Part shown: in pieces, positions 1 through 64,000 of the stretch
Position numbering within the stretch: the first letter of the stretch is position 1
Layout: every line of letters starts with the position of its first letter
NCBI GenBank assembly: GCA_020049045.1
Contig: JAIFLN010000055.1
Span: 25,941 to 89,940 of the forward strand
Direction of reading: 5' to 3'
DNA length: 64,000 nucleotides
Source of the DNA: Spirochaetota bacterium
Lineage (GTDB): Bacteria > Spirochaetota > Spirochaetia > JABEVK01
Position numbers and translations under genes: made by a program
The notes under the pieces: generated by a model
What the model saw: the letters and a program-made list of their open reading frames with translations, nothing else
Database searches by the model: none
What the model was told of the DNA's origin: nothing

Positions 1-746
1 TTGAGGCCCAAGCTGTGAATGAAGTCTTTTACGGAAACGGGATCAAACCGACTCCCTTGATCCTTGACCAGTTGCTTCATGGCCTCGTAGCCCACAAGAC
101 TGTTTCGATAACGTCTCTGCGTCACTCTTGCAACGAAGTTGATTGCGACGGTTGCTATTCGCGTCCAAGGGTGAATCTGCTCACCAGCCAGACAGGAGGG
201 ATAACCCGCCCCATTCCAATCCTCGTGATGCTGGAGAGCAATCTGGGTTGCTTCAAAACTCTCACCCCACTGCCTTACTTTTTCATAAGAAACCGAAGGA
301 TGGCTTTCCAGTAAAACTCGTTCTTTTTCTGTGAGCTTCCCCTCCTTGAGCAACAGAGAAGGTGGTAGAAACAACATCCCAACATCATGAAGCAAAGCTC
401 CGCGAATCAAAAGTGTTTGATGCTCTTCAGACCAGCCCATAGCGCGAGAAAAAAGGTACAAACACAAAGCAACATTGAAACTGCTGGCAGCAGTTGAAGT
501 GGTATAAACTCGACCATCAAGAAATACACGAAACAAAGCCCAGGCTTCGTTATGGAATGATCCTACGATACGAGATACAAAAGCATCAAATGCCGGAAGT
601 GAAAACACATTTCGCTGAACGTCTATGAAGTGTTTCTGGAGTTCTTCCAGCAACAACTGATAAGTTTCAGCAGATTGTGCATCTTGAGGAAAGTCCCAAT
701 GTGAGATATTTGGCTTTGCTGCCAAGGGTGGCTTGGTTTCACTCAT
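1..746 (-). CDS. HD-GYP domain protein (probable c-di-GMP phosphodiesterase); its 3' end lies beyond the window start
   Basis: It is absent from the ORF track because it runs off the window. My own minus-strand translation from the ATG at 744-746 stays open to position 1: MSETKPPLAAKPNISHW...GALLHDVGMLFLP...LQHHEDWNGAGYPSCLAGE. This shows the HD and HHExxxGxGYP signatures of HD-GYP domains. The ATG overlaps the upstream stop as ATGA. Confidence 0.75.
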   Translation of the reverse strand, partial: MSETKPPLAAKPNISHWDFPQDAQSAETYQLLLEELQKHFIDVQRNVFSLPAFDAFVSRIVGSFHNEAWALFRVFLDGRVYTTSTAASSFNVALCLYLFSRAMGWSEEHQTLLIRGALLHDVGMLFLPPSLLLKEGKLTEKERVLLESHPSVSYEKVRQWGESFEATQIALQHHEDWNGAGYPSCLAGEQIHPWTRIATVAINFVARVTQRRYRNSLVGYEAMKQLVKDQGSRFDPVSVKDFIHSLGL

Positions 747-1021
747 TTTGTTTTCTTGTTGTAATGATAAACAGCCGTTAACAATTGGGCAAGGACAGAA
801 AAATGTTTTTCTGGTATCCAAGTTCCTTCGGGAAGTTGAAACAAGAGAGGCGTAAGTTCTCCTTGGCTGCTTTCAGGAATTTTGTATTTTCTTGCCAACT
901 CCAGAACGCGACGAGCTTGGTGCCCTCGAGCTTTAAATAGAATCATGGGGGCTGGGTAGGACGGCAAATAGCGGATTCCTACAGCCATTTCTGAAGCAAG
1001 GTTAGATTCTGACATTGACAC
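743..1021 (-). CDS. small stand-alone FlhB/EscU C-terminal-domain-like protein (YlqH type)
   Basis: This is a 92-aa ORF. AVGIRYLPSYPAPMILFKARGHQARRVLELARKYKIP...IPEKHFSVLAQLLTAVY follows the pattern of FlhB C-terminal-domain homologs. The start could instead be an internal Met. Confidence 0.65.
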   Translation of the reverse strand: MSMSESNLASEMAVGIRYLPSYPAPMILFKARGHQARRVLELARKYKIPESSQGELTPLLFQLPEGTWIPEKHFSVLAQLLTAVYHYNKKTK

Positions 1022-1889
1022 CCCCTGGAGGCATTAGCGGAGTAGATGGCTTACCCATAATATTCAATCTCACTTGCGACCCTCCACTGGCAAGTTGTTT
1101 CTCAAGACGAGCAGCGAGTTTTCTCCAGAAGATTCTGTCACTTTCCTGGAAGAAGTACCAGTTCCATTCTAACATTTCCAACTTGACGTGGGACTCCAGC
1201 CGGAATGCTATTCCAGCAGGGGCTGCAGTCAGGTTCCATTGGTCGATGGTTTGTGACTGAGGGTTCCAGTGGGCCTGTAACAAACCTGAATCACTAATGC
1301 CTTCGTATTCCCAATGCAATGGCAATACAAGCCAAGGATCGCCAGAAATGCTTTGATGAGAATTCCACAGGTCCCAGAATTCTTCCGTATCAGGCGGATG
1401 TTCCGGATGTCCTTCTTCGAGAGTCTTCTGCCAGGCAAGCCAGGGGAGCACCCCATCAGCCAAAACGCTTCCAGGTCCATTTCCACGAGCCTCAAGGGAG
1501 GCCGCCCACGCTTCTCCATCGGAAGGGACAGAACTTGATCTGAGCCATCTTGTCCATATCTGAAGCCTCTCTCCTAACAACGGCAAACCCCGAGAGAGAA
1601 ACGCTGCCATCAATGACGTTTCACCCGGGGAACGGAATTCGGGGTTCGGTGGAGTTTCTAGGATGCGAAGAATCCATCGGGACCCTTGTTGAGCCGTCAA
1701 TTGAAGTCTCAGCGACTGACCGATTGATAAGTTCAGTTCGGTGGTCACATTGAGATTTCTTCCTCCGAGGTTTAGCTGCCAAGTTCCCGGTCCAACTTTT
1801 GCTTGAACAACAGCGGAAAAAAAAGCCCCCGCCGACCGAGGCAACTCGGCGGTACGGGGGACTGAAACGAAACCGATGAGCTCACCCAC
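1002..1889 (-). CDS. hypothetical protein; a FliK/YlqG-like role is suggested only by context
   Basis: This is a 295-aa ORF overlapping the FlhB-C-like gene by 20 nt. I recognise no motif, and the position mirrors B. subtilis ylqG-ylqH. Confidence 0.45.
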   Translation of the reverse strand: MGELIGFVSVPRTAELPRSAGAFFSAVVQAKVGPGTWQLNLGGRNLNVTTELNLSIGQSLRLQLTAQQGSRWILRILETPPNPEFRSPGETSLMAAFLSRGLPLLGERLQIWTRWLRSSSVPSDGEAWAASLEARGNGPGSVLADGVLPWLAWQKTLEEGHPEHPPDTEEFWDLWNSHQSISGDPWLVLPLHWEYEGISDSGLLQAHWNPQSQTIDQWNLTAAPAGIAFRLESHVKLEMLEWNWYFFQESDRIFWRKLAARLEKQLASGGSQVRLNIMGKPSTPLMPPGGVNVRI

Positions 1890-1903
1890 GATTTCTGCAG
1901 CTC

Positions 1904-2266
1904 TTAAACCGCTGTTACAACCTTTTTCTTGATCAATTCCTTGACCTTGGCAGCCTTTCCGACACGGTCGCGGAGATAGTACAGCTTAGAGCGTCGGACC
2001 TTGCCAGGCCGGACTACCTCAAGCTTGTCGATTCGAGGGCTGTGGAGGGGGAAAACCCGCTCAACGCCGACACCGAAAGAGATTTTGCGGACGGTGAAAC
2101 TTTTTCGCACGCCGCTATGGTTTATCGCAATGACGGTTCCTTCGTAAACCTGAACACGCTCTGTCTTGCCTTCTACGATCTTGAAGTGAACCTTGATCAG
2201 GTCACCAATCCGAAAGGGCGTTGTCTCGCGAAGCTGGGCGGCTTCGATCGCTTTGATCAGATCCAT
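1904..2266 (-). CDS. rplS: 50S ribosomal protein L19
   Basis: The sequence [30 protein letters not shown]...[18 protein letters not shown] is typical of L19, and the gene lies downstream of trmD. Confidence 0.95.
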
Positions 2267-2312
2267 GGGATCCTCCTAATTAGTCTCTGTGTCCCAAAAA
2301 CAACCGTCGCTG

Positions 2313-2999
2313 TTATACCAACAGATCAGGCCGCAAACGTTTTGTTTTGTCGATGCTCTGCTCCAACCGCCAACCTGCAATGTTCTTGTGGTGTCCCGAA
2401 AGGAGCACCTCGGGGACCGAACGGTCCCGGAACACTTCAGGTCTTGTATACTGGGGATATTCCAGCAGGAACCCATCGGAGAAGCTTTCTTCTTCGAGAC
2501 TCCTGGCCTTGATGACCCCTTCACGCAGACGGTACACAGCATCGATGATGACCAACGAAGCAATCTCCCCCGAGGAAAGGACGTAGTCCCCGATGGATAT
2601 TTCATCATCGACATATTCGTCAATGATCCGTTGATCGATCCCTTCATAACGTCCACAAATGAAAACCAGTTCGTCTTCTTTTGCGAACTCCCGGGCGGTC
2701 GACTGAGTAAACAGCCGGCCTGACGGTGTCGGATAGAGGGTCCGTTTCTGACCTGCCCCCACAGAATCCAGGGCTCTGGCCAGAGGTTCCGGTTTGAGGA
2801 CCATACCGGCGCCACCGCCATAGGGAATGTCGTCACAAGTCTTGTGTTTATCGAGGGCAAAGTCCCGGATATTCACAAACTCAATCTCAATCAGTCCCCG
2901 CTCAACAGCTTTCTTCATAAGCGAACTTTGAAAAAAACCGTCTACAATCTCAGGAAACAAGCTCAAGACAATAAACTTCAGGGGTTTCAAACCACTCAT
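2313..2999 (-). CDS. trmD: tRNA (guanine37-N1)-methyltransferase
   Basis: Supporting motifs are FIVLSLFPEIV, DDIPYGGGAGMVLKPEP, FICGRYEGIDQRI and SIGDYVLSGGE-like SIGDYVLSSGE. I prefer the ATG at 2997-2999, which overlaps the rimM TGA as ATGA, over the TTG at 3011 used by the track. Confidence 0.93.
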   Translation of the reverse strand: MSGLKPLKFIVLSLFPEIVDGFFQSSLMKKAVERGLIEIEFVNIRDFALDKHKTCDDIPYGGGAGMVLKPEPLARALDSVGAGQKRTLYPTPSGRLFTQSTAREFAKEDELVFICGRYEGIDQRIIDEYVDDEISIGDYVLSSGEIASLVIIDAVYRLREGVIKARSLEEESFSDGFLLEYPQYTRPEVFRDRSVPEVLLSGHHKNIAGWRLEQSIDKTKRLRPDLLV

Positions 3000-3502
3000 T
3001 CGAGGATCCAATCCACCTTCAGCTCAATCGTCCGACCGTTCAAGTCGATGCTTCCTAGATACACTTCCTGAAAAGGAACAATACAATTCTCTCCGTTGGT
3101 TTTCTCAACTTCCAGAAGAATTGCCGATGCTCCTTCCAAATGTCCCATAACCCTGCCCCTCACCACACCGGCGAAGACCAACGAACACCCGATCAGGTCG
3201 GCCAGGTAAACCTCACCTTCCTCCAAGGGAGCCGCTTGGTCACGAGGAACCCACAGTTCAAAATCCGCTAGCATTTTAGCCGCCTCCGGAGAGTCGATGC
3301 CAACAAACTTCAACAGCAAATTGTCACCCGAACGCCGAGTGGTTTCGACCTTGAGAGTCTTTTCCACACCGCCTTTCCGGGCCTCAACGGTGCTCAAACG
3401 TTCAAAGTGATCAAAGACTCCTGAAAAACTCAGGATTTTGACCTCTCCCCGGACCCCGTGACTGGTCCGGATTTTCCCGATAGCGACTAAGGACGGGTTC
3501 AG
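2996..3502 (-). CDS. rimM: 16S rRNA processing protein RimM (start uncertain)
   Basis: The track ORF starts at the TTG at 3397. The same frame is open further upstream and encodes [22 protein letters not shown], the RimM N-terminal signature. The only start-like codon there is the CTG at 3500-3502. Confidence 0.75.
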
Positions 3503-3732
3503 TCCAAAATCTCCAGAACAACTCGTTTCCCTGTCTTGGTCGACGAGGCACTGAGGACTGTCCGTATGGCCTTGGCGATGCGACCGTGTTTTCCAATCAC
3601 CTTACCGAGGTCGTCTGCCGCCACCCTCAGTTCGAGGATCGTGGATTTTTCGCCCTCGATCTGATTGACGAAAACTTCCGAAGGATCGTCGACCAAGGTT
3701 TTTGCGATGTATTCAACGAGATCTTTTTCCAC
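3499..3732 (-). CDS. KH-domain RNA-binding protein (YlqC/UPF0109 family)
   Basis: This is a 77-aa ORF with the [24 protein letters not shown] motif, in the conserved position between rpsP and rimM. Confidence 0.85.
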
Positions 3733-3750
3733 AATTCCTCTCCCCCGGGC

Positions 3751-3999
3751 TTAGCCCAGGAAAAACTGATTCTTATTGAGGAGACTCTTAACTGTAGGGG
3801 ACAATTGCGCACCCTTATCCAGCCAATCTTTAATCCGATCGGCCTTGAAGCTAACCTGATCGTTCTTCTCAACGGGGTGATAATACCCCACTTCTTCAAT
3901 GGTCTTACCATCTCGGGGTGCGGTCGAATTGGTGACCACGATCCGATAGTAAGGCCGCTTCTTAGCGCCGAATCTCTTCAGGCGAATGGAAACACTCAT
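3751..3999 (-). CDS. rpsP: 30S ribosomal protein S16
   Basis: The sequence MSVSIRLKRFGAKKRPYYRIVV...GYYHP is typical of S16. Confidence 0.95.
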   Translation of the reverse strand: MSVSIRLKRFGAKKRPYYRIVVTNSTAPRDGKTIEEVGYYHPVEKNDQVSFKADRIKDWLDKGAQLSPTVKSLLNKNQFFLG

Positions 4000-4030
4000 G
4001 CTTCCTCCTTTTGCTTGTTCATGGAGTATC

Positions 4031-5365
4031 CTATTTCATGCCGCCAAGTTGCTGCATCATCTGACTTTGCATGCCTTTGTTCTTGGCGACTTTTTTCATC
4101 ATTAGTTTCGTCTTCTCAAACTTCTTGATCAGTTGGTTCACATCGTAGATTGTTGCCCCCGAGCCATTGGCGATCCGCTTCCGGCGGCTGGGACCGAGAA
4201 TCAAGTGGTTACGACGTTCCTTCTTTGTCATGGAGCAGATGATGGCCTCTTCTTTCTTCATGCCACCCTCATCGATCATAGAGGGATCGATCTGGCCCGC
4301 TAAACCGGGCATCATAGCCATGAGAGACTGCATGGAACCCATCTTTTTCACTTTCTTGAACTGCTCTAAGTAATCTTCCAGCGTGAAGACACCGCCGGCC
4401 ATTTTGTTCTGCAGGTCCACAGCTTCCTGAGCATCGAAGTTTTCCTGTGCCTTTTCGACCAGGGAGACAACATCGCCCATCCCAAGAATTCTGCTGGCAA
4501 ACCGGTCGGGATGGAAGGGGTCAAGGTTTTCAATCTTTTCGCCGACACCCACAAATTTGATGGGCTTGCCAGTAATTGTCTTCAATGAAAGTGCGGCACC
4601 ACCACGGGTATCAGAGTCAAACTTGGTTAGAATGATACCGGTCAGTCCTACCTTTTCTTCGAAGGTCTGGGCGATCTCGACAGCGTTCTGTCCCGTCATG
4701 GCGTCGGCGACGAGCAGGCTTTCGACAGGATCGGCAGCCTTCTTGATCTGAACAAGCTCTTCCATAAGAGCTTCATCAACTTGGAGGCGGCCTGCGGTAT
4801 CGACAAGGACAGTGTTGAACTGGTTTTTCTGGGCATACTTCAGCGCGTTTTTGACAACAGCGACAGGATTCTTGGAGTCTTCTTTATAGAGTTCGACTCC
4901 AACCTGCTGGCTTAGGTAGGTCAGCTGATCAACGGCGGCGGGCCTTTGGAGGTCTGCGGCAACCAGAAGCACACGGCGGCCCTCCTTCTTGAGACGTGCC
5001 GCTAACTTCGCCACGGTGGTGGTCTTGCCGGCTCCCTGCAAACCCAGAAAGAGAATGGCGCTAACGACGTCTGGTCCCCTGAGAAGCAGTTCTTGCTTTT
5101 CATCGCCAAGAAGTTTGACCATTTTATCATGGAGAAGTTTTACAAATTGCTGTCCTGGATTAACCGATCGGACAACAAGCATCCCCTTGGACTCTTCGAT
5201 GGTCTGATTAACGAACCGGCGAACGACACGGAGATTAACGTCAGCCTCGATGAGGGCAACTTTGATCTCCTCAACCATATCCTGAATATTCTTCTCGGAG
5301 ATGGTAGCTTTGCCAGAGAGGCTACGAACGATATCAGAAAATTTACTAGTCAGACCATCAAACAT
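4031..5365 (-). CDS. ffh: signal recognition particle protein Ffh
   Basis: The SRP54 NG domain is indicated by GLQGAGKTTT, DTAGRL and TKFDSDTRGG. The C-terminal M domain is Met-rich. Confidence 0.97.
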   Translation of the reverse strand: MFDGLTSKFSDIVRSLSGKATISEKNIQDMVEEIKVALIEADVNLRVVRRFVNQTIEESKGMLVVRSVNPGQQFVKLLHDKMVKLLGDEKQELLLRGPDVVSAILFLGLQGAGKTTTVAKLAARLKKEGRRVLLVAADLQRPAAVDQLTYLSQQVGVELYKEDSKNPVAVVKNALKYAQKNQFNTVLVDTAGRLQVDEALMEELVQIKKAADPVESLLVADAMTGQNAVEIAQTFEEKVGLTGIILTKFDSDTRGGAALSLKTITGKPIKFVGVGEKIENLDPFHPDRFASRILGMGDVVSLVEKAQENFDAQEAVDLQNKMAGGVFTLEDYLEQFKKVKKMGSMQSLMAMMPGLAGQIDPSMIDEGGMKKEEAIICSMTKKERRNHLILGPSRRKRIANGSGATIYDVNQLIKKFEKTKLMMKKVAKNKGMQSQMMQQLGGMK

Positions 5366-5415
5366 AACTGGGAAGTTATATTACGCCTGGGGTTCCTTGG
5401 TCAACCTGTAATCCT

Positions 5416-6897
5416 TTACCTGACCTGGAGGAATGTACGGTTCAGGTACGAGGCGCGTTCTCCTGCTGCCTTCCAAAAGGGACTGAGCGGGTGGCTTTGA
5501 ACGACTTCATTGTAGGCCTTCCAGGCTGCCTTGACATCTCTTCCTTCGCCAGGCTCTTCTAGAAGTTGACCTAATTGAAAAAGGTATCTGTCTTTGAGCT
5601 TGGGAGCCGGATACCACAAACCATAACGGCCAGACCAGTCTTTTGCGAGGGCGGTCATTTTTTGCAACCGCAAAGTTTCAAAGACCTGCACAAACAAGTC
5701 TTCAGGAGGAGCAGAGGTACCGGATGCCCAGAGTTTGACGTAGGCAGGAAGTTTCGTTTGTGGCTCTTTTGTTGCCGCCAGACGTGTTCCCAATTCCAAC
5801 GTTCCTTGGAAGTCAGGACCCGTTAGGGTCAGATTCTTGTCGAGGTATGACAACGCTTCGGAATCTTGGCCGTCCTGATTGAGCAACCTGGCAAGCTCGA
5901 GGTTGACTCTGGTATCCTCTGCTTTATATGACTGAAGCAACCGTTGAACCGCTTCAGAGGTTTTTCCAGCCGCAGCAAGCTGTCGACTAGCTTCAAGGGC
6001 ATCGTTTTGTGCTGTCTTACTAGTTTGCGGTGAAAGGACGGTGCTGTTGGATGAAGTTCTTGTACCCGCAGCTGCAATAGATAAACGGATTTTCCGGGAG
6101 TCGGTGGTTTGGTTGATCAAATCTTGACGTTGGAACTCAAGCGTATACTGTCCAGGAACCAATGGTTTAAACTGAAAAGTTGTCGCATCCTTGTCTCGCT
6201 GAATTGATTGAAATCCCAGCGTTTTTTGCTGAACGGGGCTGTCAAGATAGAGCCAATTTGTTTTGTCAAAATGCAGGGTGACAGCATCACCGGCGACTGC
6301 GTTGACGTCCTCCCATCGAAAGTCGGAGGAGGTGCTTTTCTCCACCGGTAAAAGTGATGCTGTAGAGGCCGCCGTGGGGGATGCTTTGGGCAATACGGGA
6401 ACAGGCTGAGGTTTGGCGGCAACAGTTGCAGGAGCTTTTTCATCAGGAACCGATGGTTTGGCGTCAGGTTTTGCAATAGCAGCAGCTACTGGTGCAGGAA
6501 CAGGAAAGTTAGCCGTCTTGACCTGCGAAATTGAGGTCCAAGACCTTGATAGCGGCGTTTGTTTGGCGGGCAAAAGCCGGATTTCTGGAAGTGGAAGTGC
6601 GAGGATCGTGGGCACGGGAAGAGGTGCGGCCGCAACAACTTCCGATGAAAGTATCTCGGGAAGAGTTTGTGGTGACGGGAAACCCCAAGTATTGACAAGT
6701 TTTTCAACAGGACCACTTTGGCGCGCTACCCAACCATACCGGATGGGCCACGAAGGGGTGGGAATCTGGTAGATGACAACTGCTCCCATAGGAGGTTTCG
6801 CAGGAGGATCGATCCTTCGCGGTATTGGAGAAGATGGAGGTGGGGAAACACAACTTACGAGCAGAAGACCGGCAAGCAAAAACCTTAGGCAGCTCAC
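5416..6897 (-). CDS. hypothetical lipoprotein with a Pro-rich linker and a TPR-like C-terminal region
   Basis: The N-terminus MSCLRFLLAGLLLVSC has a lipobox-like signal. It is followed by a long Pro/Ala-rich segment and helical repeat-like sequence (ALEASRQLAAAGKTSEAVQRLLQSY...). Confidence 0.6.
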   Translation of the reverse strand: MSCLRFLLAGLLLVSCVSPPPSSPIPRRIDPPAKPPMGAVVIYQIPTPSWPIRYGWVARQSGPVEKLVNTWGFPSPQTLPEILSSEVVAAAPLPVPTILALPLPEIRLLPAKQTPLSRSWTSISQVKTANFPVPAPVAAAIAKPDAKPSVPDEKAPATVAAKPQPVPVLPKASPTAASTASLLPVEKSTSSDFRWEDVNAVAGDAVTLHFDKTNWLYLDSPVQQKTLGFQSIQRDKDATTFQFKPLVPGQYTLEFQRQDLINQTTDSRKIRLSIAAAGTRTSSNSTVLSPQTSKTAQNDALEASRQLAAAGKTSEAVQRLLQSYKAEDTRVNLELARLLNQDGQDSEALSYLDKNLTLTGPDFQGTLELGTRLAATKEPQTKLPAYVKLWASGTSAPPEDLFVQVFETLRLQKMTALAKDWSGRYGLWYPAPKLKDRYLFQLGQLLEEPGEGRDVKAAWKAYNEVVQSHPLSPFWKAAGERASYLNRTFLQVR

Positions 6898-7298
6898 CGA
6901 ACACCTCCAAACAGACCTTCAATAGCTTTTTCATTCTTCTGCGGCAGCTCATAGATAGGCAATCGCTCGACCGGTGTCCAATAGGGGGTAATCTCCTCCC
7001 AAGTCCAAGGACGCCCTCCTCCCTCGCGCGCATAAAGCCAAGATTTACTGAGCCACTGCCCACCAGGTGCTGGGAGGTCAAAGTCGGAAAGCAAGATAGC
7101 TCTCGAAATTGTGTCGGGAGTATCGGACTTGAACGGACTTTGCGAGGGAAGAATATTCTTAGGTTCTTCCGGTTTGCTCAACCAGGCCGTCAGAGCGGTA
7201 CCGCCACCTGATATCACCGCCAGTCCTAAAGAAATCAACCAGAACATTCTCCATTCTTTCTTACTGATCAGCGGCTTTTTCTGTTTGGCGGCACTCAT
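6894..7298 (-). CDS. hypothetical membrane-anchored protein
   Basis: This 134-aa ORF has one N-terminal hydrophobic helix (MFWLISLGLAVISGGG). It overlaps both smc and the downstream lipoprotein gene by 4 nt. Confidence 0.5.
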   Translation of the reverse strand: MSAAKQKKPLISKKEWRMFWLISLGLAVISGGGTALTAWLSKPEEPKNILPSQSPFKSDTPDTISRAILLSDFDLPAPGGQWLSKSWLYAREGGGRPWTWEEITPYWTPVERLPIYELPQKNEKAIEGLFGGVR

Positions 7299-10093
7299 GC
7301 GCCCACCTGTTCGGTTGCAGCTAGACGAACTGCGATTATCTTTGAAATCCCTGGAGCTTCCATGGTCACACCAATCATTGTCGACGCACTTGTCACTGTC
7401 TTTTTATTGTGGGTAATCACAACGAATTGGCTTCTAACCGCAAATTCAGTCAGCATGGCCACAAAACGTCCCACGTTGTTCTCATCAAGAGCCGCATCGA
7501 TTTCATCAAGAATACAAAACGGAGAAGGTTTTACCTGAAAGGTTGCGAAGAGCAGTGCTACGGCCGTCATCGACTTTTCACCCCCAGATAAGAGATTGAT
7601 ACTTTCCAGCTTCTTACCAGGAGGTTGGCAAAGCATCTCGATACCAGATTCGAGGACTTGTTCAGGATTTGTCAGACGCAATTCGGCCCTTCCACCACCA
7701 AATAGTCTCCGGAAAGTCAAGTTGAAGTTTTCTCGGATTTGGGAGAAAGTTTCAGCAAATAAGAGTGCGGATTCCCGCCGGATTTCCTTGGTTACCTGAT
7801 GAAGGTCTTCTCGGGCTTTCTTGAGATCTCCCAACTGCTGGTTAAGAAATCCATGCCTTTCATCAATTTCAGAAAACTCTTCGATGGCCATGAGGTTTAC
7901 CTGACCTAATGACCGCAACTCTTCTTTCTTTCTGCCCAGAGTCTCTCGAAGATCGCTTCTATCAACACCTGGCCTTCGAATTTCCGCCTCATACTCAGAG
8001 AGCTCGACCGAGTGCTTATCACGAAAAGCGTCATAAACCGCCTTGATTTCAGCACCGACTTCCGCTGCATGTACCTGAAGAATCTCACCTTCATTCTGCA
8101 GGGTTGTCAGTCGTTCCTGGCCTTCCCGCAGTTCTTTTTGGCGTCCCATCAGGGCTTGATTTCGAGAGCCAAGTTCAGCCTCCAAGGTTTTTCGTTGGTC
8201 TCGCAAGGTTTGCTCAAGCGAGGAATTTGCAAGAAGCTTGAGGCCCAAGAGTTCTACCTCTTTCGCTGCATGATTCAGTTTCTCGGCCAAGGTTTGGAGT
8301 TCTGTGGCATTGGTGAGGGCCAAAACTTCTTGTTCGGCCATATCCCGTAGAAGGCGCTCAAGAGCTTCATCGGCTGAAATACGCTGAGTTTGCATGCGGA
8401 CTTCGGCTAGCTTGAGATCTTCGAGGCTTTTTCGGTACCCTTCGATAGCTTCAGCGCCCCGCAGGTTCTCATCCAGAAGACGTCGAATTTCTTCCTTGAG
8501 TGACTTGGCTTCTTGCCTCGTAACGGCCAAGTGGTCTTCGAGAGCTCTACGCTGAGTAATGATGCCATCAGGAGAAAGAAATTCTTCAAGAAACCGAGGA
8601 ACCGCACGTCGATAGGTTTCCCATCCCGCTTCAAAGGTTGCCAGGTGTGTCAGGGCTTCGCCCAAAGACAAGGCCAGCTGCCGGTGAAACTCAGTCGGGT
8701 CTCCACCGGGGATCTTCTCGATTGAAAAAGCATTACTTAATAAATCCTGACGCCCCTGGAGCAAGACTCTCACTGCCCCTAGCGCTGCCTCCATTTCCCC
8801 GGTCAAATGCGGTAGTTTATGCCAGGCAAACCCTTCATCTTTAAGCCTTTGATCGAGTTCCTGCACAAGTCGATCGGTGACCTGCCTCAATTCATCCTGC
8901 AGACGCCCATCCACATTCTCAAGTTCTGAAAGCTTTTCTTCATTCCGGTGTCGGTTTTGATCGTTGATCACAATAGCAGTGCGTGCCGTTTCGATGGATA
9001 CATCAAACTCCCGAATATTTACCTGACAAGAACTAAGGGCTGAAACCAATGCATCCCGGTCCGCCAGACGGGATTTTTGTTCCATTTCCAAGACCGTCTT
9101 TTTTTCAGCAATGGATCGACCTTGGGCTTCACCACGGGCGACTTCCTCAGCCCCCTGCCTTTGACGTTCCTTTTGAAGACTTGTTTGATTTTCAAGACTG
9201 CTACGAGCTAACTCAACTTCATAGAGCTCTTTTTGGAGTGTCACCAACGAGGTCTCCATTTTCCCAACCTCACCGAGATCACTTTCAAGAGCGAGGGTCA
9301 AGACACCCAAATTCTGTCTGGACGTCTCGCGCTCTGCCAGTTTTTTCGTTACTTTTTCATGGAGCTTCTCACGTTCTGTAAAAAGGTTCCGAAGCTTATC
9401 AACGATCTGATCCTTTTCCAGGATAAAGATTTCCTGTCGTAAGGAACGGTAAGACTTTGTTTTCTCCGATTGCTTTTTCAGCACTTCCCAAGTCCGCCGA
9501 ACTTCACCCAGGATTCCTTCCAAAGCCCGGATATTCTCTTCCGTTTTTTCCAGACGGCGCTCTGCTTCCAGTCCCCGAGCTCGGAATTTGGTGATGCCTG
9601 CCGCCTCTTCAAAAAGGTACCGTCGTTCTTCTGGTTTTGTAGAAAGAATTTGATCAATGCGCCCTTGTTCCATGACCGAGTACGCTGATTTACCCACACC
9701 CGTATCGTAGAATAACTCCCGAACCTCTTTAAGGCGGACAACAGTGTTGTTGATGAAGTATTCGCTCTCTCCTGAACGGTACAACCGGCGCTTGATGGCG
9801 ATTTCGGGAAGATCGAGTGCTAAATGGTTGTCTTCATTACCCACGGTCAACGTGACTTCAGCCACGTTCAGAGCCTTACGCCCTTCTGTCCCATTGAAGA
9901 TGACATCTTCCATCTTATCTGCACGTAAGGACTTGCTGGCCTGTTCACCTAACACCCATTTGAGGGCATCGACCACATTGCTCTTACCGCATCCATTAGG
10001 GCCTAACAAGGCTGTGATACCAGGGGTGAATTCGATCCTGGCCCGGTCGGCAAAGGACTTAAAGCCGAAGATCTCCAGAGTTTTCAAAAACAA
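7295..10093 (-). CDS. smc: chromosome segregation protein SMC
   Basis: The N-terminus has a Walker A (FTPGITALLGPNGCGKSNVVDA). Long coiled-coil sequence follows. The C-terminus has LSGGEKSMTAVALLFA and FCILDEIDAALD. Confidence 0.95.
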   Translation of the reverse strand: MFLKTLEIFGFKSFADRARIEFTPGITALLGPNGCGKSNVVDALKWVLGEQASKSLRADKMEDVIFNGTEGRKALNVAEVTLTVGNEDNHLALDLPEIAIKRRLYRSGESEYFINNTVVRLKEVRELFYDTGVGKSAYSVMEQGRIDQILSTKPEERRYLFEEAAGITKFRARGLEAERRLEKTEENIRALEGILGEVRRTWEVLKKQSEKTKSYRSLRQEIFILEKDQIVDKLRNLFTEREKLHEKVTKKLAERETSRQNLGVLTLALESDLGEVGKMETSLVTLQKELYEVELARSSLENQTSLQKERQRQGAEEVARGEAQGRSIAEKKTVLEMEQKSRLADRDALVSALSSCQVNIREFDVSIETARTAIVINDQNRHRNEEKLSELENVDGRLQDELRQVTDRLVQELDQRLKDEGFAWHKLPHLTGEMEAALGAVRVLLQGRQDLLSNAFSIEKIPGGDPTEFHRQLALSLGEALTHLATFEAGWETYRRAVPRFLEEFLSPDGIITQRRALEDHLAVTRQEAKSLKEEIRRLLDENLRGAEAIEGYRKSLEDLKLAEVRMQTQRISADEALERLLRDMAEQEVLALTNATELQTLAEKLNHAAKEVELLGLKLLANSSLEQTLRDQRKTLEAELGSRNQALMGRQKELREGQERLTTLQNEGEILQVHAAEVGAEIKAVYDAFRDKHSVELSEYEAEIRRPGVDRSDLRETLGRKKEELRSLGQVNLMAIEEFSEIDERHGFLNQQLGDLKKAREDLHQVTKEIRRESALLFAETFSQIRENFNLTFRRLFGGGRAELRLTNPEQVLESGIEMLCQPPGKKLESINLLSGGEKSMTAVALLFATFQVKPSPFCILDEIDAALDENNVGRFVAMLTEFAVRSQFVVITHNKKTVTSASTMIGVTMEAPGISKIIAVRLAATEQVGA

Positions 10094-10173
10094 AGGCAGC
10101 TCCCATCGGATAGGTCTTGCTCAGGTGGCGCAGATCAGGGTAACTGTACCATCGGGAAGGAGAAAGAGCAACC

Positions 10174-10755
10174 ATGAGAAAGGGATTCACGTGCGGTCTG
10201 GACGAAGCTGGTCGGGGACCCTTGGCAGGACCGGTGACCGCTGGCTGTGTTGTACTTCCACCAGAGTTTCCCTGTGAATTTCTTGCTGACAGCAAAGTTC
10301 TGACTGCCCGTCAGCGAGATTTTGCCTTTCGTTTAATTCAGGAGCGTGCGTACTGGGGACTGGGTTGGTGCGATGCAACGGAAATCGACACACTCAATAT
10401 CCTTCAAGCCAGTCTCAAGGCCATGTCGCTGGCCTATGCAGATTTGAAAACGAGGTTCCCTTCCGTAGACATTGTTGCGGCCATTGCTGATGGACTATTT
10501 TGCCCCTCGATTCCAGTTCCCTGCACAGCAATGATCAAAGCCGATGCTTTGGAACCTTCAGTATCGGCAGCTTCCATCTTGGCAAAGGTTGCCAGGGACC
10601 GATTTATGACGGAGGCTGACAGTCTTGATCCGCGTTATGGTTTTGCCATTCATAAAGGGTATCCGACCCTAGCCCACCGAAGAGCCTTGGTGGAATATGG
10701 TCCCAGTCCCCTTCACAGGGCCTCGTTTACTTGGAAACGCCCGACCAATCCTTGA
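10174..10755 (+). CDS. rnhB: ribonuclease HII
   Basis: Motifs GLDEAGRGPLAGPV, ADSKVLTARQR and GYP are typical of RNase HII. Confidence 0.93.
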   Translation: MRKGFTCGLDEAGRGPLAGPVTAGCVVLPPEFPCEFLADSKVLTARQRDFAFRLIQERAYWGLGWCDATEIDTLNILQASLKAMSLAYADLKTRFPSVDIVAAIADGLFCPSIPVPCTAMIKADALEPSVSAASILAKVARDRFMTEADSLDPRYGFAIHKGYPTLAHRRALVEYGPSPLHRASFTWKRPTNP

Positions 10756-12055
10756 GAATGGTAGACGCTTGTGTCCGAACTCCCGGATCGGAATCCTTTA
10801 TGGCCATTGTCTTGAGGACACTTTCATACTCAGTGAATTTGCCTACCGCGAGAGCACGAAGAGCTCCGCTTCGAGAAGGAATGGAGTTCTTGTTGTCCAG
10901 CAGAATTCCAAAAAGAGCCCGATAAGTTTCCCGTTGGGGCAGAATGGCCCCAGCGATGACAGGTGACAACGTTGGTGATTTTTCTTTGAGTTCTTCTTCC
11001 AAGACTTTTTTCAAAGCCTCGAAGGTTCCCTTATACTTTTTGTCGAGAGACAAGTTCAGTGCCTCACGCCAGACGGTGAAATCCGTTTTTCGGTCACTAA
11101 GGAAACTGATTACTGTGGCAGGGCCGTCGTCATAGACCGCCAAGGTCTGAAGCGCCGCAATTCGCACCTTAGGCTCAGGGTCTTTCTTGACGCGGTAATT
11201 CAACATTTCTTTGAGCTCGAGTGGTTTCGAAGCCTTCGCAGCCTGAGCAGCCGCCTGGCGAACTGAACCTTGTGCATCTCGAAGAGCAGCCGTTAACAGC
11301 ATCACCTGATTCCCTTTTCCCGGGTAAGCGCTTAGGGTTGCAACTGCTGAAGACCTGAGATCGGTGTTGGTGTTTGCCAGAGCCTCTTCAACCAGAGGCC
11401 AGGCGCGTGTATCCCCGATTTTTCCCAAAGCCTCGAGAATCGAACGCCGCAAGAGCGGCTGAGATTCATTTTCTTCGTATTCCTTGAGAAGGAGTTCGAC
11501 AGCTGCACCTGCCTTCATTTCACCAAAGGCCCAGATCAGATCCGGCTTGTAGTTGGGGTCTGTCTCTGCGTCCCTATATAGCTTCAGCAAGTCCTCAATA
11601 TGTTCTTTAGCGCCAAGTTTGCCCAAGGATCGTATGCTGGCCAAGGCGAGGATTTTGTTTTTTCCTGAGGTCAGGGTCACCAAGGTTTCTCGGACTTTCT
11701 GGCTTTCAATCTCGGTGAGATACGAGACCGCGTTTAAGAGAACACTATTCCCTTTTTTTTCTGGGTCGGCGATTTCTTTGATCGCCCGATCCTCCAGACC
11801 TTTGTCTTTTTGGTCGAGAAAGAACAGAAGCAAGGCTTCTTTGAGGTCGTCGTTTCTCGCGTGATCGTAGGCATCGATCAGGAGATCCCGGAATTCCAGG
11901 TTTTTTTCCTGACGAAGCGATCTGACCAGATCGAGAACTTCGGTCTCAATTCCATACTGTAACACCGCAGTCCTATCTGTCTTGGATGTGACCTGACCTT
12001 CTAGGAAACCGCCCCAAAGAACAGCGACCGAAAGAATGAAAAATGGCAGTTTCAC
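10727..12055 (-). CDS. secreted HEAT-repeat protein
   Basis: I trimmed the 569-aa track ORF to the GTG at 12053-12055 (VKLPFFILSVAVLWGG, a signal-like N-terminus). The upstream part overlaps murJ. Repeated helical units resemble HEAT/PBS-lyase repeats (RRSILEALGKIGD, VRQAAAQAAKA, VRIAALQTLAV). Confidence 0.7.
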   Translation of the reverse strand: MKLPFFILSVAVLWGGFLEGQVTSKTDRTAVLQYGIETEVLDLVRSLRQEKNLEFRDLLIDAYDHARNDDLKEALLLFFLDQKDKGLEDRAIKEIADPEKKGNSVLLNAVSYLTEIESQKVRETLVTLTSGKNKILALASIRSLGKLGAKEHIEDLLKLYRDAETDPNYKPDLIWAFGEMKAGAAVELLLKEYEENESQPLLRRSILEALGKIGDTRAWPLVEEALANTNTDLRSSAVATLSAYPGKGNQVMLLTAALRDAQGSVRQAAAQAAKASKPLELKEMLNYRVKKDPEPKVRIAALQTLAVYDDGPATVISFLSDRKTDFTVWREALNLSLDKKYKGTFEALKKVLEEELKEKSPTLSPVIAGAILPQRETYRALFGILLDNKNSIPSRSGALRALAVGKFTEYESVLKTMAIKDSDPGVRTQASTILKDWSGVSK

Positions 12056-13584
12056 AGTTGCCCTCCTTCCTTTTTCCAGAGTTTCCACGGACGAATGCCC
12101 AGTAACAAAAGTCCAACACCATAGAGCACCAAACTGACCAAACCTTCCAAAATCAAGAAAGCAAATGAAGTCCAGGTCATACCATCTTTCCACCAGATAC
12201 CGGTCCAAGGTAGAGCAGCATCCCAAGCGATGACCACTGGAACCAACGCTAGTGCAACCCGAAAAACAAACCAACCAAGGATTCCAAGACGTCGCCAAGG
12301 AAGGTTCTGCCAGGCGAGAACCAGGAGAACCAGGGCGCCAACAGCAAAACCGGCGACACTTCCCACCGCTAGGCCGACGACCCCTAAGCTTGTATTCATC
12401 AAGATGACAGATACGGTTACATCGGTGAGAGCCCAAACGATGCTGACACGGAAAGGGGTTTTGTAATCCCCTTTGGCATAGAAAAACCGCTGGAGAAAAT
12501 TAAAAACACCCGAAAGGAACAGTCCTGAAGAAAGCCAGAACAACACACGTGCTGCCAGGACGGTGTTCTCAAAGGTAAACTGCCCCCTCTGAAAGGCCAG
12601 ACCAATGATCGGTTCTGCAAAAAGTGCCATAAGCACTCCGGCTGGAATAAGGAGGAGAGCCTGAAGCTCCAGACCTTGTACCATGGTGCCCGAAGTAGCT
12701 TGCCAGTCCCTGCGGGCTGCCTGACGGCTCATTCGGGGAAAAAAGACGGTGACGACGGAAGCAGAGAGAACTCCAGCCGGAAGTTGCCAGAAAACGATGG
12801 CGTTACTGAGGGCTGAAGCACTTCCCTCGGGTAAGGTAGCCGCCAAGGTCATCGATATCTGCTGATTCAGAAGAGCGATTCCACTGACAGTCAGGGCTGG
12901 CCCCCACTTTTTCACCATTGCTTTGAGGTCCGGAGTGATAAATCGCAGTCTCGGAACCATCGAATACCCAAGCTTCCGGATTCCATACCATTGAAGAAGG
13001 ATGGGAAGAATCCCACCAATCAGAACGCCAGGGATTTGGGCATAAACCCCCATTGTTGGGGCCAGCAACAGCAGGGAAACAATGACAGCAATTGAGAATA
13101 AAATGGGACTGATGGCTGGAATCAAGAACCGTTGATGGGTATTTTCAACACCCATCAGCACAGCACTCCAGCTGATGAGAAAAAGATAGAGAATAAACCA
13201 ACGAAACAAATCGACAGCTAAATTTTGCTTTTCTGCTGTATCAAAAGGCGCGAGGAGCGCCATGATGGCTGGGGCAAAGACGACAGCTAAAACGATCAGC
13301 GGCACCAAAATGAGAATTTGAAACGAGAGCATGGACCGGACCAATTCACGACTTCTAAGTCCGGTGGCATCCTCCTCCATGGTTCGGGACAGGACTGGGA
13401 TGAAGGCCGTGGACATGGCTCCTTCGGCAACAAGTTTTCGAAGGTTGAACGGAATATTGAAGACGACATTCAAGACATCGGCTTTCCAGGTTTGTCCGAA
13501 CAGCGCGCCAACTACGGCATTTCGGGCAAACCCCATCAACCGGGAAGCAAAGGTTGCGACTCCGACGATAGCGGTATCAGCCAC
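12052..13584 (-). CDS. murJ: lipid II flippase MurJ (MviN family)
   Basis: This is a 510-aa polytopic membrane protein. The N-terminus FASRLMGFARNAVVGALFG...AFIPV is typical of MurJ. Confidence 0.9.
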   Translation of the reverse strand: MADTAIVGVATFASRLMGFARNAVVGALFGQTWKADVLNVVFNIPFNLRKLVAEGAMSTAFIPVLSRTMEEDATGLRSRELVRSMLSFQILILVPLIVLAVVFAPAIMALLAPFDTAEKQNLAVDLFRWFILYLFLISWSAVLMGVENTHQRFLIPAISPILFSIAVIVSLLLLAPTMGVYAQIPGVLIGGILPILLQWYGIRKLGYSMVPRLRFITPDLKAMVKKWGPALTVSGIALLNQQISMTLAATLPEGSASALSNAIVFWQLPAGVLSASVVTVFFPRMSRQAARRDWQATSGTMVQGLELQALLLIPAGVLMALFAEPIIGLAFQRGQFTFENTVLAARVLFWLSSGLFLSGVFNFLQRFFYAKGDYKTPFRVSIVWALTDVTVSVILMNTSLGVVGLAVGSVAGFAVGALVLLVLAWQNLPWRRLGILGWFVFRVALALVPVVIAWDAALPWTGIWWKDGMTWTSFAFLILEGLVSLVLYGVGLLLLGIRPWKLWKKEGGQL

Positions 13585-14701
13585 GAGATTTTCCCCCGAA
13601 TCGACTTAGAAATGCATCCTTGAAAGAAGAAAACCGGTCTTCCCTAATGGCGGCACGAATGTCATTTAGAAAATCATGGAGAAACTGCAAATTGTGCTCG
13701 GTAGCCAGCATTGGTCCCAAAATTTCATTGCACTTGAACATTTGCCTGAGGTAAGCCCTTGAATAGGTTGTACAGGCATGACAACGGCAACCTTCCATAA
13801 TAGGGGCAAAATCCATTTCAAACCGGGCCTTTTTCAAGTCAATCAGACCCTCAGGGGTAAAAACAGAACCGTTGCGTGCAATTCGTGTCGGATACACGCA
13901 GTCAAACAGATCAATTCCGTTCTCAACGGCCGTAAGGATGTAGTCAGGGGTGCCGATACCCATCACATAGCGAGGTTTTGCTTGGGGAAGCATGGGGGCG
14001 AGGATACCTAGCATTTCCTGGTAAACGGGAAAGGTTTCTCCTACCGAAAGACCGCCGATCGCAACTCCTGGGGTGTCCAAGTCAAGAACCTGTTCAGCGC
14101 TCTGGCGCCGCAGGTCGGCAAAAAACTGGCCCTGGATGATTCCAAACAACCTTCCATCGTATGTTTCTGAACGTGCTTGCCAACGGTCAACTGTCCGTTT
14201 CAGCCAAGCCGTGGTAGTGGACAAGGCCTTTTCAGCGTCTTTTCTGGTCGACTCTGGTCCGGTACAAACATCAAGAGGCATCAGAATGTCACTTCCAAAG
14301 CCTTCCTGAAGTTCAACAACTTTTTCTGGAGTTAAGAGGTGGTAACTACCATCAATATGACTTCGAAATTTCACACCTTCAGGGAGAATTTTTCGAAAAG
14401 GAGCCAGAGAAAAAACTTGATAGCCACCAGAATCCGTCAGAATATTGTGCTTCCAACCACTAAATTGGTGGAGACCTCCGGCAGCTTTGATAACCTCTAT
14501 CCCAGGACGGAGGTAGAGGTGGTAGGTATTTGCTAGGATCAACCGTGTTCCCATCGCCTCGACGGTGGTATGATGGACAGCCTTGACGCTGGCATTGGTT
14601 CCTACAGGCATGAACGATGGTAAAGGCACATCGCCGTGGGGAAGGCTCAGTACCCCCGTCCTAGCGCGTGTTGAACTGTCTTGGTGTTCGATGCAAAGCA
14701 T
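13577..14701 (-). CDS. tgt: queuine tRNA-ribosyltransferase
   Basis: Supporting motifs are FMPVGTNASVKA, TDSGGYQV, GIGTPDYIL, DCVYPTRIARNG and CRCHACTTYSRAYL. I trimmed the start to the ATG at 14701 (MLCIEHQ). Confidence 0.93.
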   Translation of the reverse strand: MLCIEHQDSSTRARTGVLSLPHGDVPLPSFMPVGTNASVKAVHHTTVEAMGTRLILANTYHLYLRPGIEVIKAAGGLHQFSGWKHNILTDSGGYQVFSLAPFRKILPEGVKFRSHIDGSYHLLTPEKVVELQEGFGSDILMPLDVCTGPESTRKDAEKALSTTTAWLKRTVDRWQARSETYDGRLFGIIQGQFFADLRRQSAEQVLDLDTPGVAIGGLSVGETFPVYQEMLGILAPMLPQAKPRYVMGIGTPDYILTAVENGIDLFDCVYPTRIARNGSVFTPEGLIDLKKARFEMDFAPIMEGCRCHACTTYSRAYLRQMFKCNEILGPMLATEHNLQFLHDFLNDIRAAIREDRFSSFKDAFLSRFGGKSRG

Positions 14702-14718
14702 CCTTCCTCCTGAAAGAC

Positions 14719-15789
14719 CTAGGTTCTGGCACGAGTGAACAAGAAAAATCCCACCACCGCTCCTACCAAAACACCGATTCCAGCACCAACCCAAGGAGGC
14801 AGAGCACCAGTTTTGGAGAGCAAACCAAACACCATTTGGAGAATAACGTAAGAAGCCGAAACGAGAAGACTGATGAGCACACTCATCAACAAGATGTTCT
14901 TTCGAAAACGTCCCCCGATGGCTGCGGAAATCCAGATTACCACAAAGGGTGAGAAAGAAAAAGAAATCCGTTGGAGTGCATCGGTCTCAGCTTCGGCACT
15001 GGGCAAACCCCCACGCTTGAGCGTCTCTACATAGTCCAAGGCTTGTTGAAAGGTCAATTCATTCATCTCAACGTTCTTCCGTTGGAATGAACTGGGAGGA
15101 TCGGCAATAGAAGGATCAGACCATTGATCATCGAATCGATACGACATAGGTTTTCCTGCCATCGGTTCATAGGTTTTGACTTTATGAAAAACCCATCGGT
15201 CCTTTGTCCATTCCGCCCATTCGGCATCCAACCGACGTATCAGGATATCATCCTTCTTCCAAACAAGGATAATGCCTGTCAGTGTCTTGCTTTGATCGTT
15301 GTAAAAAGATGCGGAGTACAAGAGCCGGCCAGCATCAGCAAGAAGGGCCACATTTGTGTTGTTCTTGTTGGAGAAGCCTTGAAGAGAACGGTTGAGCTCC
15401 TGCCGCTGTGTCTCTGCGGCAATAACACCTCTGTCGTTCCAGAAAAACAAAAAACCGCTGGCCAGCAATCCAATAAGAAAGAGCGGCAAGGTAAACCGCC
15501 TGAGGCTGATTCCTGATCCGAAAACGACAACCAGTTCATTATGGGCGTAAAGAGTTCCCAAGACAAAAGAAACAGAAAATAGGAGCGAAGGAGACAGGGA
15601 CCAGGAAAGTGCCTGAGGAAGATACAGGTAGGACAAGGTGAGGATTTCACCCAATCCGATTCCCATAGGTACCAATTTCGAAAGATTGATAAGAAGGTCC
15701 GACAAAACAATACTGAATTGGAAAAAAATCAGGGCCAGGAGAAAAAGAAAGAGAAACTGGGAGAGGAGATACCGAGTGAGCCGGCTCAT
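14719..15789 (-). CDS. LptF/LptG-family LPS export permease
   Basis: This is a 356-aa YjgP/YjgQ-like protein with N-terminal TM helices, a periplasmic beta-jellyroll-sized insert and C-terminal TM helices. It is paired with a paralog upstream. Which of the two is LptF and which is LptG cannot be told. Confidence 0.8.
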   Translation of the reverse strand: MSRLTRYLLSQFLFLFLLALIFFQFSIVLSDLLINLSKLVPMGIGLGEILTLSYLYLPQALSWSLSPSLLFSVSFVLGTLYAHNELVVVFGSGISLRRFTLPLFLIGLLASGFLFFWNDRGVIAAETQRQELNRSLQGFSNKNNTNVALLADAGRLLYSASFYNDQSKTLTGIILVWKKDDILIRRLDAEWAEWTKDRWVFHKVKTYEPMAGKPMSYRFDDQWSDPSIADPPSSFQRKNVEMNELTFQQALDYVETLKRGGLPSAEAETDALQRISFSFSPFVVIWISAAIGGRFRKNILLMSVLISLLVSASYVILQMVFGLLSKTGALPPWVGAGIGVLVGAVVGFFLFTRART

Positions 15790-17030
15790 CGCCTGAGCCT
15801 CAGAAGAAGAGGCACCGAGAAGCCAAGAATCAGAAGATTCGGAAGAAAAAGTGCAAGTTCAGGAGACCATGACCATTCCAAAGCGAGAGTTCTGGCCAAG
15901 AGAAGTGTTGCCCAGTACAACACTGCGGTCAGAAGTCCCAGACCTATGATTCCTGTCAGTCCCCAGCGTTGCAGAAGAACCGCCAGAGGATAGGCCAGAA
16001 AAACAAAACAGAGACAGGCAAGAGGGATTGAGAATTTCTGGTAGTATTCGGTTTTCCAGCTGGCCAAGACGCGATCAGAAAGGTCCCGTGTCTTCAGATC
16101 GACCAAACGAACCAAAGTGTCCTGGGCTTTTATTCTTGATTCGGGCTCCTCCACCCCCCGCGTCCACCAGAGAGTCTTGAGGCGGCCTTCCTCGAGGGCA
16201 ATGGCTGACTTCAGCTCCTTTTGAGCACGATCCAACTCGGACTGTTTGACAGCGATTTGTTTGGCCAGATCATAAGAACGCATTTCCTTGGGCCCCACCG
16301 ACGGTGCCGAAGGGATCAGGTCCCTTAGAACAATGTTGTAATCCAGTCTTGCCGCAGTGTAGTACTCAAATGTACCGGGTCTTCGGGCGTCGGGAACAAT
16401 GCCCACCACATCGTCAAAGCGAAGGGTCAGCACGCCTGGTAAGGTTGGATGATCCATCAACCGAGCTGTTTTGGCAGTAATCAACTGCTGGTCATCAGTG
16501 CTGGTTTTATCGAGCAAACTGATACCGTGAACAACCTTGCCTTCGACTTTTCCCGTTACAATGAAGAAGTTTTTATAAAACTTTACGGCATAGGAGCCCA
16601 ATTCCAATTCGGGAGTTGAGAGAATCAACTGCCGATATACCTTGTTGAAGGTCACCGCTCCCTGGGGAAGAAGGACGTCGTTCGCCAAATAGGAACCCAA
16701 GGTGAAAAGCAAGCCGAGAAGGAGCACAGGAGCGAAGATTTTGCGATGCGGGATTCCTGAAGCTTGGGCCGCGAGTATTTCTTTGTCCCCAGCAAGCCGC
16801 CCAACCGCCAAGAGAATCCCCAACAACGAAGCAAAGGGGGCTGTCAACGCCAAGATGGAAGGAAGGGACGCAACGATCAAAATAGCCACTTGATCGAAAG
16901 GGGCTTTCCTTTTGAGGATTTCTTCAGCGAGAAGCAGAATCTGATTGAGAAAAAAGAGGAAGAAAAAAAGCAGGAAGCTGACCACAAAGGCCAAAGAAAT
17001 CTCCCTAGCGATGTATCTCTGGATTCTCAT
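15786..17030 (-). CDS. LptF/LptG-family LPS export permease
   Basis: I trimmed the start to the ATG at 17028-17030 (MRIQRYIAREISLAFVVSFLLFF), a typical YjgP/YjgQ N-terminus. It overlaps the next gene as ATGA. Confidence 0.8.
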   Translation of the reverse strand: MRIQRYIAREISLAFVVSFLLFFFLFFLNQILLLAEEILKRKAPFDQVAILIVASLPSILALTAPFASLLGILLAVGRLAGDKEILAAQASGIPHRKIFAPVLLLGLLFTLGSYLANDVLLPQGAVTFNKVYRQLILSTPELELGSYAVKFYKNFFIVTGKVEGKVVHGISLLDKTSTDDQQLITAKTARLMDHPTLPGVLTLRFDDVVGIVPDARRPGTFEYYTAARLDYNIVLRDLIPSAPSVGPKEMRSYDLAKQIAVKQSELDRAQKELKSAIALEEGRLKTLWWTRGVEEPESRIKAQDTLVRLVDLKTRDLSDRVLASWKTEYYQKFSIPLACLCFVFLAYPLAVLLQRWGLTGIIGLGLLTAVLYWATLLLARTLALEWSWSPELALFLPNLLILGFSVPLLLRLRR

Positions 17031-18597
17031 ATTCACTCCACCATCCCAAACCTTGCCCGTTGTTGCCCCAAATCCATCGGCCCTCCCAAATAACAAGGGC
17101 GGAAACCCCACCGGAGGGCAATCCGTCCAAGGGTCCCAGTGTAATTTTTTCACCACTGATTTCTGCTGCAATCCCTTCGTCAAGAAAACCCCAGACAAGT
17201 TCCAAACCTGACCAAGCGGCTGCTGTGACATACTCAGAACCTCGTGACACAGGGACGAGACGGTTCTGCTCCAGCCGCCAGGCTCCTTCACCCCAAGTCC
17301 CCACAGCCCAAGCCTGATAATCCTGACGGGGCTCAATCACCGAGATATTGAAAGGACCAGCCTGTCCTTCTGCGGAAACCGGACTCCAGATACCGTCTTT
17401 CCAAGACCACAAGCCCCGATCCTTCGTGCCCACCCAGAATCCGCCCTGCCCGTCAGAAGCCAGAGCGTTCAAAAAAGGACCTGCACCCTGATCATCAATC
17501 AGTGTCCACTGGCCACGCTCCCAGCGCCAGAGTCCTTGGCCAAGATAGGCTACCCAGAGCGACTCCTCACTGTCGGCAACAACGCCCTGGATGCGTAAGC
17601 CCGTCCACCCCGGGGGGTAAGGAAAGGAACGCCAACTACCGGTAACCTTACTGTAGCGCAGGAAGTTCTGGTCCTGGAAGGCATAGACAAACCAAGCTGT
17701 CGCCGTCAGAGACTTGATAGGAGTGACCGTCGAATCTGGCTGCCTAATCAGTTCAGCTGTCTTTGCAGTTAAAGACCATCGAATAAGCGCTCCATTCCAG
17801 GTTCCAACCCAGAGGTCATCGCGATCGAGGATGACAGTAGAAACATAATCATCACCACCCGATTCAACGAGACTCTTGGTGCCCAGGAACAGTCTCTGAC
17901 GAAGGAGCCTCGCCTTGCGGGCATCACTAGTATCTAGCCAGGGGCCGTTTGTCAAACCCCAGAGCGATCTGCCCAATATCGAATCCTTTAGTCTGAACGT
18001 TTGATCCCAGGCAAGTTCAAGGTGAACTACGGGAGCAGGGAATACCTGTGCCGCCTTGTCGAGCCAAAGCCTTGCTGGCGCAGCCATAGAAGCTTGGTCA
18101 AAGGTTTCCCAGAGCGTCCAGGAAGACCGGAATTTTTCCTCTGGCGAACTGGCGTTATCGTAAATCAATTCCAATTTTTGTACTCGGCTGGCTAGAGGTG
18201 TTGCACCATCAAGGACTTCATTCCAGAGAAGTTTCTGTTCGGTCCATAAACGTGCCGGAAGTCCCAGACGCTTCGAAAGTGCGGGTTGACGGATCCAGCC
18301 AAAGGGCCAGAGCTCCAAATTCAGCGGCGAAAGTGTCGCAAAATGGGGGCTCTTCACAAGGAGTGAAGGAGGGATTGGTGTGTCAGGAGCAGAAATGGGA
18401 AGAGACTCGAAAGCAGGCAGTTTCAGCCATAAAGAGGGCTCTGAAATCGGTGAGAACGGGGGCTCTTCACGGGATAGAGGAGAAGCTTTGAAAGTTGACT
18501 CGAGCTCAGGTGCCGGAGGAATCGGAGTTGTTGTACAAGAATAAAGGAGAAATGGAACCAGCAGAGTCGTCCATCTGAGGCTCATTAGAGCATCCAC
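17005..18597 (-). CDS. lipoprotein with two-component-regulator-propeller-like repeats
   Basis: The signal ends in LLYSC. Repeats LWVGTWNGALIRW, LWVAYLGQGLWRW, FWVGTKDRGLWSW and AVGTWGEGAWRL resemble Reg_prop beta-propeller blades. Confidence 0.6.
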   Translation of the reverse strand: MDALMSLRWTTLLVPFLLYSCTTTPIPPAPELESTFKASPLSREEPPFSPISEPSLWLKLPAFESLPISAPDTPIPPSLLVKSPHFATLSPLNLELWPFGWIRQPALSKRLGLPARLWTEQKLLWNEVLDGATPLASRVQKLELIYDNASSPEEKFRSSWTLWETFDQASMAAPARLWLDKAAQVFPAPVVHLELAWDQTFRLKDSILGRSLWGLTNGPWLDTSDARKARLLRQRLFLGTKSLVESGGDDYVSTVILDRDDLWVGTWNGALIRWSLTAKTAELIRQPDSTVTPIKSLTATAWFVYAFQDQNFLRYSKVTGSWRSFPYPPGWTGLRIQGVVADSEESLWVAYLGQGLWRWERGQWTLIDDQGAGPFLNALASDGQGGFWVGTKDRGLWSWKDGIWSPVSAEGQAGPFNISVIEPRQDYQAWAVGTWGEGAWRLEQNRLVPVSRGSEYVTAAAWSGLELVWGFLDEGIAAEISGEKITLGPLDGLPSGGVSALVIWEGRWIWGNNGQGLGWWSEYENPEIHR

Positions 18598-19895
18598 GGC
18601 TTTGGCAATGTAAAGCGGCGCGGGATTTTTCCCCAGACAAGGAGGCTAGGTACAGATTTGGCCAAGGACTCAAAGATCAGGTTTCGTTCCTGAATGGAAA
18701 CGGGAACAGAAAGTACATTCAAAGTTGCCTCGACACCAAGAGCTGAACCATAGGTATCGAACTGTTTCCACAGACGCCCCACACGGTTCTCCATTTTTTC
18801 CGCCGCTAGAATAACACCTCCCAGTAGAGCCGACCGAGCGTTGTCCCATTCCTCGTCGGTGGGCGGATCGGAAACAAGCCGGTCAATCTCAAAGGCTAAA
18901 GCAGTGAGCAATGGTGTTGTATTTTCTGGGGCACATGTGGCGAAAAACTGCAGCCCCCAAGTGCCAACCGAATCGAAAACTTGGCTGGTTACACTGTAAC
19001 AAAGACCTCGCTGTTCCCGAATTGACTGGAACAACCTGGAACTCATAGTTTCACCCCAGAGCATTGAGAAAATCTGCCAGATAGCCGCCGCCCTGGCTGA
19101 TATAGGCACCGGGAACGAAAAGCCTCCCAGAATCTGAATCATCTGGAAATCAGCTTTTTGAATCCATCGCTGGGATGACGGAAAAAAGTTACTTGGAATC
19201 GCTGCCGTTTGTTTTTTTTCTGGAAGGACAATTCCATTCAACCGCTCTGCTAGAGCCTGACGTATTTTTTCTGGATCAACACCGCCGGAGAAAGAAACCG
19301 TCAGACGATCAAGCGTACCATATTCAGCCCACCAAGCGCGGGCTTCCTCCAAAGTGATGTCCGCCAAACTCTCTTCTGTCCCGGCAACTGGACGACTCCA
19401 GTCCCCGGGACTCAATGTCTGAAGAAAGTGGTCATAGGACAATTCCTCAGGATCCTCCAGACTGGAAAGGATCTCGTTACGGATCACTTCTTTTTCATGA
19501 AGAAACTCATTCTCAGGAAAGGTCGGATGAAGGCAAAGTTCGGTTAGTGCCTCCACAGCAACTTTCCAAGACTCGGCAGGAACCGTGCATGTGAAGGCAA
19601 GCTCTTCGCGGTCTGTCCATGCGTTTAAGTCTCCCCCAACGCGATCGACCAGTCTTGCAAGCGAAACTGCAGAATGGTTGGTGGTTCCCTTGAAAACCAG
19701 GTGTTCCACCAAATGGGCAGTCCCGGCTTTACCAGGAGGGTCAAACCGCGATCCCGTAGCAAAAAAAAATCCCAGGGAGAACGTGCGGCTGTGCCCCACA
19801 CTCTCCCATAGGATTTTAGCGCCGTGGGGAAGGCGGCCGAAACCAATGTCTTCAGCCATATCCTTCCTTCCGTTCAGATCTTCAGACGTCGGCAA
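18585..19895 (-). CDS. M16-family (pitrilysin-like) zinc peptidase
   Basis: The [11 protein letters not shown] sequence carries the HxxEH inverted zinc motif. The start could instead be the internal Met at 19859. Confidence 0.85.
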
Positions 19896-21951
19896 TACTC
19901 AGATTGAGACGGCCCATCTTATCGACTTCAACGAGTCGGACTTTGACAGCTTGACCTTCCTTGAGGATGTCCGAAACAGAATTAACCCGTTCCTTGCTCA
20001 TCTTGGAAATGTGGCAAAGTCCTTCCTTGCCTGGGAGGATCTCAATAAAAGCGCCGAAGTCCATCAGCCGTTTGACGGTACCGCTGTAGACACGACCGAC
20101 TTCGGGATCTTGAACCATGCCCTTGATCTTTCCTTCTGCCAGTTCGGAACCTTCCCGATTCTTGCTGTAGATGGTCACGGTGCCGTCGTTGTCGATATTG
20201 ATCCGTGCACCGGTTTCTTCGCTGATCGCCTTGATGTTCTTTCCACCAGGTCCAATGATCAGGCCGATTTTGTCCGGATCAATCTTCATGGTCAGAATCT
20301 TGGGAGCAAAGGGAGAAATGTTGCTGGCAGGCTTATCGAGCACCTTGTTCATGATGCCCAGAATGTGGAACCGGCCTTCTTTGGCCTGGCTCAGAGCTTT
20401 GGTCATGATCTCCCGGGTGACGTTGGACACCTTGATGTCCATCTGGAAGCCTGTGATTCCGGCTTCGGTACCCGCCACTTTGAAGTCCATGTCGCCCAGG
20501 TGATCTTCTTCCCCCAGAATATCCGAGAGGACTTTCCATCGCTTGCCATCGGTCACCAGACCCATGGCGATACCGGCTACCGGGCGCTTCATGGGCACAC
20601 CGGCGGCTAGAAGCGAGAGAGAACCACCGCACACTGACGCCATCGAGGAAGAACCATTGGATTCGAGAACTTCTGAAACGACCCGGACGGTATAAGGGAA
20701 ACTGGTGTAATCGGGCAAAACGTTCTGCAACGAGCGCTGAGCCAAATGTCCATGGCCGATTTCACGACGTCCTGTCGACAACCGTCCGGTCTCCCCCACC
20801 GAAAAGGGAGGGAAATTGTAATGCAGCATGAAGGTGGCACGCTTGTCGCCGTCGATCGTGTCCATGATCTGTTCATCAAACACCGTACCGAGGGTCGAGA
20901 CAGCCAATGCCTGAGTTTCACCGCGGGTGAACAAGGCCGAACCGTGGGTCCGTGGCAAAAGGTCAATTTCGCAGGCGATGGGCCTGATCTGACTGGTATT
21001 CCGGCCATCAGCCCGAAGGTCTTTTGCGAGAATATTCTCGCGCAAGATGTCCCGTTCCAGGTCTTCGATAATGCCATGGATGAGTCCACGGTCACCTTCT
21101 GGAATCGAAGCATCAAACTTGGCGTGGACCTCGGCCTCGACAGCTTGGATAGCGGCAACCCGCTCAAACTTGCCCTTTACGAAACAGGCGACTTCCATCT
21201 TTGCCTGGGCAAAAGCCAGAACCTCACCTTCGTTGGCCAATTTCTTCTCGGCAAACTTGGGCATGGGCAACTTCTTTTTACCAATCGCAGCCACGAGCTC
21301 GCGCTGAATTCGGCAAAGCTCCTTGATAAAGCCCTCGGCCTTCTCAATGGCGGCCAGAAGCAGTTCCTCAGAAACTTCCTTGGCACCGCCTTCGACCATG
21401 GTAATGCCGGACTCAGTACCCGCTACCACAATCTCAAGCTCACTGGCTTCAATCTGCTCAAAGGTCGGATTGACCACGAGCTCACCCTTCACGCTGGCAA
21501 TCCGCACGGCAGCCACAGGGCCGTCGAAGGGAATGTCAGAAATGGCAACGGCCGTGAAAGCCGCGACCATGCCGATCACATCGGGTGGATTGATCTGGTC
21601 TGCGGAAATCGTGGTGGGAACAACTTGGATTTCACGGGCAAACTTCTTGTCGAACAATGGCCGCATGGGTCGGTCAATCAGCCGGGATACAAGAATTTCC
21701 TTATCCCGGGGCCGAGCCTCACGTTTGAGAAACCCACCGGGGATTTTCCCAGCGGCATAATATTTTTCATTGTATTCGACCGAAAGCGGAACAAAGTCCA
21801 AACCTTCAGTTGGTTCGGCAGCGCAACAAACGGTCGCAAGAACAACCGAGCCGCCATAGGTGGCCAAGACGGCACCATTGGCTTGTTTAGCCATCTTTCC
21901 TGTTTCGAGAATCAGCTCTTCATTGCCTAGCTTTAGGCGTACTTGGTGCAT
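19882..21951 (-). CDS. pnp: polyribonucleotide nucleotidyltransferase (PNPase)
   Basis: Two RNase PH-like domains are followed by KH ([10 protein letters not shown]) and S1 ([18 protein letters not shown]) domains. Confidence 0.97.
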
Positions 21952-21961
21952 GATTCGCCTC

Positions 21962-22231
21962 TTACTTTCTCAAGCCGAGCTTTTCAATAAGCGTGCGGTA
22001 ACCTGCGAGGTTGGTGGTCTGAAGGTAGCGCAGCAGACGGCGACGCTGTCCAACCAACTGCAACAGTCCGCGACGGGAATTGTGGTCTTTTTTGGACACC
22101 TTGAAATGCTCAGTCAGGTACTGTATCCGCGCGGTAATGAGGGCAATCTGCACCTCGGTGGAACCTGTGTTAGCAGCTGCACCGCCAAAATCGGCGACAA
22201 TCTTCGCCTTTTCTTCCTTACTCAAAGCCAT
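21962..22231 (-). CDS. rpsO: 30S ribosomal protein S15
   Basis: [12 protein letters not shown]...[35 protein letters not shown] is typical of S15. I trimmed the start from the track start at 22309. Confidence 0.95.
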
Positions 22232-22241
22232 TGTGTACTCC

Positions 22242-23036
22242 TTATACAAACACAATTTGTTGAAAACTATTCCCCGGGGGAGACTCCCAGGATAAATGCT
22301 CTCGATCAACCCTTAAGTCCGTGTTTAGCCCATCCAAGCGTACCGGATACAGACCCGGCGGCGGTAGAAGCTTTCCCACAACGCTGCGGTCAACGGTGCA
22401 ACGACCGCCGCCCCATCGGAAGGGAGGTTCCAAGGGAAGAACATAGGGCCGTCCTAAAAGGGACCGGGCCTCTGACAGCTTCCCCTCAGCAATAGCCTGA
22501 CGAACCGCAGAGCTACTGACAGGCCGACCTTCGAGTGTGAAGGGTGGCAATACGGTAAGCCTCGTTTCGGGATCGGCAAGCCAGCCAAGATCCGCTGCTG
22601 TTGTGGCCGAGTTTTTTCCAAAAGAAAAATTCCAGCCCAACACCAGTTTGGAAAAGACAAAAGATTTTTTTAGGGTTAAAAAAAAATCCCTGCCGGACAT
22701 TTTACTGAAACCAGGGGAAAAGTCAATGACGACAACGTGGTCTACCCCAGCATCCGCCAAGGCTTGAACCTTCTCTTCCCAGGTCATTAGATCACCGGGG
22801 TAGCCGGGGTTGAGGAGCTTTTTAGGGTTGTCCCGGAAGGTGACAACAAGAGACTCGCCCTGCCCCGGACCGCTGCGGCGAAGTTCCTCAATCAATGCTT
22901 GATGTCCTCTATGGACTCCATCGAAAACACCTATTGTTGCGGCCAGGGGATTTGGCAATAAGGGATTCGTACCTACGGTGGACCAAGGATAAATGGTCAA
23001 GAATCCCTTCCCCGATCCACAAAGAGATAGGTCCAA
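22242..23036 (-). CDS. ribF: riboflavin kinase / FMN adenylyltransferase-like protein
   Basis: The FAD synthetase N-terminal motif is [15 protein letters not shown]. The C-terminal kinase part is short and divergent. Confidence 0.78.
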
Positions 23037-23869
23037 CGGGACAGTACCCGCTCTACCAAAGCAAACAGTTTACCTTGTGAGGAAATCAAACCGACACGAT
23101 CGCTGGTTTGGGAATCGAGTCCAGGGACAAATACCCCGGGATCACGGCCATTCAGGACGGGAAGAACCGATTCCGCAGGGACTTCCAGAACGGGAATTCC
23201 CAGAGTATTGAGAGACCACAGGGCGTCTTTGAACTCCATAGGTTCTTCAGGAAGGTCAAAAGGTCCAACCCGAAGACGATTCAGTCTGGTGACATAAGCA
23301 CCACAACCCGCAGCACGCCCCCAGTCTCTGGCAATGGAACGAATGTAGGTTCCTTTAGAACAATGGATACGAACCGTTAAGACCGGACTGGACCAGGAAA
23401 CGACATCGAGGGAATATACCGTAACCGCTCGGGCTGGAAGATCCAGAATCTGCCCTGATCGAACCCTATCGGAAGCACGCTTTCCCTGCACATGGATCGC
23501 ACTGTAATCCGGAGGGATCTGCATTAAAGGACCAATCCACCGGGAAGCCAGCAAGGGCACACGATCGTCCGGGATGGTTTTACCTTCAAACACGACAGTA
23601 CCCGTTGGGTCTAGAGTATCAGTTTCCACCCCAAAGGTAAAATCTGCCTCATACACTTTATCGAAGGCTGTAAACAAAGGGTTGAACTTAGTGAATTTTC
23701 CAACAAGTACAACCAAGAGTCCTTGTGCAAAAGAATCGAGAGTCCCGGTGTGCCCAACGGTATTTCCGTAAAGCCTCTTGACCGGATAAAGAGCTTGAAA
23801 AGAGGTTCGGCCCGGTTCCTTCTTTAAAAGAACCAAGCCGTTGGTCGGCTCAGGAACGGTTGGCCTCAT
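22997..23869 (-). CDS. truB: tRNA pseudouridine55 synthase
   Basis: Supporting motifs are GLVLLKKEPGRTSF, VGHTGTLDSFAQGLL and PPDYSAIHVQGKRA. Confidence 0.92.
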   Translation of the reverse strand: MRPTVPEPTNGLVLLKKEPGRTSFQALYPVKRLYGNTVGHTGTLDSFAQGLLVVLVGKFTKFNPLFTAFDKVYEADFTFGVETDTLDPTGTVVFEGKTIPDDRVPLLASRWIGPLMQIPPDYSAIHVQGKRASDRVRSGQILDLPARAVTVYSLDVVSWSSPVLTVRIHCSKGTYIRSIARDWGRAAGCGAYVTRLNRLRVGPFDLPEEPMEFKDALWSLNTLGIPVLEVPAESVLPVLNGRDPGVFVPGLDSQTSDRVGLISSQGKLFALVERVLSRWTYLFVDRGRDS

Positions 23870-24200
23870 CGATGATTCGGTTCAACTCCATGGACTTTTG
23901 GATCGAGTCGTCGGCAAAGAACAACATTCGGGGAACGGTTCTCATTGATAAACGCTTCATCAAGAGACCTTGAATAAAGCCAGAGGCGTGATTCAAGGCC
24001 TCAACAGCTTTTTCAACTGTTGTCTCCTTCTGAAACGATGAGATATACACTTTTGCCTGACTCAGATCATTGCTAACCTTGACCAAACTCACAGAAAGAA
24101 AAGTGCTCACCCTGGGGTCTTTGATCTCCTGAGTCAGAATCATCTGACTCAGGACACCTTGGATGAGACTTTCTACTTTCTTTTTTCGAACTTCGTTCAT
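23850..24200 (-). CDS. rbfA: ribosome-binding factor A
   Basis: The sequence contains EIKDPRV...VKVSNDLSQAKVY. The gene sits between infB and truB. Confidence 0.9.
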   Translation of the reverse strand: MNEVRKKKVESLIQGVLSQMILTQEIKDPRVSTFLSVSLVKVSNDLSQAKVYISSFQKETTVEKAVEALNHASGFIQGLLMKRLSMRTVPRMLFFADDSIQKSMELNRIIDEANRS

Positions 24201-27103
24201 GACGGAGCAGACGCCGAGGACTTAGCGATCTGTGCCTTTTTTGCAGCTTCAGCAGCTTGGGTCTCAGCAATCGTGATTCCCAATTTCTTGGCAACCTTGG
24301 TTTGTTCTACCACTTCAAAGACGTCACCGACCTTGACATCTGTATAGTTGTCAACGCTCATACCGCACTCAAAGCCCTCCACGACTTCCTTGGCATCGTC
24401 TTTGAAACGGCGAAGTGACGTAACCTTACCGGAGTAGATCTGAATACCTTCGCGAATGATATTGACATGACTGGTACGTTTGACCTTACCCGATGTGACC
24501 ATACAACCAGCCACCAAACCAATTTTGGGAACCTTGAAAGTATCGCGCACTTCCACCTGGCCGATGACCTCTTCACGCACCTCGGGCGCCAACATTCCTT
24601 CCATCGCATCGCGGATATCTTCAACGGCATCGTAGATAATATTGTACTTGCGGATCTCGACCTTTTCGCGCTCGGCAATCTGCTGTGCCTTGCTCGTTGG
24701 CCGGACATGAAAGCCAATGATGATTGCTTGTGAAGCCATTGCCAACGTAACGTCCTGCTCAATAATGGCACCGGCTCCAGAATGGATACAGGACAAACGG
24801 ATTTCAGCCGTGGAAAGCTTCTCGAGGGCAGCTTGAAGGGCTTCTACGGAACCGTGGACGTCGCCCTTGATAATGACCTTGAGTTCTTGGACCTCTCCGG
24901 CTTGTATGGTCGAATACAAATTGGCCAAAGTGACTTTTTTGACGTTCTTGGCTTCTTCCAACTTCTTCAGTTCCTGACGTTTCTCAGAGAAATCCTTCGA
25001 ATCGCGTTCACTTTCGGTAACTTGGAATGGATCACCGGCTCCAGGGATACCATTGAATCCCAGGACTTCGACAGGCATTGAGGGACCCGCTTCTTTGACG
25101 GGTTTCCCATGGTCATCGAACATTGCCCTTACCTTGCCGGGGAACACGCCGCCGACAAAGTAATCGCCTACCTTGAGAACACCTTTTTGAACAAGAATCG
25201 AAGCTACAACACCCCGTCCCTGATCGATCTTGGATTCTATCACCTTGCCTTCGGCTCTGCGTTTTCTGCTGGCTGTCAGTTCCATAACCTCAGCCTGAAG
25301 TAGAATCGCATCGAGCAACTCGTCAAGACCGAGACGCTTCAGCGCCGAAATCTCAACATACATAGTCGAACCACCCCATGGCTCAGGAACCAAACCGTAG
25401 TCCGAAAGCTGCTGCCGGACTCGATCAGGATTGGCTTCAGGCAAATCCACTTTATTGATGGCAACAATAATGGGAACCTTGGCCTCTTTGGCATGGTTGA
25501 TCGCTTCGATGGTCTGTGGCATGACACCATCGTTGGCGGCAACCACCAAGACAACTATGTCGGTAATCTGCGCGCCCCGGGCACGCATCAAAGTAAAGGC
25601 CTCATGGCCAGGAGTATCGAGGAAGGTTACATCACCCTTCACATGGTGAACCTTGTAAGCTCCGATATGCTGTGTAATTCCGCCATACTCACCGGCAGCC
25701 ACGTCGGTAGTCCTTATCGCATCAAGAAGCTTGGTCTTACCGTGGTCAACATGTCCCATGATCGTTACGATCGGCGGCCGATGCACCAAATCTTCCGGTG
25801 CGTCTGTCTCAGTCTCGATCACCGTTTCATCGTAGAGGGAAATAATCTTGACTTCGGTTCCGTATTCAGCGGCAAGAATCTGAGCGGTCTCGGCATCAAT
25901 CTGCTCGTTGATCGTGACCATCATCCCCATACTCATCAATTTCTGAATGAGCATGGAAGCTTTGAGGTTCATCTTCCGAGCCAGTTCGGCAACGGTAACA
26001 ACCTCCATGATCTCAACTTCTTTGGGAACAGGATTGGCTTTCGCTTGAGCCCTCTTCTTGGCCTGATTGGCCTTATCGAGGAGCTCCTCCTTTTCCTTGA
26101 GATACGTTTTTTCTTTCTTGGAGCGGAACTTCTTTGGTTGGCTGCTCTTCGTCAAGTCAACGGGAGGAGTTCCACCAGGGCCACCACCGGGACGGGGACC
26201 ATAGCCAGGGCCTCCGGGACGGGGACCATAACCAGGGCCACCGGGACGAGGACCATAACCAGGCCCCCCCGGACCACCGGGACGAGGACCATAACCGGGA
26301 CCACCAGGGCCACCGGGACGAGGACCATAGCCAGGTCCCCCCGGGCCACCGGGACGGGGACCATAATTGTTACCTTGGTAGCCTTGACCCTGAGGACGGT
26401 CGCCGTAAGGACGAGGAGGACCGCCAGGTGGGCCCCCTTGAGGACGAGGCCCGCCCCACTGACCTTGAGGACGATCGCCTTGAGGCGGGCGGTTTCCCCA
26501 CTGATTGGCAGGACGGTCGCCGTAAGGACGAGGAGGACCACCCGGTGGGCCACCCTGAGGACGAGGTCCACTCCACTGCCCCTGAGGTCGATCGCCTTGA
26601 GGGCGATCACCCTGCACAGGCCGGTCACCCTGAGGTCTCGGACCACCCCATTGTCCTGGGGGCCGGTCACCATAGGGACGAGGTTCCCGAGGAGGTCGAC
26701 CGGTTTCAATTCTTAATCCCTCAGGTTTAGGCGCGTTGGGATTGGGGGCAACCCGACGCATTTCCTGCGGTCGCTTCGAAGCAAATTCCGCAATCTTTTC
26801 TGCACTGAGGCCAGAAGGAGTGCTAGCTACGGTCGGCTTTACGGGTCCGACCGTTCCGGGAGTCGATGCCGAGGAAGCGGCAGGTCGAGGCTGTGCCTGG
26901 TTTGGGGACGGAGGTGCCACCTCGGCTTGTCCCTCGAGTCGATGGGCTACCACAACTTTCTTTACGACGGTCTTCTTCTTGACGACGACGACTGCCTTTT
27001 TCTTTTCCCCATCAGAAACCGGTTCAGGAACAGGCTGTGTTTCAGGCTTGGCATGCTTGATGAGGGTGGCCTTGGGCTTCTTGTTATCCAATTCTTCAGA
27101 CAT
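24197..27103 (-). CDS. infB: translation initiation factor IF-2
   Basis: G-domain motifs are [20 protein letters not shown] and NKVD. The N-terminal region is long and Pro/Gly-rich. Confidence 0.97.
26168..26701 (-). repeat. in-frame tandem Pro/Gly-rich coding repeats inside infB
   Basis: The translation shows about six YGPRPGGPG(GPG) units. It also shows two longer GDRPQGQW(G/S)[20 protein letters not shown] units, at IF-2 residues about 135-312. Confidence 0.85.
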
Positions 27104-27109
27104 ATTCGG

Positions 27110-28591
27110 TTATTTTTCCTCGGCTTCCTCTTCCTCAATCTCAAAACTCAGGCCGACTCCGCAGTTGGGGCACTGGGTCATATTGATCTGGACGGGGTGC
27201 CCGCACTCTGGGCATTCGAATTCTTCTTCGTATTCTACAGCATCTTCCGGCGAATAATCAATCGGAGCTTCTTGTCCTTGTTCGTCTACGATTTCAACAT
27301 TCTCTTCGATGACCTTCATCAACGTCTCAACATCTTGAGCCGTAATTCCGTCGATCTTGCCCAGGTCTTCCCGTGAGAGATTGACCAGGGTCTCAATAAG
27401 AACAATGTTGTGCTCTGCAAGGACTCCCACCAGGCGTTCGCTGATACCTTCGAGCTCTGCTACGCTGGTGATCACCGATCCTTCGGCTTCTTCGTCATCC
27501 CGGAACAGACCGTGAGCAGTTTCACGAGCTTCACGGCTGAGGTCCATCTCGGCGAACTGCTCTTCTGTCTTGACGTCAATGCTCCAGTCAACCAGACGGT
27601 TGGCCAGCTTCACATTCAGGCCCTGTTTGCCAATAGCAAGACTGAGCTGACTTTCGGGAACAACTGCCAGAGCTTGCTTCTTCTGTTCGTCGAGGATCAC
27701 CACTTGACTGACTTGGGCAGGATTCAAGGCATTGCGGATGAACTCGCGGGGTTCAGGATCCCACTTTAGAACGTCGATGCGTTCTCCCTCGAGTTCTTTC
27801 ATAACAGCCTGAATCCGGACGCCCTTAAGCCCAACGCAGGCACCGATAGGATCGACTTCCTGTTTGACAGACCGGACTGCAATTTTGGTACGGTATCCGG
27901 CTTCTCGGACAATCTTGTGGATCAGAATCGTCTTCTCATAGATTTCTGGAACTTCAAGCTCAAAGAGTTTTTCTACGAATTTCGGGTCTCGCCTGGTCAG
28001 TACAACCTGCAGTCCGCCTGGAGTCTTGCGGACTTCACTGATCATGCTCTTGATTCGGCTGCCGGGTGCATACGTTTCACGGGGTGACTGGTTTTTCCGG
28101 GGAAGGATCCCTTCGGTGCGCCCTAAATCGACGTAGATATTGCCGTTTCGTTCGCGCTGGTAGTACCCAATGATCACCTCATTCTCTTTGCCGGAGAACT
28201 CGGAATACAAAGTGTCTTTCTGGATATCACGCAGATACTGTTTGGCACGTTGTTTGGCGGTATGCACCGACGAACGGTCAAATTCCTTAGGATCGATTTC
28301 GATCAGGATCTCGTCACCCACGGAGGCTTCTTCATTCAGCTCACGGGCATCTTTGAGTTCGATCTCACCGACAGGATCGTAAAGGTCATCGTCATCTACG
28401 ACGATCTTCTTCGCAGAAATGGTTACCTCACCAAGATCCTCGCCAAATTTGACAATGGCGTTTTCGCTGGTTCCGTAAGTCTTCTTGTAAGCAGCCAGGA
28501 GGAATTCCTCCACAACTTTCTGGACCAACTCACTGCTGATCCCCTTATCCTGGGTGATGGCTCGGATGGAATCGCTCAGTTCAGAGTTCAC
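27110..28591 (-). CDS. nusA: transcription termination/antitermination factor NusA with a C-terminal zinc-ribbon tail
   Basis: The NusA N-terminal, S1 and KH regions are recognisable (IGACVGLKGVRIQAV, LAIGKQGLNVKLA). The C-terminus ends with CPECGHPVQINMTQCPNCG and an acidic tail. Confidence 0.95.
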   Translation of the reverse strand: MNSELSDSIRAITQDKGISSELVQKVVEEFLLAAYKKTYGTSENAIVKFGEDLGEVTISAKKIVVDDDDLYDPVGEIELKDARELNEEASVGDEILIEIDPKEFDRSSVHTAKQRAKQYLRDIQKDTLYSEFSGKENEVIIGYYQRERNGNIYVDLGRTEGILPRKNQSPRETYAPGSRIKSMISEVRKTPGGLQVVLTRRDPKFVEKLFELEVPEIYEKTILIHKIVREAGYRTKIAVRSVKQEVDPIGACVGLKGVRIQAVMKELEGERIDVLKWDPEPREFIRNALNPAQVSQVVILDEQKKQALAVVPESQLSLAIGKQGLNVKLANRLVDWSIDVKTEEQFAEMDLSREARETAHGLFRDDEEAEGSVITSVAELEGISERLVGVLAEHNIVLIETLVNLSREDLGKIDGITAQDVETLMKVIEENVEIVDEQGQEAPIDYSPEDAVEYEEEFECPECGHPVQINMTQCPNCGVGLSFEIEEEEAEEK

Positions 28592-28606
28592 TCTGATCCT
28601 CCCTTG

Positions 28607-29053
28607 TCATAAGTCATGCAATTTTGCTTTGTGGATCTGGTCCACGGGTATGGGCCGGGACCCCGTCTTTGTTTCGAAGGTGACAACTTCACCCTCGAAG
28701 GCAGTCAGTAAGCCCTCTTCCCAATCCGAGGCACCTACCAGGTACAGTCGCGTTTTTTTCCCAATATAGAATCCCAATTCCCGTTTATATTTCAGAGCTC
28801 GCTCCAAACCGGGAGAACCTGCTTCTACCGAAAGATCCTCGGTTTTCAACAAGGTCTCAAGCTTCGGTAGCAAAAGACGATGGGTCTTCGTCAAAACATC
28901 GATTCCCAATCCCTCAGAGCTATGAAGAACCAAATGAACTGAGGTTGTCCCGTTCTTTGTCCTCATACCGAGATCAACAAGGTTGAGACTGAGGCCTTTG
29001 AGAAATTGATCAAGGTTTTGGAAGACGGGGTCTTCAGGATCATTCAACAACAT
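28607..29053 (-). CDS. rimP: ribosome maturation factor RimP
   Basis: It has the conserved position upstream of nusA and a size of about 149 aa from MLLNDPEDPVF. The start is uncertain because I see no clear RBS. Confidence 0.75.
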   Translation of the reverse strand: MLLNDPEDPVFQNLDQFLKGLSLNLVDLGMRTKNGTTSVHLVLHSSEGLGIDVLTKTHRLLLPKLETLLKTEDLSVEAGSPGLERALKYKRELGFYIGKKTRLYLVGASDWEEGLLTAFEGEVVTFETKTGSRPIPVDQIHKAKLHDL

Positions 29054-29063
29054 AGGACACCAT

Positions 29064-29092
29064 AAAAAAAAAGAGCCGTTTCCGACTCTTTT
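29064..29092 (-). terminator. weak hairpin plus T-run downstream of comF
   Basis: The minus strand reads AAAAGAGTCGGAAACGGCTCTTTTTTTTT. This gives a 7-bp stem with one mismatch followed by nine T. It lies only about 10 nt before the proposed rimP ATG. Confidence 0.3.
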
Positions 29093-29158
29093 ACGATTAG
29101 AGAGCTTAACTGTATGAAAGACAATACCCATCAAGAGTCTGCCTGTCAACCGGGCTGA

Positions 29159-29842
29159 TTAATGGAGGCCTAAACAGAACACCCGTACTTCGTGTGCGCC
29201 TGCTTGCTTGAGAAGTCGGGAACAAGCTTCAACGGTGGCACCGGTGGTGACAACATCGTCGATCAGCCAGACTACGGGTTCCTCCTGAAATCGCTGGAGA
29301 TTGCGGTCCTTCAGAAGAAAGGCTTTTTGTGCGTTCTCGAGACGATGCGAACGGTCGAGAGTTTTTTGCTGCGCTGACGGTAACCGCTTCAGCACCCTCC
29401 AGACAGGCAGATGAGCTTCTTTGCCTAAGGCAAGTGTCAAGGTCTCAACGGGATCCCAACCACGGCGCCAAAGGCTTCTTCGATGAGATGGGACGGGAAC
29501 CAATGGGCCGCGGGGCTCCAAGCGTGAAGCCGCAGAACGGGCCCAGAAAGACGCCAGACTGGGATGACCTCCGAATTTGTAAAGTCGGAGAAGTTCTCCA
29601 CCGGGATCATGGTAGCCAAAAAGACCATCAAGGGAGGGAAAGGTCCAGGTCTGTACAGAACAGTCAATGCACATGCCAGCTTCGGCAAGGCGGACTTGGC
29701 CACAGGTAGGACATCGGCCGATGCCTGACTCAGGGGTCTGAGAGGGCTGATAACGGGCCTGGCAGACCCGACAGAGTATGCCAAGAGGAATGGGAATGCC
29801 GCAACAAAGACAACGCTGGGGAAGAAACGAAAAGGAATCCAT
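29159..29842 (-). CDS. ComF-family phosphoribosyltransferase-domain protein
   Basis: N-terminal Cys pairs (CLCCG, CRVC, CPTCG, CIDC) are followed by the PRTase motif WLIDDVVTTGATV. Confidence 0.8.
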   Translation of the reverse strand: MDSFSFLPQRCLCCGIPIPLGILCRVCQARYQPSQTPESGIGRCPTCGQVRLAEAGMCIDCSVQTWTFPSLDGLFGYHDPGGELLRLYKFGGHPSLASFWARSAASRLEPRGPLVPVPSHRRSLWRRGWDPVETLTLALGKEAHLPVWRVLKRLPSAQQKTLDRSHRLENAQKAFLLKDRNLQRFQEEPVVWLIDDVVTTGATVEACSRLLKQAGAHEVRVFCLGLH

Positions 29843-29858
29843 AGAACCCCTGACAGGC

Positions 29859-32447
29859 CTAGAGTGCCTCCTGCTTGAGCCGACTCAGCAAATTTAATGC
29901 TTCCAGTGGTGTCAAGCGGTCAAGATCGAGTGATTTCAGCTCGTTTCGAATGCTGTCTTCAGGGATAAACAGATCCAACTGCTGTTCAACTTCAATCATA
30001 CGCTTGCCCCGTTTGGGGACAGCCGCACCTTCTTCAGGCGGAAGATTCTCGAGGATTTGTGAAGCCCTCAACAATACTGGTTCTGGAACCCCGGCCAACT
30101 GCGCTACGTGAAGGCCGTAACTATGGTCGGCGGCTCCTGGAACCACCCGGCGAAGAAAGACGACCTCCTCGCCATCCTCAAGCACAGCCATGGAAAAATT
30201 CTTGAGAGCTGTGTGTTTGAGGGCTGTCAGTTCGTGAAAGTGGGTGGCAAAAAGTGTTTTGGCTGCCACCACATCCAGTAAGTATTCACAGATGGCCCAG
30301 GCCAGACTGAAACCATCACGGGTTCCCGTGCCCCGCCCCACTTCGTCCATAATGACAAGGCTAGCGGGAGTAGCATTCCTAAGGATATAGGCAGTCTCAT
30401 TCATTTCAACCAAAAACGTCGACTCTCCTCGGGCAAGGTGATCGCTTGCCCCGACCCGGCAGAAAATCCTGTCCACCGGAGCCCACCGTGCTGCTGAAGC
30501 TGGAACGAAGGAGCCTATTTGACCCATAAGAACGATCAGAGCTGTCTGTCGCAGATAGGTGGATTTTCCGGCCATATTAGGGCCGGTGATCAGAAAAAGG
30601 GTCTCTTGTGGAGAAAAAGCGATGGAATTGGGAACAAAGGGGGCGTCGTTCAGAACTGATTCGACAACAGGGTGCCGGGCGTCCTCAAGAATAAGCTCGG
30701 AAACTTTTGAAAACGTTGGGCGGATATACCGATGAAGCACGGCTGTCTTTGCATGGGATGCCGAGACATCAAGGGCCGAAGTGAAACTCGCCATTGCCTG
30801 GAAATCAGGAATCAGAAGCTTTGTTTCCTCACGAAGAGCTAAAAACAGAACCCGCTCAAGCTCAAAAATTCGATCCTGTGCATGGAGAAGGGTCTCTTCA
30901 ATCTCTCCCAGTCGAGGAGTTGTAAAACGTTCAGAACCAACCAGACTCTGTTTCCGCCGGAAATGAGATGGAAGCTGATCGAGCTTGGACTTCGTCACTT
31001 CAAAGAAGTACCCGATGATCTTGTTGTAGCGGATACGTAGCTGGGGAAGCCCCGTTGCCTGCTGTTCTTCGAGAAGGTACGCATCGAGGACCTCCTGACT
31101 GTGGTCCCTTAAGTGCCGAAGCTGGTCAAGATCTTGATGGAACCCCGTTTGTATCAGACTCCCCTCAAAAAGTGTGGGAGATGGATCCCGAAGCAGGGCT
31201 TTCTCAAGATGCCTGACCCAAGAACTCAGACGGTCCCTGGAATCGACAGGCCAGATTTCACCGGGCGAAAGGGAGGGTGCCGAAAGGTCTAGCAGACCCA
31301 CCAAGCCATTGGCAAGACCGGCGGAGGCTTCGAGACCTAATAGATCGCGGGGGGAAGCTTTGTCGAGCGCCAACCTGGCCGTCAGTCTTTCCACATCCAG
31401 CAGTCCAGAAAGCAACTCGCGAACATCTCCAAGCAATTCCGGTAAAGCGACAAGAAGGGCCACCCCATCAAGGCGGGACTCGATGGAAGAACAATCCACA
31501 AGTGGAAACAACAGGTGAGAGCGGAGCAAGCGGGCTCCGGGAGCCGTCAGTGTGTGGTTCAGTACTGAATACAGAGTATTGTTGAGGCCACCGTCCCGGG
31601 TATTCGCGGTCAGTTCAAGACTCCTCGCCGACTGTGGATCGATCTGCAGAAATTCACTGGCCCGGTAGGATACCAAGGAGCGAAGGTGGGCCAGAGAACG
31701 CCCGGGTGAATTCAATTGCCAATACTCGAGCAAGGCCCCAGAAGAGGCTGTTTCGAGTGATTTTTCCTCGAGACCGAAGGCTTGAAGACTCAAGACACCA
31801 AAATGGCCCAAGAGGCGGCGGTAACCGGTCTTTTTGTCAAACCGCCAGCCAGGAAGTTTCGTGATCGTTGTTCTGTCCAATCCAGAGAGCAAAGTTTCCA
31901 GGAAGGGATAGGCTTCGAGTGCAGAATCCGAGACCAGAAGCTCGCGAGGTTGGAACCGGGAGAGCTCACGCTCCAGGGGTTCTGCCCGGCCTTGCAGGCG
32001 AAACACGGTGCAGCGGAGGTCACCGGTTGAAAGATCGGCAGCAGCCAAGGAACAGTGATCCGTTTCAAATGCCAATGCCACGGTATAATTAGAAGCAGAA
32101 CTGGCGAGGTACCCGTCTTCCACCAGGGTACCAGGTGTCAGAATATCCACCACTTCCCTTCGAACAATCCCCTTATCGGCCCCAGGTACCGAAGTCTGCT
32201 CGCAGACGGCAATACTCCTCCCCGCCTCCAGTAGTTTTTTGATGTACGGTTGTGCGGAATGGTAAGGTATTCCGCACATGGGTTCACCTTGACGGTGAGT
32301 CAGCGTCAAACCTAGCAGCCGGCTGGCTTCCCGTGCGTCTGACTGAAACATTTCGTAAAAATCACCAAGCCGGAAGAACAGAATTTTATCGAGGTGGCGC
32401 GCTTTGATTTCCTGGTATTGACGCATCATAGGAGTAGGCTCGGTCAT
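29859..32447 (-). CDS. mutS: DNA mismatch repair protein MutS
   Basis: Supporting motifs are PMMRQYQEIKARH, FFRLGDFYEMF, GPNMAGKSTYLRQ and DEVGRGTGTRDG. Confidence 0.97.
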   Translation of the reverse strand: MTEPTPMMRQYQEIKARHLDKILFFRLGDFYEMFQSDAREASRLLGLTLTHRQGEPMCGIPYHSAQPYIKKLLEAGRSIAVCEQTSVPGADKGIVRREVVDILTPGTLVEDGYLASSASNYTVALAFETDHCSLAAADLSTGDLRCTVFRLQGRAEPLERELSRFQPRELLVSDSALEAYPFLETLLSGLDRTTITKLPGWRFDKKTGYRRLLGHFGVLSLQAFGLEEKSLETASSGALLEYWQLNSPGRSLAHLRSLVSYRASEFLQIDPQSARSLELTANTRDGGLNNTLYSVLNHTLTAPGARLLRSHLLFPLVDCSSIESRLDGVALLVALPELLGDVRELLSGLLDVERLTARLALDKASPRDLLGLEASAGLANGLVGLLDLSAPSLSPGEIWPVDSRDRLSSWVRHLEKALLRDPSPTLFEGSLIQTGFHQDLDQLRHLRDHSQEVLDAYLLEEQQATGLPQLRIRYNKIIGYFFEVTKSKLDQLPSHFRRKQSLVGSERFTTPRLGEIEETLLHAQDRIFELERVLFLALREETKLLIPDFQAMASFTSALDVSASHAKTAVLHRYIRPTFSKVSELILEDARHPVVESVLNDAPFVPNSIAFSPQETLFLITGPNMAGKSTYLRQTALIVLMGQIGSFVPASAARWAPVDRIFCRVGASDHLARGESTFLVEMNETAYILRNATPASLVIMDEVGRGTGTRDGFSLAWAICEYLLDVVAAKTLFATHFHELTALKHTALKNFSMAVLEDGEEVVFLRRVVPGAADHSYGLHVAQLAGVPEPVLLRASQILENLPPEEGAAVPKRGKRMIEVEQQLDLFIPEDSIRNELKSLDLDRLTPLEALNLLSRLKQEAL

Positions 32448-32529
32448 GGTCCCATCTTAGGGAAAATGCCTGCAGTCCTCAAGGACAAAAAACCGCTTGG
32501 GCGTTGTGTTTCCCTGGAAATTTCATATA

Positions 32530-33036
32530 ATGACCATTGTGGCTGAGGCATTATACCACCAGGAAAACGTTTCGGGGCTTTTCATACGTGCCCAAGGACA
32601 TATCACCGCATCTGTCTCAACGGACATGCGCGAAATGATCCTCAAGCGTTTGACCCAGGCACCGGTACCTTCGATGCTTGCGGTTGACCTCTCCGCCTGT
32701 GACTACATGGATTCGACATTCATGGGGTTGCTTGTTGGCTTCCATAAACGGTATAAAGTCCTGACTGGCAGAGCTTTAACGATTCTCCGACCAAGTCCCG
32801 AATGTGAGAAGTTGCTAAAGGGTTTAGGTATCCTAAAACTGATGACGTTGGTCACCGGGCCGGAGCCACGAAGTCCAGAGCAATGGATCAGCTTGAAGGC
32901 CGATCGGTCTCCCACCACGGAAGTCGTTCTCAACGCGCATAAAAACCTGAGTGAGATTTCTCCGGAAAACGAAAAACGTTTTTCCCTGCTCCAGAGTGTG
33001 CTGGAGCAACAGCTGGAAAAAAAAGATTCCTTATAA
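32530..33036 (+). CDS. STAS-domain protein (anti-sigma-factor-antagonist-like)
   Basis: The pattern LAVDLSACDYMDSTFMGLLVGFHK...LTILRPSPECEKLLKGLGI is STAS-like. There is no partner kinase or phosphatase nearby. Confidence 0.6.
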   Translation: MTIVAEALYHQENVSGLFIRAQGHITASVSTDMREMILKRLTQAPVPSMLAVDLSACDYMDSTFMGLLVGFHKRYKVLTGRALTILRPSPECEKLLKGLGILKLMTLVTGPEPRSPEQWISLKADRSPTTEVVLNAHKNLSEISPENEKRFSLLQSVLEQQLEKKDSL

Positions 33037-33040
33037 GTTC

Positions 33041-33559
33041 TTAACGGCTTAGATCAGCCTGCAGACGTTGAATGACGTCATCTGTAATGTCGGCATCTGG
33101 TCCGTACCAGATCACGGCGGGATTAGAAGAATTCAAGATTAAAGCAAAGCCTTTTGAGATCGCGGCTTGTTCAATCTCGGTCGGGAGGAGTTTCTGAAGA
33201 GTTGTGTCGTTCTTGACGGCTTCTCCCGCTGCCGCCAGTTCTTCCATCTTCCGTTTCCCGAATTCAGAATAGCCGTCTTTTTTCAAACTGATGGTGTCGT
33301 CCAAGGATTGGACCTTGGCAGCGTCCCCTTTTTTTGACGCCTCGTTGCGTTGGTCAGTCAAAGCACGGATCTCGTCTCTGAGTATGTCAATCTCTTTTTG
33401 TATTGCTATCCGCAAGTCTTCAACCTGCTTGGTTTTGGCATCTTTGTAGAATTGGGAGACCCTGGTCAAGTTGACCACTCCGGTCTTCGCAAATTGCTGA
33501 GCATAAAGCCCGCTCATAGCGATCAGACTCATCAGGGTCAGAATCAGAAATCGATTCAT
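33041..33559 (-). CDS. OmpH/Skp-family periplasmic chaperone
   Basis: The signal peptide is MNRFLILTLMSLIAMSGLYAQQ, followed by a coiled region. GGAGG lies 6 nt upstream of the ATG at 33559, and the gene is directly downstream of bamA. Confidence 0.8.
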   Translation of the reverse strand: MNRFLILTLMSLIAMSGLYAQQFAKTGVVNLTRVSQFYKDAKTKQVEDLRIAIQKEIDILRDEIRALTDQRNEASKKGDAAKVQSLDDTISLKKDGYSEFGKRKMEELAAAGEAVKNDTTLQKLLPTEIEQAAISKGFALILNSSNPAVIWYGPDADITDDVIQRLQADLSR

Positions 33560-33569
33560 ACCGGACCTC

Positions 33570-36173
33570 CTAGTATTCCATACCAAATGCAACGACGAGT
33601 TTCATATCAATGTCTTCCCCGAAGAGTCCATCACCCGGCGTCCAAATGAGTTTCCCAGTCTGGTCAAGCACAAATGGTTTGGCAAAGTACAAGGCCAAGG
33701 GAAACTGGGGACTGACAATGCGGATTCCTGTACCCCAGGAAAAGCGGTGTTCGATGATTGGACGTGTAAACAAGTCCGATTTCGATGAAGTGGCATCGAC
33801 AAGAAGTGCTTGGTCGATAAAGGTGTCCCACCAGAGCAACTGGCCAACAAAAGGAACGGGCGTCCGGATTTCTGCTCCAGAAGTCCAAGTAGCCTTTCCT
33901 CCAGTCTGATAACCCCAACCCCGACCTGAGAGCATGCCATCGATATACAATTCATCTGTTGGTTGAGTTACCGTTGTACCCCAACCAGCATTGGAGGAGG
34001 TTAAGAAACTGAATCCAGATCGGAGCCTGAGAACAAGGTCGAAGTTGTAGTTGTCAGCGACAGGCAAGCTGAAGAACTTCCAATAATTCTCAGCCTTGGT
34101 GTCGAAGCGGGTGAAATGTGTCTCACCCCCTAAAAAACCACCGGCAAAGGTGACCGTTTGCGAAAGGAGAAAACCGTTGTTCGGGTTGTAAACGAGATCT
34201 CTTGTGTCCCAGGTTCCCTTGGTCCACCACTGATTGCCCAAACGCCAGCGGTCAAGGTTGTCCCGCAATGCCTGGTTGGAGGGGCGATAGATGGTCGGGT
34301 CGTAGGTGATCATCTGAAGGGTGGATTTTTCTCCTGTTCCCAGGCCAAACCGTCCCAAAGCAGTGTACCAGGAGTATCCCGTATTGACTCCCAGGGTAAA
34401 TTGCCAGCTGTCGTATTTCATCTGCGAGTTCTTTTTGACGCTGCCGTTGTTCAAATCGAACTGGTATCGGGAAATCAGACCGTTTTCAGAAACCTGAGCG
34501 CTCGTGGCGATTCCCGGAAAGAGGTCGCCGGCTTTATAGGAAATTCCATTGTAAGTTCTGTCTGCACTGAACACATACTCACCGTCTCGATACGGGTCAG
34601 GAATTTCGTCGTTGGCGTAGGTCGGCCCCAGAATGTCCTGATCGATCTTCGTATTGACTGCATGAGTGAACCCAAGTTGCCCCCCGAGGGTCAGCCGCTG
34701 GTCGAGAAACCAGTTCTCAGTGAAAGAAAGATTGAGCGTCTGATTGACGGGAGAAAGGGTTGATTCAACACCGAGAGTCTGGCCGTTGCCCAGGAAGTTT
34801 CGGTCAGACCATTTGATTTGCGCCGATATGGGAAAATCAGAGGTACCCGAAAACGCCAGACCAAAGGAAATGTCGGCGGTCTTGCCTTCTTCGACATTGA
34901 GCACCAGGTCCATCAACCCGTCGGCAGAGCCTTGAGGGGTCTCAGGCGTGACGGATCCAAAATACTGCAGGTTGTAGAGGTTTCGGATTCCTGAGACAAT
35001 TTTAGCCTTGCTGAAAACATCGCCAACTTCAATCGGCAACTCGCGGAGAATGACTTTATCCTTGGTCTTTGTATTGCCCTTGACGAGTAGGTTTTCAATA
35101 TGGGCACGCGGCCGCTCCACAATATTGACCGTGTAGCGGACGGTACGTCCGTCGCGGACTTCCTGCCGGCTGATGTTATTGAAGATGTAACCGTTTTCCA
35201 GATAAAGATCGACAACCCGCTGGTAATCTGACTCAAGTCGTTCCTTGCTGAGAGTTTTCCCGACGGGCTGCCTTACCAGTGCCTGAAGCTCCGTTACGGA
35301 AAAAATCCTGTTTCCCTGGAAGGAAAAGCCGCCGAAAATGAGGGCTTCACCTTCTTTAACGGTCAGAATCAGGTTGAGAACATTTCGGTCGGCAGCCGTG
35401 TCAAAGGTGACATTCCGTTGGACATCGACAATCCTCGCATCCAGATACCCCTTGTTCCAATAGTAAGATTCCATGGTTCGTACGTCTTGGGTAAAGGCGG
35501 CTTCTTTGAAGAGCCCGCTGTCAAAAAAGCCTTGAGCTTTGGTGTTCATGAGCCCTTTCAGGGTCGACTCAGAAGCAAATGAGTTTCCTTGAAAAGTAAT
35601 GGATTTAACAGCTGTCTGGAGTCCCTCATCAATTTTGAAAAGAACTTTTGTCCTGCGACTGTCAATTTCCTGGACGGTGGTTGTGACGGCAACGTCCAAG
35701 AATCCACGCTCCCGGTAGTAAGTCTCGAGAGCTTGAACATCGTTGCTGGCTTTTGCCTGGTTGATCAGGTCGCCTTTTTTTACCGTCAGCACCCCTTGGA
35801 GCTCACCGGAACGCAGTTTGGTATTGCCGGAAAAATCGATGGCATCCACAATGGGTTTCTCAGTGACTTTGAACAGCAGGATGACTTCAGAGCCCAAATC
35901 ATTGGCTTTGATCGCTGTCGGGACAATCAACCCTTCAAAGAAATCCAGATTATAAAGGGCGCTTTGAAGATCCTGGAACAAGGCTTCGGTGAATTTCTTT
36001 CCGAGATAAGGCCGGGTCACTCCGTCAATATCGGACCGCTGAACAGTCGCCAAGCCGTCGAAGCGGATATCGGCGATGGGCTTGTCCAAATACCAGTCAG
36101 TTGAGGACTGGGCGGCCACAGGCCAGCTTAGGACCAAGAGTCCCAAAACGAGTATCCACAGGGATGGCTTCAT
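33570..36173 (-). CDS. bamA: outer membrane protein assembly factor BamA
   Basis: A signal peptide is followed by repeated POTRA-like units (I..I.F.GN). A C-terminal beta-barrel ends in an aromatic residue (FGMEY). Confidence 0.93.
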   Translation of the reverse strand: MKPSLWILVLGLLVLSWPVAAQSSTDWYLDKPIADIRFDGLATVQRSDIDGVTRPYLGKKFTEALFQDLQSALYNLDFFEGLIVPTAIKANDLGSEVILLFKVTEKPIVDAIDFSGNTKLRSGELQGVLTVKKGDLINQAKASNDVQALETYYRERGFLDVAVTTTVQEIDSRRTKVLFKIDEGLQTAVKSITFQGNSFASESTLKGLMNTKAQGFFDSGLFKEAAFTQDVRTMESYYWNKGYLDARIVDVQRNVTFDTAADRNVLNLILTVKEGEALIFGGFSFQGNRIFSVTELQALVRQPVGKTLSKERLESDYQRVVDLYLENGYIFNNISRQEVRDGRTVRYTVNIVERPRAHIENLLVKGNTKTKDKVILRELPIEVGDVFSKAKIVSGIRNLYNLQYFGSVTPETPQGSADGLMDLVLNVEEGKTADISFGLAFSGTSDFPISAQIKWSDRNFLGNGQTLGVESTLSPVNQTLNLSFTENWFLDQRLTLGGQLGFTHAVNTKIDQDILGPTYANDEIPDPYRDGEYVFSADRTYNGISYKAGDLFPGIATSAQVSENGLISRYQFDLNNGSVKKNSQMKYDSWQFTLGVNTGYSWYTALGRFGLGTGEKSTLQMITYDPTIYRPSNQALRDNLDRWRLGNQWWTKGTWDTRDLVYNPNNGFLLSQTVTFAGGFLGGETHFTRFDTKAENYWKFFSLPVADNYNFDLVLRLRSGFSFLTSSNAGWGTTVTQPTDELYIDGMLSGRGWGYQTGGKATWTSGAEIRTPVPFVGQLLWWDTFIDQALLVDATSSKSDLFTRPIIEHRFSWGTGIRIVSPQFPLALYFAKPFVLDQTGKLIWTPGDGLFGEDIDMKLVVAFGMEY

Positions 36174-36189
36174 GCGTTCTCCTTGACCA

Positions 36190-39100
36190 TCAATAACTCC
36201 AATTCCACCGGAACGTTACCGTATTGTCGGTGACAAACAGGGTTTCGGGGTGTTGGGGAAGCAGGGTCCAGTTCAATAGGAAAAACGGTGTTTGGAATTC
36301 CATCTGGAACTCCGGTTTAACCACCATTTCCGGGGAAACCTGCGTTACAATGCTCCCGTCTCGTCGGAACGCAAGGGTTCCCTGCAAGAATAGGTCATCG
36401 CCGATATACTTTCCGAAAAACAGGCGTGTGTTGTCAAGATAATCCGAAGCTTCCATGGGGCCATTTCGGCTCAAAAGGCTTTTTTTCAGGATCTCCGTCT
36501 TAACGGTGAACAAATCAAGATTGAAATTCTTCTTCACAGTCTCTTCAAACGGAGTGAGCAGGAAGCTGGTACCGACATCTGATGCTACAGAAAGGGCTGT
36601 ATCCAAGTTGGTGGTCTTTGTGTAGTCCGTAGGGAGTGCCAAGGTTGTCCCGACCAACTGCTGCAGTTCATCAGCACTTTTATAAGGGACGGCATCGAAG
36701 CGCGGTGAGAATTTCGCCAGGGTTCCGTCTGCGTTCAGATTGACGGTGGTGGTGCCATCGGTTTCTCTGTATTTCCACTCAGCACGGACCTGAAGATGCG
36801 GATCAAAACCATTCTGATTTTCTTGAAAACCCAACAGCCCCTCCTTGATGAGAAAGGTCCGATTCAGGTAATTGATCTCGCCAGTCCTGAGACCCACCTT
36901 GCCGACCAGTGACCAGGAATTGGCAATATCACTGCTTTTGAATTGCAGAGTCTGATTTCCGGCAGTCACGGCTCGAAGGAGAGGCAAGGTCGCATTGGGC
37001 CAGAGAAATTCCACTTTGCGGCCTGTTACCAGAGTGAGATCGGCATTAAAACCAAGACTACCATCGGAGTCCCAGATGGGTTCAGAATCCTTCAAGGTCA
37101 CCAAAGTGTCTTGAATAACGAGGCGCCCTCCAAGAGTGACAGCAAGGGGCGTGCCTTTGATCACGATAAGACCCGTCACGTCTCCTATGGCTGACAGTCC
37201 CTTGTAAAGATACGAACCGGGTATGGGTGAGAGCGAATCAGTCTGAATGGTGATCTGATATTCCTCGGGGAGCAGATGGTCGAGTCGCGAGGTTCCTGAA
37301 ACCATCCAGGTCGAACCCTTGGGGGCCACATTGACCGGATCAAACCAAACCCGATGCCCCTCGGCCACAAGGGGGATGTCGACCGGTCCAAGGGGACGCC
37401 GGACAAAAACACTTTCAGCTGTGACATTTTTGAGGAGGAGATTTCCGTTGACCTCGGGATCTGAGGGTGAACCGCTGAGGGTGAAACCACCGATGGCTGT
37501 ACCCGAAGTCAAGGCAAACGATTTCGAGTTGATAAATTCTTTGATCATGGAAAGATCGGCCTGGAAATCGCGGACAGCGACCGTAAAGGTGTTGTTCTTC
37601 CAGACACCATCCGCTTCTGCCCTGATAGGAAAAGGATCTTTGGCCCGCAGCTTAAAGGATCCATCTGACAGGCCTTGAGCCGTCAATCCCCCGTCCCCCC
37701 AAACCGCCTGCCAGCTGGTTTTATCCCAGGTTCCCTTGAGACTTCCATCGGGAAAAGACCTTCTCAACCAGGTATTGTCCTTGGTGTTCAGGTTGAACTC
37801 GACTTGGAGTGAAGTCGGATCACCGGTCCAGGAACCTTGGGTGGTCCAGCGGGACTGCCAATCTCCGGTGCCCAGTCGAAGGCCCATTCCCAACGTCGCA
37901 TTCCAAGTCTGCAAGTCAGCGTCCCAGTCCAAGGAGCCATTTGTGATGAAGACGGGGTTCATAGAGAGATTCCAACTACGGACTGCCAGCCGCCGGGTTG
38001 TACCGGAGAGGTTGGCACGAAAACCCAGCGGTGTTTCGCCGATACGCGACTCACTCAACGCCGTTTGAGCTGACCAGTTCACCTCTTTCCCAGCCCAGTC
38101 AGCGGTTCCTGATAAAGCGAGTTTGCCCTGGATTCCTTGTATCCCTTGCAAAGGGAGTCTGGTGATATCGATTCCCGATGCCTTGAGGTTGAAATGCCAG
38201 AGGTCCAGTGCTTCTCCCACCCAGTCAAGGGTCAGTGATTCTGTTTCCGTGGAAGCCGTCGCCAGCGAAAGCCTGCCGGCCCAAGGTTCAGAGAAATCCA
38301 CCGACCAGGAACTGGAGACAGCGCCCGACAGCCTTCCGCGGGAATCTTCCAGGGTCATTTCATCGAGGCGGAAATGGCGGGAATTGGCTGTCAGCTGGGT
38401 TCGAATTCGAAAATCCTCTTGATTCCAGGGGTACTTGCCCGAGAAGTCCACTTGGTCAGCGTCGATAGCCCAGTTCTCACCATCCCATGTCCCGCGACTG
38501 GAAAAAGCAAGGATCCATCCGGGCCAAGCTTCGTAGGGGTCCAGGGAAAGCTCGGCAGACCATAGTCCTGCTGGATTCTGGTGAAGAGATCCCCGAAGCC
38601 CCGGACTACCGGAAAAGACCACGGTTCTGTCCGAGGGCACCCAACGGCCGGAGAGGGAGATTGCACGGTCCCAAAGGTTTCCCGCCAGGGACCAGTCGAT
38701 AGGGCCGTCTTCGAGAAACCAGGCAGAGAGGTTCCCTTTGGCTTTTACTTGATCCCATTGAACTTCCAGGTTGGAGAGTTCAAGCTGTCGGTCCTTCCAG
38801 CGGGCCATTCCAAAACCATTACGCTCAGGCTTTTCAGGATCCTGAAACTGGAAAGAAGAATTCAACACAACGAAGTCCTGAGGTGATAGAACAATTTGGG
38901 CCTTGGTACCAACTTCCAGGGCCCAAAGTTCAGGCGGCAGTTCAAAATCGGGAGCATAACGCTGAATTTCGGAAGCAGTATGTGCTAGAGGGATACTTTG
39001 GAACTCTATCCCTGCGCTGACCTGCCATAACGCCGGATCGAACGTTCCTGAAGTGGAAAACTGCCCATCGGTATTCTTCAGAACCCCGCTGCCTTCAAAG

Positions 39101-40407
39101 CTCCAGTTAGAACCGGTCTGTTCGACCCAGCCGGAAGCCGCTGCCGCCAGATCATTCCATTGAAGGCTTTCTCCAGCGAAGAAAAGCCTCCGGTCGAGTC
39201 TACTGACGGATATTGTGCCGCTGGCAGTACCCCAGGAAGGGACAAACCACTGTTCCACGCGAAGCGTCCCTTCAGGAAACCAAGTTTCAGACTCCAGATT
39301 TCCATCAAACCCCAACCGGACTTGGTCCGTCTCTGCGAAGAAATTCTCAAACCAGAAGAGTGTGCCGGAAGATTTCACAGTTCCATCCATGCGGACGGAT
39401 TCTTTGTTGAAAGGTTCGGGAAGAGAACCCAGGGGCCATTGGGCACTGCCTGTAAAGGTGAAATCTCCCCACAATTGGTAAGAGAACTGCCCGGAGACGG
39501 TTCCTTCGGCCAGACCTGCCCAGAGTTTCTGGTCCTTGATGCGGATCAGCCGGGAGGGCCGAAAGTCTTCAGCAGCTCCCTTGAACTGCCACACGTTGGA
39601 GCTTGGATTCCAAACGGCCTGAAGATCGAGAGGAATTCGGTCAGCAACCTTAGTCAGTGAGACTTCTTGCGGCGAAACGGTGATCTGCAGGGTCAGCGGT
39701 TCCAGATCGAACCAGGAGGTTCTCACTAAAGAGGCTTCTGTCCTGAGGCGGAGATTCTGGAAAGCGGCATCGCTGCGCATTTCTCCCCTGACCGAAGTGC
39801 GGACATAGTCGCGTTTTCCTGTGGTGTCTTCCCAGGAAACGGCTCCCCGGTAGCGGAGACCCCATTGGTCTCCTTCAGGGGACAGGAGCAGGAACACTCT
39901 GTCGAGCGCCAGGGAACGAACTCCATCGGTCCAGCGGGCGGTCAGATTGAACCCTTCCACCTCAAAACCGAAAGCTGTGGAGCTCCCGGCGGTAGACGGC
40001 TGAAGAATCGAAAACCAGTGGTCCAACAGGGAGCGGTCTCTGCGTTCGTCGACGTTGAGGGTTCCGTTGATGATCTGAACTTTTCTGAGGGCTTCATTGA
40101 TGCGACCTTGGAACAGATCGTTCCAATCGAGGGACAACCGGATCGAGTTGGCGGTCAAAACCGGAGTGCCGTCGTCGGCAAGCACCCGGACATTTTGAAA
40201 CTCGAGGGCCGCCAAGACGTTAGGCGAAATCCTGTCGTAGATCACCTTCTGACCGACCAGCTCCTCAAATTGAGCCCAAACCAGGTCTCTCTGCTGTTGA
40301 ATCCAGCCATCGATCCGCAGCCAGATACCGGGCGTGAACCAGGCAACGACCACAAACAGCACCGCACCGAGGGTCAGGCTCCACCAGCGCTTGAGCCAGT
40401 GAATCAT
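36190..40407 (-). CDS. TamB/AsmA-like translocation and assembly module protein
   Basis: The protein is about 1400 aa with an N-terminal anchor (WWSLTLGAVLFVVVAW) and a long beta-rich body. The C-terminal DUF490-like end reads LFFGKYIGDDLFLQGT. The start is trimmed to the ATG at 40405-40407. Confidence 0.8.
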   Translation of the reverse strand: MIHWLKRWWSLTLGAVLFVVVAWFTPGIWLRIDGWIQQQRDLVWAQFEELVGQKVIYDRISPNVLAALEFQNVRVLADDGTPVLTANSIRLSLDWNDLFQGRINEALRKVQIINGTLNVDERRDRSLLDHWFSILQPSTAGSSTAFGFEVEGFNLTARWTDGVRSLALDRVFLLLSPEGDQWGLRYRGAVSWEDTTGKRDYVRTSVRGEMRSDAAFQNLRLRTEASLVRTSWFDLEPLTLQITVSPQEVSLTKVADRIPLDLQAVWNPSSNVWQFKGAAEDFRPSRLIRIKDQKLWAGLAEGTVSGQFSYQLWGDFTFTGSAQWPLGSLPEPFNKESVRMDGTVKSSGTLFWFENFFAETDQVRLGFDGNLESETWFPEGTLRVEQWFVPSWGTASGTISVSRLDRRLFFAGESLQWNDLAAAASGWVEQTGSNWSFEGSGVLKNTDGQFSTSGTFDPALWQVSAGIEFQSIPLAHTASEIQRYAPDFELPPELWALEVGTKAQIVLSPQDFVVLNSSFQFQDPEKPERNGFGMARWKDRQLELSNLEVQWDQVKAKGNLSAWFLEDGPIDWSLAGNLWDRAISLSGRWVPSDRTVVFSGSPGLRGSLHQNPAGLWSAELSLDPYEAWPGWILAFSSRGTWDGENWAIDADQVDFSGKYPWNQEDFRIRTQLTANSRHFRLDEMTLEDSRGRLSGAVSSSWSVDFSEPWAGRLSLATASTETESLTLDWVGEALDLWHFNLKASGIDITRLPLQGIQGIQGKLALSGTADWAGKEVNWSAQTALSESRIGETPLGFRANLSGTTRRLAVRSWNLSMNPVFITNGSLDWDADLQTWNATLGMGLRLGTGDWQSRWTTQGSWTGDPTSLQVEFNLNTKDNTWLRRSFPDGSLKGTWDKTSWQAVWGDGGLTAQGLSDGSFKLRAKDPFPIRAEADGVWKNNTFTVAVRDFQADLSMIKEFINSKSFALTSGTAIGGFTLSGSPSDPEVNGNLLLKNVTAESVFVRRPLGPVDIPLVAEGHRVWFDPVNVAPKGSTWMVSGTSRLDHLLPEEYQITIQTDSLSPIPGSYLYKGLSAIGDVTGLIVIKGTPLAVTLGGRLVIQDTLVTLKDSEPIWDSDGSLGFNADLTLVTGRKVEFLWPNATLPLLRAVTAGNQTLQFKSSDIANSWSLVGKVGLRTGEINYLNRTFLIKEGLLGFQENQNGFDPHLQVRAEWKYRETDGTTTVNLNADGTLAKFSPRFDAVPYKSADELQQLVGTTLALPTDYTKTTNLDTALSVASDVGTSFLLTPFEETVKKNFNLDLFTVKTEILKKSLLSRNGPMEASDYLDNTRLFFGKYIGDDLFLQGTLAFRRDGSIVTQVSPEMVVKPEFQMEFQTPFFLLNWTLLPQHPETLFVTDNTVTFRWNWSY

Positions 40408-41048
40408 CGGGGTCTTCCTGTTTCGAGACGCAGGTCCCAACGCAGCTGATAGTCTTCACCATTCAGGCTCGAAGGAAAAGAAACAGTTCGGAGATAGCTT
40501 TCCAGCCAATGATCCAGTTCGGGGTTGCCCGAATCGAGGCCCTCGATGGCAGAGGCAAAGCCACCTCCTCTTGGAACCGACAGCTGCAGGTTCCATTTTG
40601 CCCCCTGGGGGGGAGCCACTCCAGGGGGCGGCAAGGGCGGTGGTTCGTAACCTTCTCCTCCGGCAAGGGACCAGGAACCGGAAGAAGAGGACGAAGGTCT
40701 GACTGACTGTGTCACAGTCTCGGATACACTGCCTAGAAGTTCGTCAAGCAATACGGGAACAGGCGCCGTCAATGACTCAGCAGCGGCTGTCGGCGTGACA
40801 CCCTGCCAGGAAGGCAGTTCGGGTTCGGCTTGGCGGGAATCGGTACCTTGGACTCCTGACCACCAGTTTGTTTGGGATACGGTCTGTTTTCCCGGACCAG
40901 TATTGCCTCCACCCGATGAGACCAGCCGCATTTGCACCGCAGCGGGCGCGGGCGAGGCCTGCTGATAGACAAGGATGAGCAGAGTTGCCCCCACAAGGAG
41001 GTGGAACCCAAGGGATAGGAGCCAAGGATGACTCCTGGGGAGAAACAC
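40404..41048 (-). CDS. TonB-like energy transducer
   Basis: An N-terminal TM helix is followed by a Pro-rich spacer (EPPPLPPPGVAPP). The C-terminal LDSGNPELDHWLESYLRTVSFP resembles the TonB C-terminal domain. The gene follows exbB-exbD. Confidence 0.55.
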   Translation of the reverse strand: MFLPRSHPWLLSLGFHLLVGATLLILVYQQASPAPAAVQMRLVSSGGGNTGPGKQTVSQTNWWSGVQGTDSRQAEPELPSWQGVTPTAAAESLTAPVPVLLDELLGSVSETVTQSVRPSSSSSGSWSLAGGEGYEPPPLPPPGVAPPQGAKWNLQLSVPRGGGFASAIEGLDSGNPELDHWLESYLRTVSFPSSLNGEDYQLRWDLRLETGRPR

Positions 41049-41477
41049 TTAGCGGCCTCCCCTCGACTCTGTTAACAAGGAAAGGTCTGTGACTCCTTGA
41101 GCCCGCAGGGCATCCATCACCTGCACCAGAAGGGCGTAGGGAATCTGTTCATCCCCCTGGATTACCGCGGAGGGAGCCTTCTCTTTCGGCAGGGTGTCGA
41201 GCACCTGTCGGAGAACAGCCGGCAATCCGTCTACTGTCACATTCCGCCCCTGAATCAGGAGGGTGGAATCCCGGCTGATGGAAATCGTGAGCTGGTCGTC
41301 CGTCAGCAGTTCTCCTGTGCTGGCTTCTGGAAGTTGAACGTCAACAGCGGCACGGATCTGGAAACTCACCGCCAAAACAAAACAGAGAAGGACCAGCAGA
41401 ACATCGATGAACGGTGTCAGCAATAGGGACGGCGTCTCTGTTGTTTTGCGGCCCAAACGGGCCCGAAGATCAAGCAC
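41049..41477 (-). CDS. ExbD/TolR-family biopolymer transport protein
   Basis: LTPFIDVLLVLLCFVL is the TM helix, followed by a periplasmic domain (ISRDSTLLIQGRNVTVDGL...VIQGDEQIPYALLVQVMDAL). I trimmed the start to the GTG at 41475-41477. Confidence 0.8.
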   Translation of the reverse strand: MLDLRARLGRKTTETPSLLLTPFIDVLLVLLCFVLAVSFQIRAAVDVQLPEASTGELLTDDQLTISISRDSTLLIQGRNVTVDGLPAVLRQVLDTLPKEKAPSAVIQGDEQIPYALLVQVMDALRAQGVTDLSLLTESRGGR

Positions 41478-42048
41478 TGCCGTTCCCCGGTCCAACAGGC
41501 AGGAGCGCGGAGAGCAGCGCTTCCATTTGCGAAGCCACCTCGGCGATTTGCCTTTGAAATACCGCATGGGCAGTCAGACTGGGAATGGCTGTCACCAACC
41601 CCATGGCGGTTGCCACCAGTGCTTGTCCCAGTCCTCCCGCCAGGGAGGAAGGATCGGCTCCGCCACCGCTGCGCAGTGCCAGAAAGGCGCCGATCATACC
41701 TACTACGGTACCAAACAAACCCGTCAAGGTGGCAATGTTCGCCAGAGCAGGAAAGTACGTCATGCGGTTCTCAAGATCTGCCAGAAGGGACTGTGCCCGA
41801 GCTTGAAGCAAATTCGAGGGCTCGCTGGAATACATCAGGATCACTCCAAGGGGGTGTTCTGGGGGAACACCCTCTCCAGTACGCTGGCCAGCCGCCACCC
41901 GATCCAACAATGCTGCAAACTTCTGCGGTGTCAGGGCCTTGGCCGAACCAAGCTTTTGGGCCTTCTGAACAATCAACCCTCCGCTGTACACGGACAGGGC
42001 GAGAAGAGGAAGAAGGTAGGGTCCCATGGACCAAAGAAATTCCATCAT
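41470..42048 (-). CDS. MotA/TolQ/ExbB-family proton channel
   Basis: The sequence LANIATLTGLFGTVVGMIGAF...ALVATAMGLVTAIP is typical of the family. I trimmed the start to the ATG at 42046-42048. Confidence 0.85.
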   Translation of the reverse strand: MMEFLWSMGPYLLPLLALSVYSGGLIVQKAQKLGSAKALTPQKFAALLDRVAAGQRTGEGVPPEHPLGVILMYSSEPSNLLQARAQSLLADLENRMTYFPALANIATLTGLFGTVVGMIGAFLALRSGGGADPSSLAGGLGQALVATAMGLVTAIPSLTAHAVFQRQIAEVASQMEALLSALLPVGPGNGSA

Positions 42049-42287
42049 AAGGGTGTCTCCGACAAAAGCAACGGTGGTAAAACCCAAGGTACGGGAACAG
42101 GATCAGGGACGATGGAGATCCAACGAGGCAAGGGAGGTTCCACAGGCCCTTCGGTGAGAGGTCCCTCCGGCGCTGTCAGAAAATCGACGTCGAAGACCTC
42201 AAGCTCGGTGGTTCCAAAGGGTTGAGCCTGGATGACCAAGGGTTGGAAAAGTCCTATGATAAGAACCGCAATCCGTAAGGGGCGCAC
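42045..42287 (-). CDS. small secreted hypothetical protein upstream of exbB
   Basis: I trimmed the start to the GTG at 42285-42287 (VRPLRIAVLIIGLFQPLVIQAQ, signal-like). Its TGA overlaps the exbB ATG as ATGA. The longer track version would overlap tmk. Confidence 0.45.
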   Translation of the reverse strand: MRPLRIAVLIIGLFQPLVIQAQPFGTTELEVFDVDFLTAPEGPLTEGPVEPPLPRWISIVPDPVPVPWVLPPLLLSETPL

Positions 42288-42304
42288 ACCAGGAGTATAC
42301 CCGA

Positions 42305-42949
42305 ATGCCCGACAAAAACAACGGTCTTGATGGGTTTGGAAGAGAGGTGCTGAAGGGCTTTTTTGTCCTGGAAGGGATAGATGGAGCCGGCACCACCACA
42401 CAGTTGAAACGACTTGAATTGCGGGCCCGCAGCGAAAAGATCCCGCTGAGAGCCGATTGCGAACCTACCGCGCACCCAGTCGGGGTTCTGATCCGCTCGA
42501 TACTGCGCCACCAAGTCCAGGCTCATCCGGCAGTGCTGGCACCTTTGTTTGCCGCCGACCGCCGGCAGCACCTGGATGGCGAGGGCGGTATCAGACAGGC
42601 TTTGACAGACGGAACCAGGGTTGTGAGTGACCGGTACTTTTTTTCCTCGATGGCTTATCAGAGTCTCGACCTTCCCTGGGAGGAAGTTTGGGCGTTGAAT
42701 GCTTCCTTCCCCCTGCCGGAAGTTCTCTTCTGGTTTGAGGTTCCCGTCGCTGAGGCACAGGCTCGGATAGACCGCCGCGGACAAACCCGGGAACAATTCG
42801 AAGATGCCCCTACACAGCAGAAAATTCGTCTTGCCTACCACCGTTCCCTCGAGCAGGCCGAGGCCGAGGGTCTGGAAATCGTCAGGCTGGACGCCTCTTT
42901 GCCCATTGAAACTCTGACGGACTCCATTTGGGAACGTATCTGCCGATAA
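42305..42949 (+). CDS. tmk: thymidylate kinase
   Basis: Supporting motifs are FFVLEGIDGAGTTTQ, VVSDRYFFSSMAYQ and a lid-region RIDRRGQ. The start could instead be the GTG at 42347. Confidence 0.9.
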   Translation: MPDKNNGLDGFGREVLKGFFVLEGIDGAGTTTQLKRLELRARSEKIPLRADCEPTAHPVGVLIRSILRHQVQAHPAVLAPLFAADRRQHLDGEGGIRQALTDGTRVVSDRYFFSSMAYQSLDLPWEEVWALNASFPLPEVLFWFEVPVAEAQARIDRRGQTREQFEDAPTQQKIRLAYHRSLEQAEAEGLEIVRLDASLPIETLTDSIWERICR

Positions 42950-42956
42950 TGATTCT

Positions 42957-43556
42957 ATGAAGCGTTTTTTAGCCTTGGGCCTTTTAGCCTTGGTGGCGGC
43001 CGCCCCTGTTTCTGCTTACAAAATTCTCTATGCCGAACAGTGGTATAAGCTGGTGCACCGCCACCTTTCAGAGACCTCCGACGATGCCCTGGAAAACATT
43101 TACTACCTCGAAAGGGCATTGCGCGCAGATTTTGCCAATCCCTTGAACGCTCTGACACCAATTAAAAATGAGAAAGAATGGACCAGATACCGGGCCTTGT
43201 TCCGAATGCACGTGAATCTCCTTCTCGTACAGCAAACCTTGATTCTGGGATCCAATTTTGACAAGCAGCAGGCATACTTTTACAACTACCCCTGGAAATG
43301 GGCCAACCTGGACAGTCTCAAAAAAGCTGAACAGATCTACAACAACGCTTTAGGCTACTGGAAAGACGCCTTGACCTACAGCGTTGAAGCGGCCAACACT
43401 CCCCCTCTTTGGTTTGAGAATCTTCAGTTTTGGATTGACGAACAGAATCGCATCGAAACGGGAGAGCTGAATTATGAAAAAATCATTGGAAAGCAGTTGG
43501 AAAGGCTGAACAAGGTCAGAAGTGACTTTGAGGCAATGGGTCCCCAGACTTACTGA
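42957..43556 (+). CDS. secreted hypothetical protein
   Basis: The signal peptide is MKRFLALGLLALVAAAPVSAYK. I recognise no other motif. Confidence 0.6.
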   Translation: MKRFLALGLLALVAAAPVSAYKILYAEQWYKLVHRHLSETSDDALENIYYLERALRADFANPLNALTPIKNEKEWTRYRALFRMHVNLLLVQQTLILGSNFDKQQAYFYNYPWKWANLDSLKKAEQIYNNALGYWKDALTYSVEAANTPPLWFENLQFWIDEQNRIETGELNYEKIIGKQLERLNKVRSDFEAMGPQTY

Positions 43557-45001
43557 CCAGCAAAGCTCAGGAACCGCCGGATTCGGCCGGGTTGGGCCCA
43601 GTTGCAGGTTCCTGCCATACGTTGATCCTGCAGATGGGCCTCCAGATGGTTGCAGGCAAACAGCTCGACAATCCTTTCCCCTTCGGCCACTGACATGACC
43701 GGAAGGAAGGCCTGCAGGGCTTGGTTGGCCTGCCAGGGTTTTCCATTCCAGCTCGCGAGCACCTTGGGACGAAATGTGGAATTGCCAAAGGACGGCCAAA
43801 CAACCTTTGCCGGTACAAAACAATAGGGTCCTACCCCCAGCAAGGACCACCAAGATCCCTTTTTCATGGCAGCCCCGATCAGCACGCCACGCCGTTTGGA
43901 AAGTCTTTCGCGGTGTGAAAGCAAATAGTCGAACAACCCTGCCTTACGCAACTCCTGTTCACTCAATGGCCGCCCGTTGGAATGATACGGCAGCAGAATG
44001 TACTTTTCTGGCGATGTAGCGGTTCCTCGAAGCAGCCGGGTTGTGACCAGCGGAAAAAGATATTCAGGGTTGAGATGGTCGGGATACTGTGAAAAGACGA
44101 AGACGTCGGTTGCCCCGCAGGTATTGATTCCTTGCCTGGGTTTTTGCCAGGCCTCGACGTGAATTTGAGGAAGCTGAAACGAGGCGATTTCGGTGTCCGT
44201 TTTTACCGACAAAGGAGAGCCTGCAGGCCCCACTGGCGCAGCAAACAAGGACTGCCAGCCCTGGTCAGACTCAGCGAAATACGGAATTGGATAAACAGTC
44301 TCTTGCCCCAAAAGAAACTGAACAAAACAGAACCTGGTACGGATTCCAGGGAAGACTTTTGTTTTCTGGAAATCATAAATACACTCAAGCTTGACAGGTA
44401 CTCCATCAAAAAGCCATTGGCGGAGAGTAGCATGAGCCCCGTCGTTGAAGAACAACGATGCCGGCAGAAAAAAACCACATTGAGCACCTGTTTTGGTGAG
44501 GCGACGAAACGCAGAGGATAAAATCAGAGCTGCCAGATCCACTCTGGACGCTCCCAGAAGAACCTCACTGCTGCTGCGAACTAACCCCGACTCGATAAAG
44601 TGGGGGGCTAAGGTTTTTTTTAAGGATGGAGAAAGTTCGGTAAAATTGATCCACGGAGGGTTTCCAACCAGATTGTCAAACTGCATCGGAGGAGGATCAG
44701 TGATCACATCGGTGCAGATCAGGTTGCTGCTCGGAAAATCCAGACTGAATTCCTGTCGGAAGGCTTGCTGAAAACGACTCAGCAGAAGCTGTTCCTTTTC
44801 AATCAGAAACAATCGCTGCAACAGTTCGGAAGAGAGCGTTAGTCCCTGGCGGCAATGCTGACGTACCAGGGAGAGCAGAAAAATGCCCTCACCACCCGTG
44901 GGATCGCAGACAGTTTGCCCCTGATGCCAGCGCGAAAGGGTTTGCATCTGGTTGAGAGCCCAATCAGCCCAGATTGCCGGTGTGAAGACAGCGCCGATCA
45001 T
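43550..45001 (-). CDS. gamma-class N6-adenine DNA methyltransferase (Eco57I/TaqI-like), orphan
   Basis: Motif I is VCDPTGGEGIFLL and motif IV is LVGNPPWINF. A long C-terminal region has the size of a target recognition domain. I prefer the ATG at 44999-45001 (MIGAVFTP), which overlaps the upstream TGA as ATGA. Confidence 0.8.
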   Translation of the reverse strand: MIGAVFTPAIWADWALNQMQTLSRWHQGQTVCDPTGGEGIFLLSLVRQHCRQGLTLSSELLQRLFLIEKEQLLLSRFQQAFRQEFSLDFPSSNLICTDVITDPPPMQFDNLVGNPPWINFTELSPSLKKTLAPHFIESGLVRSSSEVLLGASRVDLAALILSSAFRRLTKTGAQCGFFLPASLFFNDGAHATLRQWLFDGVPVKLECIYDFQKTKVFPGIRTRFCFVQFLLGQETVYPIPYFAESDQGWQSLFAAPVGPAGSPLSVKTDTEIASFQLPQIHVEAWQKPRQGINTCGATDVFVFSQYPDHLNPEYLFPLVTTRLLRGTATSPEKYILLPYHSNGRPLSEQELRKAGLFDYLLSHRERLSKRRGVLIGAAMKKGSWWSLLGVGPYCFVPAKVVWPSFGNSTFRPKVLASWNGKPWQANQALQAFLPVMSVAEGERIVELFACNHLEAHLQDQRMAGTCNWAQPGRIRRFLSFAGQ

Positions 45002-45966
45002 AGAAACAGGTTTCGCAGTTTTTCCTGGTCCAAATGACTTCCTATCACCACCAGCTGTCGCCAAGATGGCAGGTCAGCAGCTGCCGAACGGCCTGCCAAT
45101 TCGGTAAACGTCAATGCGCCATCGACCCAGGACACGTCGTTCCAGGCACCTTCGATCATTGTTCGGCCTTTCGCCCGCAGTATCTTGCCGTACTGGTGCT
45201 CGGAAAGCGACTGAAGGCACTCTTCAAGCTTTGGGCGGACGGAGTTCTCTGGCAATGCCAACGAAACCATTTCCAGCCCGTGACCCGGCACCGTTTTTGG
45301 TTGAAATCGCGGTTTCCGAGCCAGTCGATCTTCCAGGGTAGTCTGGAACAGGGCGTCCAGGATTTCAGAACCCATGCCTGAAGGGTCGGCAAAACACAGC
45401 TGCGCTGTCGGATTCAGCCCCGCCAGCATCGACAGGAGGGCCGCCCTGCCCGCTTCCTCGAGATTCTGGGCCTTGCTGACCGCTAGGTGATCGGCGTATC
45501 GTGTCTGCCGTTTGAGAAAGTCCTGAAACATAGGATTGCCTTTGGCTAATCCGAGGGCATCGACAACAGTAATCAAGCTTTCAAGGCGACAGAGAGGGAG
45601 AAATTCGGGACCCTCCAGAATTTCGAGCACACCGTCGGGTATGAAAATGCCGGAAGGTTCAAAGAAAATTCTGTCTGGTGGAGGTTCGGTTTCGAGGATA
45701 GCAGTCAATGTCGCGGCAAAATCCGTTTTCAAGGTGCAGCAGATGCAACCCTGATTGAGCTCGTGAACATCGATTCCGCTTTGAGCCAGAACGGCGGCAT
45801 CGAGTCCGACGGCACCGAATTCATTTTCAATGACCACGGAGTGCTCTCCAAGAGCAATGCTTCGGAGAATCATCTGGCGCAAGAGTGTTGTTTTTCCTGC
45901 ACCGAGAAACCCGGAGACGATGGTTACTTTGACGAGCTTCTTATCCATGAATTTCGATGTCTCCAT
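44998..45966 (-). CDS. COG0523 / CobW-family G3E GTPase (metallochaperone)
   Basis: The P-loop is VTIVSGFLGAGKTTLL and the metal motif is GCICCT. The ENEFG motif is also present. The start is the ATG at 45966 or at 45948, and both overlap the end of the upstream regulator gene. Confidence 0.8.
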   Translation of the reverse strand: METSKFMDKKLVKVTIVSGFLGAGKTTLLRQMILRSIALGEHSVVIENEFGAVGLDAAVLAQSGIDVHELNQGCICCTLKTDFAATLTAILETEPPPDRIFFEPSGIFIPDGVLEILEGPEFLPLCRLESLITVVDALGLAKGNPMFQDFLKRQTRYADHLAVSKAQNLEEAGRAALLSMLAGLNPTAQLCFADPSGMGSEILDALFQTTLEDRLARKPRFQPKTVPGHGLEMVSLALPENSVRPKLEECLQSLSEHQYGKILRAKGRTMIEGAWNDVSWVDGALTFTELAGRSAAADLPSWRQLVVIGSHLDQEKLRNLFL

Positions 45967-47266
45967 CTCCTTGACCCCGGGACTCCCGGAAACGCCCTGG
46001 TGATTGACCTGTAAATCGTTTGAAAACTTTGGAAAAGTAGCTCTGATCATCAAAACCAACCATTCCGGCCACATCAATCAGCGGAATCGTCCTTTCACGC
46101 AGCAAGATTTTGCTTTTATCTATGCGTACGCCGCCGAGGTAGTCCACAAAGCTTTTCCCCATCTCATCCTTGAAAATTTTGCTGAAATGGGAAGGGCTCA
46201 TATGGACATGGTTGGCCACGTCCTGAAGACCGATTTTGCGTCCATAGTTGGCGTTCATATAATGGATGGCTTTTTGAATGAGGTCGGCGTGTTTGACAGA
46301 TTTGAGATTGAACACACAATCGGAAAACCTCTTGAGAATACGGGCCAACCAAGCCGCAATGTCGTCGATGTCTGTCATGCGCTGGAGCTGAAGCAGATAG
46401 TTGTTATTGAGCCCGAAGACTTCCTCAATCGAGGCCCCTCCCTCCAGCGCTGCCCTTGATAGAAGAACCACCAATTCCTGCACGCGGATACGGATACGAG
46501 GCACATCGTTGCCATTGAAGAAGAAAATAAAACCGAGGATTTCGTTCAGGACTTTCTGCGAATTGATTTTGTCACCCTTGGTGATCAGAGAAAGCAGTTC
46601 CCGTTCCTTTTCAACCGGATAGCGGATGTCGCGCTTTCCATCGGTACTTTGTTTGAGTTCATGGATGTATTCGGCGATGCGGGAGCTCTGTGTCGTAGCC
46701 ACAGAATGATTTTTCTGCTTTCCCCCCAGTTCCGACGAAAGACCAGCCGCCACTCGGAACAGACTTTCCGTCAAGGCTGTGACCCTGCTTGGATCAATAT
46801 AGGGTATGGCCTTCAAAAGAGTCCGCAACAGCGCTTGCTGCCCTTGGGACAAGGATCCGGGAATAGGCATTTCTTCCAGCAGGTACTCGTCGGGGTCTAT
46901 CAAGAGAACGGGACCACCGATCAGATTGGCAACAACATGATCATCAAAGAAAACAGGAACAGCCCAATGGGTCATGCTGCTGGGGCAAAAGTAGATGTAG
47001 CGACCACCAAACCGTTCTGCCTGATAGGCTCCATAACGATGAACCGTTGTGCATTCTTGGCTGGCCTTAAGCTCAAGCTCGACGGCTTTCCGACAGAACT
47101 GACAGGCTGACCGTGCAACTTCCTTGATCAGCGGACGGCCATCAATTCCATTAACCTGGCAACAGACTCCTGTTGCTTCCTGAAACTGCGCGGCTGCAGT
47201 TAGAAGTAACGTCCGCTGTTCTGCAGTCAGTTCGGAAGCTTCGGTGAAAGGACTTTTAGGACTCAC
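45941..47266 (-). CDS. PocR-sensor-domain AraC-family transcriptional regulator
   Basis: The N-terminus CQFCRK...ECTTVHRYGAYQAERFGGRYIYFCPSSMTHWAVPV is a PocR-like Cys pattern. The C-terminus has the AraC double HTH (LQDVANHVHMSPSHFSKIFK...VGFDDQSYFSKVFKRFTGQSP). The start is the GTG at 47266 or the ATG at 47314. Confidence 0.8.
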   Translation of the reverse strand: MSPKSPFTEASELTAEQRTLLLTAAAQFQEATGVCCQVNGIDGRPLIKEVARSACQFCRKAVELELKASQECTTVHRYGAYQAERFGGRYIYFCPSSMTHWAVPVFFDDHVVANLIGGPVLLIDPDEYLLEEMPIPGSLSQGQQALLRTLLKAIPYIDPSRVTALTESLFRVAAGLSSELGGKQKNHSVATTQSSRIAEYIHELKQSTDGKRDIRYPVEKERELLSLITKGDKINSQKVLNEILGFIFFFNGNDVPRIRIRVQELVVLLSRAALEGGASIEEVFGLNNNYLLQLQRMTDIDDIAAWLARILKRFSDCVFNLKSVKHADLIQKAIHYMNANYGRKIGLQDVANHVHMSPSHFSKIFKDEMGKSFVDYLGGVRIDKSKILLRERTIPLIDVAGMVGFDDQSYFSKVFKRFTGQSPGRFRESRGQGDGDIEIHG

Positions 47267-47275
47267 AGTAGGGAC

Positions 47276-47284
47276 ATTATACCA
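47276..47284 (-). promoter_or_regulatory. possible extended -10 element (TGgTATAAT) for the regulator-GTPase-methyltransferase operon
   Basis: The minus strand reads TGGTATAAT about 10 nt upstream of the GTG at 47266. No good -35 is present. If the ATG at 47314 is the true start, this element is coding. Confidence 0.25.
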
Positions 47285-47391
47285 GAATTCCAGCAAGTGG
47301 GCACAGATGTGCAAGGCATCACAAAACTTTCCAATACGGCCGCCTTTTTGAAGACTACGGTGACAACATCACGTTTCCTTGGAGGGATTTC

Positions 47392-48768
47392 ATGAAATTC
47401 AACAGTCTTGCGATCAGCAACGCCTGCGATCTGAAATTTGGTTTTGCACCCCGACCTGTCACAACCAGCCATGGTCTTGTCATTGGTGGAGGTACGGTGT
47501 ACCCCGAACTCAACTTCACTTTGCCACCCATGACCATCAGCAAATCAACCATTCCCGAAATTCGGGAGCACTACCGGAGCATTATTGACGAGGCCCTCAC
47601 CCGTGCTCACGAACTGGGACAAAAAGGAGTGGTTTTCGAGTTTGAAACCCTTCTGGAAATGACCATGCAGCCAGAAATCGGTATTGAACTGACAAAAATC
47701 ATGGCCGATGTATGCGCCGAACACCGGGCGAAGAACGGTATCAACGGAGAAATCCGTCTGACACCCAACGATGCCCGCGACTTTGAGCGCCCTCCCTTGC
47801 TCCGCTCCAGTAAACTCCTGGACAGCATGTACAAAATCTTCCGTGAAGGGGCCTTGGCCGGTGGCGACATGCTTTCCATTGAAAGCACCGGCGGCAAGGA
47901 GGTCCATGACGAGGCGTTGATGTACTGCGACATCAAGGGTGCCATTTTCGGGCTGACGGTTTTAGGGGTACGCGACATGCAGTACCTTTGGAAGAACATT
48001 GTGCAGATTGCCAAAGAAACCGGCCGTGTTGCCGGTGGTGATACCGCCTGCGGTTTTGCCAATACAGCCATGGTTCTCGCCGAAAAGAAATACATTCCGC
48101 GGGTGTTTGCCGCCATCGACCGGGTTGTTTCCGTGGTCAGAACCCTTCCCGCCTATGAAGCCGGTGCCGTCGGTCCGAGCAAAGACTGCGGTTACGAAGG
48201 TCCGTTTATGAAAGCCATTGCCGGTATTCCCATCTCGATGGAAGGAAAGACCGCTGCCTGCGCCCACATGAGCCCTGTCGGCAATATCGCAGCCGCCATG
48301 GCCGACCTCTGGAGCAATGAAAGTGTTCAGAACATCAAACTGCTGGGCGGCTACGCCCCCACGGTCTACATGGAACAGCTGATCTATGATACCCGTCTGA
48401 TGAACACTTCGATCAAGAACGGTACCGCCGATGTGTTGCAGAAACTGTTTGTAGATTCGGATGTTTACACCGACCCTCAGGCCTTGGTTCTTTCTCCCGA
48501 TTCCGTAATCGCGATTTCCAAGGAAATCGTCGCTTCGAAGAGCCATGTCGAAGCCGGAAAACGGGCAGCTCTCAAGGCTATCGAACTGATCCGTGCGGCA
48601 AAAAAGAGCGGTCAGCTGGCTATCAACGAAAGAGAAACGGAGTATCTAGATTCGATCCACGAAATTGTTGAGGCCCTGCCCAACACAGAAAGTGCCTTCA
48701 TCGAGGAAATGATTCCGACCATCGATACAGAAAAGTGTATTCTGAAGGAGTACGGCATCGAGGCCTAA
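47392..48768 (+). CDS. MtaB-family methanol:corrinoid methyltransferase homolog
   Basis: This is a 458-aa ORF with GGAGGG 7 nt upstream. LSIESTGGKEVHDEA, GGDTACGFANTAM, AYEAGAVGPSKDCGYEG, KAIAGIPISMEGKTAACAH and LWSNESV match my recollection of Methanosarcina MtaB blocks, including the Glu/Cys/Cys zinc ligands. Confidence 0.85.
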   Translation: MKFNSLAISNACDLKFGFAPRPVTTSHGLVIGGGTVYPELNFTLPPMTISKSTIPEIREHYRSIIDEALTRAHELGQKGVVFEFETLLEMTMQPEIGIELTKIMADVCAEHRAKNGINGEIRLTPNDARDFERPPLLRSSKLLDSMYKIFREGALAGGDMLSIESTGGKEVHDEALMYCDIKGAIFGLTVLGVRDMQYLWKNIVQIAKETGRVAGGDTACGFANTAMVLAEKKYIPRVFAAIDRVVSVVRTLPAYEAGAVGPSKDCGYEGPFMKAIAGIPISMEGKTAACAHMSPVGNIAAAMADLWSNESVQNIKLLGGYAPTVYMEQLIYDTRLMNTSIKNGTADVLQKLFVDSDVYTDPQALVLSPDSVIAISKEIVASKSHVEAGKRAALKAIELIRAAKKSGQLAINERETEYLDSIHEIVEALPNTESAFIEEMIPTIDTEKCILKEYGIEA

Positions 48769-48785
48769 ACGGCACTAGCAGTCCT

Positions 48786-48843
48786 GGTACCTCGAAAAAT
48801 CCAAGAAATCGTCCTTTTTTCAAATACAGAACTTCGAGGTACC
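48786..48843. promoter_or_regulatory. perfect 11-bp inverted repeat between the mtaB-like and RACo-like genes
   Basis: GGTACCTCGAA at 48786-48796 and TTCGAGGTACC at 48833-48843 are separated by 36 nt that contain a T6 run. Confidence 0.3.
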
Positions 48844-48857
48844 CCTAGGATGAACGT

Positions 48858-50426
48858 ATGAACACCCAAATTCACGGCCAGAAAGGTCAGACCCTGCTTG
48901 AATCGATCCGAACCACAGACCATCCCTTGCGGGCACCATGTGCCGGAAAAGGAAAGTGCGGCAAATGCCGGGTGATCCTGAAAACCGATGCAGGCCAGTC
49001 TCCCTTGATGCCAGCCGATGAGCACGAACATCGGCATCTGAGCGAGGGAGAACGGATTCGCGGGGTGCGGCTCGCCTGCCTGGCGCGTTTTGAACGCGAC
49101 GGTACGGTGGAAATTGAACAGGGTGAAGATGGAATCGCTATTCCGGCAGAACAGCTGGCGGTGTCCTTTGACCCCAGAGTAACCGAGGAGGCAAAAGCCT
49201 CGGGACGCCCCTTGCGGGTTGCTGTTGATATTGGAACGACGACACTGGCGGTTTGTCTGGTCGATGCCGCTGCCGCAACGTTGCTCTCCGTGAAAACAGG
49301 TGCCAACGCACAGAAAAGTTTCGGCTCGGACGTTGTCGCACGGATTCAGGCGGTCGTCGACAACCGCACCGCTCTGGAGTCGATGCGCGGTGCGATTGTC
49401 CGTCAGATCGAGGGTCTGGTGCGGGACCAAGTGGAGCAGGCAGGACGGTCCGCCGATGAACTGGATACCATTGTTATTGCAGGAAACACGGTCATGATCC
49501 ACCTGTTCACCGGTGCCGATCCGACGGGCATGGCCTGTGTTCCCTTCCGTCCGGTGTTCCTGGAAACCAAGGCCTGGAAGGCCCCGGACTTGGGCTTTTC
49601 GTTACCTGCAACGTGCACCATTACGGTACTGCCTGGCATTTCGGCATTTGTTGGGGCCGATATCACCGCGGGAGTTCTGGCGACGGAGCTCTACCGTGCC
49701 GAAAAGACCGAATTGCTGCTGGATATCGGTACCAACGGCGAAATGGTGTTGGGAAACCGTCACGGAATGGTGTCAACGGCCACAGCCGCAGGGCCGGCGT
49801 TTGAGGGTGCACAAATCACCCACGGTTGCCCCGGAATACCGGGAGCTCTGGATCATGCCGGCTACAACGATAAGGGCTTCTGGTATACCACGATCAATGA
49901 CCTGCCGTTGACCGGCATCTGTGGTTCGGGGCTTCTGGACCTGGCAGCAGCGCTTCGCCGCGGGGGGCAGCTCGATGAAACCGGATTCCTTGAACTGGCT
50001 GAAGGCGATGAGTTCTTTCCCGACCCTGCGCTGCCTGTCAGCCTGAGTCAGGGCGATATCCGCCAACTGCAGCTGGCCAAGGGCGCGATTGCCGCCGGAG
50101 TCGAAGTTCTGTGCCTTAAGGCAGGCGTCACCACAGAAACCATTGACCGTGTGCATCTAGCTGGCGGCTTTGGAACCTTTATGAGCCCCGGATCGGCGCT
50201 GGCCATCGGGCTGCTTCCCCAGGGATTGAGGGGCAAGGTTGTACCCGCAGGCAATACCGCACTCAAGGGAGCTCTGGAAGTAATTACGAAGGAAGGAGCT
50301 CTCAAACAGGCAGTATGGATTTCCGGTCAAGCCCAGGCAGTTGACTTGTCGACCGAAGCCGCTTTTCAAATGGCCTTCGCTGAAGCGATGCTGTTCCCCG
50401 AGGATGCCGGGGATGATGCCGACTGA
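48858..50426 (+). CDS. RACo-type ATP-dependent reductive activator of corrinoid proteins ([2Fe-2S] ferredoxin domain plus ASKHA/DUF4445 domain)
   Basis: The N-terminus has CAGKGKCGKCRV...LACLA, a plant-type 2Fe-2S pattern. The ASKHA phosphate motifs are VAVDIGTTTLAV and LLLDIGTNGEMVLG. Confidence 0.8.
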   Translation: MNTQIHGQKGQTLLESIRTTDHPLRAPCAGKGKCGKCRVILKTDAGQSPLMPADEHEHRHLSEGERIRGVRLACLARFERDGTVEIEQGEDGIAIPAEQLAVSFDPRVTEEAKASGRPLRVAVDIGTTTLAVCLVDAAAATLLSVKTGANAQKSFGSDVVARIQAVVDNRTALESMRGAIVRQIEGLVRDQVEQAGRSADELDTIVIAGNTVMIHLFTGADPTGMACVPFRPVFLETKAWKAPDLGFSLPATCTITVLPGISAFVGADITAGVLATELYRAEKTELLLDIGTNGEMVLGNRHGMVSTATAAGPAFEGAQITHGCPGIPGALDHAGYNDKGFWYTTINDLPLTGICGSGLLDLAAALRRGGQLDETGFLELAEGDEFFPDPALPVSLSQGDIRQLQLAKGAIAAGVEVLCLKAGVTTETIDRVHLAGGFGTFMSPGSALAIGLLPQGLRGKVVPAGNTALKGALEVITKEGALKQAVWISGQAQAVDLSTEAAFQMAFAEAMLFPEDAGDDAD

Positions 50427-51576
50427 ATTTGAGGAGATTGCCAGGAACTATCAAGAGGCTTGCGGAGTCGACTGTGTGGTTCTTGACAAAAATGCTCAGC
50501 GGGAGGGTTGTCGGTTCTGTCAGTCTCTAGCTAAGTCGGGGCATCCCCTTCCTTCAGACTGTTCTGATGTCCATCGCTACGGTGCCTATCAGGCCGAGCG
50601 TTTTGGTGGCCAGTATATCTACTTCTGCTCCAACAGTTTACTTCACTGGGCCATTCCCTTGGCTCAGGGGGGGGAGACGCAGGCGGTGTTTGTTGGAGGG
50701 CCCGTTTCGCTGGTCGATGCGGAAGAGATTCTGGGAGAGCTGGCGCCTGCCCGGGACCAGCAGCTCGAGTCTGAACTACGGGCCTTGCCGTATATTGAGC
50801 CACATCGGGCCACCGCATTGGCCGACCTTCTGTTCCGGATCGTTCGTGACTTGCGGCAACGTCTGGAGCCCGACCAGTGGTACCCAGATCCGGAGGGAAC
50901 TCCGCCGGCGCTCTACCCGTTTGATAAAGAAAAAGAGCTTCTCGAGCTGCTGGCAGAAGGGAATAAGGAGAAAGCTCAGGCCTTGGTGAATGACATTCTG
51001 GGGCAGGTTTTTTTCACCTCCGGCCGTAAGATCGCAACCGTGCGCGCCCGTGCCCATGAGTTGATGGTGCTGTTGTCCAGAGCAGCCGTGGAAGGCGGTG
51101 CCACTGCCGAAGAAGTTTTCGGTATCAACCAGAACTGGATGCAGCGGTTGCAGCAGGCTACCACCATCGATGAACTGGAATCGGTACTGGCCCGGCTGGT
51201 CCGGCGCTTTGCTGACTGTGTCTTTGTCCTTCAGAAGGTCAAGCACGCTGATATCATGCATAAAGCTGTCCGATTTATCCGCGAAAACTATCATTTGAAA
51301 CTCTCGCTGGAAGAAGTGGCAGCCCATATTTACCTCAGCCCAACGTACTTCAGCCGTCTTTTCAAAGATGAAATGAAAACGAGCTTTGTGAGTTACCTTA
51401 CCGAAGTGCGTGTCGAGAAAAGCAAGCGGCTCCTCGCGGACCGGTCGATACCTCTGGTAGTGGTTGCGGGAATGGCCGGCTTTGACGACCAGAGCTATTT
51501 CACCAGGGTATTTAAGAAAGTCACGGGACTATCTCCCGGAAAATTCCGGGAAACCAGGGGGACACATTATGGCTGA
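50404..51576 (+). CDS. PocR-sensor-domain AraC-family transcriptional regulator (paralog of 45941..47266)
   Basis: CRFCQS...DCSDVHRYGAYQAERFGGQYIYFCSNSLLHWAIPL is nearly identical in pattern to the first regulator. The C-terminus has the AraC HTH (LEEVAAHIYLSPTYFSRLFK...AGFDDQSYFTRVFKKVTGLSP). The start is among the ATGs at 50404-50416, inside the end of the RACo gene. Confidence 0.8.
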   Translation: MPGMMPTEFEEIARNYQEACGVDCVVLDKNAQREGCRFCQSLAKSGHPLPSDCSDVHRYGAYQAERFGGQYIYFCSNSLLHWAIPLAQGGETQAVFVGGPVSLVDAEEILGELAPARDQQLESELRALPYIEPHRATALADLLFRIVRDLRQRLEPDQWYPDPEGTPPALYPFDKEKELLELLAEGNKEKAQALVNDILGQVFFTSGRKIATVRARAHELMVLLSRAAVEGGATAEEVFGINQNWMQRLQQATTIDELESVLARLVRRFADCVFVLQKVKHADIMHKAVRFIRENYHLKLSLEEVAAHIYLSPTYFSRLFKDEMKTSFVSYLTEVRVEKSKRLLADRSIPLVVVAGMAGFDDQSYFTRVFKKVTGLSPGKFRETRGTHYG

Positions 51577-52117
51577 ATTGGCCTTTTTTACGGGTGGAGC
51601 CCGGTCGGGAAAGAGTAGTTTTGCAGAAGCTTATTCTCTCAGACTGGCCAACGAGCGTCGTCTAGGACCCGTAGCCTACTTTGCTACCGGACAACCCATG
51701 GATGCCGAGTTTGAACGTCGGATTGCCCATCACAAAAGCTCCCGTGATGCCCGGTTTCTGACCGTTGAGGAAGGCTTGGATCTCGTTGCTGGCTTTGCAC
51801 GCGCTCGTGAATTGTCTCCCGTGGTGTTGCTCGAATGCATCAGCACGTGGCTGGGAAACGTCTTTCATCATAAAGAGGAAGCGGAGCGGGAACCCTATGC
51901 CATGGCCCAGGTCGAAGGATTGCTCGCCGCTCTGGCAGAGTCACCTGGGGTGTCCCTCAACCTGGTGACCAACGAATTGGGTATGGGGGTGGTTCCCATC
52001 GATGCCTACACACGCCATTATTGTGACGTGCACGGCCGGGTGAACCGGCGGTTGGCCGAGGCGGCTTCGAAAGCCTGGCTTCTAGTTTCGGGCCTGCCCG
52101 TCGTGTTGAAGGAGTGA
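51569..52117 (+). CDS. cobU: adenosylcobinamide kinase / adenosylcobinamide-phosphate guanylyltransferase
   Basis: MAELAFFTGGARSGKSSFAE is the P-loop typical of CobU/CobP. The protein is about 182 aa. I trimmed the start from the track start at 51464. Confidence 0.88.
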   Translation: MAELAFFTGGARSGKSSFAEAYSLRLANERRLGPVAYFATGQPMDAEFERRIAHHKSSRDARFLTVEEGLDLVAGFARARELSPVVLLECISTWLGNVFHHKEEAEREPYAMAQVEGLLAALAESPGVSLNLVTNELGMGVVPIDAYTRHYCDVHGRVNRRLAEAASKAWLLVSGLPVVLKE

Positions 52118-52902
52118 CCATGTACGCCCGGTTCTTCTGTGCTTTTACCTTTATGACCCGAATTCCGTTGCCGGGTGCGAAAAAAATTGTCTTTACCCCC
52201 CAGGTGATCACGGGTTCGATGGTGTTCTACCCTCTGGTAGGCTTGTTTTACAGCCTGGTCACGGTGGGACTCTGGATTGCCGGACGGGCCATTGGTCTTG
52301 AATCCGACCTGGCGGCTCTTGTGATTCTGGCAGCACCGTACCTGATCAACCGATTTCTGCACTTCGACGGCCTGTGTGATGTCCTGGACGGTTTTCTGGC
52401 CGACCGCACCCCGGAACAGCGGCTGGTCATTATGAAAGACAGCCGCAACGGCAGTTTTGCCATGGGCGGGGCAATCTTGGCACTCTTGGCAAAATATCTG
52501 CTGATCCGCCAGCTTTGCGGCTCGGGTGATCTGCTGTTCCTGACCATGGCACCAGTCATAGTCCGCTGGCTGGTGGTTGTATTGGCCTTTAAAGCTGTTT
52601 ATCCGCGTTCCAGCGGCACCTCCGTCTATTTGGTGGGTCAGGTGTCGGTGAAGCACCTGATCCTAACAACCCTGGTTGCGCTCGGTGCAATCGCCCTGCT
52701 TCTGATCGTGTACGGCAATTTCGAAGGGTTCTCCTATATTCCCTGGTGGTCGCTCGGGTTGTCGATGGGGCTGACTCTGTTCTGGCTGGGATGGCTCCGC
52801 TGGGTTTCCAAGCGAAAGATCGGAGGAGTCACCGGCGATGTGCTGGGCTGTTTTATCGAACTGGGAGAAGTCACCTGGTTTGTGGGCGGGGCATTGCTTT
52901 GA
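52114..52902 (+). CDS. cobS: adenosylcobinamide-GDP ribazoletransferase (cobalamin synthase)
   Basis: This is a polytopic membrane protein with FTFMTRIPLPG and the HFDGLCDVLDGF motif. It overlaps cobU as GTGA. Confidence 0.88.
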   Translation: MTMYARFFCAFTFMTRIPLPGAKKIVFTPQVITGSMVFYPLVGLFYSLVTVGLWIAGRAIGLESDLAALVILAAPYLINRFLHFDGLCDVLDGFLADRTPEQRLVIMKDSRNGSFAMGGAILALLAKYLLIRQLCGSGDLLFLTMAPVIVRWLVVVLAFKAVYPRSSGTSVYLVGQVSVKHLILTTLVALGAIALLLIVYGNFEGFSYIPWWSLGLSMGLTLFWLGWLRWVSKRKIGGVTGDVLGCFIELGEVTWFVGGALL

Positions 52903-53696
52903 CAGACTGGCGGGGGCTTTTTCCCTTTTCCGTGGGAGCTCCGTCCTGGGTATTGCCGTTGACCGAGGACAATTTTGTCGGCAATATCCTTTTCCTTGCG
53001 GATAAAGTCGACAAAGTTCAGATCCTCTGTTTTGAAAAAGATCCTGTTGATGAACTGCTCAACGAAAAAGATCTGAAGCGCCTGGTGGAAATACAGCGCA
53101 GCACAGGGTTGAAATTTTCAGTCCACCTCCCGGCTGATCTAGCTTTCCTGGCCACCTCGGACGACCAGGCCTTCAAGAAGAAACTGGACTGTGTTTTGCA
53201 TATTGCCGATATCACGGCATGTCTGGAACCGGAAAACATGATTCTCCACCTTGATGAACCGGAATCCGGCCTTGACGGTCCACAACTGGTTTCCAGGACA
53301 ATTGAAGTCTTAGGGGAATTGAAGCAGCTTTGGACACAAGCCCCTTCCTTGGTCCAGGTGGAGAACACCAACTGGGACCTCACCCTGGCAGCGGCAGAAC
53401 TGGCGGATACAGGCTTTGGAGTCTGCGCCGATTTCGGTCACCTGTACCACCAGGGGTATTCTCTTGAGAATTTCCTGAGCCTCGTTGGACCCTTAGTGCG
53501 GGAGGTGCATCTGCATGGGTTCAACACCACGAAGGACCACCTTCCTTTAGGCGAGCTCGAGCCTGTGCTGAGGAATCCCATTGAGGAATTTCTTAAGCAA
53601 AAAAAGCCTTCCGTGGTGATTGAAAACTTCAAAGCTGCCTGGTTGCAAGAATCCCTGATAGTTCTGGACTCCTGGTGCTCGGGATGGAAGGCCTGA
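52899..53696 (+). CDS. xylose-isomerase-like TIM-barrel protein, candidate cobamide-remodelling phosphodiesterase (CbiR-like)
   Basis: The protein is about 265 aa from the TTG at 52899, which overlaps the cobS TGA as TTGA. Sugar-phosphate-isomerase/AP-endonuclease-2-like strands are LVQVENT, FGVCADFGHL and VHLHGF. It sits between cobS and cobQ. Confidence 0.5.
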   Translation: MTDWRGLFPFSVGAPSWVLPLTEDNFVGNILFLADKVDKVQILCFEKDPVDELLNEKDLKRLVEIQRSTGLKFSVHLPADLAFLATSDDQAFKKKLDCVLHIADITACLEPENMILHLDEPESGLDGPQLVSRTIEVLGELKQLWTQAPSLVQVENTNWDLTLAAAELADTGFGVCADFGHLYHQGYSLENFLSLVGPLVREVHLHGFNTTKDHLPLGELEPVLRNPIEEFLKQKKPSVVIENFKAAWLQESLIVLDSWCSGWKA

Positions 53697-55525
53697 TGCG
53701 TCCTGTCATGGTTTTAGGCTGCACCAGCGACGCCGGCAAAAGTTTTCTTTCGGCAGCCCTCTGCCGCTGGTTTGCCCGCAAAGGAGAACGGGTGGCACCG
53801 TTCAAGGCACAGAATATGAGCAACAACGCAGCCGTCTGTCCTGACGGTTCGGAAATCGGGCGGGCGCAGTTTCTTCAAGCCCAAGCGGCGGGCGTCGTAC
53901 CCGACGCACGGATGAACCCTGTGCTGTTAAAACCCGAAGCTGATACCCATAGCCAGGTGGTCGTGATGGGCCGTTACAGCCCTTTGCTGACCCGCACGCC
54001 GTGGCTGGAACGCCGTGAGAAGCTATGGCCTGTAATCTGTAGCGCCTATGATTCCCTAGCCGCTGACTTTGGCAGGGTGGTGATCGAGGGTGCCGGCAGC
54101 CCTGCTGAGCCGAATTTGATGGCCTATGATCTGGTGAATCTGGCCGTTGCCCGGTATACGGGTGCTGCCTGCTACCTGGTGGCTGACATTGACCGGGGAG
54201 GAGCCTTTGCCCACCTGCTGGGCACCTGGCAAACTCTCGAACCTGCGGACCGTCCGTTGATCCGTGGTTTTGTGCTGAATAAGTTTCGGGGAGACCCGGA
54301 ACTGCTTTTGGATGCACGGGAATGGCTGCTGGAACGCACCGGAGTACCCACTGTTGCTCTTGTGACCTACCGCCGCCACCTTCTGCCCGAAGAGGATAAT
54401 TTTTTTCACCGGGCGCCGGCGGCCTCGAAGGGGCACGTCCGCATCGGTCTGCTGCTCTACCCGTGGGCCTCCAATCTGGACGATTTCGATCCCCTGGCCC
54501 ACCAGGAAGGTGTGGATGTGATTCCTGTCCGAACGGCGGAAGACCTGGAAGCTTTAGACGCACTTCTGTTGCCGGGTAGCAAAAATACGGCCGGCAGCCT
54601 TTCCTTTCTGCGGGAACAAGGTTTTGCTGCCCTTCTGACAGCGATGGCCGCTTCAGGGCTGCCGGTTTACGGCATTTGCGGGGGACTCCAAATGCTAGGA
54701 CGGACGATCGCGGATCCCGAGGGTATGGAAGGGCCCGCCGGATCTTCCGTGCCGGGTTTGGGTCTTCTCGACGTTGAAACGACCTTCGCCACGGAAAAGA
54801 TCACCCGGCAGACAAGGGTAAGCTGTTTCGATGGGGGATCTGTCGAAGGCTACGAAATCCACGTCGGGCAGACCTGTGCCGGACCAAGTGCCAAACCCCA
54901 CCTTGCCGAGGGTCTAGGCTTCCGGCAGGGAAATGTCACCGGCGTTTATCTTCATGGGATTTTCACCAATGACCACTACCGGTACCGCTTTCTCGAAGCA
55001 CTGGGCTGGACGGGCGGCCACGAAGCGTGGAAAACCCGCATCGAGGCGGAACTAGACACGGTGGCCGACTTGGTCGATGAATCGGGACAGTCCAGCTTTT
55101 GCCTTATCGGCCCGCTTGTTCTGGTACATAGCCTGATCAGCCCGGATCAAGAGGCTTTCCGGGGTCTCGCCTGGCACGTCTCCGCATACCGCCAGCCCCA
55201 TGCTGACGTGCATTCTGTAGGACTTTCCCGATTCGGAGGCTTTTTGAGCAATGCTTTGTTCGAGACGCAGCAACACGGCCGCCGCCGCCTGGCGGTCGCA
55301 ATCCCCCAGCACCAGCACAATCTCGTCTCCCCCGTAGCGGAACACCGTGTCCTGGGCACTGACTGTGGTCCGGACCACTTGGGCGATGGTCTGGATGTAA
55401 AAATCCCCTTCCTCATGCCCGTAGGTGTCGTTGACAGCCTTCAGCCCGTCAACATCCATAAAACACAGGCTAAGGGTACCCTGCCCGCCCTGAACCCGCT
55501 GCATCGCGTTGGTCAGCAATTGTAA
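53696..55525 (+). CDS. cobQ: cobyric acid synthase (3' end uncertain; the ORF runs on antisense to the next gene)
   Basis: N-terminal motifs are VMVLGCTSDAGKSFLSAALC and APFKAQNMSNNA. The GATase part has GICGGLQMLG and GYEIHVGQT. Similarity appears to end near 55090, but no stop occurs until 55525. Confidence 0.85.
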   Translation: MRPVMVLGCTSDAGKSFLSAALCRWFARKGERVAPFKAQNMSNNAAVCPDGSEIGRAQFLQAQAAGVVPDARMNPVLLKPEADTHSQVVVMGRYSPLLTRTPWLERREKLWPVICSAYDSLAADFGRVVIEGAGSPAEPNLMAYDLVNLAVARYTGAACYLVADIDRGGAFAHLLGTWQTLEPADRPLIRGFVLNKFRGDPELLLDAREWLLERTGVPTVALVTYRRHLLPEEDNFFHRAPAASKGHVRIGLLLYPWASNLDDFDPLAHQEGVDVIPVRTAEDLEALDALLLPGSKNTAGSLSFLREQGFAALLTAMAASGLPVYGICGGLQMLGRTIADPEGMEGPAGSSVPGLGLLDVETTFATEKITRQTRVSCFDGGSVEGYEIHVGQTCAGPSAKPHLAEGLGFRQGNVTGVYLHGIFTNDHYRYRFLEALGWTGGHEAWKTRIEAELDTVADLVDESGQSSFCLIGPLVLVHSLISPDQEAFRGLAWHVSAYRQPHADVHSVGLSRFGGFLSNALFETQQHGRRRLAVAIPQHQHNLVSPVAEHRVLGTDCGPDHLGDGLDVKIPFLMPVGVVDSLQPVNIHKTQAKGTLPALNPLHRVGQQL

Positions 55526-56638
55526 GCCCGAACGTTTGTTCATAAGGCCTGTCATCTCGTCGATGGTCGCAAAACGTTTCAGAATCTCTTCGGCTTCCTT
55601 CATCTTCGTGATGTCGGCTAAACCCATGAGCAGCATATCCTCGCCGTTATACTGTATCAGGTGGGAAGACATCAGCACGACAAGACTCACACCAACCGGC
55701 AGCGTCAGAACCATCTCGACATTTTCTACGGTGACGCCTGCCTTCAGCTGATCCATCAGAACTTGCATATTTCCCTGCCGGACGGACAGCATGGCGGAAA
55801 GATTCAGGACGGGGGTTTCGAGCCTAGGAAGCTTCAGAACCTCGTGGGCCAGATGATTCAATTTCAACACCTGAAACGTAGAACCATCGAGCAAGAACAT
55901 GGCGGCCGGGGCGGTTTCAAAGAGCCGTTCCATGTTTTTATGGCTGTTTTCGATCTCTTCCATCGCCACTTCGATCTGCTTTTGGGCTGGACGGAAAATA
56001 AAGAGAACTTCCAAAGTCAAGGTAAGGATGGTGAGGATCAGAATGACAATCTCGACGATTTTGATCGCTTCGACTTTGAGCTTCGATTCTGAGTCGTACT
56101 GAAAGACAATCGCATCCATGCCCTTGAGAAAGGACTGTTCCTGGGCCTGAATGACCCGCAGGGGGACGATCAACCTTTCTTGGGCATAGCCCTCTTCGGC
56201 AACGGTCTGAAGCACCTGCTTGCCAGCAGCGAGCATGTCCTGGTACTGGGCTTCGATTCCAGCAAACATTTCGACAACCTTGGGGCTGTTGCTACCCGGC
56301 AGCCCCAGTTCCTTGTCGCCGTGCTGCAGGCCCCGGTGCGAACGCTCCCAGAGGGCCAGTGAGGCTCCCAGTTCGGTCGAATACCTTTTGCGCATTTCAG
56401 TGTCGAGACTGACGTAAAGACCAAAGACAGCCTTGTTGATCCGCTGACTGAGCATGCGTTGGCGTCCGGCAATATTGACAATACGAGAATCATCCTGCTG
56501 GAAAAAAATTGCCAGTTGTATCATTCCCTGGCTAAAGAGAACCAGACAGCCAATGAGGCTGAGGGCCAGGACATAGCGCTTGCGGAGCATGCGGCCCATT
56601 TCGCGGCTTTTCGGCTTGGTGAAGTTCACAGTTTCCAT
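55052..56638 (-). CDS. diguanylate cyclase with an N-terminal PilJ/NarX-type periplasmic sensor, a PAS-like region and a GGDEF domain
   Basis: The sensor region has IVNIAGRQRMLSQRINKA and a TM segment (IVEIVILILTILTL). The catalytic region has DEMTGLMNKRSG...VDGLKAVNDTYGHEEGD...RYGGDEIVLVL. Confidence 0.88.
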   Translation of the reverse strand: METVNFTKPKSREMGRMLRKRYVLALSLIGCLVLFSQGMIQLAIFFQQDDSRIVNIAGRQRMLSQRINKAVFGLYVSLDTEMRKRYSTELGASLALWERSHRGLQHGDKELGLPGSNSPKVVEMFAGIEAQYQDMLAAGKQVLQTVAEEGYAQERLIVPLRVIQAQEQSFLKGMDAIVFQYDSESKLKVEAIKIVEIVILILTILTLTLEVLFIFRPAQKQIEVAMEEIENSHKNMERLFETAPAAMFLLDGSTFQVLKLNHLAHEVLKLPRLETPVLNLSAMLSVRQGNMQVLMDQLKAGVTVENVEMVLTLPVGVSLVVLMSSHLIQYNGEDMLLMGLADITKMKEAEEILKRFATIDEMTGLMNKRSGLQLLTNAMQRVQGGQGTLSLCFMDVDGLKAVNDTYGHEEGDFYIQTIAQVVRTTVSAQDTVFRYGGDEIVLVLGDCDRQAAAAVLLRLEQSIAQKASESGKSYRMHVSMGLAVCGDVPGETPESLLIRADQAMYQNKRADKAKAGLSRFIDQVGHRV

Positions 56639-56751
56639 TGATTCTGATTCTAAAGTAAGTAAGGGGGGTTAACAAGGTGAACTGAAATCTGGCAGGGGCT
56701 AGAATAAACACTCGTCATATCTATTTTCACTATGTTTTTCTCAATTACTAC

Positions 56752-56780
56752 TTGACTACTCCCAAGAGGTTTGCTTCAAT
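56752..56780 (+). promoter_or_regulatory. candidate sigma70-type promoter of adhE
   Basis: TTGACT at 56752-56757 is followed by a 17-nt spacer and then TTCAAT at 56775-56780. The AGGAG RBS lies at about 56816-56820. Confidence 0.3.
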
Positions 56781-56789
56781 AGATTCAAG

Positions 56790-56801
56790 TATATCGATAT
56801 A
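56790..56801. promoter_or_regulatory. perfect 12-bp palindrome TATATCGATATA in the adhE leader
   Basis: I read it directly from the sequence. It lies between the candidate -10 element and the RBS. Confidence 0.25.
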
Positions 56802-56826
56802 TATGAATCTATACAAGGAGTATCAA

Positions 56827-59463
56827 ATGGATTCTACTGCAAATCTGTACCCAGCCCTCCAAGAGGGCGCTAAATCCGCTGAGGAGCTCGAGCTTCTCGT
56901 GACCCGAGTCAAAAAAGCTCAGGCACTCTACGCCAAATTTCCCCAGGAAAAGGTTGATGAAATTTTCCGACAAGCAGCTCTGGCGGCCAACCGCAGCCGC
57001 ATTCCGCTTGCCCAAATGGCGGTCGCTGAAACCAGAATGGGTATTGTCGAAGACAAAGTGATCAAGAATCACTTTGCCAGCGAGTTTATCTATAACAAAT
57101 ACCGCGATGAGAAGACCTGCGGTGTCTTGGAGCGTGACGAGGCTCAGGGCATTACCAAAATCGCCGAGCCCGTTGGTATCCTCGCCGGCGTTATTCCCAC
57201 CACCAATCCCACTTCGACTGCCATCTTCAAGGCCTTGCTGGCGCTCAAGACGCGGAATGCCATCATTTTTGCACCCCACCCCCGGGCTAAAGGTTGCACC
57301 GCCGAAGCTGCCAAGGTGGTGCGAGACGCCGCTGTTGCTGCCGGGGCTCCTCAAGATCTTGTGGCCTGGATCAGTGAACCCCAGGTGGAGCTGACCAACC
57401 TTCTGATGCGTCACAAGAGCATTGCCCTCATATTGGCCACTGGTGGGCCCGGTATGGTCAAGGCCGCCTATTCTTCCGGAAACCCCGCCATCGGCGTCGG
57501 CGCCGGCAATACACCTGCGGTCATCGACGAAACCTCTGACATTGTGACTGCAGTCAACTCCATTCTCTTGTCAAAGACGTTCGACAACGGAGTGATCTGC
57601 GCCAGCGAACAGGCCGTCGTGGTAGTCGAAAGCCGCTATAAGGCTGTTAAGGATGAGCTGACTGCCCGCGGCGCACTGGTCGTCACCGGAAAGGACCGTG
57701 ACAAGCTGGCGGCCGTTATTCTCAAGGACGGAAAGCTCAACGGTGAAATCGTAGGTCAAAGCGCAGGTCAGATCGCCAAACTTGCCGGTATCGAGGCTCC
57801 CAAGGATGTGAAGGTGTTGGTGGGCGAAGCCGAGAAGGTGGCAGCCGACGAGCCCTTTGCGTTTGAGAAACTGTCACCGGTTCTGGGTCTGTACAAAGCT
57901 AAGGACTTTGAGGCAGCCGTCGAGCTGGCCCGTAAGCTGGTTGAGTTTGGCGGCCTGGGACACACTTCGGTACTCTATACCGACCCCCTGAACACCGACC
58001 GCATCCACCGCTTCAGCGACGTGGTTCGTACCGCCCGGGTGCTCGTGAATATGCCCTCCAGCCAAGGGGCGATCGGTGACATCTACAACTTCAAACTTGA
58101 GCCCTCGTTGACCCTGGGCTGCGGTTCATGGGGAGGCAACAGTGTTAGCGAGAATGTCGGGGTGAAGCACCTGCTGAACGTGAAGACGGTGGCCGAGCGC
58201 CGCGAAAATATGCTGTGGTTCAATCTGCCGCCCAAGGTATACCACAAGTTTGGTTGCCTCGCTCCGGCCCTGCGAGAATTGGCCGCCGGCAAGAAGCGGG
58301 TATTCCTGGTCACCGACAAGGTGCTGGCCGACATGGGCTTTACCGACAAAGTCACCAGTATCCTCGAGGAATTGGGCGTTGACACGCAGATTTTTGCCGA
58401 AGTTGAACCCGATCCGACGCTGGGTACCGTGCTCAAGGGTGTCGAACGCATGAAGAACTTTGCCCCCGACACCATCATCGCTCTGGGCGGAGGATCCCCG
58501 ATGGACGCCGCCAAACTGCTGTGGGTCCTCTACGAGCACCCTGAAGTCAAGTTTGAAGACCTGGCCCTTCGGTTCATGGACATTAAGAAGCGCATTTATC
58601 AGTTTCCCAAGCTCGGAATCAAGGCCAGTTTTGTTGCCATTCCTACCACATCGGGTACCGGCTCAGAAGTAACACCCTTTGCCGTCGTCACCGACGAAAA
58701 GACAGGGGTGAAGTACCCCTTGGCCGACTACGAGCTCACACCCAGTGTGGCCATCATCGATCCGGAGTTGACGCTCAATATGCCGAAGGGACTGACGGCT
58801 GCCGGTGGTATTGATGCGCTCGTCCATAGTCTCGAAGCCATGGCCTCGGTGCTGAGCACCGAGTTCACCAACGCGCTGGCGCTGGAGGCTATCCGTCTGT
58901 TGTTCAAGTATCTACCGGATTCCTACGAAAAGGGTGCCAAGGACCCCAAGGCCCGCGCCAAGGTTCACAATGCCTCGACCATGGCCGGCATGGCCTTTGC
59001 CAACGCCTTCCTGGGCATCTGTCACAGCTTGGCCCACAAGCTTGGTGGAGAGTTTCACATTCCCCACGGCGTTGCCAATGCGCTGCTGATCAGTCAGGTC
59101 ATCCGCTTCAACGCCACCGATGTGCCGGTCAAGCAGGCTGTGTTCAGTCAGTACACTCATCCCGAGGCCAAGGCGCGCTACAGCCGCGTCGCCGACCATC
59201 TGCTGCTCGGCGGCAAGACAATGGACGATAAGGTGGACCGGCTGGTGGCCAAGATCGAGGAACTGAAGGAGAAGCTGAACATTCCCAAGTCGATACAGGC
59301 GTGCGGTGTACCCGAAGCCGATTTCCTGGCAGCGGTCGACGCACTGGCCGTTAAAGCTTTTGACGACCAATGTACCGGTGCCAACCCCAGGTTCCCGCTG
59401 ATCAGCGAGCTCAAGCAGATCTACCTTGATGCGTACTACGGTAGGATTCCTGCTCAAGCATAA
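56827..59463 (+). CDS. adhE: bifunctional acetaldehyde-CoA / alcohol dehydrogenase
   Basis: An N-terminal ALDH domain is followed by a C-terminal iron-ADH domain (GGGSPMDAAK, PTTSGTGSEVTPFAV, HSLAHKLGGEFHIPHG). The start is trimmed to the ATG at 56827. Confidence 0.95.
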   Translation: MDSTANLYPALQEGAKSAEELELLVTRVKKAQALYAKFPQEKVDEIFRQAALAANRSRIPLAQMAVAETRMGIVEDKVIKNHFASEFIYNKYRDEKTCGVLERDEAQGITKIAEPVGILAGVIPTTNPTSTAIFKALLALKTRNAIIFAPHPRAKGCTAEAAKVVRDAAVAAGAPQDLVAWISEPQVELTNLLMRHKSIALILATGGPGMVKAAYSSGNPAIGVGAGNTPAVIDETSDIVTAVNSILLSKTFDNGVICASEQAVVVVESRYKAVKDELTARGALVVTGKDRDKLAAVILKDGKLNGEIVGQSAGQIAKLAGIEAPKDVKVLVGEAEKVAADEPFAFEKLSPVLGLYKAKDFEAAVELARKLVEFGGLGHTSVLYTDPLNTDRIHRFSDVVRTARVLVNMPSSQGAIGDIYNFKLEPSLTLGCGSWGGNSVSENVGVKHLLNVKTVAERRENMLWFNLPPKVYHKFGCLAPALRELAAGKKRVFLVTDKVLADMGFTDKVTSILEELGVDTQIFAEVEPDPTLGTVLKGVERMKNFAPDTIIALGGGSPMDAAKLLWVLYEHPEVKFEDLALRFMDIKKRIYQFPKLGIKASFVAIPTTSGTGSEVTPFAVVTDEKTGVKYPLADYELTPSVAIIDPELTLNMPKGLTAAGGIDALVHSLEAMASVLSTEFTNALALEAIRLLFKYLPDSYEKGAKDPKARAKVHNASTMAGMAFANAFLGICHSLAHKLGGEFHIPHGVANALLISQVIRFNATDVPVKQAVFSQYTHPEAKARYSRVADHLLLGGKTMDDKVDRLVAKIEELKEKLNIPKSIQACGVPEADFLAAVDALAVKAFDDQCTGANPRFPLISELKQIYLDAYYGRIPAQA

Positions 59464-59478
59464 ACTCAGGACATTTCA

Positions 59479-59537
59479 GGGGTTGCGGTTATAGCGGATG
59501 CTCACTCAAACGTCATCCAGCTCAAAACCGCAACCCC
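59479..59537. terminator. 12-bp perfect inverted repeat between convergent adhE and the GH43 gene (possible bidirectional terminator)
   Basis: GGGGTTGCGGTT lies at 59479-59490 and AACCGCAACCCC at 59526-59537. An inner GGATG/CATCC pairing is also present. The right arm lies inside the last codons of the GH43 gene. Confidence 0.4.
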
Positions 59538-60872
59538 AATTGACGTCAGCACAACGTCGTGAACGCTCACTCCCGCCGGAAACTCGAGCCGTGCTTTCGA
59601 GACAGAAAACGGCTCTGCCTGATCCTGGGGTTGGAGAGTGATCCGGGCGAGGACAGGTCCCTCGGGAGCATCCAGCCTCAATTCCACCGCCCCTGGACTG
59701 CCGATCCAGCCGATGCGAACGGTGGCAGGTTGCCGGGAGAAATCCATCTGACGAAACCGGAGAAAACCACCCGGCAACAATCGGATGGCTCCTTCATGAC
59801 CCCGACCAGCTACCCATTCTGCCTTTTGCGCAAGGTCAGCATCCTGCATCCAATGCAGACCTTGCCCTGGTTCCAGGACCATCTGCTGCTGCTCAGGCTC
59901 AAGAATACCGGGATCACGGCCAGGGAAAATAGGCTTGAGACTCCCGTCTGCTTCCACCTTCACACGGTCAAGACCGACTCTCCGGTGCTGGGTTGATCCG
60001 TGGGGCACGTGGTAGGCCACATACCACTGCCCCTTAAACCGTGCCAAACCCTGCTGATTGTTACAGGCTCCGGGAGCAACGGGATAGATCCAGTGGCGGG
60101 GATTGCGGAAAGGACCAAATTGGGAATCGGACACGCAGTAACGGATATAGGGGCCTTCGGGATCCTGATCGGTATAGTCGCTGGGCTTGGCTCCATCATA
60201 ATTTTTGTAAGCCATATAGGTGAAGTAATACTGCGACCCGATCTTGTCGATCATTGGTCCTTCGATGTATTCCGTCGCACCACCAATCTTTTTTGGAATC
60301 TCGATTTCGAAGATAGGACCAGCGAGCGACAAAAAATCCGGAGCTAAACGGGCGGCATACACGGCAAACTGCCCAAAAAGCAGGTAAGGATTACCCGACT
60401 CGTCCCAAATCACCGTAGGACTTAGGCAAGCCCGGATGGTGGCGTCAGAAAACCCTGCGGACTTAAGATCGGCATTGGTCACCAGCGGTTTGCCAAGAAC
60501 GTCACGGTAGTGCCCGGCCGGAGAGTCTGCCTGGAAAACACCGATTTCAAAGGATTCTTCGGCATCGTTTCGAACGGGGAAGAAAGCCATATAATGGTTC
60601 CCCACCCGAAATCCGGCGTCACCGTCCCAGACCGCCCTTCCCTTGGCCCAGGGTACATCGAAGGCGCTGAAAATGGAACCGTGGTTGACCCAATGCACAA
60701 AGTCCTCGGTAGAAAACGCCTTGTAGTCAAACATATTTTCCCAGTCATCGTCCTGGGACATACGGTCAGCGGTAGCCTGATCGTGGGTGACAAAAAGATA
60801 GAACCGGCCGTCGATTTCACGGCAAGTGGGATCAGCATGGAAAAGGTGATCGGGAGTCAAGAGGTTGAGCAC
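59502..60872 (-). CDS. glycoside hydrolase family 43 enzyme with a C-terminal CBM6-like domain
   Basis: HADPTCREIDGRFYLFVTHD is the N-terminal GH43 blade with the catalytic Asp. A five-bladed-propeller-sized body is followed by FLRFRQMDFS...VELRLDAPEGPVLARI, a CBM6-like pattern. Confidence 0.82.
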   Translation of the reverse strand: MLNLLTPDHLFHADPTCREIDGRFYLFVTHDQATADRMSQDDDWENMFDYKAFSTEDFVHWVNHGSIFSAFDVPWAKGRAVWDGDAGFRVGNHYMAFFPVRNDAEESFEIGVFQADSPAGHYRDVLGKPLVTNADLKSAGFSDATIRACLSPTVIWDESGNPYLLFGQFAVYAARLAPDFLSLAGPIFEIEIPKKIGGATEYIEGPMIDKIGSQYYFTYMAYKNYDGAKPSDYTDQDPEGPYIRYCVSDSQFGPFRNPRHWIYPVAPGACNNQQGLARFKGQWYVAYHVPHGSTQHRRVGLDRVKVEADGSLKPIFPGRDPGILEPEQQQMVLEPGQGLHWMQDADLAQKAEWVAGRGHEGAIRLLPGGFLRFRQMDFSRQPATVRIGWIGSPGAVELRLDAPEGPVLARITLQPQDQAEPFSVSKARLEFPAGVSVHDVVLTSIGVAVLSWMTFE

Positions 60873-60891
60873 GATTGTTCCCTTCTGTTAA

Positions 60892-61899
60892 TTAGGATTG
60901 AAACGGATTGTATTTCCGAAAGGCCTTGAGTTCTCCTTGCAACGCTTCCAGGGGAATTTCAACAGCCTTTGGTTGGGAATACATTTTGTACATAAATCCG
61001 CCCTTGGGTGTCGCCAAATTCTCCACCATCTGTTGGCAATAGTCTTCTACGGCAGCAAGGTCGCAATTTCCTGAGGTAAACTGGATATCTGCTGGATTGA
61101 AAAAGCAAATTTTCCCCCTCCAATGGGACAGTGTGTCCAAACCCATGCTTTTCTGTTGGTCCAGCTGAAGGACATCCACGCCAATTTCGATCAGGTCGTC
61201 GATGATTTCGAGAATATAGCCACAGCAATGGAAAATAAACTTCAATCCTTTCTGATGCACAAGCTGTATCAGCCGTCGCATTGGTTCCTTAAAGAAGGAT
61301 CTCCACATTTCGGGAGCAATCATCAGGCTGTTCTGCAAACCCCAGTCTTCCCAGACAATCACAGCATCCAAACCGATTGCGGCGTAACGTTCGACGGCTT
61401 GCTCACACTTTTCATCAATCAGAGCAATCAAGGTTTTCAACCGCTCGGGTTCCAGATAGAAATCTGTCATAAAATTCTGGTAGCCTCGAAAATCGATCAG
61501 ATTCATCATGCGGAAGCCCAGCCCCCCCATCAGAAACAGATAGGGACGCTGTTCGCGCATCCGCGAGGCCAACTCATAGCGACGGCTGAGTCTCCAGTCC
61601 GGCACCTCTTGATACCAGCGGTGCCAGTTATCCCAATCCTCGAGAGGGTGAACGACCACTTCTCCGAAGGTATATCCAGCAGTTTTCCAGACACACCCCC
61701 ACTCGTCGGCACCATCGGGACCAGGGACAAAATCAGGATCGGAGTTCGAGACCACCGCCATATCGCTCAGGCTGTCGGACTGCAACAGCCGGGCCAGTTC
61801 ACTGTTGAACTCGTTGTTCCGGTCAATGGAAGTACAGAGGGGAATCTTGTCAGGATTTTGGAATTCAATGGCGCGAAGTGTCCGTTCTCTTGAGTTCAC
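60892..61899 (-). CDS. uroporphyrinogen decarboxylase (URO-D) family protein, MT2/MtaA-like
   Basis: SRERTLRAIEFQNPDKIPL is a URO-D-family N-terminus. The protein is TIM-barrel sized. FHCCG matches the HxCG zinc motif of corrinoid-dependent MT2 enzymes. Confidence 0.7.
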   Translation of the reverse strand: MNSRERTLRAIEFQNPDKIPLCTSIDRNNEFNSELARLLQSDSLSDMAVVSNSDPDFVPGPDGADEWGCVWKTAGYTFGEVVVHPLEDWDNWHRWYQEVPDWRLSRRYELASRMREQRPYLFLMGGLGFRMMNLIDFRGYQNFMTDFYLEPERLKTLIALIDEKCEQAVERYAAIGLDAVIVWEDWGLQNSLMIAPEMWRSFFKEPMRRLIQLVHQKGLKFIFHCCGYILEIIDDLIEIGVDVLQLDQQKSMGLDTLSHWRGKICFFNPADIQFTSGNCDLAAVEDYCQQMVENLATPKGGFMYKMYSQPKAVEIPLEALQGELKAFRKYNPFQS

Positions 61900-62726
61900 T
61901 TAAGCACCGCCCCTGCAGTGAAACTTTTCTCAACTTGGTGACTGAACACCAGATAGAACAGAACAACCGGAATGCTCGAAATCACAATGGCGGCCGACAT
62001 GGGTGCCCATTGAGTCGAGAACTCTCCTTGGAACGCCATGAGGCCCAGAGGCAAAGTCTTGTTGACATTGCTGTTAATCAAAGTGGCGGCCATAATAAAC
62101 TCATTCCAGACATTCAAAAAAGTAAAGATACCAACAGCAGAAATGGCCGGCATGATAACAGGAAGAATGATGGAAAAAAAAGTCCTGTAGAGGCTACAAC
62201 CGTCGATGGCTGCCGCCTGCTCCAATTCCGAAGGTAAGCTGCGTAGAAAATTGGTGAACACATACACCCCTAAGGGCAGTCCCATCGAGATATAGGGAAG
62301 GATAATTCCGGCCTGCTGTCCTAACAGCCCAATGTTTTTGAGGATAATGAAAAGCGGGATCAGAGTGACATGAACGGGAACCATTAAACCGGCGAGAAAA
62401 AGGAAAAGTACCAGCCCGCTGATTTTCCACTTCATGCGCGAAATGGCGTAGGCGACCATGCTGCTCATGAGCAGGGTCAAAGTCACGCAAACCGCTGAAA
62501 TCAGGACGCTGTTGAGAAAATAGTTTCCAATATTACCTTCTTTCCAAGCTTTTCCATAATTTTCTACTCTCCAGACTTCGGGCAACGAGAACGCGCCCTT
62601 GGTGATGATTTCGCCATTTGTCTTGAAAGAAGAAAGGAGGAGCCAAATGAGCGGTAACAGTTGAATCAAGGCAAAGACAACGAGCACAATATAGACGAGC
62701 GGTTTATCCCAGCGTTTGAAGGCCAT
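61896..62726 (-). CDS. carbohydrate ABC transporter permease (MalG-like)
   Basis: The EAA loop is ELEQAAAIDGCSLYRTFFSIILP and six TM segments are apparent. The start is trimmed to the ATG at 62726. Confidence 0.88.
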   Translation of the reverse strand: MAFKRWDKPLVYIVLVVFALIQLLPLIWLLLSSFKTNGEIITKGAFSLPEVWRVENYGKAWKEGNIGNYFLNSVLISAVCVTLTLLMSSMVAYAISRMKWKISGLVLFLFLAGLMVPVHVTLIPLFIILKNIGLLGQQAGIILPYISMGLPLGVYVFTNFLRSLPSELEQAAAIDGCSLYRTFFSIILPVIMPAISAVGIFTFLNVWNEFIMAATLINSNVNKTLPLGLMAFQGEFSTQWAPMSAAIVISSIPVVLFYLVFSHQVEKSFTAGAVLK

Positions 62727-62737
62727 ATTGTCCCCTC

Positions 62738-63622
62738 TTAGTATTCGATTTTTTCTCGCGACAACAGGGTATTCAGCATCCAAGCAATGACGAGGCACTC
62801 AACCAAAAGGAAGATTGCAATGGTACTTCCATACCCATACTGCATTTTAGAAAAGGCTTCTTGATACATCTGAATGGCAACAGTCATGGTGGAATTGATT
62901 GGCCCGCCTCCGGTCATGACAAAGACTTGGTCAAAGACTTTTAATGCGCCGATTGCGGCCATGACAACGCATACCTTGAGGACATCACGGATCAGCGGAA
63001 GGGTGATATGCCAGGTAGCCTTCAAGCCACTGGCACCATCGATTGTGGCTGCCTCGTAGTATTGTTCTGGAATTCCCTTAAGTCCGGAATACAGGAGGAT
63101 GAAATGGAAGCCTATCCCCTGCCAGGCCACGGAGAAACAGACAGCATACAGAGCCATTTGTGGGTCGGAAAGCCAGAGTTGCTCCCAGTTTTCCAAACCC
63201 AAAGCTTGAAAAAGCTGATTGAGGATTCCGTAGTTGGGTTCGTAGACTTTGTTCCAAAGAATGGACATAGCAACGGCAGAAATCATCATAGGAACAAAGT
63301 AGACTGTCTTAAAGAAGCGTAAGCCCCGGGTGTAGTGGTTTAGGAGCAAGGCAAAGAGAAACCCTAAAGGTATTTGCACCACGATCAGAAACACAAAGAG
63401 AACTAGCGTATTGCCAACGTTTTGCCAAAAACCCGTATCCCGAAATAGAAGTTGCAGATAGTTATCCAAGCCGACAAACTTCATTTCACCCCACCCTCGC
63501 CAGTTAAAAAAACTGAGGTAAGTCGTGACCAAAATCGGCAGCAGGAACATGACCAGATAGATCAACAAAGCAGGCACAACGAAAATAGCAATTGCCTTTT
63601 TGTCCCTCAAGACTTTATCCAT
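62738..63622 (-). CDS. carbohydrate ABC transporter permease (MalF-like)
   Basis: The EAA loop is YYEAATIDGASGLKATWHITLPLI and the protein is multi-TM. Confidence 0.88.
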   Translation of the reverse strand: MDKVLRDKKAIAIFVVPALLIYLVMFLLPILVTTYLSFFNWRGWGEMKFVGLDNYLQLLFRDTGFWQNVGNTLVLFVFLIVVQIPLGFLFALLLNHYTRGLRFFKTVYFVPMMISAVAMSILWNKVYEPNYGILNQLFQALGLENWEQLWLSDPQMALYAVCFSVAWQGIGFHFILLYSGLKGIPEQYYEAATIDGASGLKATWHITLPLIRDVLKVCVVMAAIGALKVFDQVFVMTGGGPINSTMTVAIQMYQEAFSKMQYGYGSTIAIFLLVECLVIAWMLNTLLSREKIEY

Positions 63623-63645
63623 GCGATATCCCTTATTGGATGAAA

Positions 63646-63667
63646 CCCGGGGTCAAAAGACCCCGGG
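63646..63667 (-). terminator. intercistronic GC-rich stem-loop between the binding-protein and permease genes
   Basis: CCCGGGGTC, AAAA, GACCCCGGG form a 9-bp perfect stem with a 4-nt loop. On the minus strand only TTT follows, so it may be an mRNA stabiliser or attenuator rather than a full terminator. Confidence 0.4.
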
Positions 63668-63676
63668 GAAAGGAAA

Positions 63677-64000
63677 CTAAGGCTTCAGAATTTTCTGAAG
63701 CTCCTCAACGTATTTCTCCGTAGTAATCGTACCAGAATAATGAAGCTGACTCAGATCGCGCATGGGAAGTCCCACGGCAGCGTCAACCACGCCGAACCAC
63801 CAAGGCTGCGTCATCGTGAATTTCGGGGTATCGTCCAAGTACTGCTGATAGGCCGGGTGAGGAGGCGTATCGGCCTTTGCATCGGTGACAATCCAACCCG
63901 GCTGACCTTTTTTTACCTTAAGATCGTTCACGACTTTGGAATAGGCTACCGCGAATTTAACCGCTTCAGCAGGGAATTTTGTTTTGCCAGCGACCATCAT
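63677..64000 (-). CDS. ABC transporter extracellular solute-binding protein, C-terminal part (5' end beyond the window)
   Basis: The ORF is open to the window edge and lies directly upstream of two sugar permease genes. The assignment rests mainly on context. Confidence 0.55.
   Translation of the reverse strand: MMVAGKTKFPAEAVKFAVAYSKVVNDLKVKKGQPGWIVTDAKADTPPHPAYQQYLDDTPKFTMTQPWWFGVVDAAVGLPMRDLSQLHYSGTITTEKYVEELQKILKP

Follow-up and report, generated by a model that had tools for sequence, protein, structure and literature searches.

A methanol methyltransferase gene (mtaB) joined to cobamide salvage genes, with no mtaC nearby, in a microbial-mat spirochaete

Introduction

The methanol-activating protein MtaB is best known from Methanosarcina barkeri, where it forms the MtaBC complex (PDB 2I2X). 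This enzyme reportedly methylates free cob(I)alamin in vitro, in studies attributed to Sauer and Thauer and placed in Eur J Biochem, 1997 and 1999. [quoted passage not shown] In Eubacterium limosum, an acetogen, the genes form the operon mtaR-mtaB-mtaC-mtaA, in which MtaR is a methanol-responsive activator with PocR and AraC parts (PMC13602510). The operon Desku_0050-60 of Desulfotomaculum (Desulfofundulus) kuznetsovii combines mta genes with genes for vitamin B12 synthesis, which are co-induced on methanol plus cobalt (PMC5770442). Genes of COG0523 subfamily 13 cluster with mta genes (PMC2770081), and mtaB occurs widely, and is expressed, among bacteria of non-acetogen phyla (PMC10805028). 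In Akkermansia muciniphila, cbiR is grouped with cobU, cobS and cobQ in a cobamide remodelling locus described without methyltransferase genes, and CbiR accepts MeCbl as well as AdoCbl (PMC7733943).

Here, we describe an mtaB gene that adjoins such remodelling genes in the genome of a spirochaete from a microbial mat. The window referred to throughout is the whole 64-kb stretch of DNA that was analysed.

Results

The mtaB gene and its product

The window contains an mtaB gene with a GGAGGG ribosome-binding site 7 nt upstream of its ATG.

47392..48768, plus strand: mtaB, methanol:corrinoid methyltransferase catalytic subunit, 458 aa (from Pfam, structure and alignment)
47881-47883, 48049-48051 and 48187-48189, plus strand: codons of the predicted zinc ligands E164, C220 and C266 of the mtaB product

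The sequence-only reading of this DNA had described the product as an MtaB homolog along its whole length, and this is the case. Residues 2-454 of 458 match positions 3-459 of 460 of the Pfam MtaB profile PF12176 (528 bits, E 2.5e-158), and residues 2-452 align with M. barkeri MtaB (2I2X_A, E 1.5e-80). The AF2 model (pLDDT 87.4, pTM 0.90) has the TIM-barrel fold of 2I2X chain A, with which it was matched by Foldseek at TM 0.93 and an rmsd of 2.1 A; the next best match has TM 0.32-0.5. All five sequence blocks quoted in that reading are present in the ORF: LSIESTGGKE (161-170), GGDTACGFANTAM (215-227), AYEAGAVGPSKDCGYEG (254-270), MEGKTAACAH (283-292) and WSNESV (307-312).

The claim that a Glu and two Cys zinc ligands are conserved was likewise upheld. 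Counted along the alignment, E164, C220 and C266 pair with E164, C220 and C269 of 2I2X, which we take to be its zinc ligands (numbering attributed to Hagemeier et al. 2006). Formal alignment with the crystallised protein, proposed in the same reading as a check, places the ligands at homologous positions. None of the three columns varies among 79 aligned MtaBs, nor among the 31 sequences of a second alignment. Across 38 MtaBs encoded adjacent to mtaC, 128 columns show at least 95% conservation; the window protein agrees with these at 126 and departs from them at two, both times by a conservative change.

The gene is under strong purifying selection, with a dN/dS of 0.036 between the window mtaB and the copy in another spirochaete (L006; 91% identical protein). 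These two loci have no flanking synteny in common. Against the NCBIfam model of the methanogen equivalog (NF040651, MtaB_Meth), the product scores 404 bits and falls below the cut-off of 720 bits; by NCBI's rule it is therefore a member of the MtaB family and not an equivalog of the archaeal enzyme. The PF12176 family is represented by 647 clusters (50% identity) at E<=1e-3 and by 120 at E<=1e-30, of 1.84 billion. Judged by its sequence, mtaB encodes an ordinary, intact bacterial methanol-activating enzyme, with predicted activity.

Neighbouring genes

Genes for an activator of corrinoid proteins, regulators, a GTPase and cobamide salvage surround mtaB, and a further methyltransferase gene lies more distantly in the window.

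44998..45948, minus strand: COG0523/CobW-family G3E GTPase, overlapping the 3' end of the following regulator gene by 8 nt
45941..47314, minus strand: PocR-sensor/AraC-HTH regulator, MtaR-like, divergent from mtaB across a 77-nt spacer
48858..50426, plus strand: ramA, RACE-type reductive activator of corrinoid proteins, 522 aa, starting 89 nt after mtaB
50413..51576, plus strand: second PocR/AraC regulator, a paralogue 46% identical to the first, overlapping ramA by 14 nt
51569..52117, plus strand: cobU, adenosylcobinamide kinase / cobinamide-phosphate guanylyltransferase, overlapping the second regulator gene by 8 nt
52120..52902, plus strand: cobS, cobamide 5'-phosphate synthase
52899..53696, plus strand: cbiR, cobamide-remodelling phosphodiesterase with an AP endonuclease 2 fold (PF01261, NF041277)
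53696..55525, plus strand: cobQ/cbiP, cobyric acid synthase
60892..61899, minus strand: URO-D-superfamily (MtaA/CmuA-like) methyltransferase, inside a sugar ABC transporter/GH43 operon

The genes mtaB, ramA, pocR/araC, cobU, cobS, cbiR and cobQ form a nearly gap-free run on the same strand, divergent from the pair formed by the mtaR-like pocR/araC gene and cobW. After ramA, the genes through cobQ overlap or sit no more than 2 nt apart. This spacing suggests that mtaB through cobQ are co-transcribed. The cobQ ORF extends to 55525 in the window because 31 nt, including the true stop codon, are absent at about 55087. We identified no adenosyltransferase gene at the mtaB locus, and no cobalamin riboswitch or member of any other Rfam family in the window. 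Matches to promoter and terminator consensus sequences in the window are no commoner than in shuffled sequence.

The ramA product combines the three parts of a RACE/RamA protein, namely an N-terminal 2Fe-2S ferredoxin domain (C-x5-C-x2-C...C; Fer2, 4-77), a RACo middle domain (Raco_middle, 121-280) and a C-terminal ASKHA ATPase domain (RACo_C_ter, 284-516). Its scores are below the NCBIfam cut-offs for AcsV and RamA (104.8 bits with the methanogen RamA model, against a cut-off of 500 bits), and it is thus a superfamily member outside those two named subfamilies. Both regulator paralogues have an N-terminal PocR domain and a C-terminal AraC-type HTH and are encoded near mtaB, in the manner of MtaR; by analogy, a response to methanol is predicted. 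The CobW-type GTPase (PF02492 and PF07683) has the P-loop GAGKTT and the CxCC motif (GCICC) of COG0523 proteins, and is a probable metallochaperone. The cbiR product scores 167.3 bits with the NF041277 equivalog model (cut-off 105 bits, aligned over 1-248 of 249), and its gene is flanked by cobS and cobQ, as expected for CbiR. The cobamide-processing genes pointed out in the sequence-only reading are therefore real: CobU, CobS, CbiR and CobQ are all encoded. The URO-D gene is possibly that of a second corrinoid-dependent methyltransferase of this organism, although its link to mtaB is weak.

Comparison with described systems

The window protein shares with M. barkeri MtaB the full-length Pfam family, the fold and the Glu/Cys/Cys zinc site. 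However, identity is about 34%, the host is bacterial, no mtaC or mtaA lies beside mtaB, and the activase is of the bacterial 2Fe-2S RACE type. As in acetogen mta operons such as that of E. limosum, a PocR+AraC regulator adjoins mtaB, and dependence on a corrinoid is accompanied by an activating enzyme (PMC13602510). Unlike the E. limosum operon, the window cluster has two regulator paralogues and lacks mtaC and an MT2 gene, and ramA and the cobamide salvage genes are directly 3' of mtaB.

By analogy, the linkage of mtaB to B12 genes has a precedent in the mta/B12 operon of D. kuznetsovii, where methanol methyltransferase and vitamin B12 genes are also joined. That operon includes MtaC, two MtaA genes and B12 synthesis genes, whereas the window has genes for salvage, remodelling and late amidation (cobU, cobS, cbiR and cobQ) but no mtaC or mtaA. 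The grouping of cbiR with cobU, cobS and cobQ is that of Akkermansia, but in the window these remodelling genes stand behind mtaB-ramA and a PocR/AraC regulator (PMC7733943).

Search for a partner mtaC

The absence of an adjacent mtaC, also remarked on in the sequence-only reading, was confirmed by HMM, tblastn and ORF motif searches, all of which were empty in the window. The MtaC HMM gave no match there even at E<=10 with filters off, and tblastn of three MtaCs on the window returned noise only, with no remnants of an mtaC pseudogene around mtaB. No plausible DxHxxG (B12-binding) ORF was found in the 64-kb window, and no B12-binding gene in about 10 kb past its 3' end or about 2.4 kb past its 5' end. 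The span around mtaB that is free of mtaC, from about -49 to +26 kb, comprises about 75 kb without B12-binding domains. MtaC is thus not encoded beside MtaB within the window and these extensions, nor is there a DUF1638 or URO-D_b gene in reach of mtaB.

Gene order at mtaB is identical in two independent assemblies (JGI and ENA). Misassembly is therefore rejected as the reason why mtaC is missing.

We also looked for MtaC by a metagenome scan with the MtaC of L007 (Burkholderiales) and by homologue searches with MtaCs of the beta type and the spirochaete type. The candidates that were looked up all came from outside JGI 3300033508 and ERZ2286749, the two samples known to contain the window organism. 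Read mapping places the organism at a depth of about 6-8 in two microbial-mat runs (X1 and X2), which also carry MtaC, RamA and URO-D contigs, 80-87% like those of L007 and L169, at a depth of about 3-5.5. A second mtaB is present in both runs at a depth of 4.7; it has 71 mismatches to L007 over the compared stretch, the same as the betaproteobacterium L008. Because of this second, betaproteobacterium-like mtaB, the MtaC contigs in these runs are not assignable to the spirochaete. The simplest explanation of the missing mtaC is that this genome carries the partner gene at another location.

Related mtaB loci

We surveyed 46 related mtaB loci with at least 5 kb of flank on both sides. mtaC is within 100 nt of mtaB in 24 of these and 0.1-10 kb away in 12, and in the other 10 there is none in reach; mtaB without a nearby mtaC is thus a feature of about one in five. 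The three distance classes are interleaved in the MtaB tree (outgroups M. barkeri and uncultured Clostridia only). The commonest neighbours are PocR/AraC regulators (35 loci), RamA (24) and CobW (20).

Islands of three betaproteobacteria (L007, Propionivibrio and L170), the nearest relatives from that group and members of the same MtaB sub-clade, resemble the window in that cobW adjoins mtaB, and mtaB lies apart from mtaC. In these islands, a mtaC-ramA-DUF1638-URO-D module is found within 2-13 kb, whereas in the window ramA stays with mtaB. The module lies 7.3 kb from mtaB in L007. In Propionivibrio (JASGIW010000004.1) the distance is about 12.5 kb and spans cobT-cobC-cobD, and in L170 it is 1.9 kb and spans cobC-cobT; nucleotide-loop genes are thus embedded in two of the three islands. 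At +/-10 kb, the Propionivibrio contig seemed to be an mtaC-less "orphan".

The window MtaB is 83-84% identical to those of L007 and Propionivibrio (for L170, 75% nucleotide identity, a DNA-level comparison only) and 58-64% identical to most other spirochaete MtaBs, which points to horizontal transfer. In the spirochaete members of this sub-clade, which are the window, L006 (Spirochaetales ELA137) and L004 (GCA_049513895.1), mtaB has no mtaC in reach, and its context is different and unrelated in each. Since this holds for all three, an mtaC elsewhere remains an assumption for the spirochaetes. Adjacency of cobU-cobS-cbiR-cobQ to mtaB occurs in none of 80 other loci, and this linkage is unique to the window species.

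Discussion

We conclude, with a probability of roughly 0.7, that the window mtaB belongs to a three-component methanol methyltransferase system of the canonical kind, whose genes are dispersed, and does not encode a new stand-alone enzyme. A RACE/RamA activator, a COG0523 CobW protein and two MtaR-like regulators are the usual escort of such systems. In the proposed mechanism, zinc-dependent MtaB would activate methanol for methyl transfer to a corrinoid in the Co(I) state. This acceptor, a corrinoid protein of the MtaC type, would have its gene in another part of the genome and may be shared with URO-D-type methyltransferases such as that of the 60.9-kb gene. RamA would use ATP to re-reduce the acceptor from Co(II) to Co(I), and the CobW-type GTPase would load MtaB with its metal, which is probably zinc. 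Methanol may induce the locus through one or both PocR/AraC regulators, in the way that MtaR works in E. limosum. Co-expression of cobU, cobS, cbiR and cobQ would allow salvaged cobamides to be rebuilt into the form in which the corrinoid protein requires them. From that protein, an MT2 encoded at a separate place would move the methyl group on to tetrahydrofolate or a different acceptor. Against this reading stand the roughly 75 kb around mtaB that are empty of B12-binding domains, the occurrence of mtaB without mtaC in all three spirochaete members of the sub-clade, and the 404-bit score, set against the 720-bit cut-off for methanogen MtaB.

The sequence-only reading had suggested that MtaB might act alone on free cobamide, or on cobamide being remodelled. 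In such a scheme, MtaB and RamA would methylate free or partly rebuilt cobamide without a corrinoid protein; for example, methyl-cobamide could be hydrolysed by CbiR to methyl-cobinamide-phosphate and rebuilt by CobU and CobS. The packing of mtaB-ramA on one strand with cobU-cobS-cbiR-cobQ, at a locus without an adenosyltransferase or MtaC gene, is in keeping with this, as is the reported activity of M. barkeri MtaB on free cob(I)alamin. However, ramA is the next gene, and RACE, RamA and RACo activators act on protein-bound corrinoids, docking on corrinoid proteins. Two other sub-clade members have nucleotide-loop genes (cobT and cobC) beside mtaB, but these relatives (Propionivibrio and L170) also have mtaC in the same island, where it is merely farther off. 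Loci without mtaC make up 10 of 46, the linkage to the four salvage genes is without parallel in the other 80 loci, and the protein shows no sequence divergence from MtaBs linked to mtaC. Use of MeCbl by CbiR would suit the scheme (PMC7733943), but fusion of mta and B12 genes in one operon is simply explained by cofactor supply, as in D. kuznetsovii (PMC5770442). We consider the scheme improbable, and a stand-alone MtaB unlikely.

It was also suggested in that reading that the methyl donor is not methanol. An MtaB-fold enzyme could act on another small alcohol, a methyl ether, or a methyl ester from polysaccharide breakdown. The score below the methanogen-MtaB cut-off would allow this, and the clade, which has no assayed member, occurs in polysaccharide-degrading phyla (Spirochaetota, Verrucomicrobiota and Planctomycetota), often with mtaB beside several URO-D methyltransferases and sugar transporters. 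We nevertheless see little chance of a different donor. The enzyme has the zinc ligands and almost every conserved column in common with the whole family, M. barkeri included, and the only two of 128 columns that differ do so conservatively. Moreover, the family is small and compact, methanol is the substrate of every characterised member, and the flanking regulators are MtaR-like. Methanol itself is what pectin de-esterification is expected to yield in such habitats (PMC13391211).

A further reading takes the spirochaete MtaB to have been freed from a dedicated MtaC. With RamA, it would use methanol to methylate free or loosely bound cobamide, and the methyl group, as upper ligand, would shield the cofactor or tag it for remodelling by CbiR, CobU and CobS. 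Three spirochaete genomes keep mtaB without mtaC in reach and under strong purifying selection, and CbiR accepts MeCbl, but we think this very unlikely. Hardly credible is a functionless remnant of a horizontally acquired mta island that lost mtaC and MT2 genes, which would agree with the high identity to betaproteobacterial MtaBs and the wholly different flanks of the window, L006 and L004, but not with the intact ORF, its strong ribosome-binding site, the low dN/dS between two spirochaete copies, the conserved zinc ligands and the retention of RamA, CobW and two regulators.

The biology would be new in kind only for an enzyme that has no need of a corrinoid protein; an MtaB freed from MtaC would let methanol drive the formation of methyl-cobamide, a new physiological role for this class (MT1) of enzyme. 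Under the canonical reading, this mat spirochaete would join the non-acetogenic, non-methanogenic bacteria, growing in number, that can use methanol as a source of methyl groups. The presence of mtaB would then be no sure sign of a complete system, since its partners can be encoded tens of kb away or on other contigs. The direct joining of mtaB-ramA to a CbiR-based remodelling module hints that methylotrophs auxotrophic for cobamides adapt those they salvage to their own corrinoid proteins.

MtaB family, fold and zinc site

47392-48768, forward strand: mtaB, an ORF encoding 458 aa

The sequence GGAGGG lies 7 nt 5' of the mtaB ATG. The protein matches PF12176 (Pfam MtaB) almost end to end (528 bits), and the formal alignment and structure prediction against the MtaB crystal structure, proposed in the sequence-only reading, agree with this assignment. 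Residues 2-452 align with chain A of M. barkeri 2I2X, the only solved MtaB (E 1.5e-80), bearing out whole-length homology, and all five sequence blocks quoted in that reading are present. An AlphaFold2 model computed from 31 homologues (mean pLDDT 87.4, pTM 0.90) overlays on 2I2X_A at TM 0.93 (rmsd 2.1 A), and the structural matches ranked after it are generic TIM barrels (TM <=0.5). Counted along the pairwise alignment, E164, C220 and C266 are the counterparts of 2I2X E164, C220 and C269, which we take to be the zinc ligands. These columns are invariant in 79/79 aligned family members, and the zinc site, earlier described as intact, does carry Glu, Cys and Cys at homologous positions. A review gives the MtaB ligands as "two Cys and one Glu" (PMC6257451). 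Among 128 columns with conservation of 95% or more in 38 MtaBs with adjacent mtaC, the window protein departs from only two (F198Y and T277A).

Genes surrounding mtaB

44998-45948, reverse strand: COG0523 CobW-type GTPase with P-loop and CxCC motifs
45941-47314, reverse strand: PocR-sensor/AraC regulator, divergent from mtaB with 77 nt between
89 nt after mtaB, forward strand: RACE/RamA-type activase (2Fe-2S, RACo middle and ASKHA domains)
overlapping the activase gene by 14 nt, forward strand: another PocR/AraC regulator, sharing 46% identity with that at 45941-47314
overlapping the second regulator gene by 8 nt, forward strand: cobU
2 nt after cobU, forward strand: cobS
overlapping cobS by 4 nt, forward strand: cbiR (AP-endonuclease-2 protein)
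overlapping cbiR by 1 nt, forward strand: cobQ

The organism derives from microbial-mat metagenomes; the TP_0324/TamB marker and the nearest related locus, L006 (Spirochaetales), identify it as a spirochaete. Identification of cobU, cobS, cbiR and cobQ downstream shows that the cobamide-processing genes first noticed beside mtaB are real. CbiR passes the NCBI equivalog threshold for the cobamide-remodelling phosphodiesterase (167 bits vs 105), an enzyme that hydrolyses both AdoCbl and MeCbl (PMC7733943). The spacing from mtaB to cobQ suggests co-transcription. Promoter and terminator consensus matches in the region were no commoner than in shuffled sequence. No cobalamin riboswitch was found before cobU-cobS-cbiR-cobQ (window 44500-56800) or elsewhere in the window, and it seems that the PocR/AraC regulators, rather than a riboswitch, control these genes. 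Both regulators have exactly the PocR+AraC architecture of the E. limosum activator MtaR, which is conserved in acetogen mta operons (PMC13602510). COG0523 subfamily 13 genes cluster with mtaA, mtaB, mtaC and ramM (PMC2770081), and in D. kuznetsovii one operon encodes co-induced B12-synthesis and methanol methyltransferase proteins (PMC5770442).

A gene at 43550-45001 (reverse strand), whose 483-aa product has only a weak Pfam match (Eco57I, N6-adenine methylase-like), shares 4 nt with cobW at the cobW stop and apparently closes the pocR/araC-cobW transcription unit. Separately, the JGI and ENA assemblies have 31 nt (GATGGGCAAAGGATCTGGTTAAACTGGGGTA) that are missing from the window at 55087-55088, at the 3' ends of cobQ and a convergent GGDEF gene. 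The segment contains the cobQ stop codon, so that in the window cobQ reads through to 55525 (616 aa vs 473) and the GGDEF ORF gains 7 codons. The 31 nt also occur in contigs from three public runs, which makes misassembly or a rare variant the probable cause of the deletion.

Search for mtaC

We identified no B12-binding protein in the window, and no plausible ORF with a DxHxxG motif. An HMM built from the relatives' MtaCs found nothing there at E<=1e-8, or at E<=10 with filters off, and tblastn of three MtaCs gave noise only. Nor was mtaC found in the flanking sequence, covering 10 kb on the 3' side and about 2.4 kb on the 5' side of the window. Motif, HMM and tblastn searches thus uphold the reported lack of an adjacent mtaC, and an assembly artefact is ruled out, as independent JGI and ENA assemblies show identical gene order.

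No MtaC was found from the two samples holding the organism (metagenome scan, two homologue searches, cluster listing and contig look-ups). The mat runs hold mtaC, ramA and URO-D contigs resembling betaproteobacterial locus L007 at depth similar to that of the organism. They also hold a second, betaproteobacterium-like mtaB, which confounds assignment of these mtaC contigs to the spirochaete.

mtaB and mtaC in related genomes

MtaB proteins are abundant, with over 7,000 (90% clustering) at E<=1e-10, yet the family is compact: only 647 clusters (50% identity) among 1.84 billion reach E<=1e-3. Bacterial mtaB occurs in many phyla and is expressed by Acidobacteriota in peat (PMC10805028). We compared 80 related loci from Spirochaetota, Verrucomicrobiota, Planctomycetota (including Kuenenia), Betaproteobacteria, Acidobacteriota, Deltaproteobacteria and Clostridia. 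Unbiased clustering of neighbours returned PocR/AraC regulators, MtaC-type corrinoid protein, URO-D methyltransferases, RamA, CobW and a DUF1638-like protein as recurrent partners, and more rarely Hcy-methyltransferase and MtrH domains. Adjacency to cobU-cobS-cbiR-cobQ was absent from these loci (0/80).

Position of mtaC at 46 loci with 5 kb or more of flank either side of mtaB
At most 100 nt from mtaB: 24/46
0.1-10 kb from mtaB: 12/46
Out of reach: 10/46

In a neighbour-joining tree, loci without mtaC are interleaved with mtaC-linked ones; thus, unlinking happened many times.

The window belongs to a sub-clade with L006 (Spirochaetales; the closest locus, 91% aa identity), L004 (Rectinemataceae) and a betaproteobacterial branch (L007, L008 and L009) at 83-84%, a composition that points to horizontal transfer between phyla. 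Identity to most other spirochaete MtaBs (L010-L015) is only 58-64%, and L006 and L004 have only mtaB in common with the window, their flanks differing completely, with no synteny. From these identities and unlike flanks, mtaB looks to have been transferred recently between phyla as a small unit. No mtaC is within reach of mtaB in L006 or L004. In L007, 7.3 kb separate mtaB from a mtaC-ramA-DUF1638-URO-D-pocR module. The Propionivibrio mtaB seemed "orphan" at +/-10 kb; the same module lies about 12.5 kb downstream on its 1.34-Mb contig, with cobT, cobC and cobD between. At a further locus (L170), cobC and cobT lie in the 1.9 kb that separate mtaB from mtaC. The partner is thus present in 3/3, and in this lineage mtaB habitually sits apart from it, with nucleotide-loop genes repeatedly embedded in the island.

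Several other architectures were observed. One 1,238-aa protein (P0424) is a large fusion with its MtaB domain at 795-1238; we know of no characterised system with this architecture. In L174-L176 and a 29-kb JGI contig, a solitary MtaC-type gene adjoins genes for citrate synthase and 2-oxoglutarate dehydrogenase and has no methyltransferase gene close by, the mirror image of an orphan mtaB; this shows that system components are often scattered. A recurrent conserved cluster comprises an Hcy-S-methyltransferase-domain gene, ramA and a ~1.8 kb ORF (measured between stop codons) whose last domain is B12-binding and MtaC-like; it resembles a methionine-synthase-like system that has been split and is serviced by RamA (L137, L142, L144-L146, L148, L149, L152-L154, L161-L164 and L167, several from human-gut metagenomes).

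URO-D methyltransferase in a sugar-uptake operon

59502-63622, reverse strand: sugar-uptake operon (SBP, two permeases, URO-D, GH43)

Here, as in L086, a URO-D (MtaA/CmuA-like) methyltransferase gene lies within a sugar-uptake operon; a rhamnosidase, a GH43+CBM6 protein and LacI are encoded nearby. URO-D/MtaC/RamA modules of L169, L171 and L173 likewise abut sugar ABC transporters, with rhaM in L169 and L171. These genes may serve corrinoid-dependent demethylation of O-methylated sugars. This URO-D protein also requires a corrinoid protein, and none is encoded in the window.

Interpretation

The best-supported reading (probability about 0.7) is that the window MtaB is a canonical methanol:corrinoid methyltransferase with dispersed partner genes. 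The sequence-only reading, whose observation was confirmed and whose interpretation is supported only in part, raised the possibility of MtaB acting alone on free cobamide. This is possible but unlikely. RACo/RACE enzymes work by docking on corrinoid proteins; of the local evidence, the RamA-type activase following mtaB thus speaks most strongly against a protein-free mechanism. Its suggestion of a methyl donor other than methanol is likewise improbable. That mtaB is decaying is very improbable, given the strong purifying selection indicated by dN/dS of 0.036 (window vs L006).

For the canonical methyltransferase, methanol would be activated at the zinc site and the methyl group passed to an MtaC-type protein encoded elsewhere, kept in the Co(I) state by RamA. 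CobW would metallate MtaB, MtaR-like regulators would control expression, and the adjoining salvage and remodelling genes would provide the right cobamide. The MtaB family itself is known; separation of mtaB from mtaC is less common but recurrent, and fusion of the mtaB locus to a CbiR remodelling module is locally unusual.
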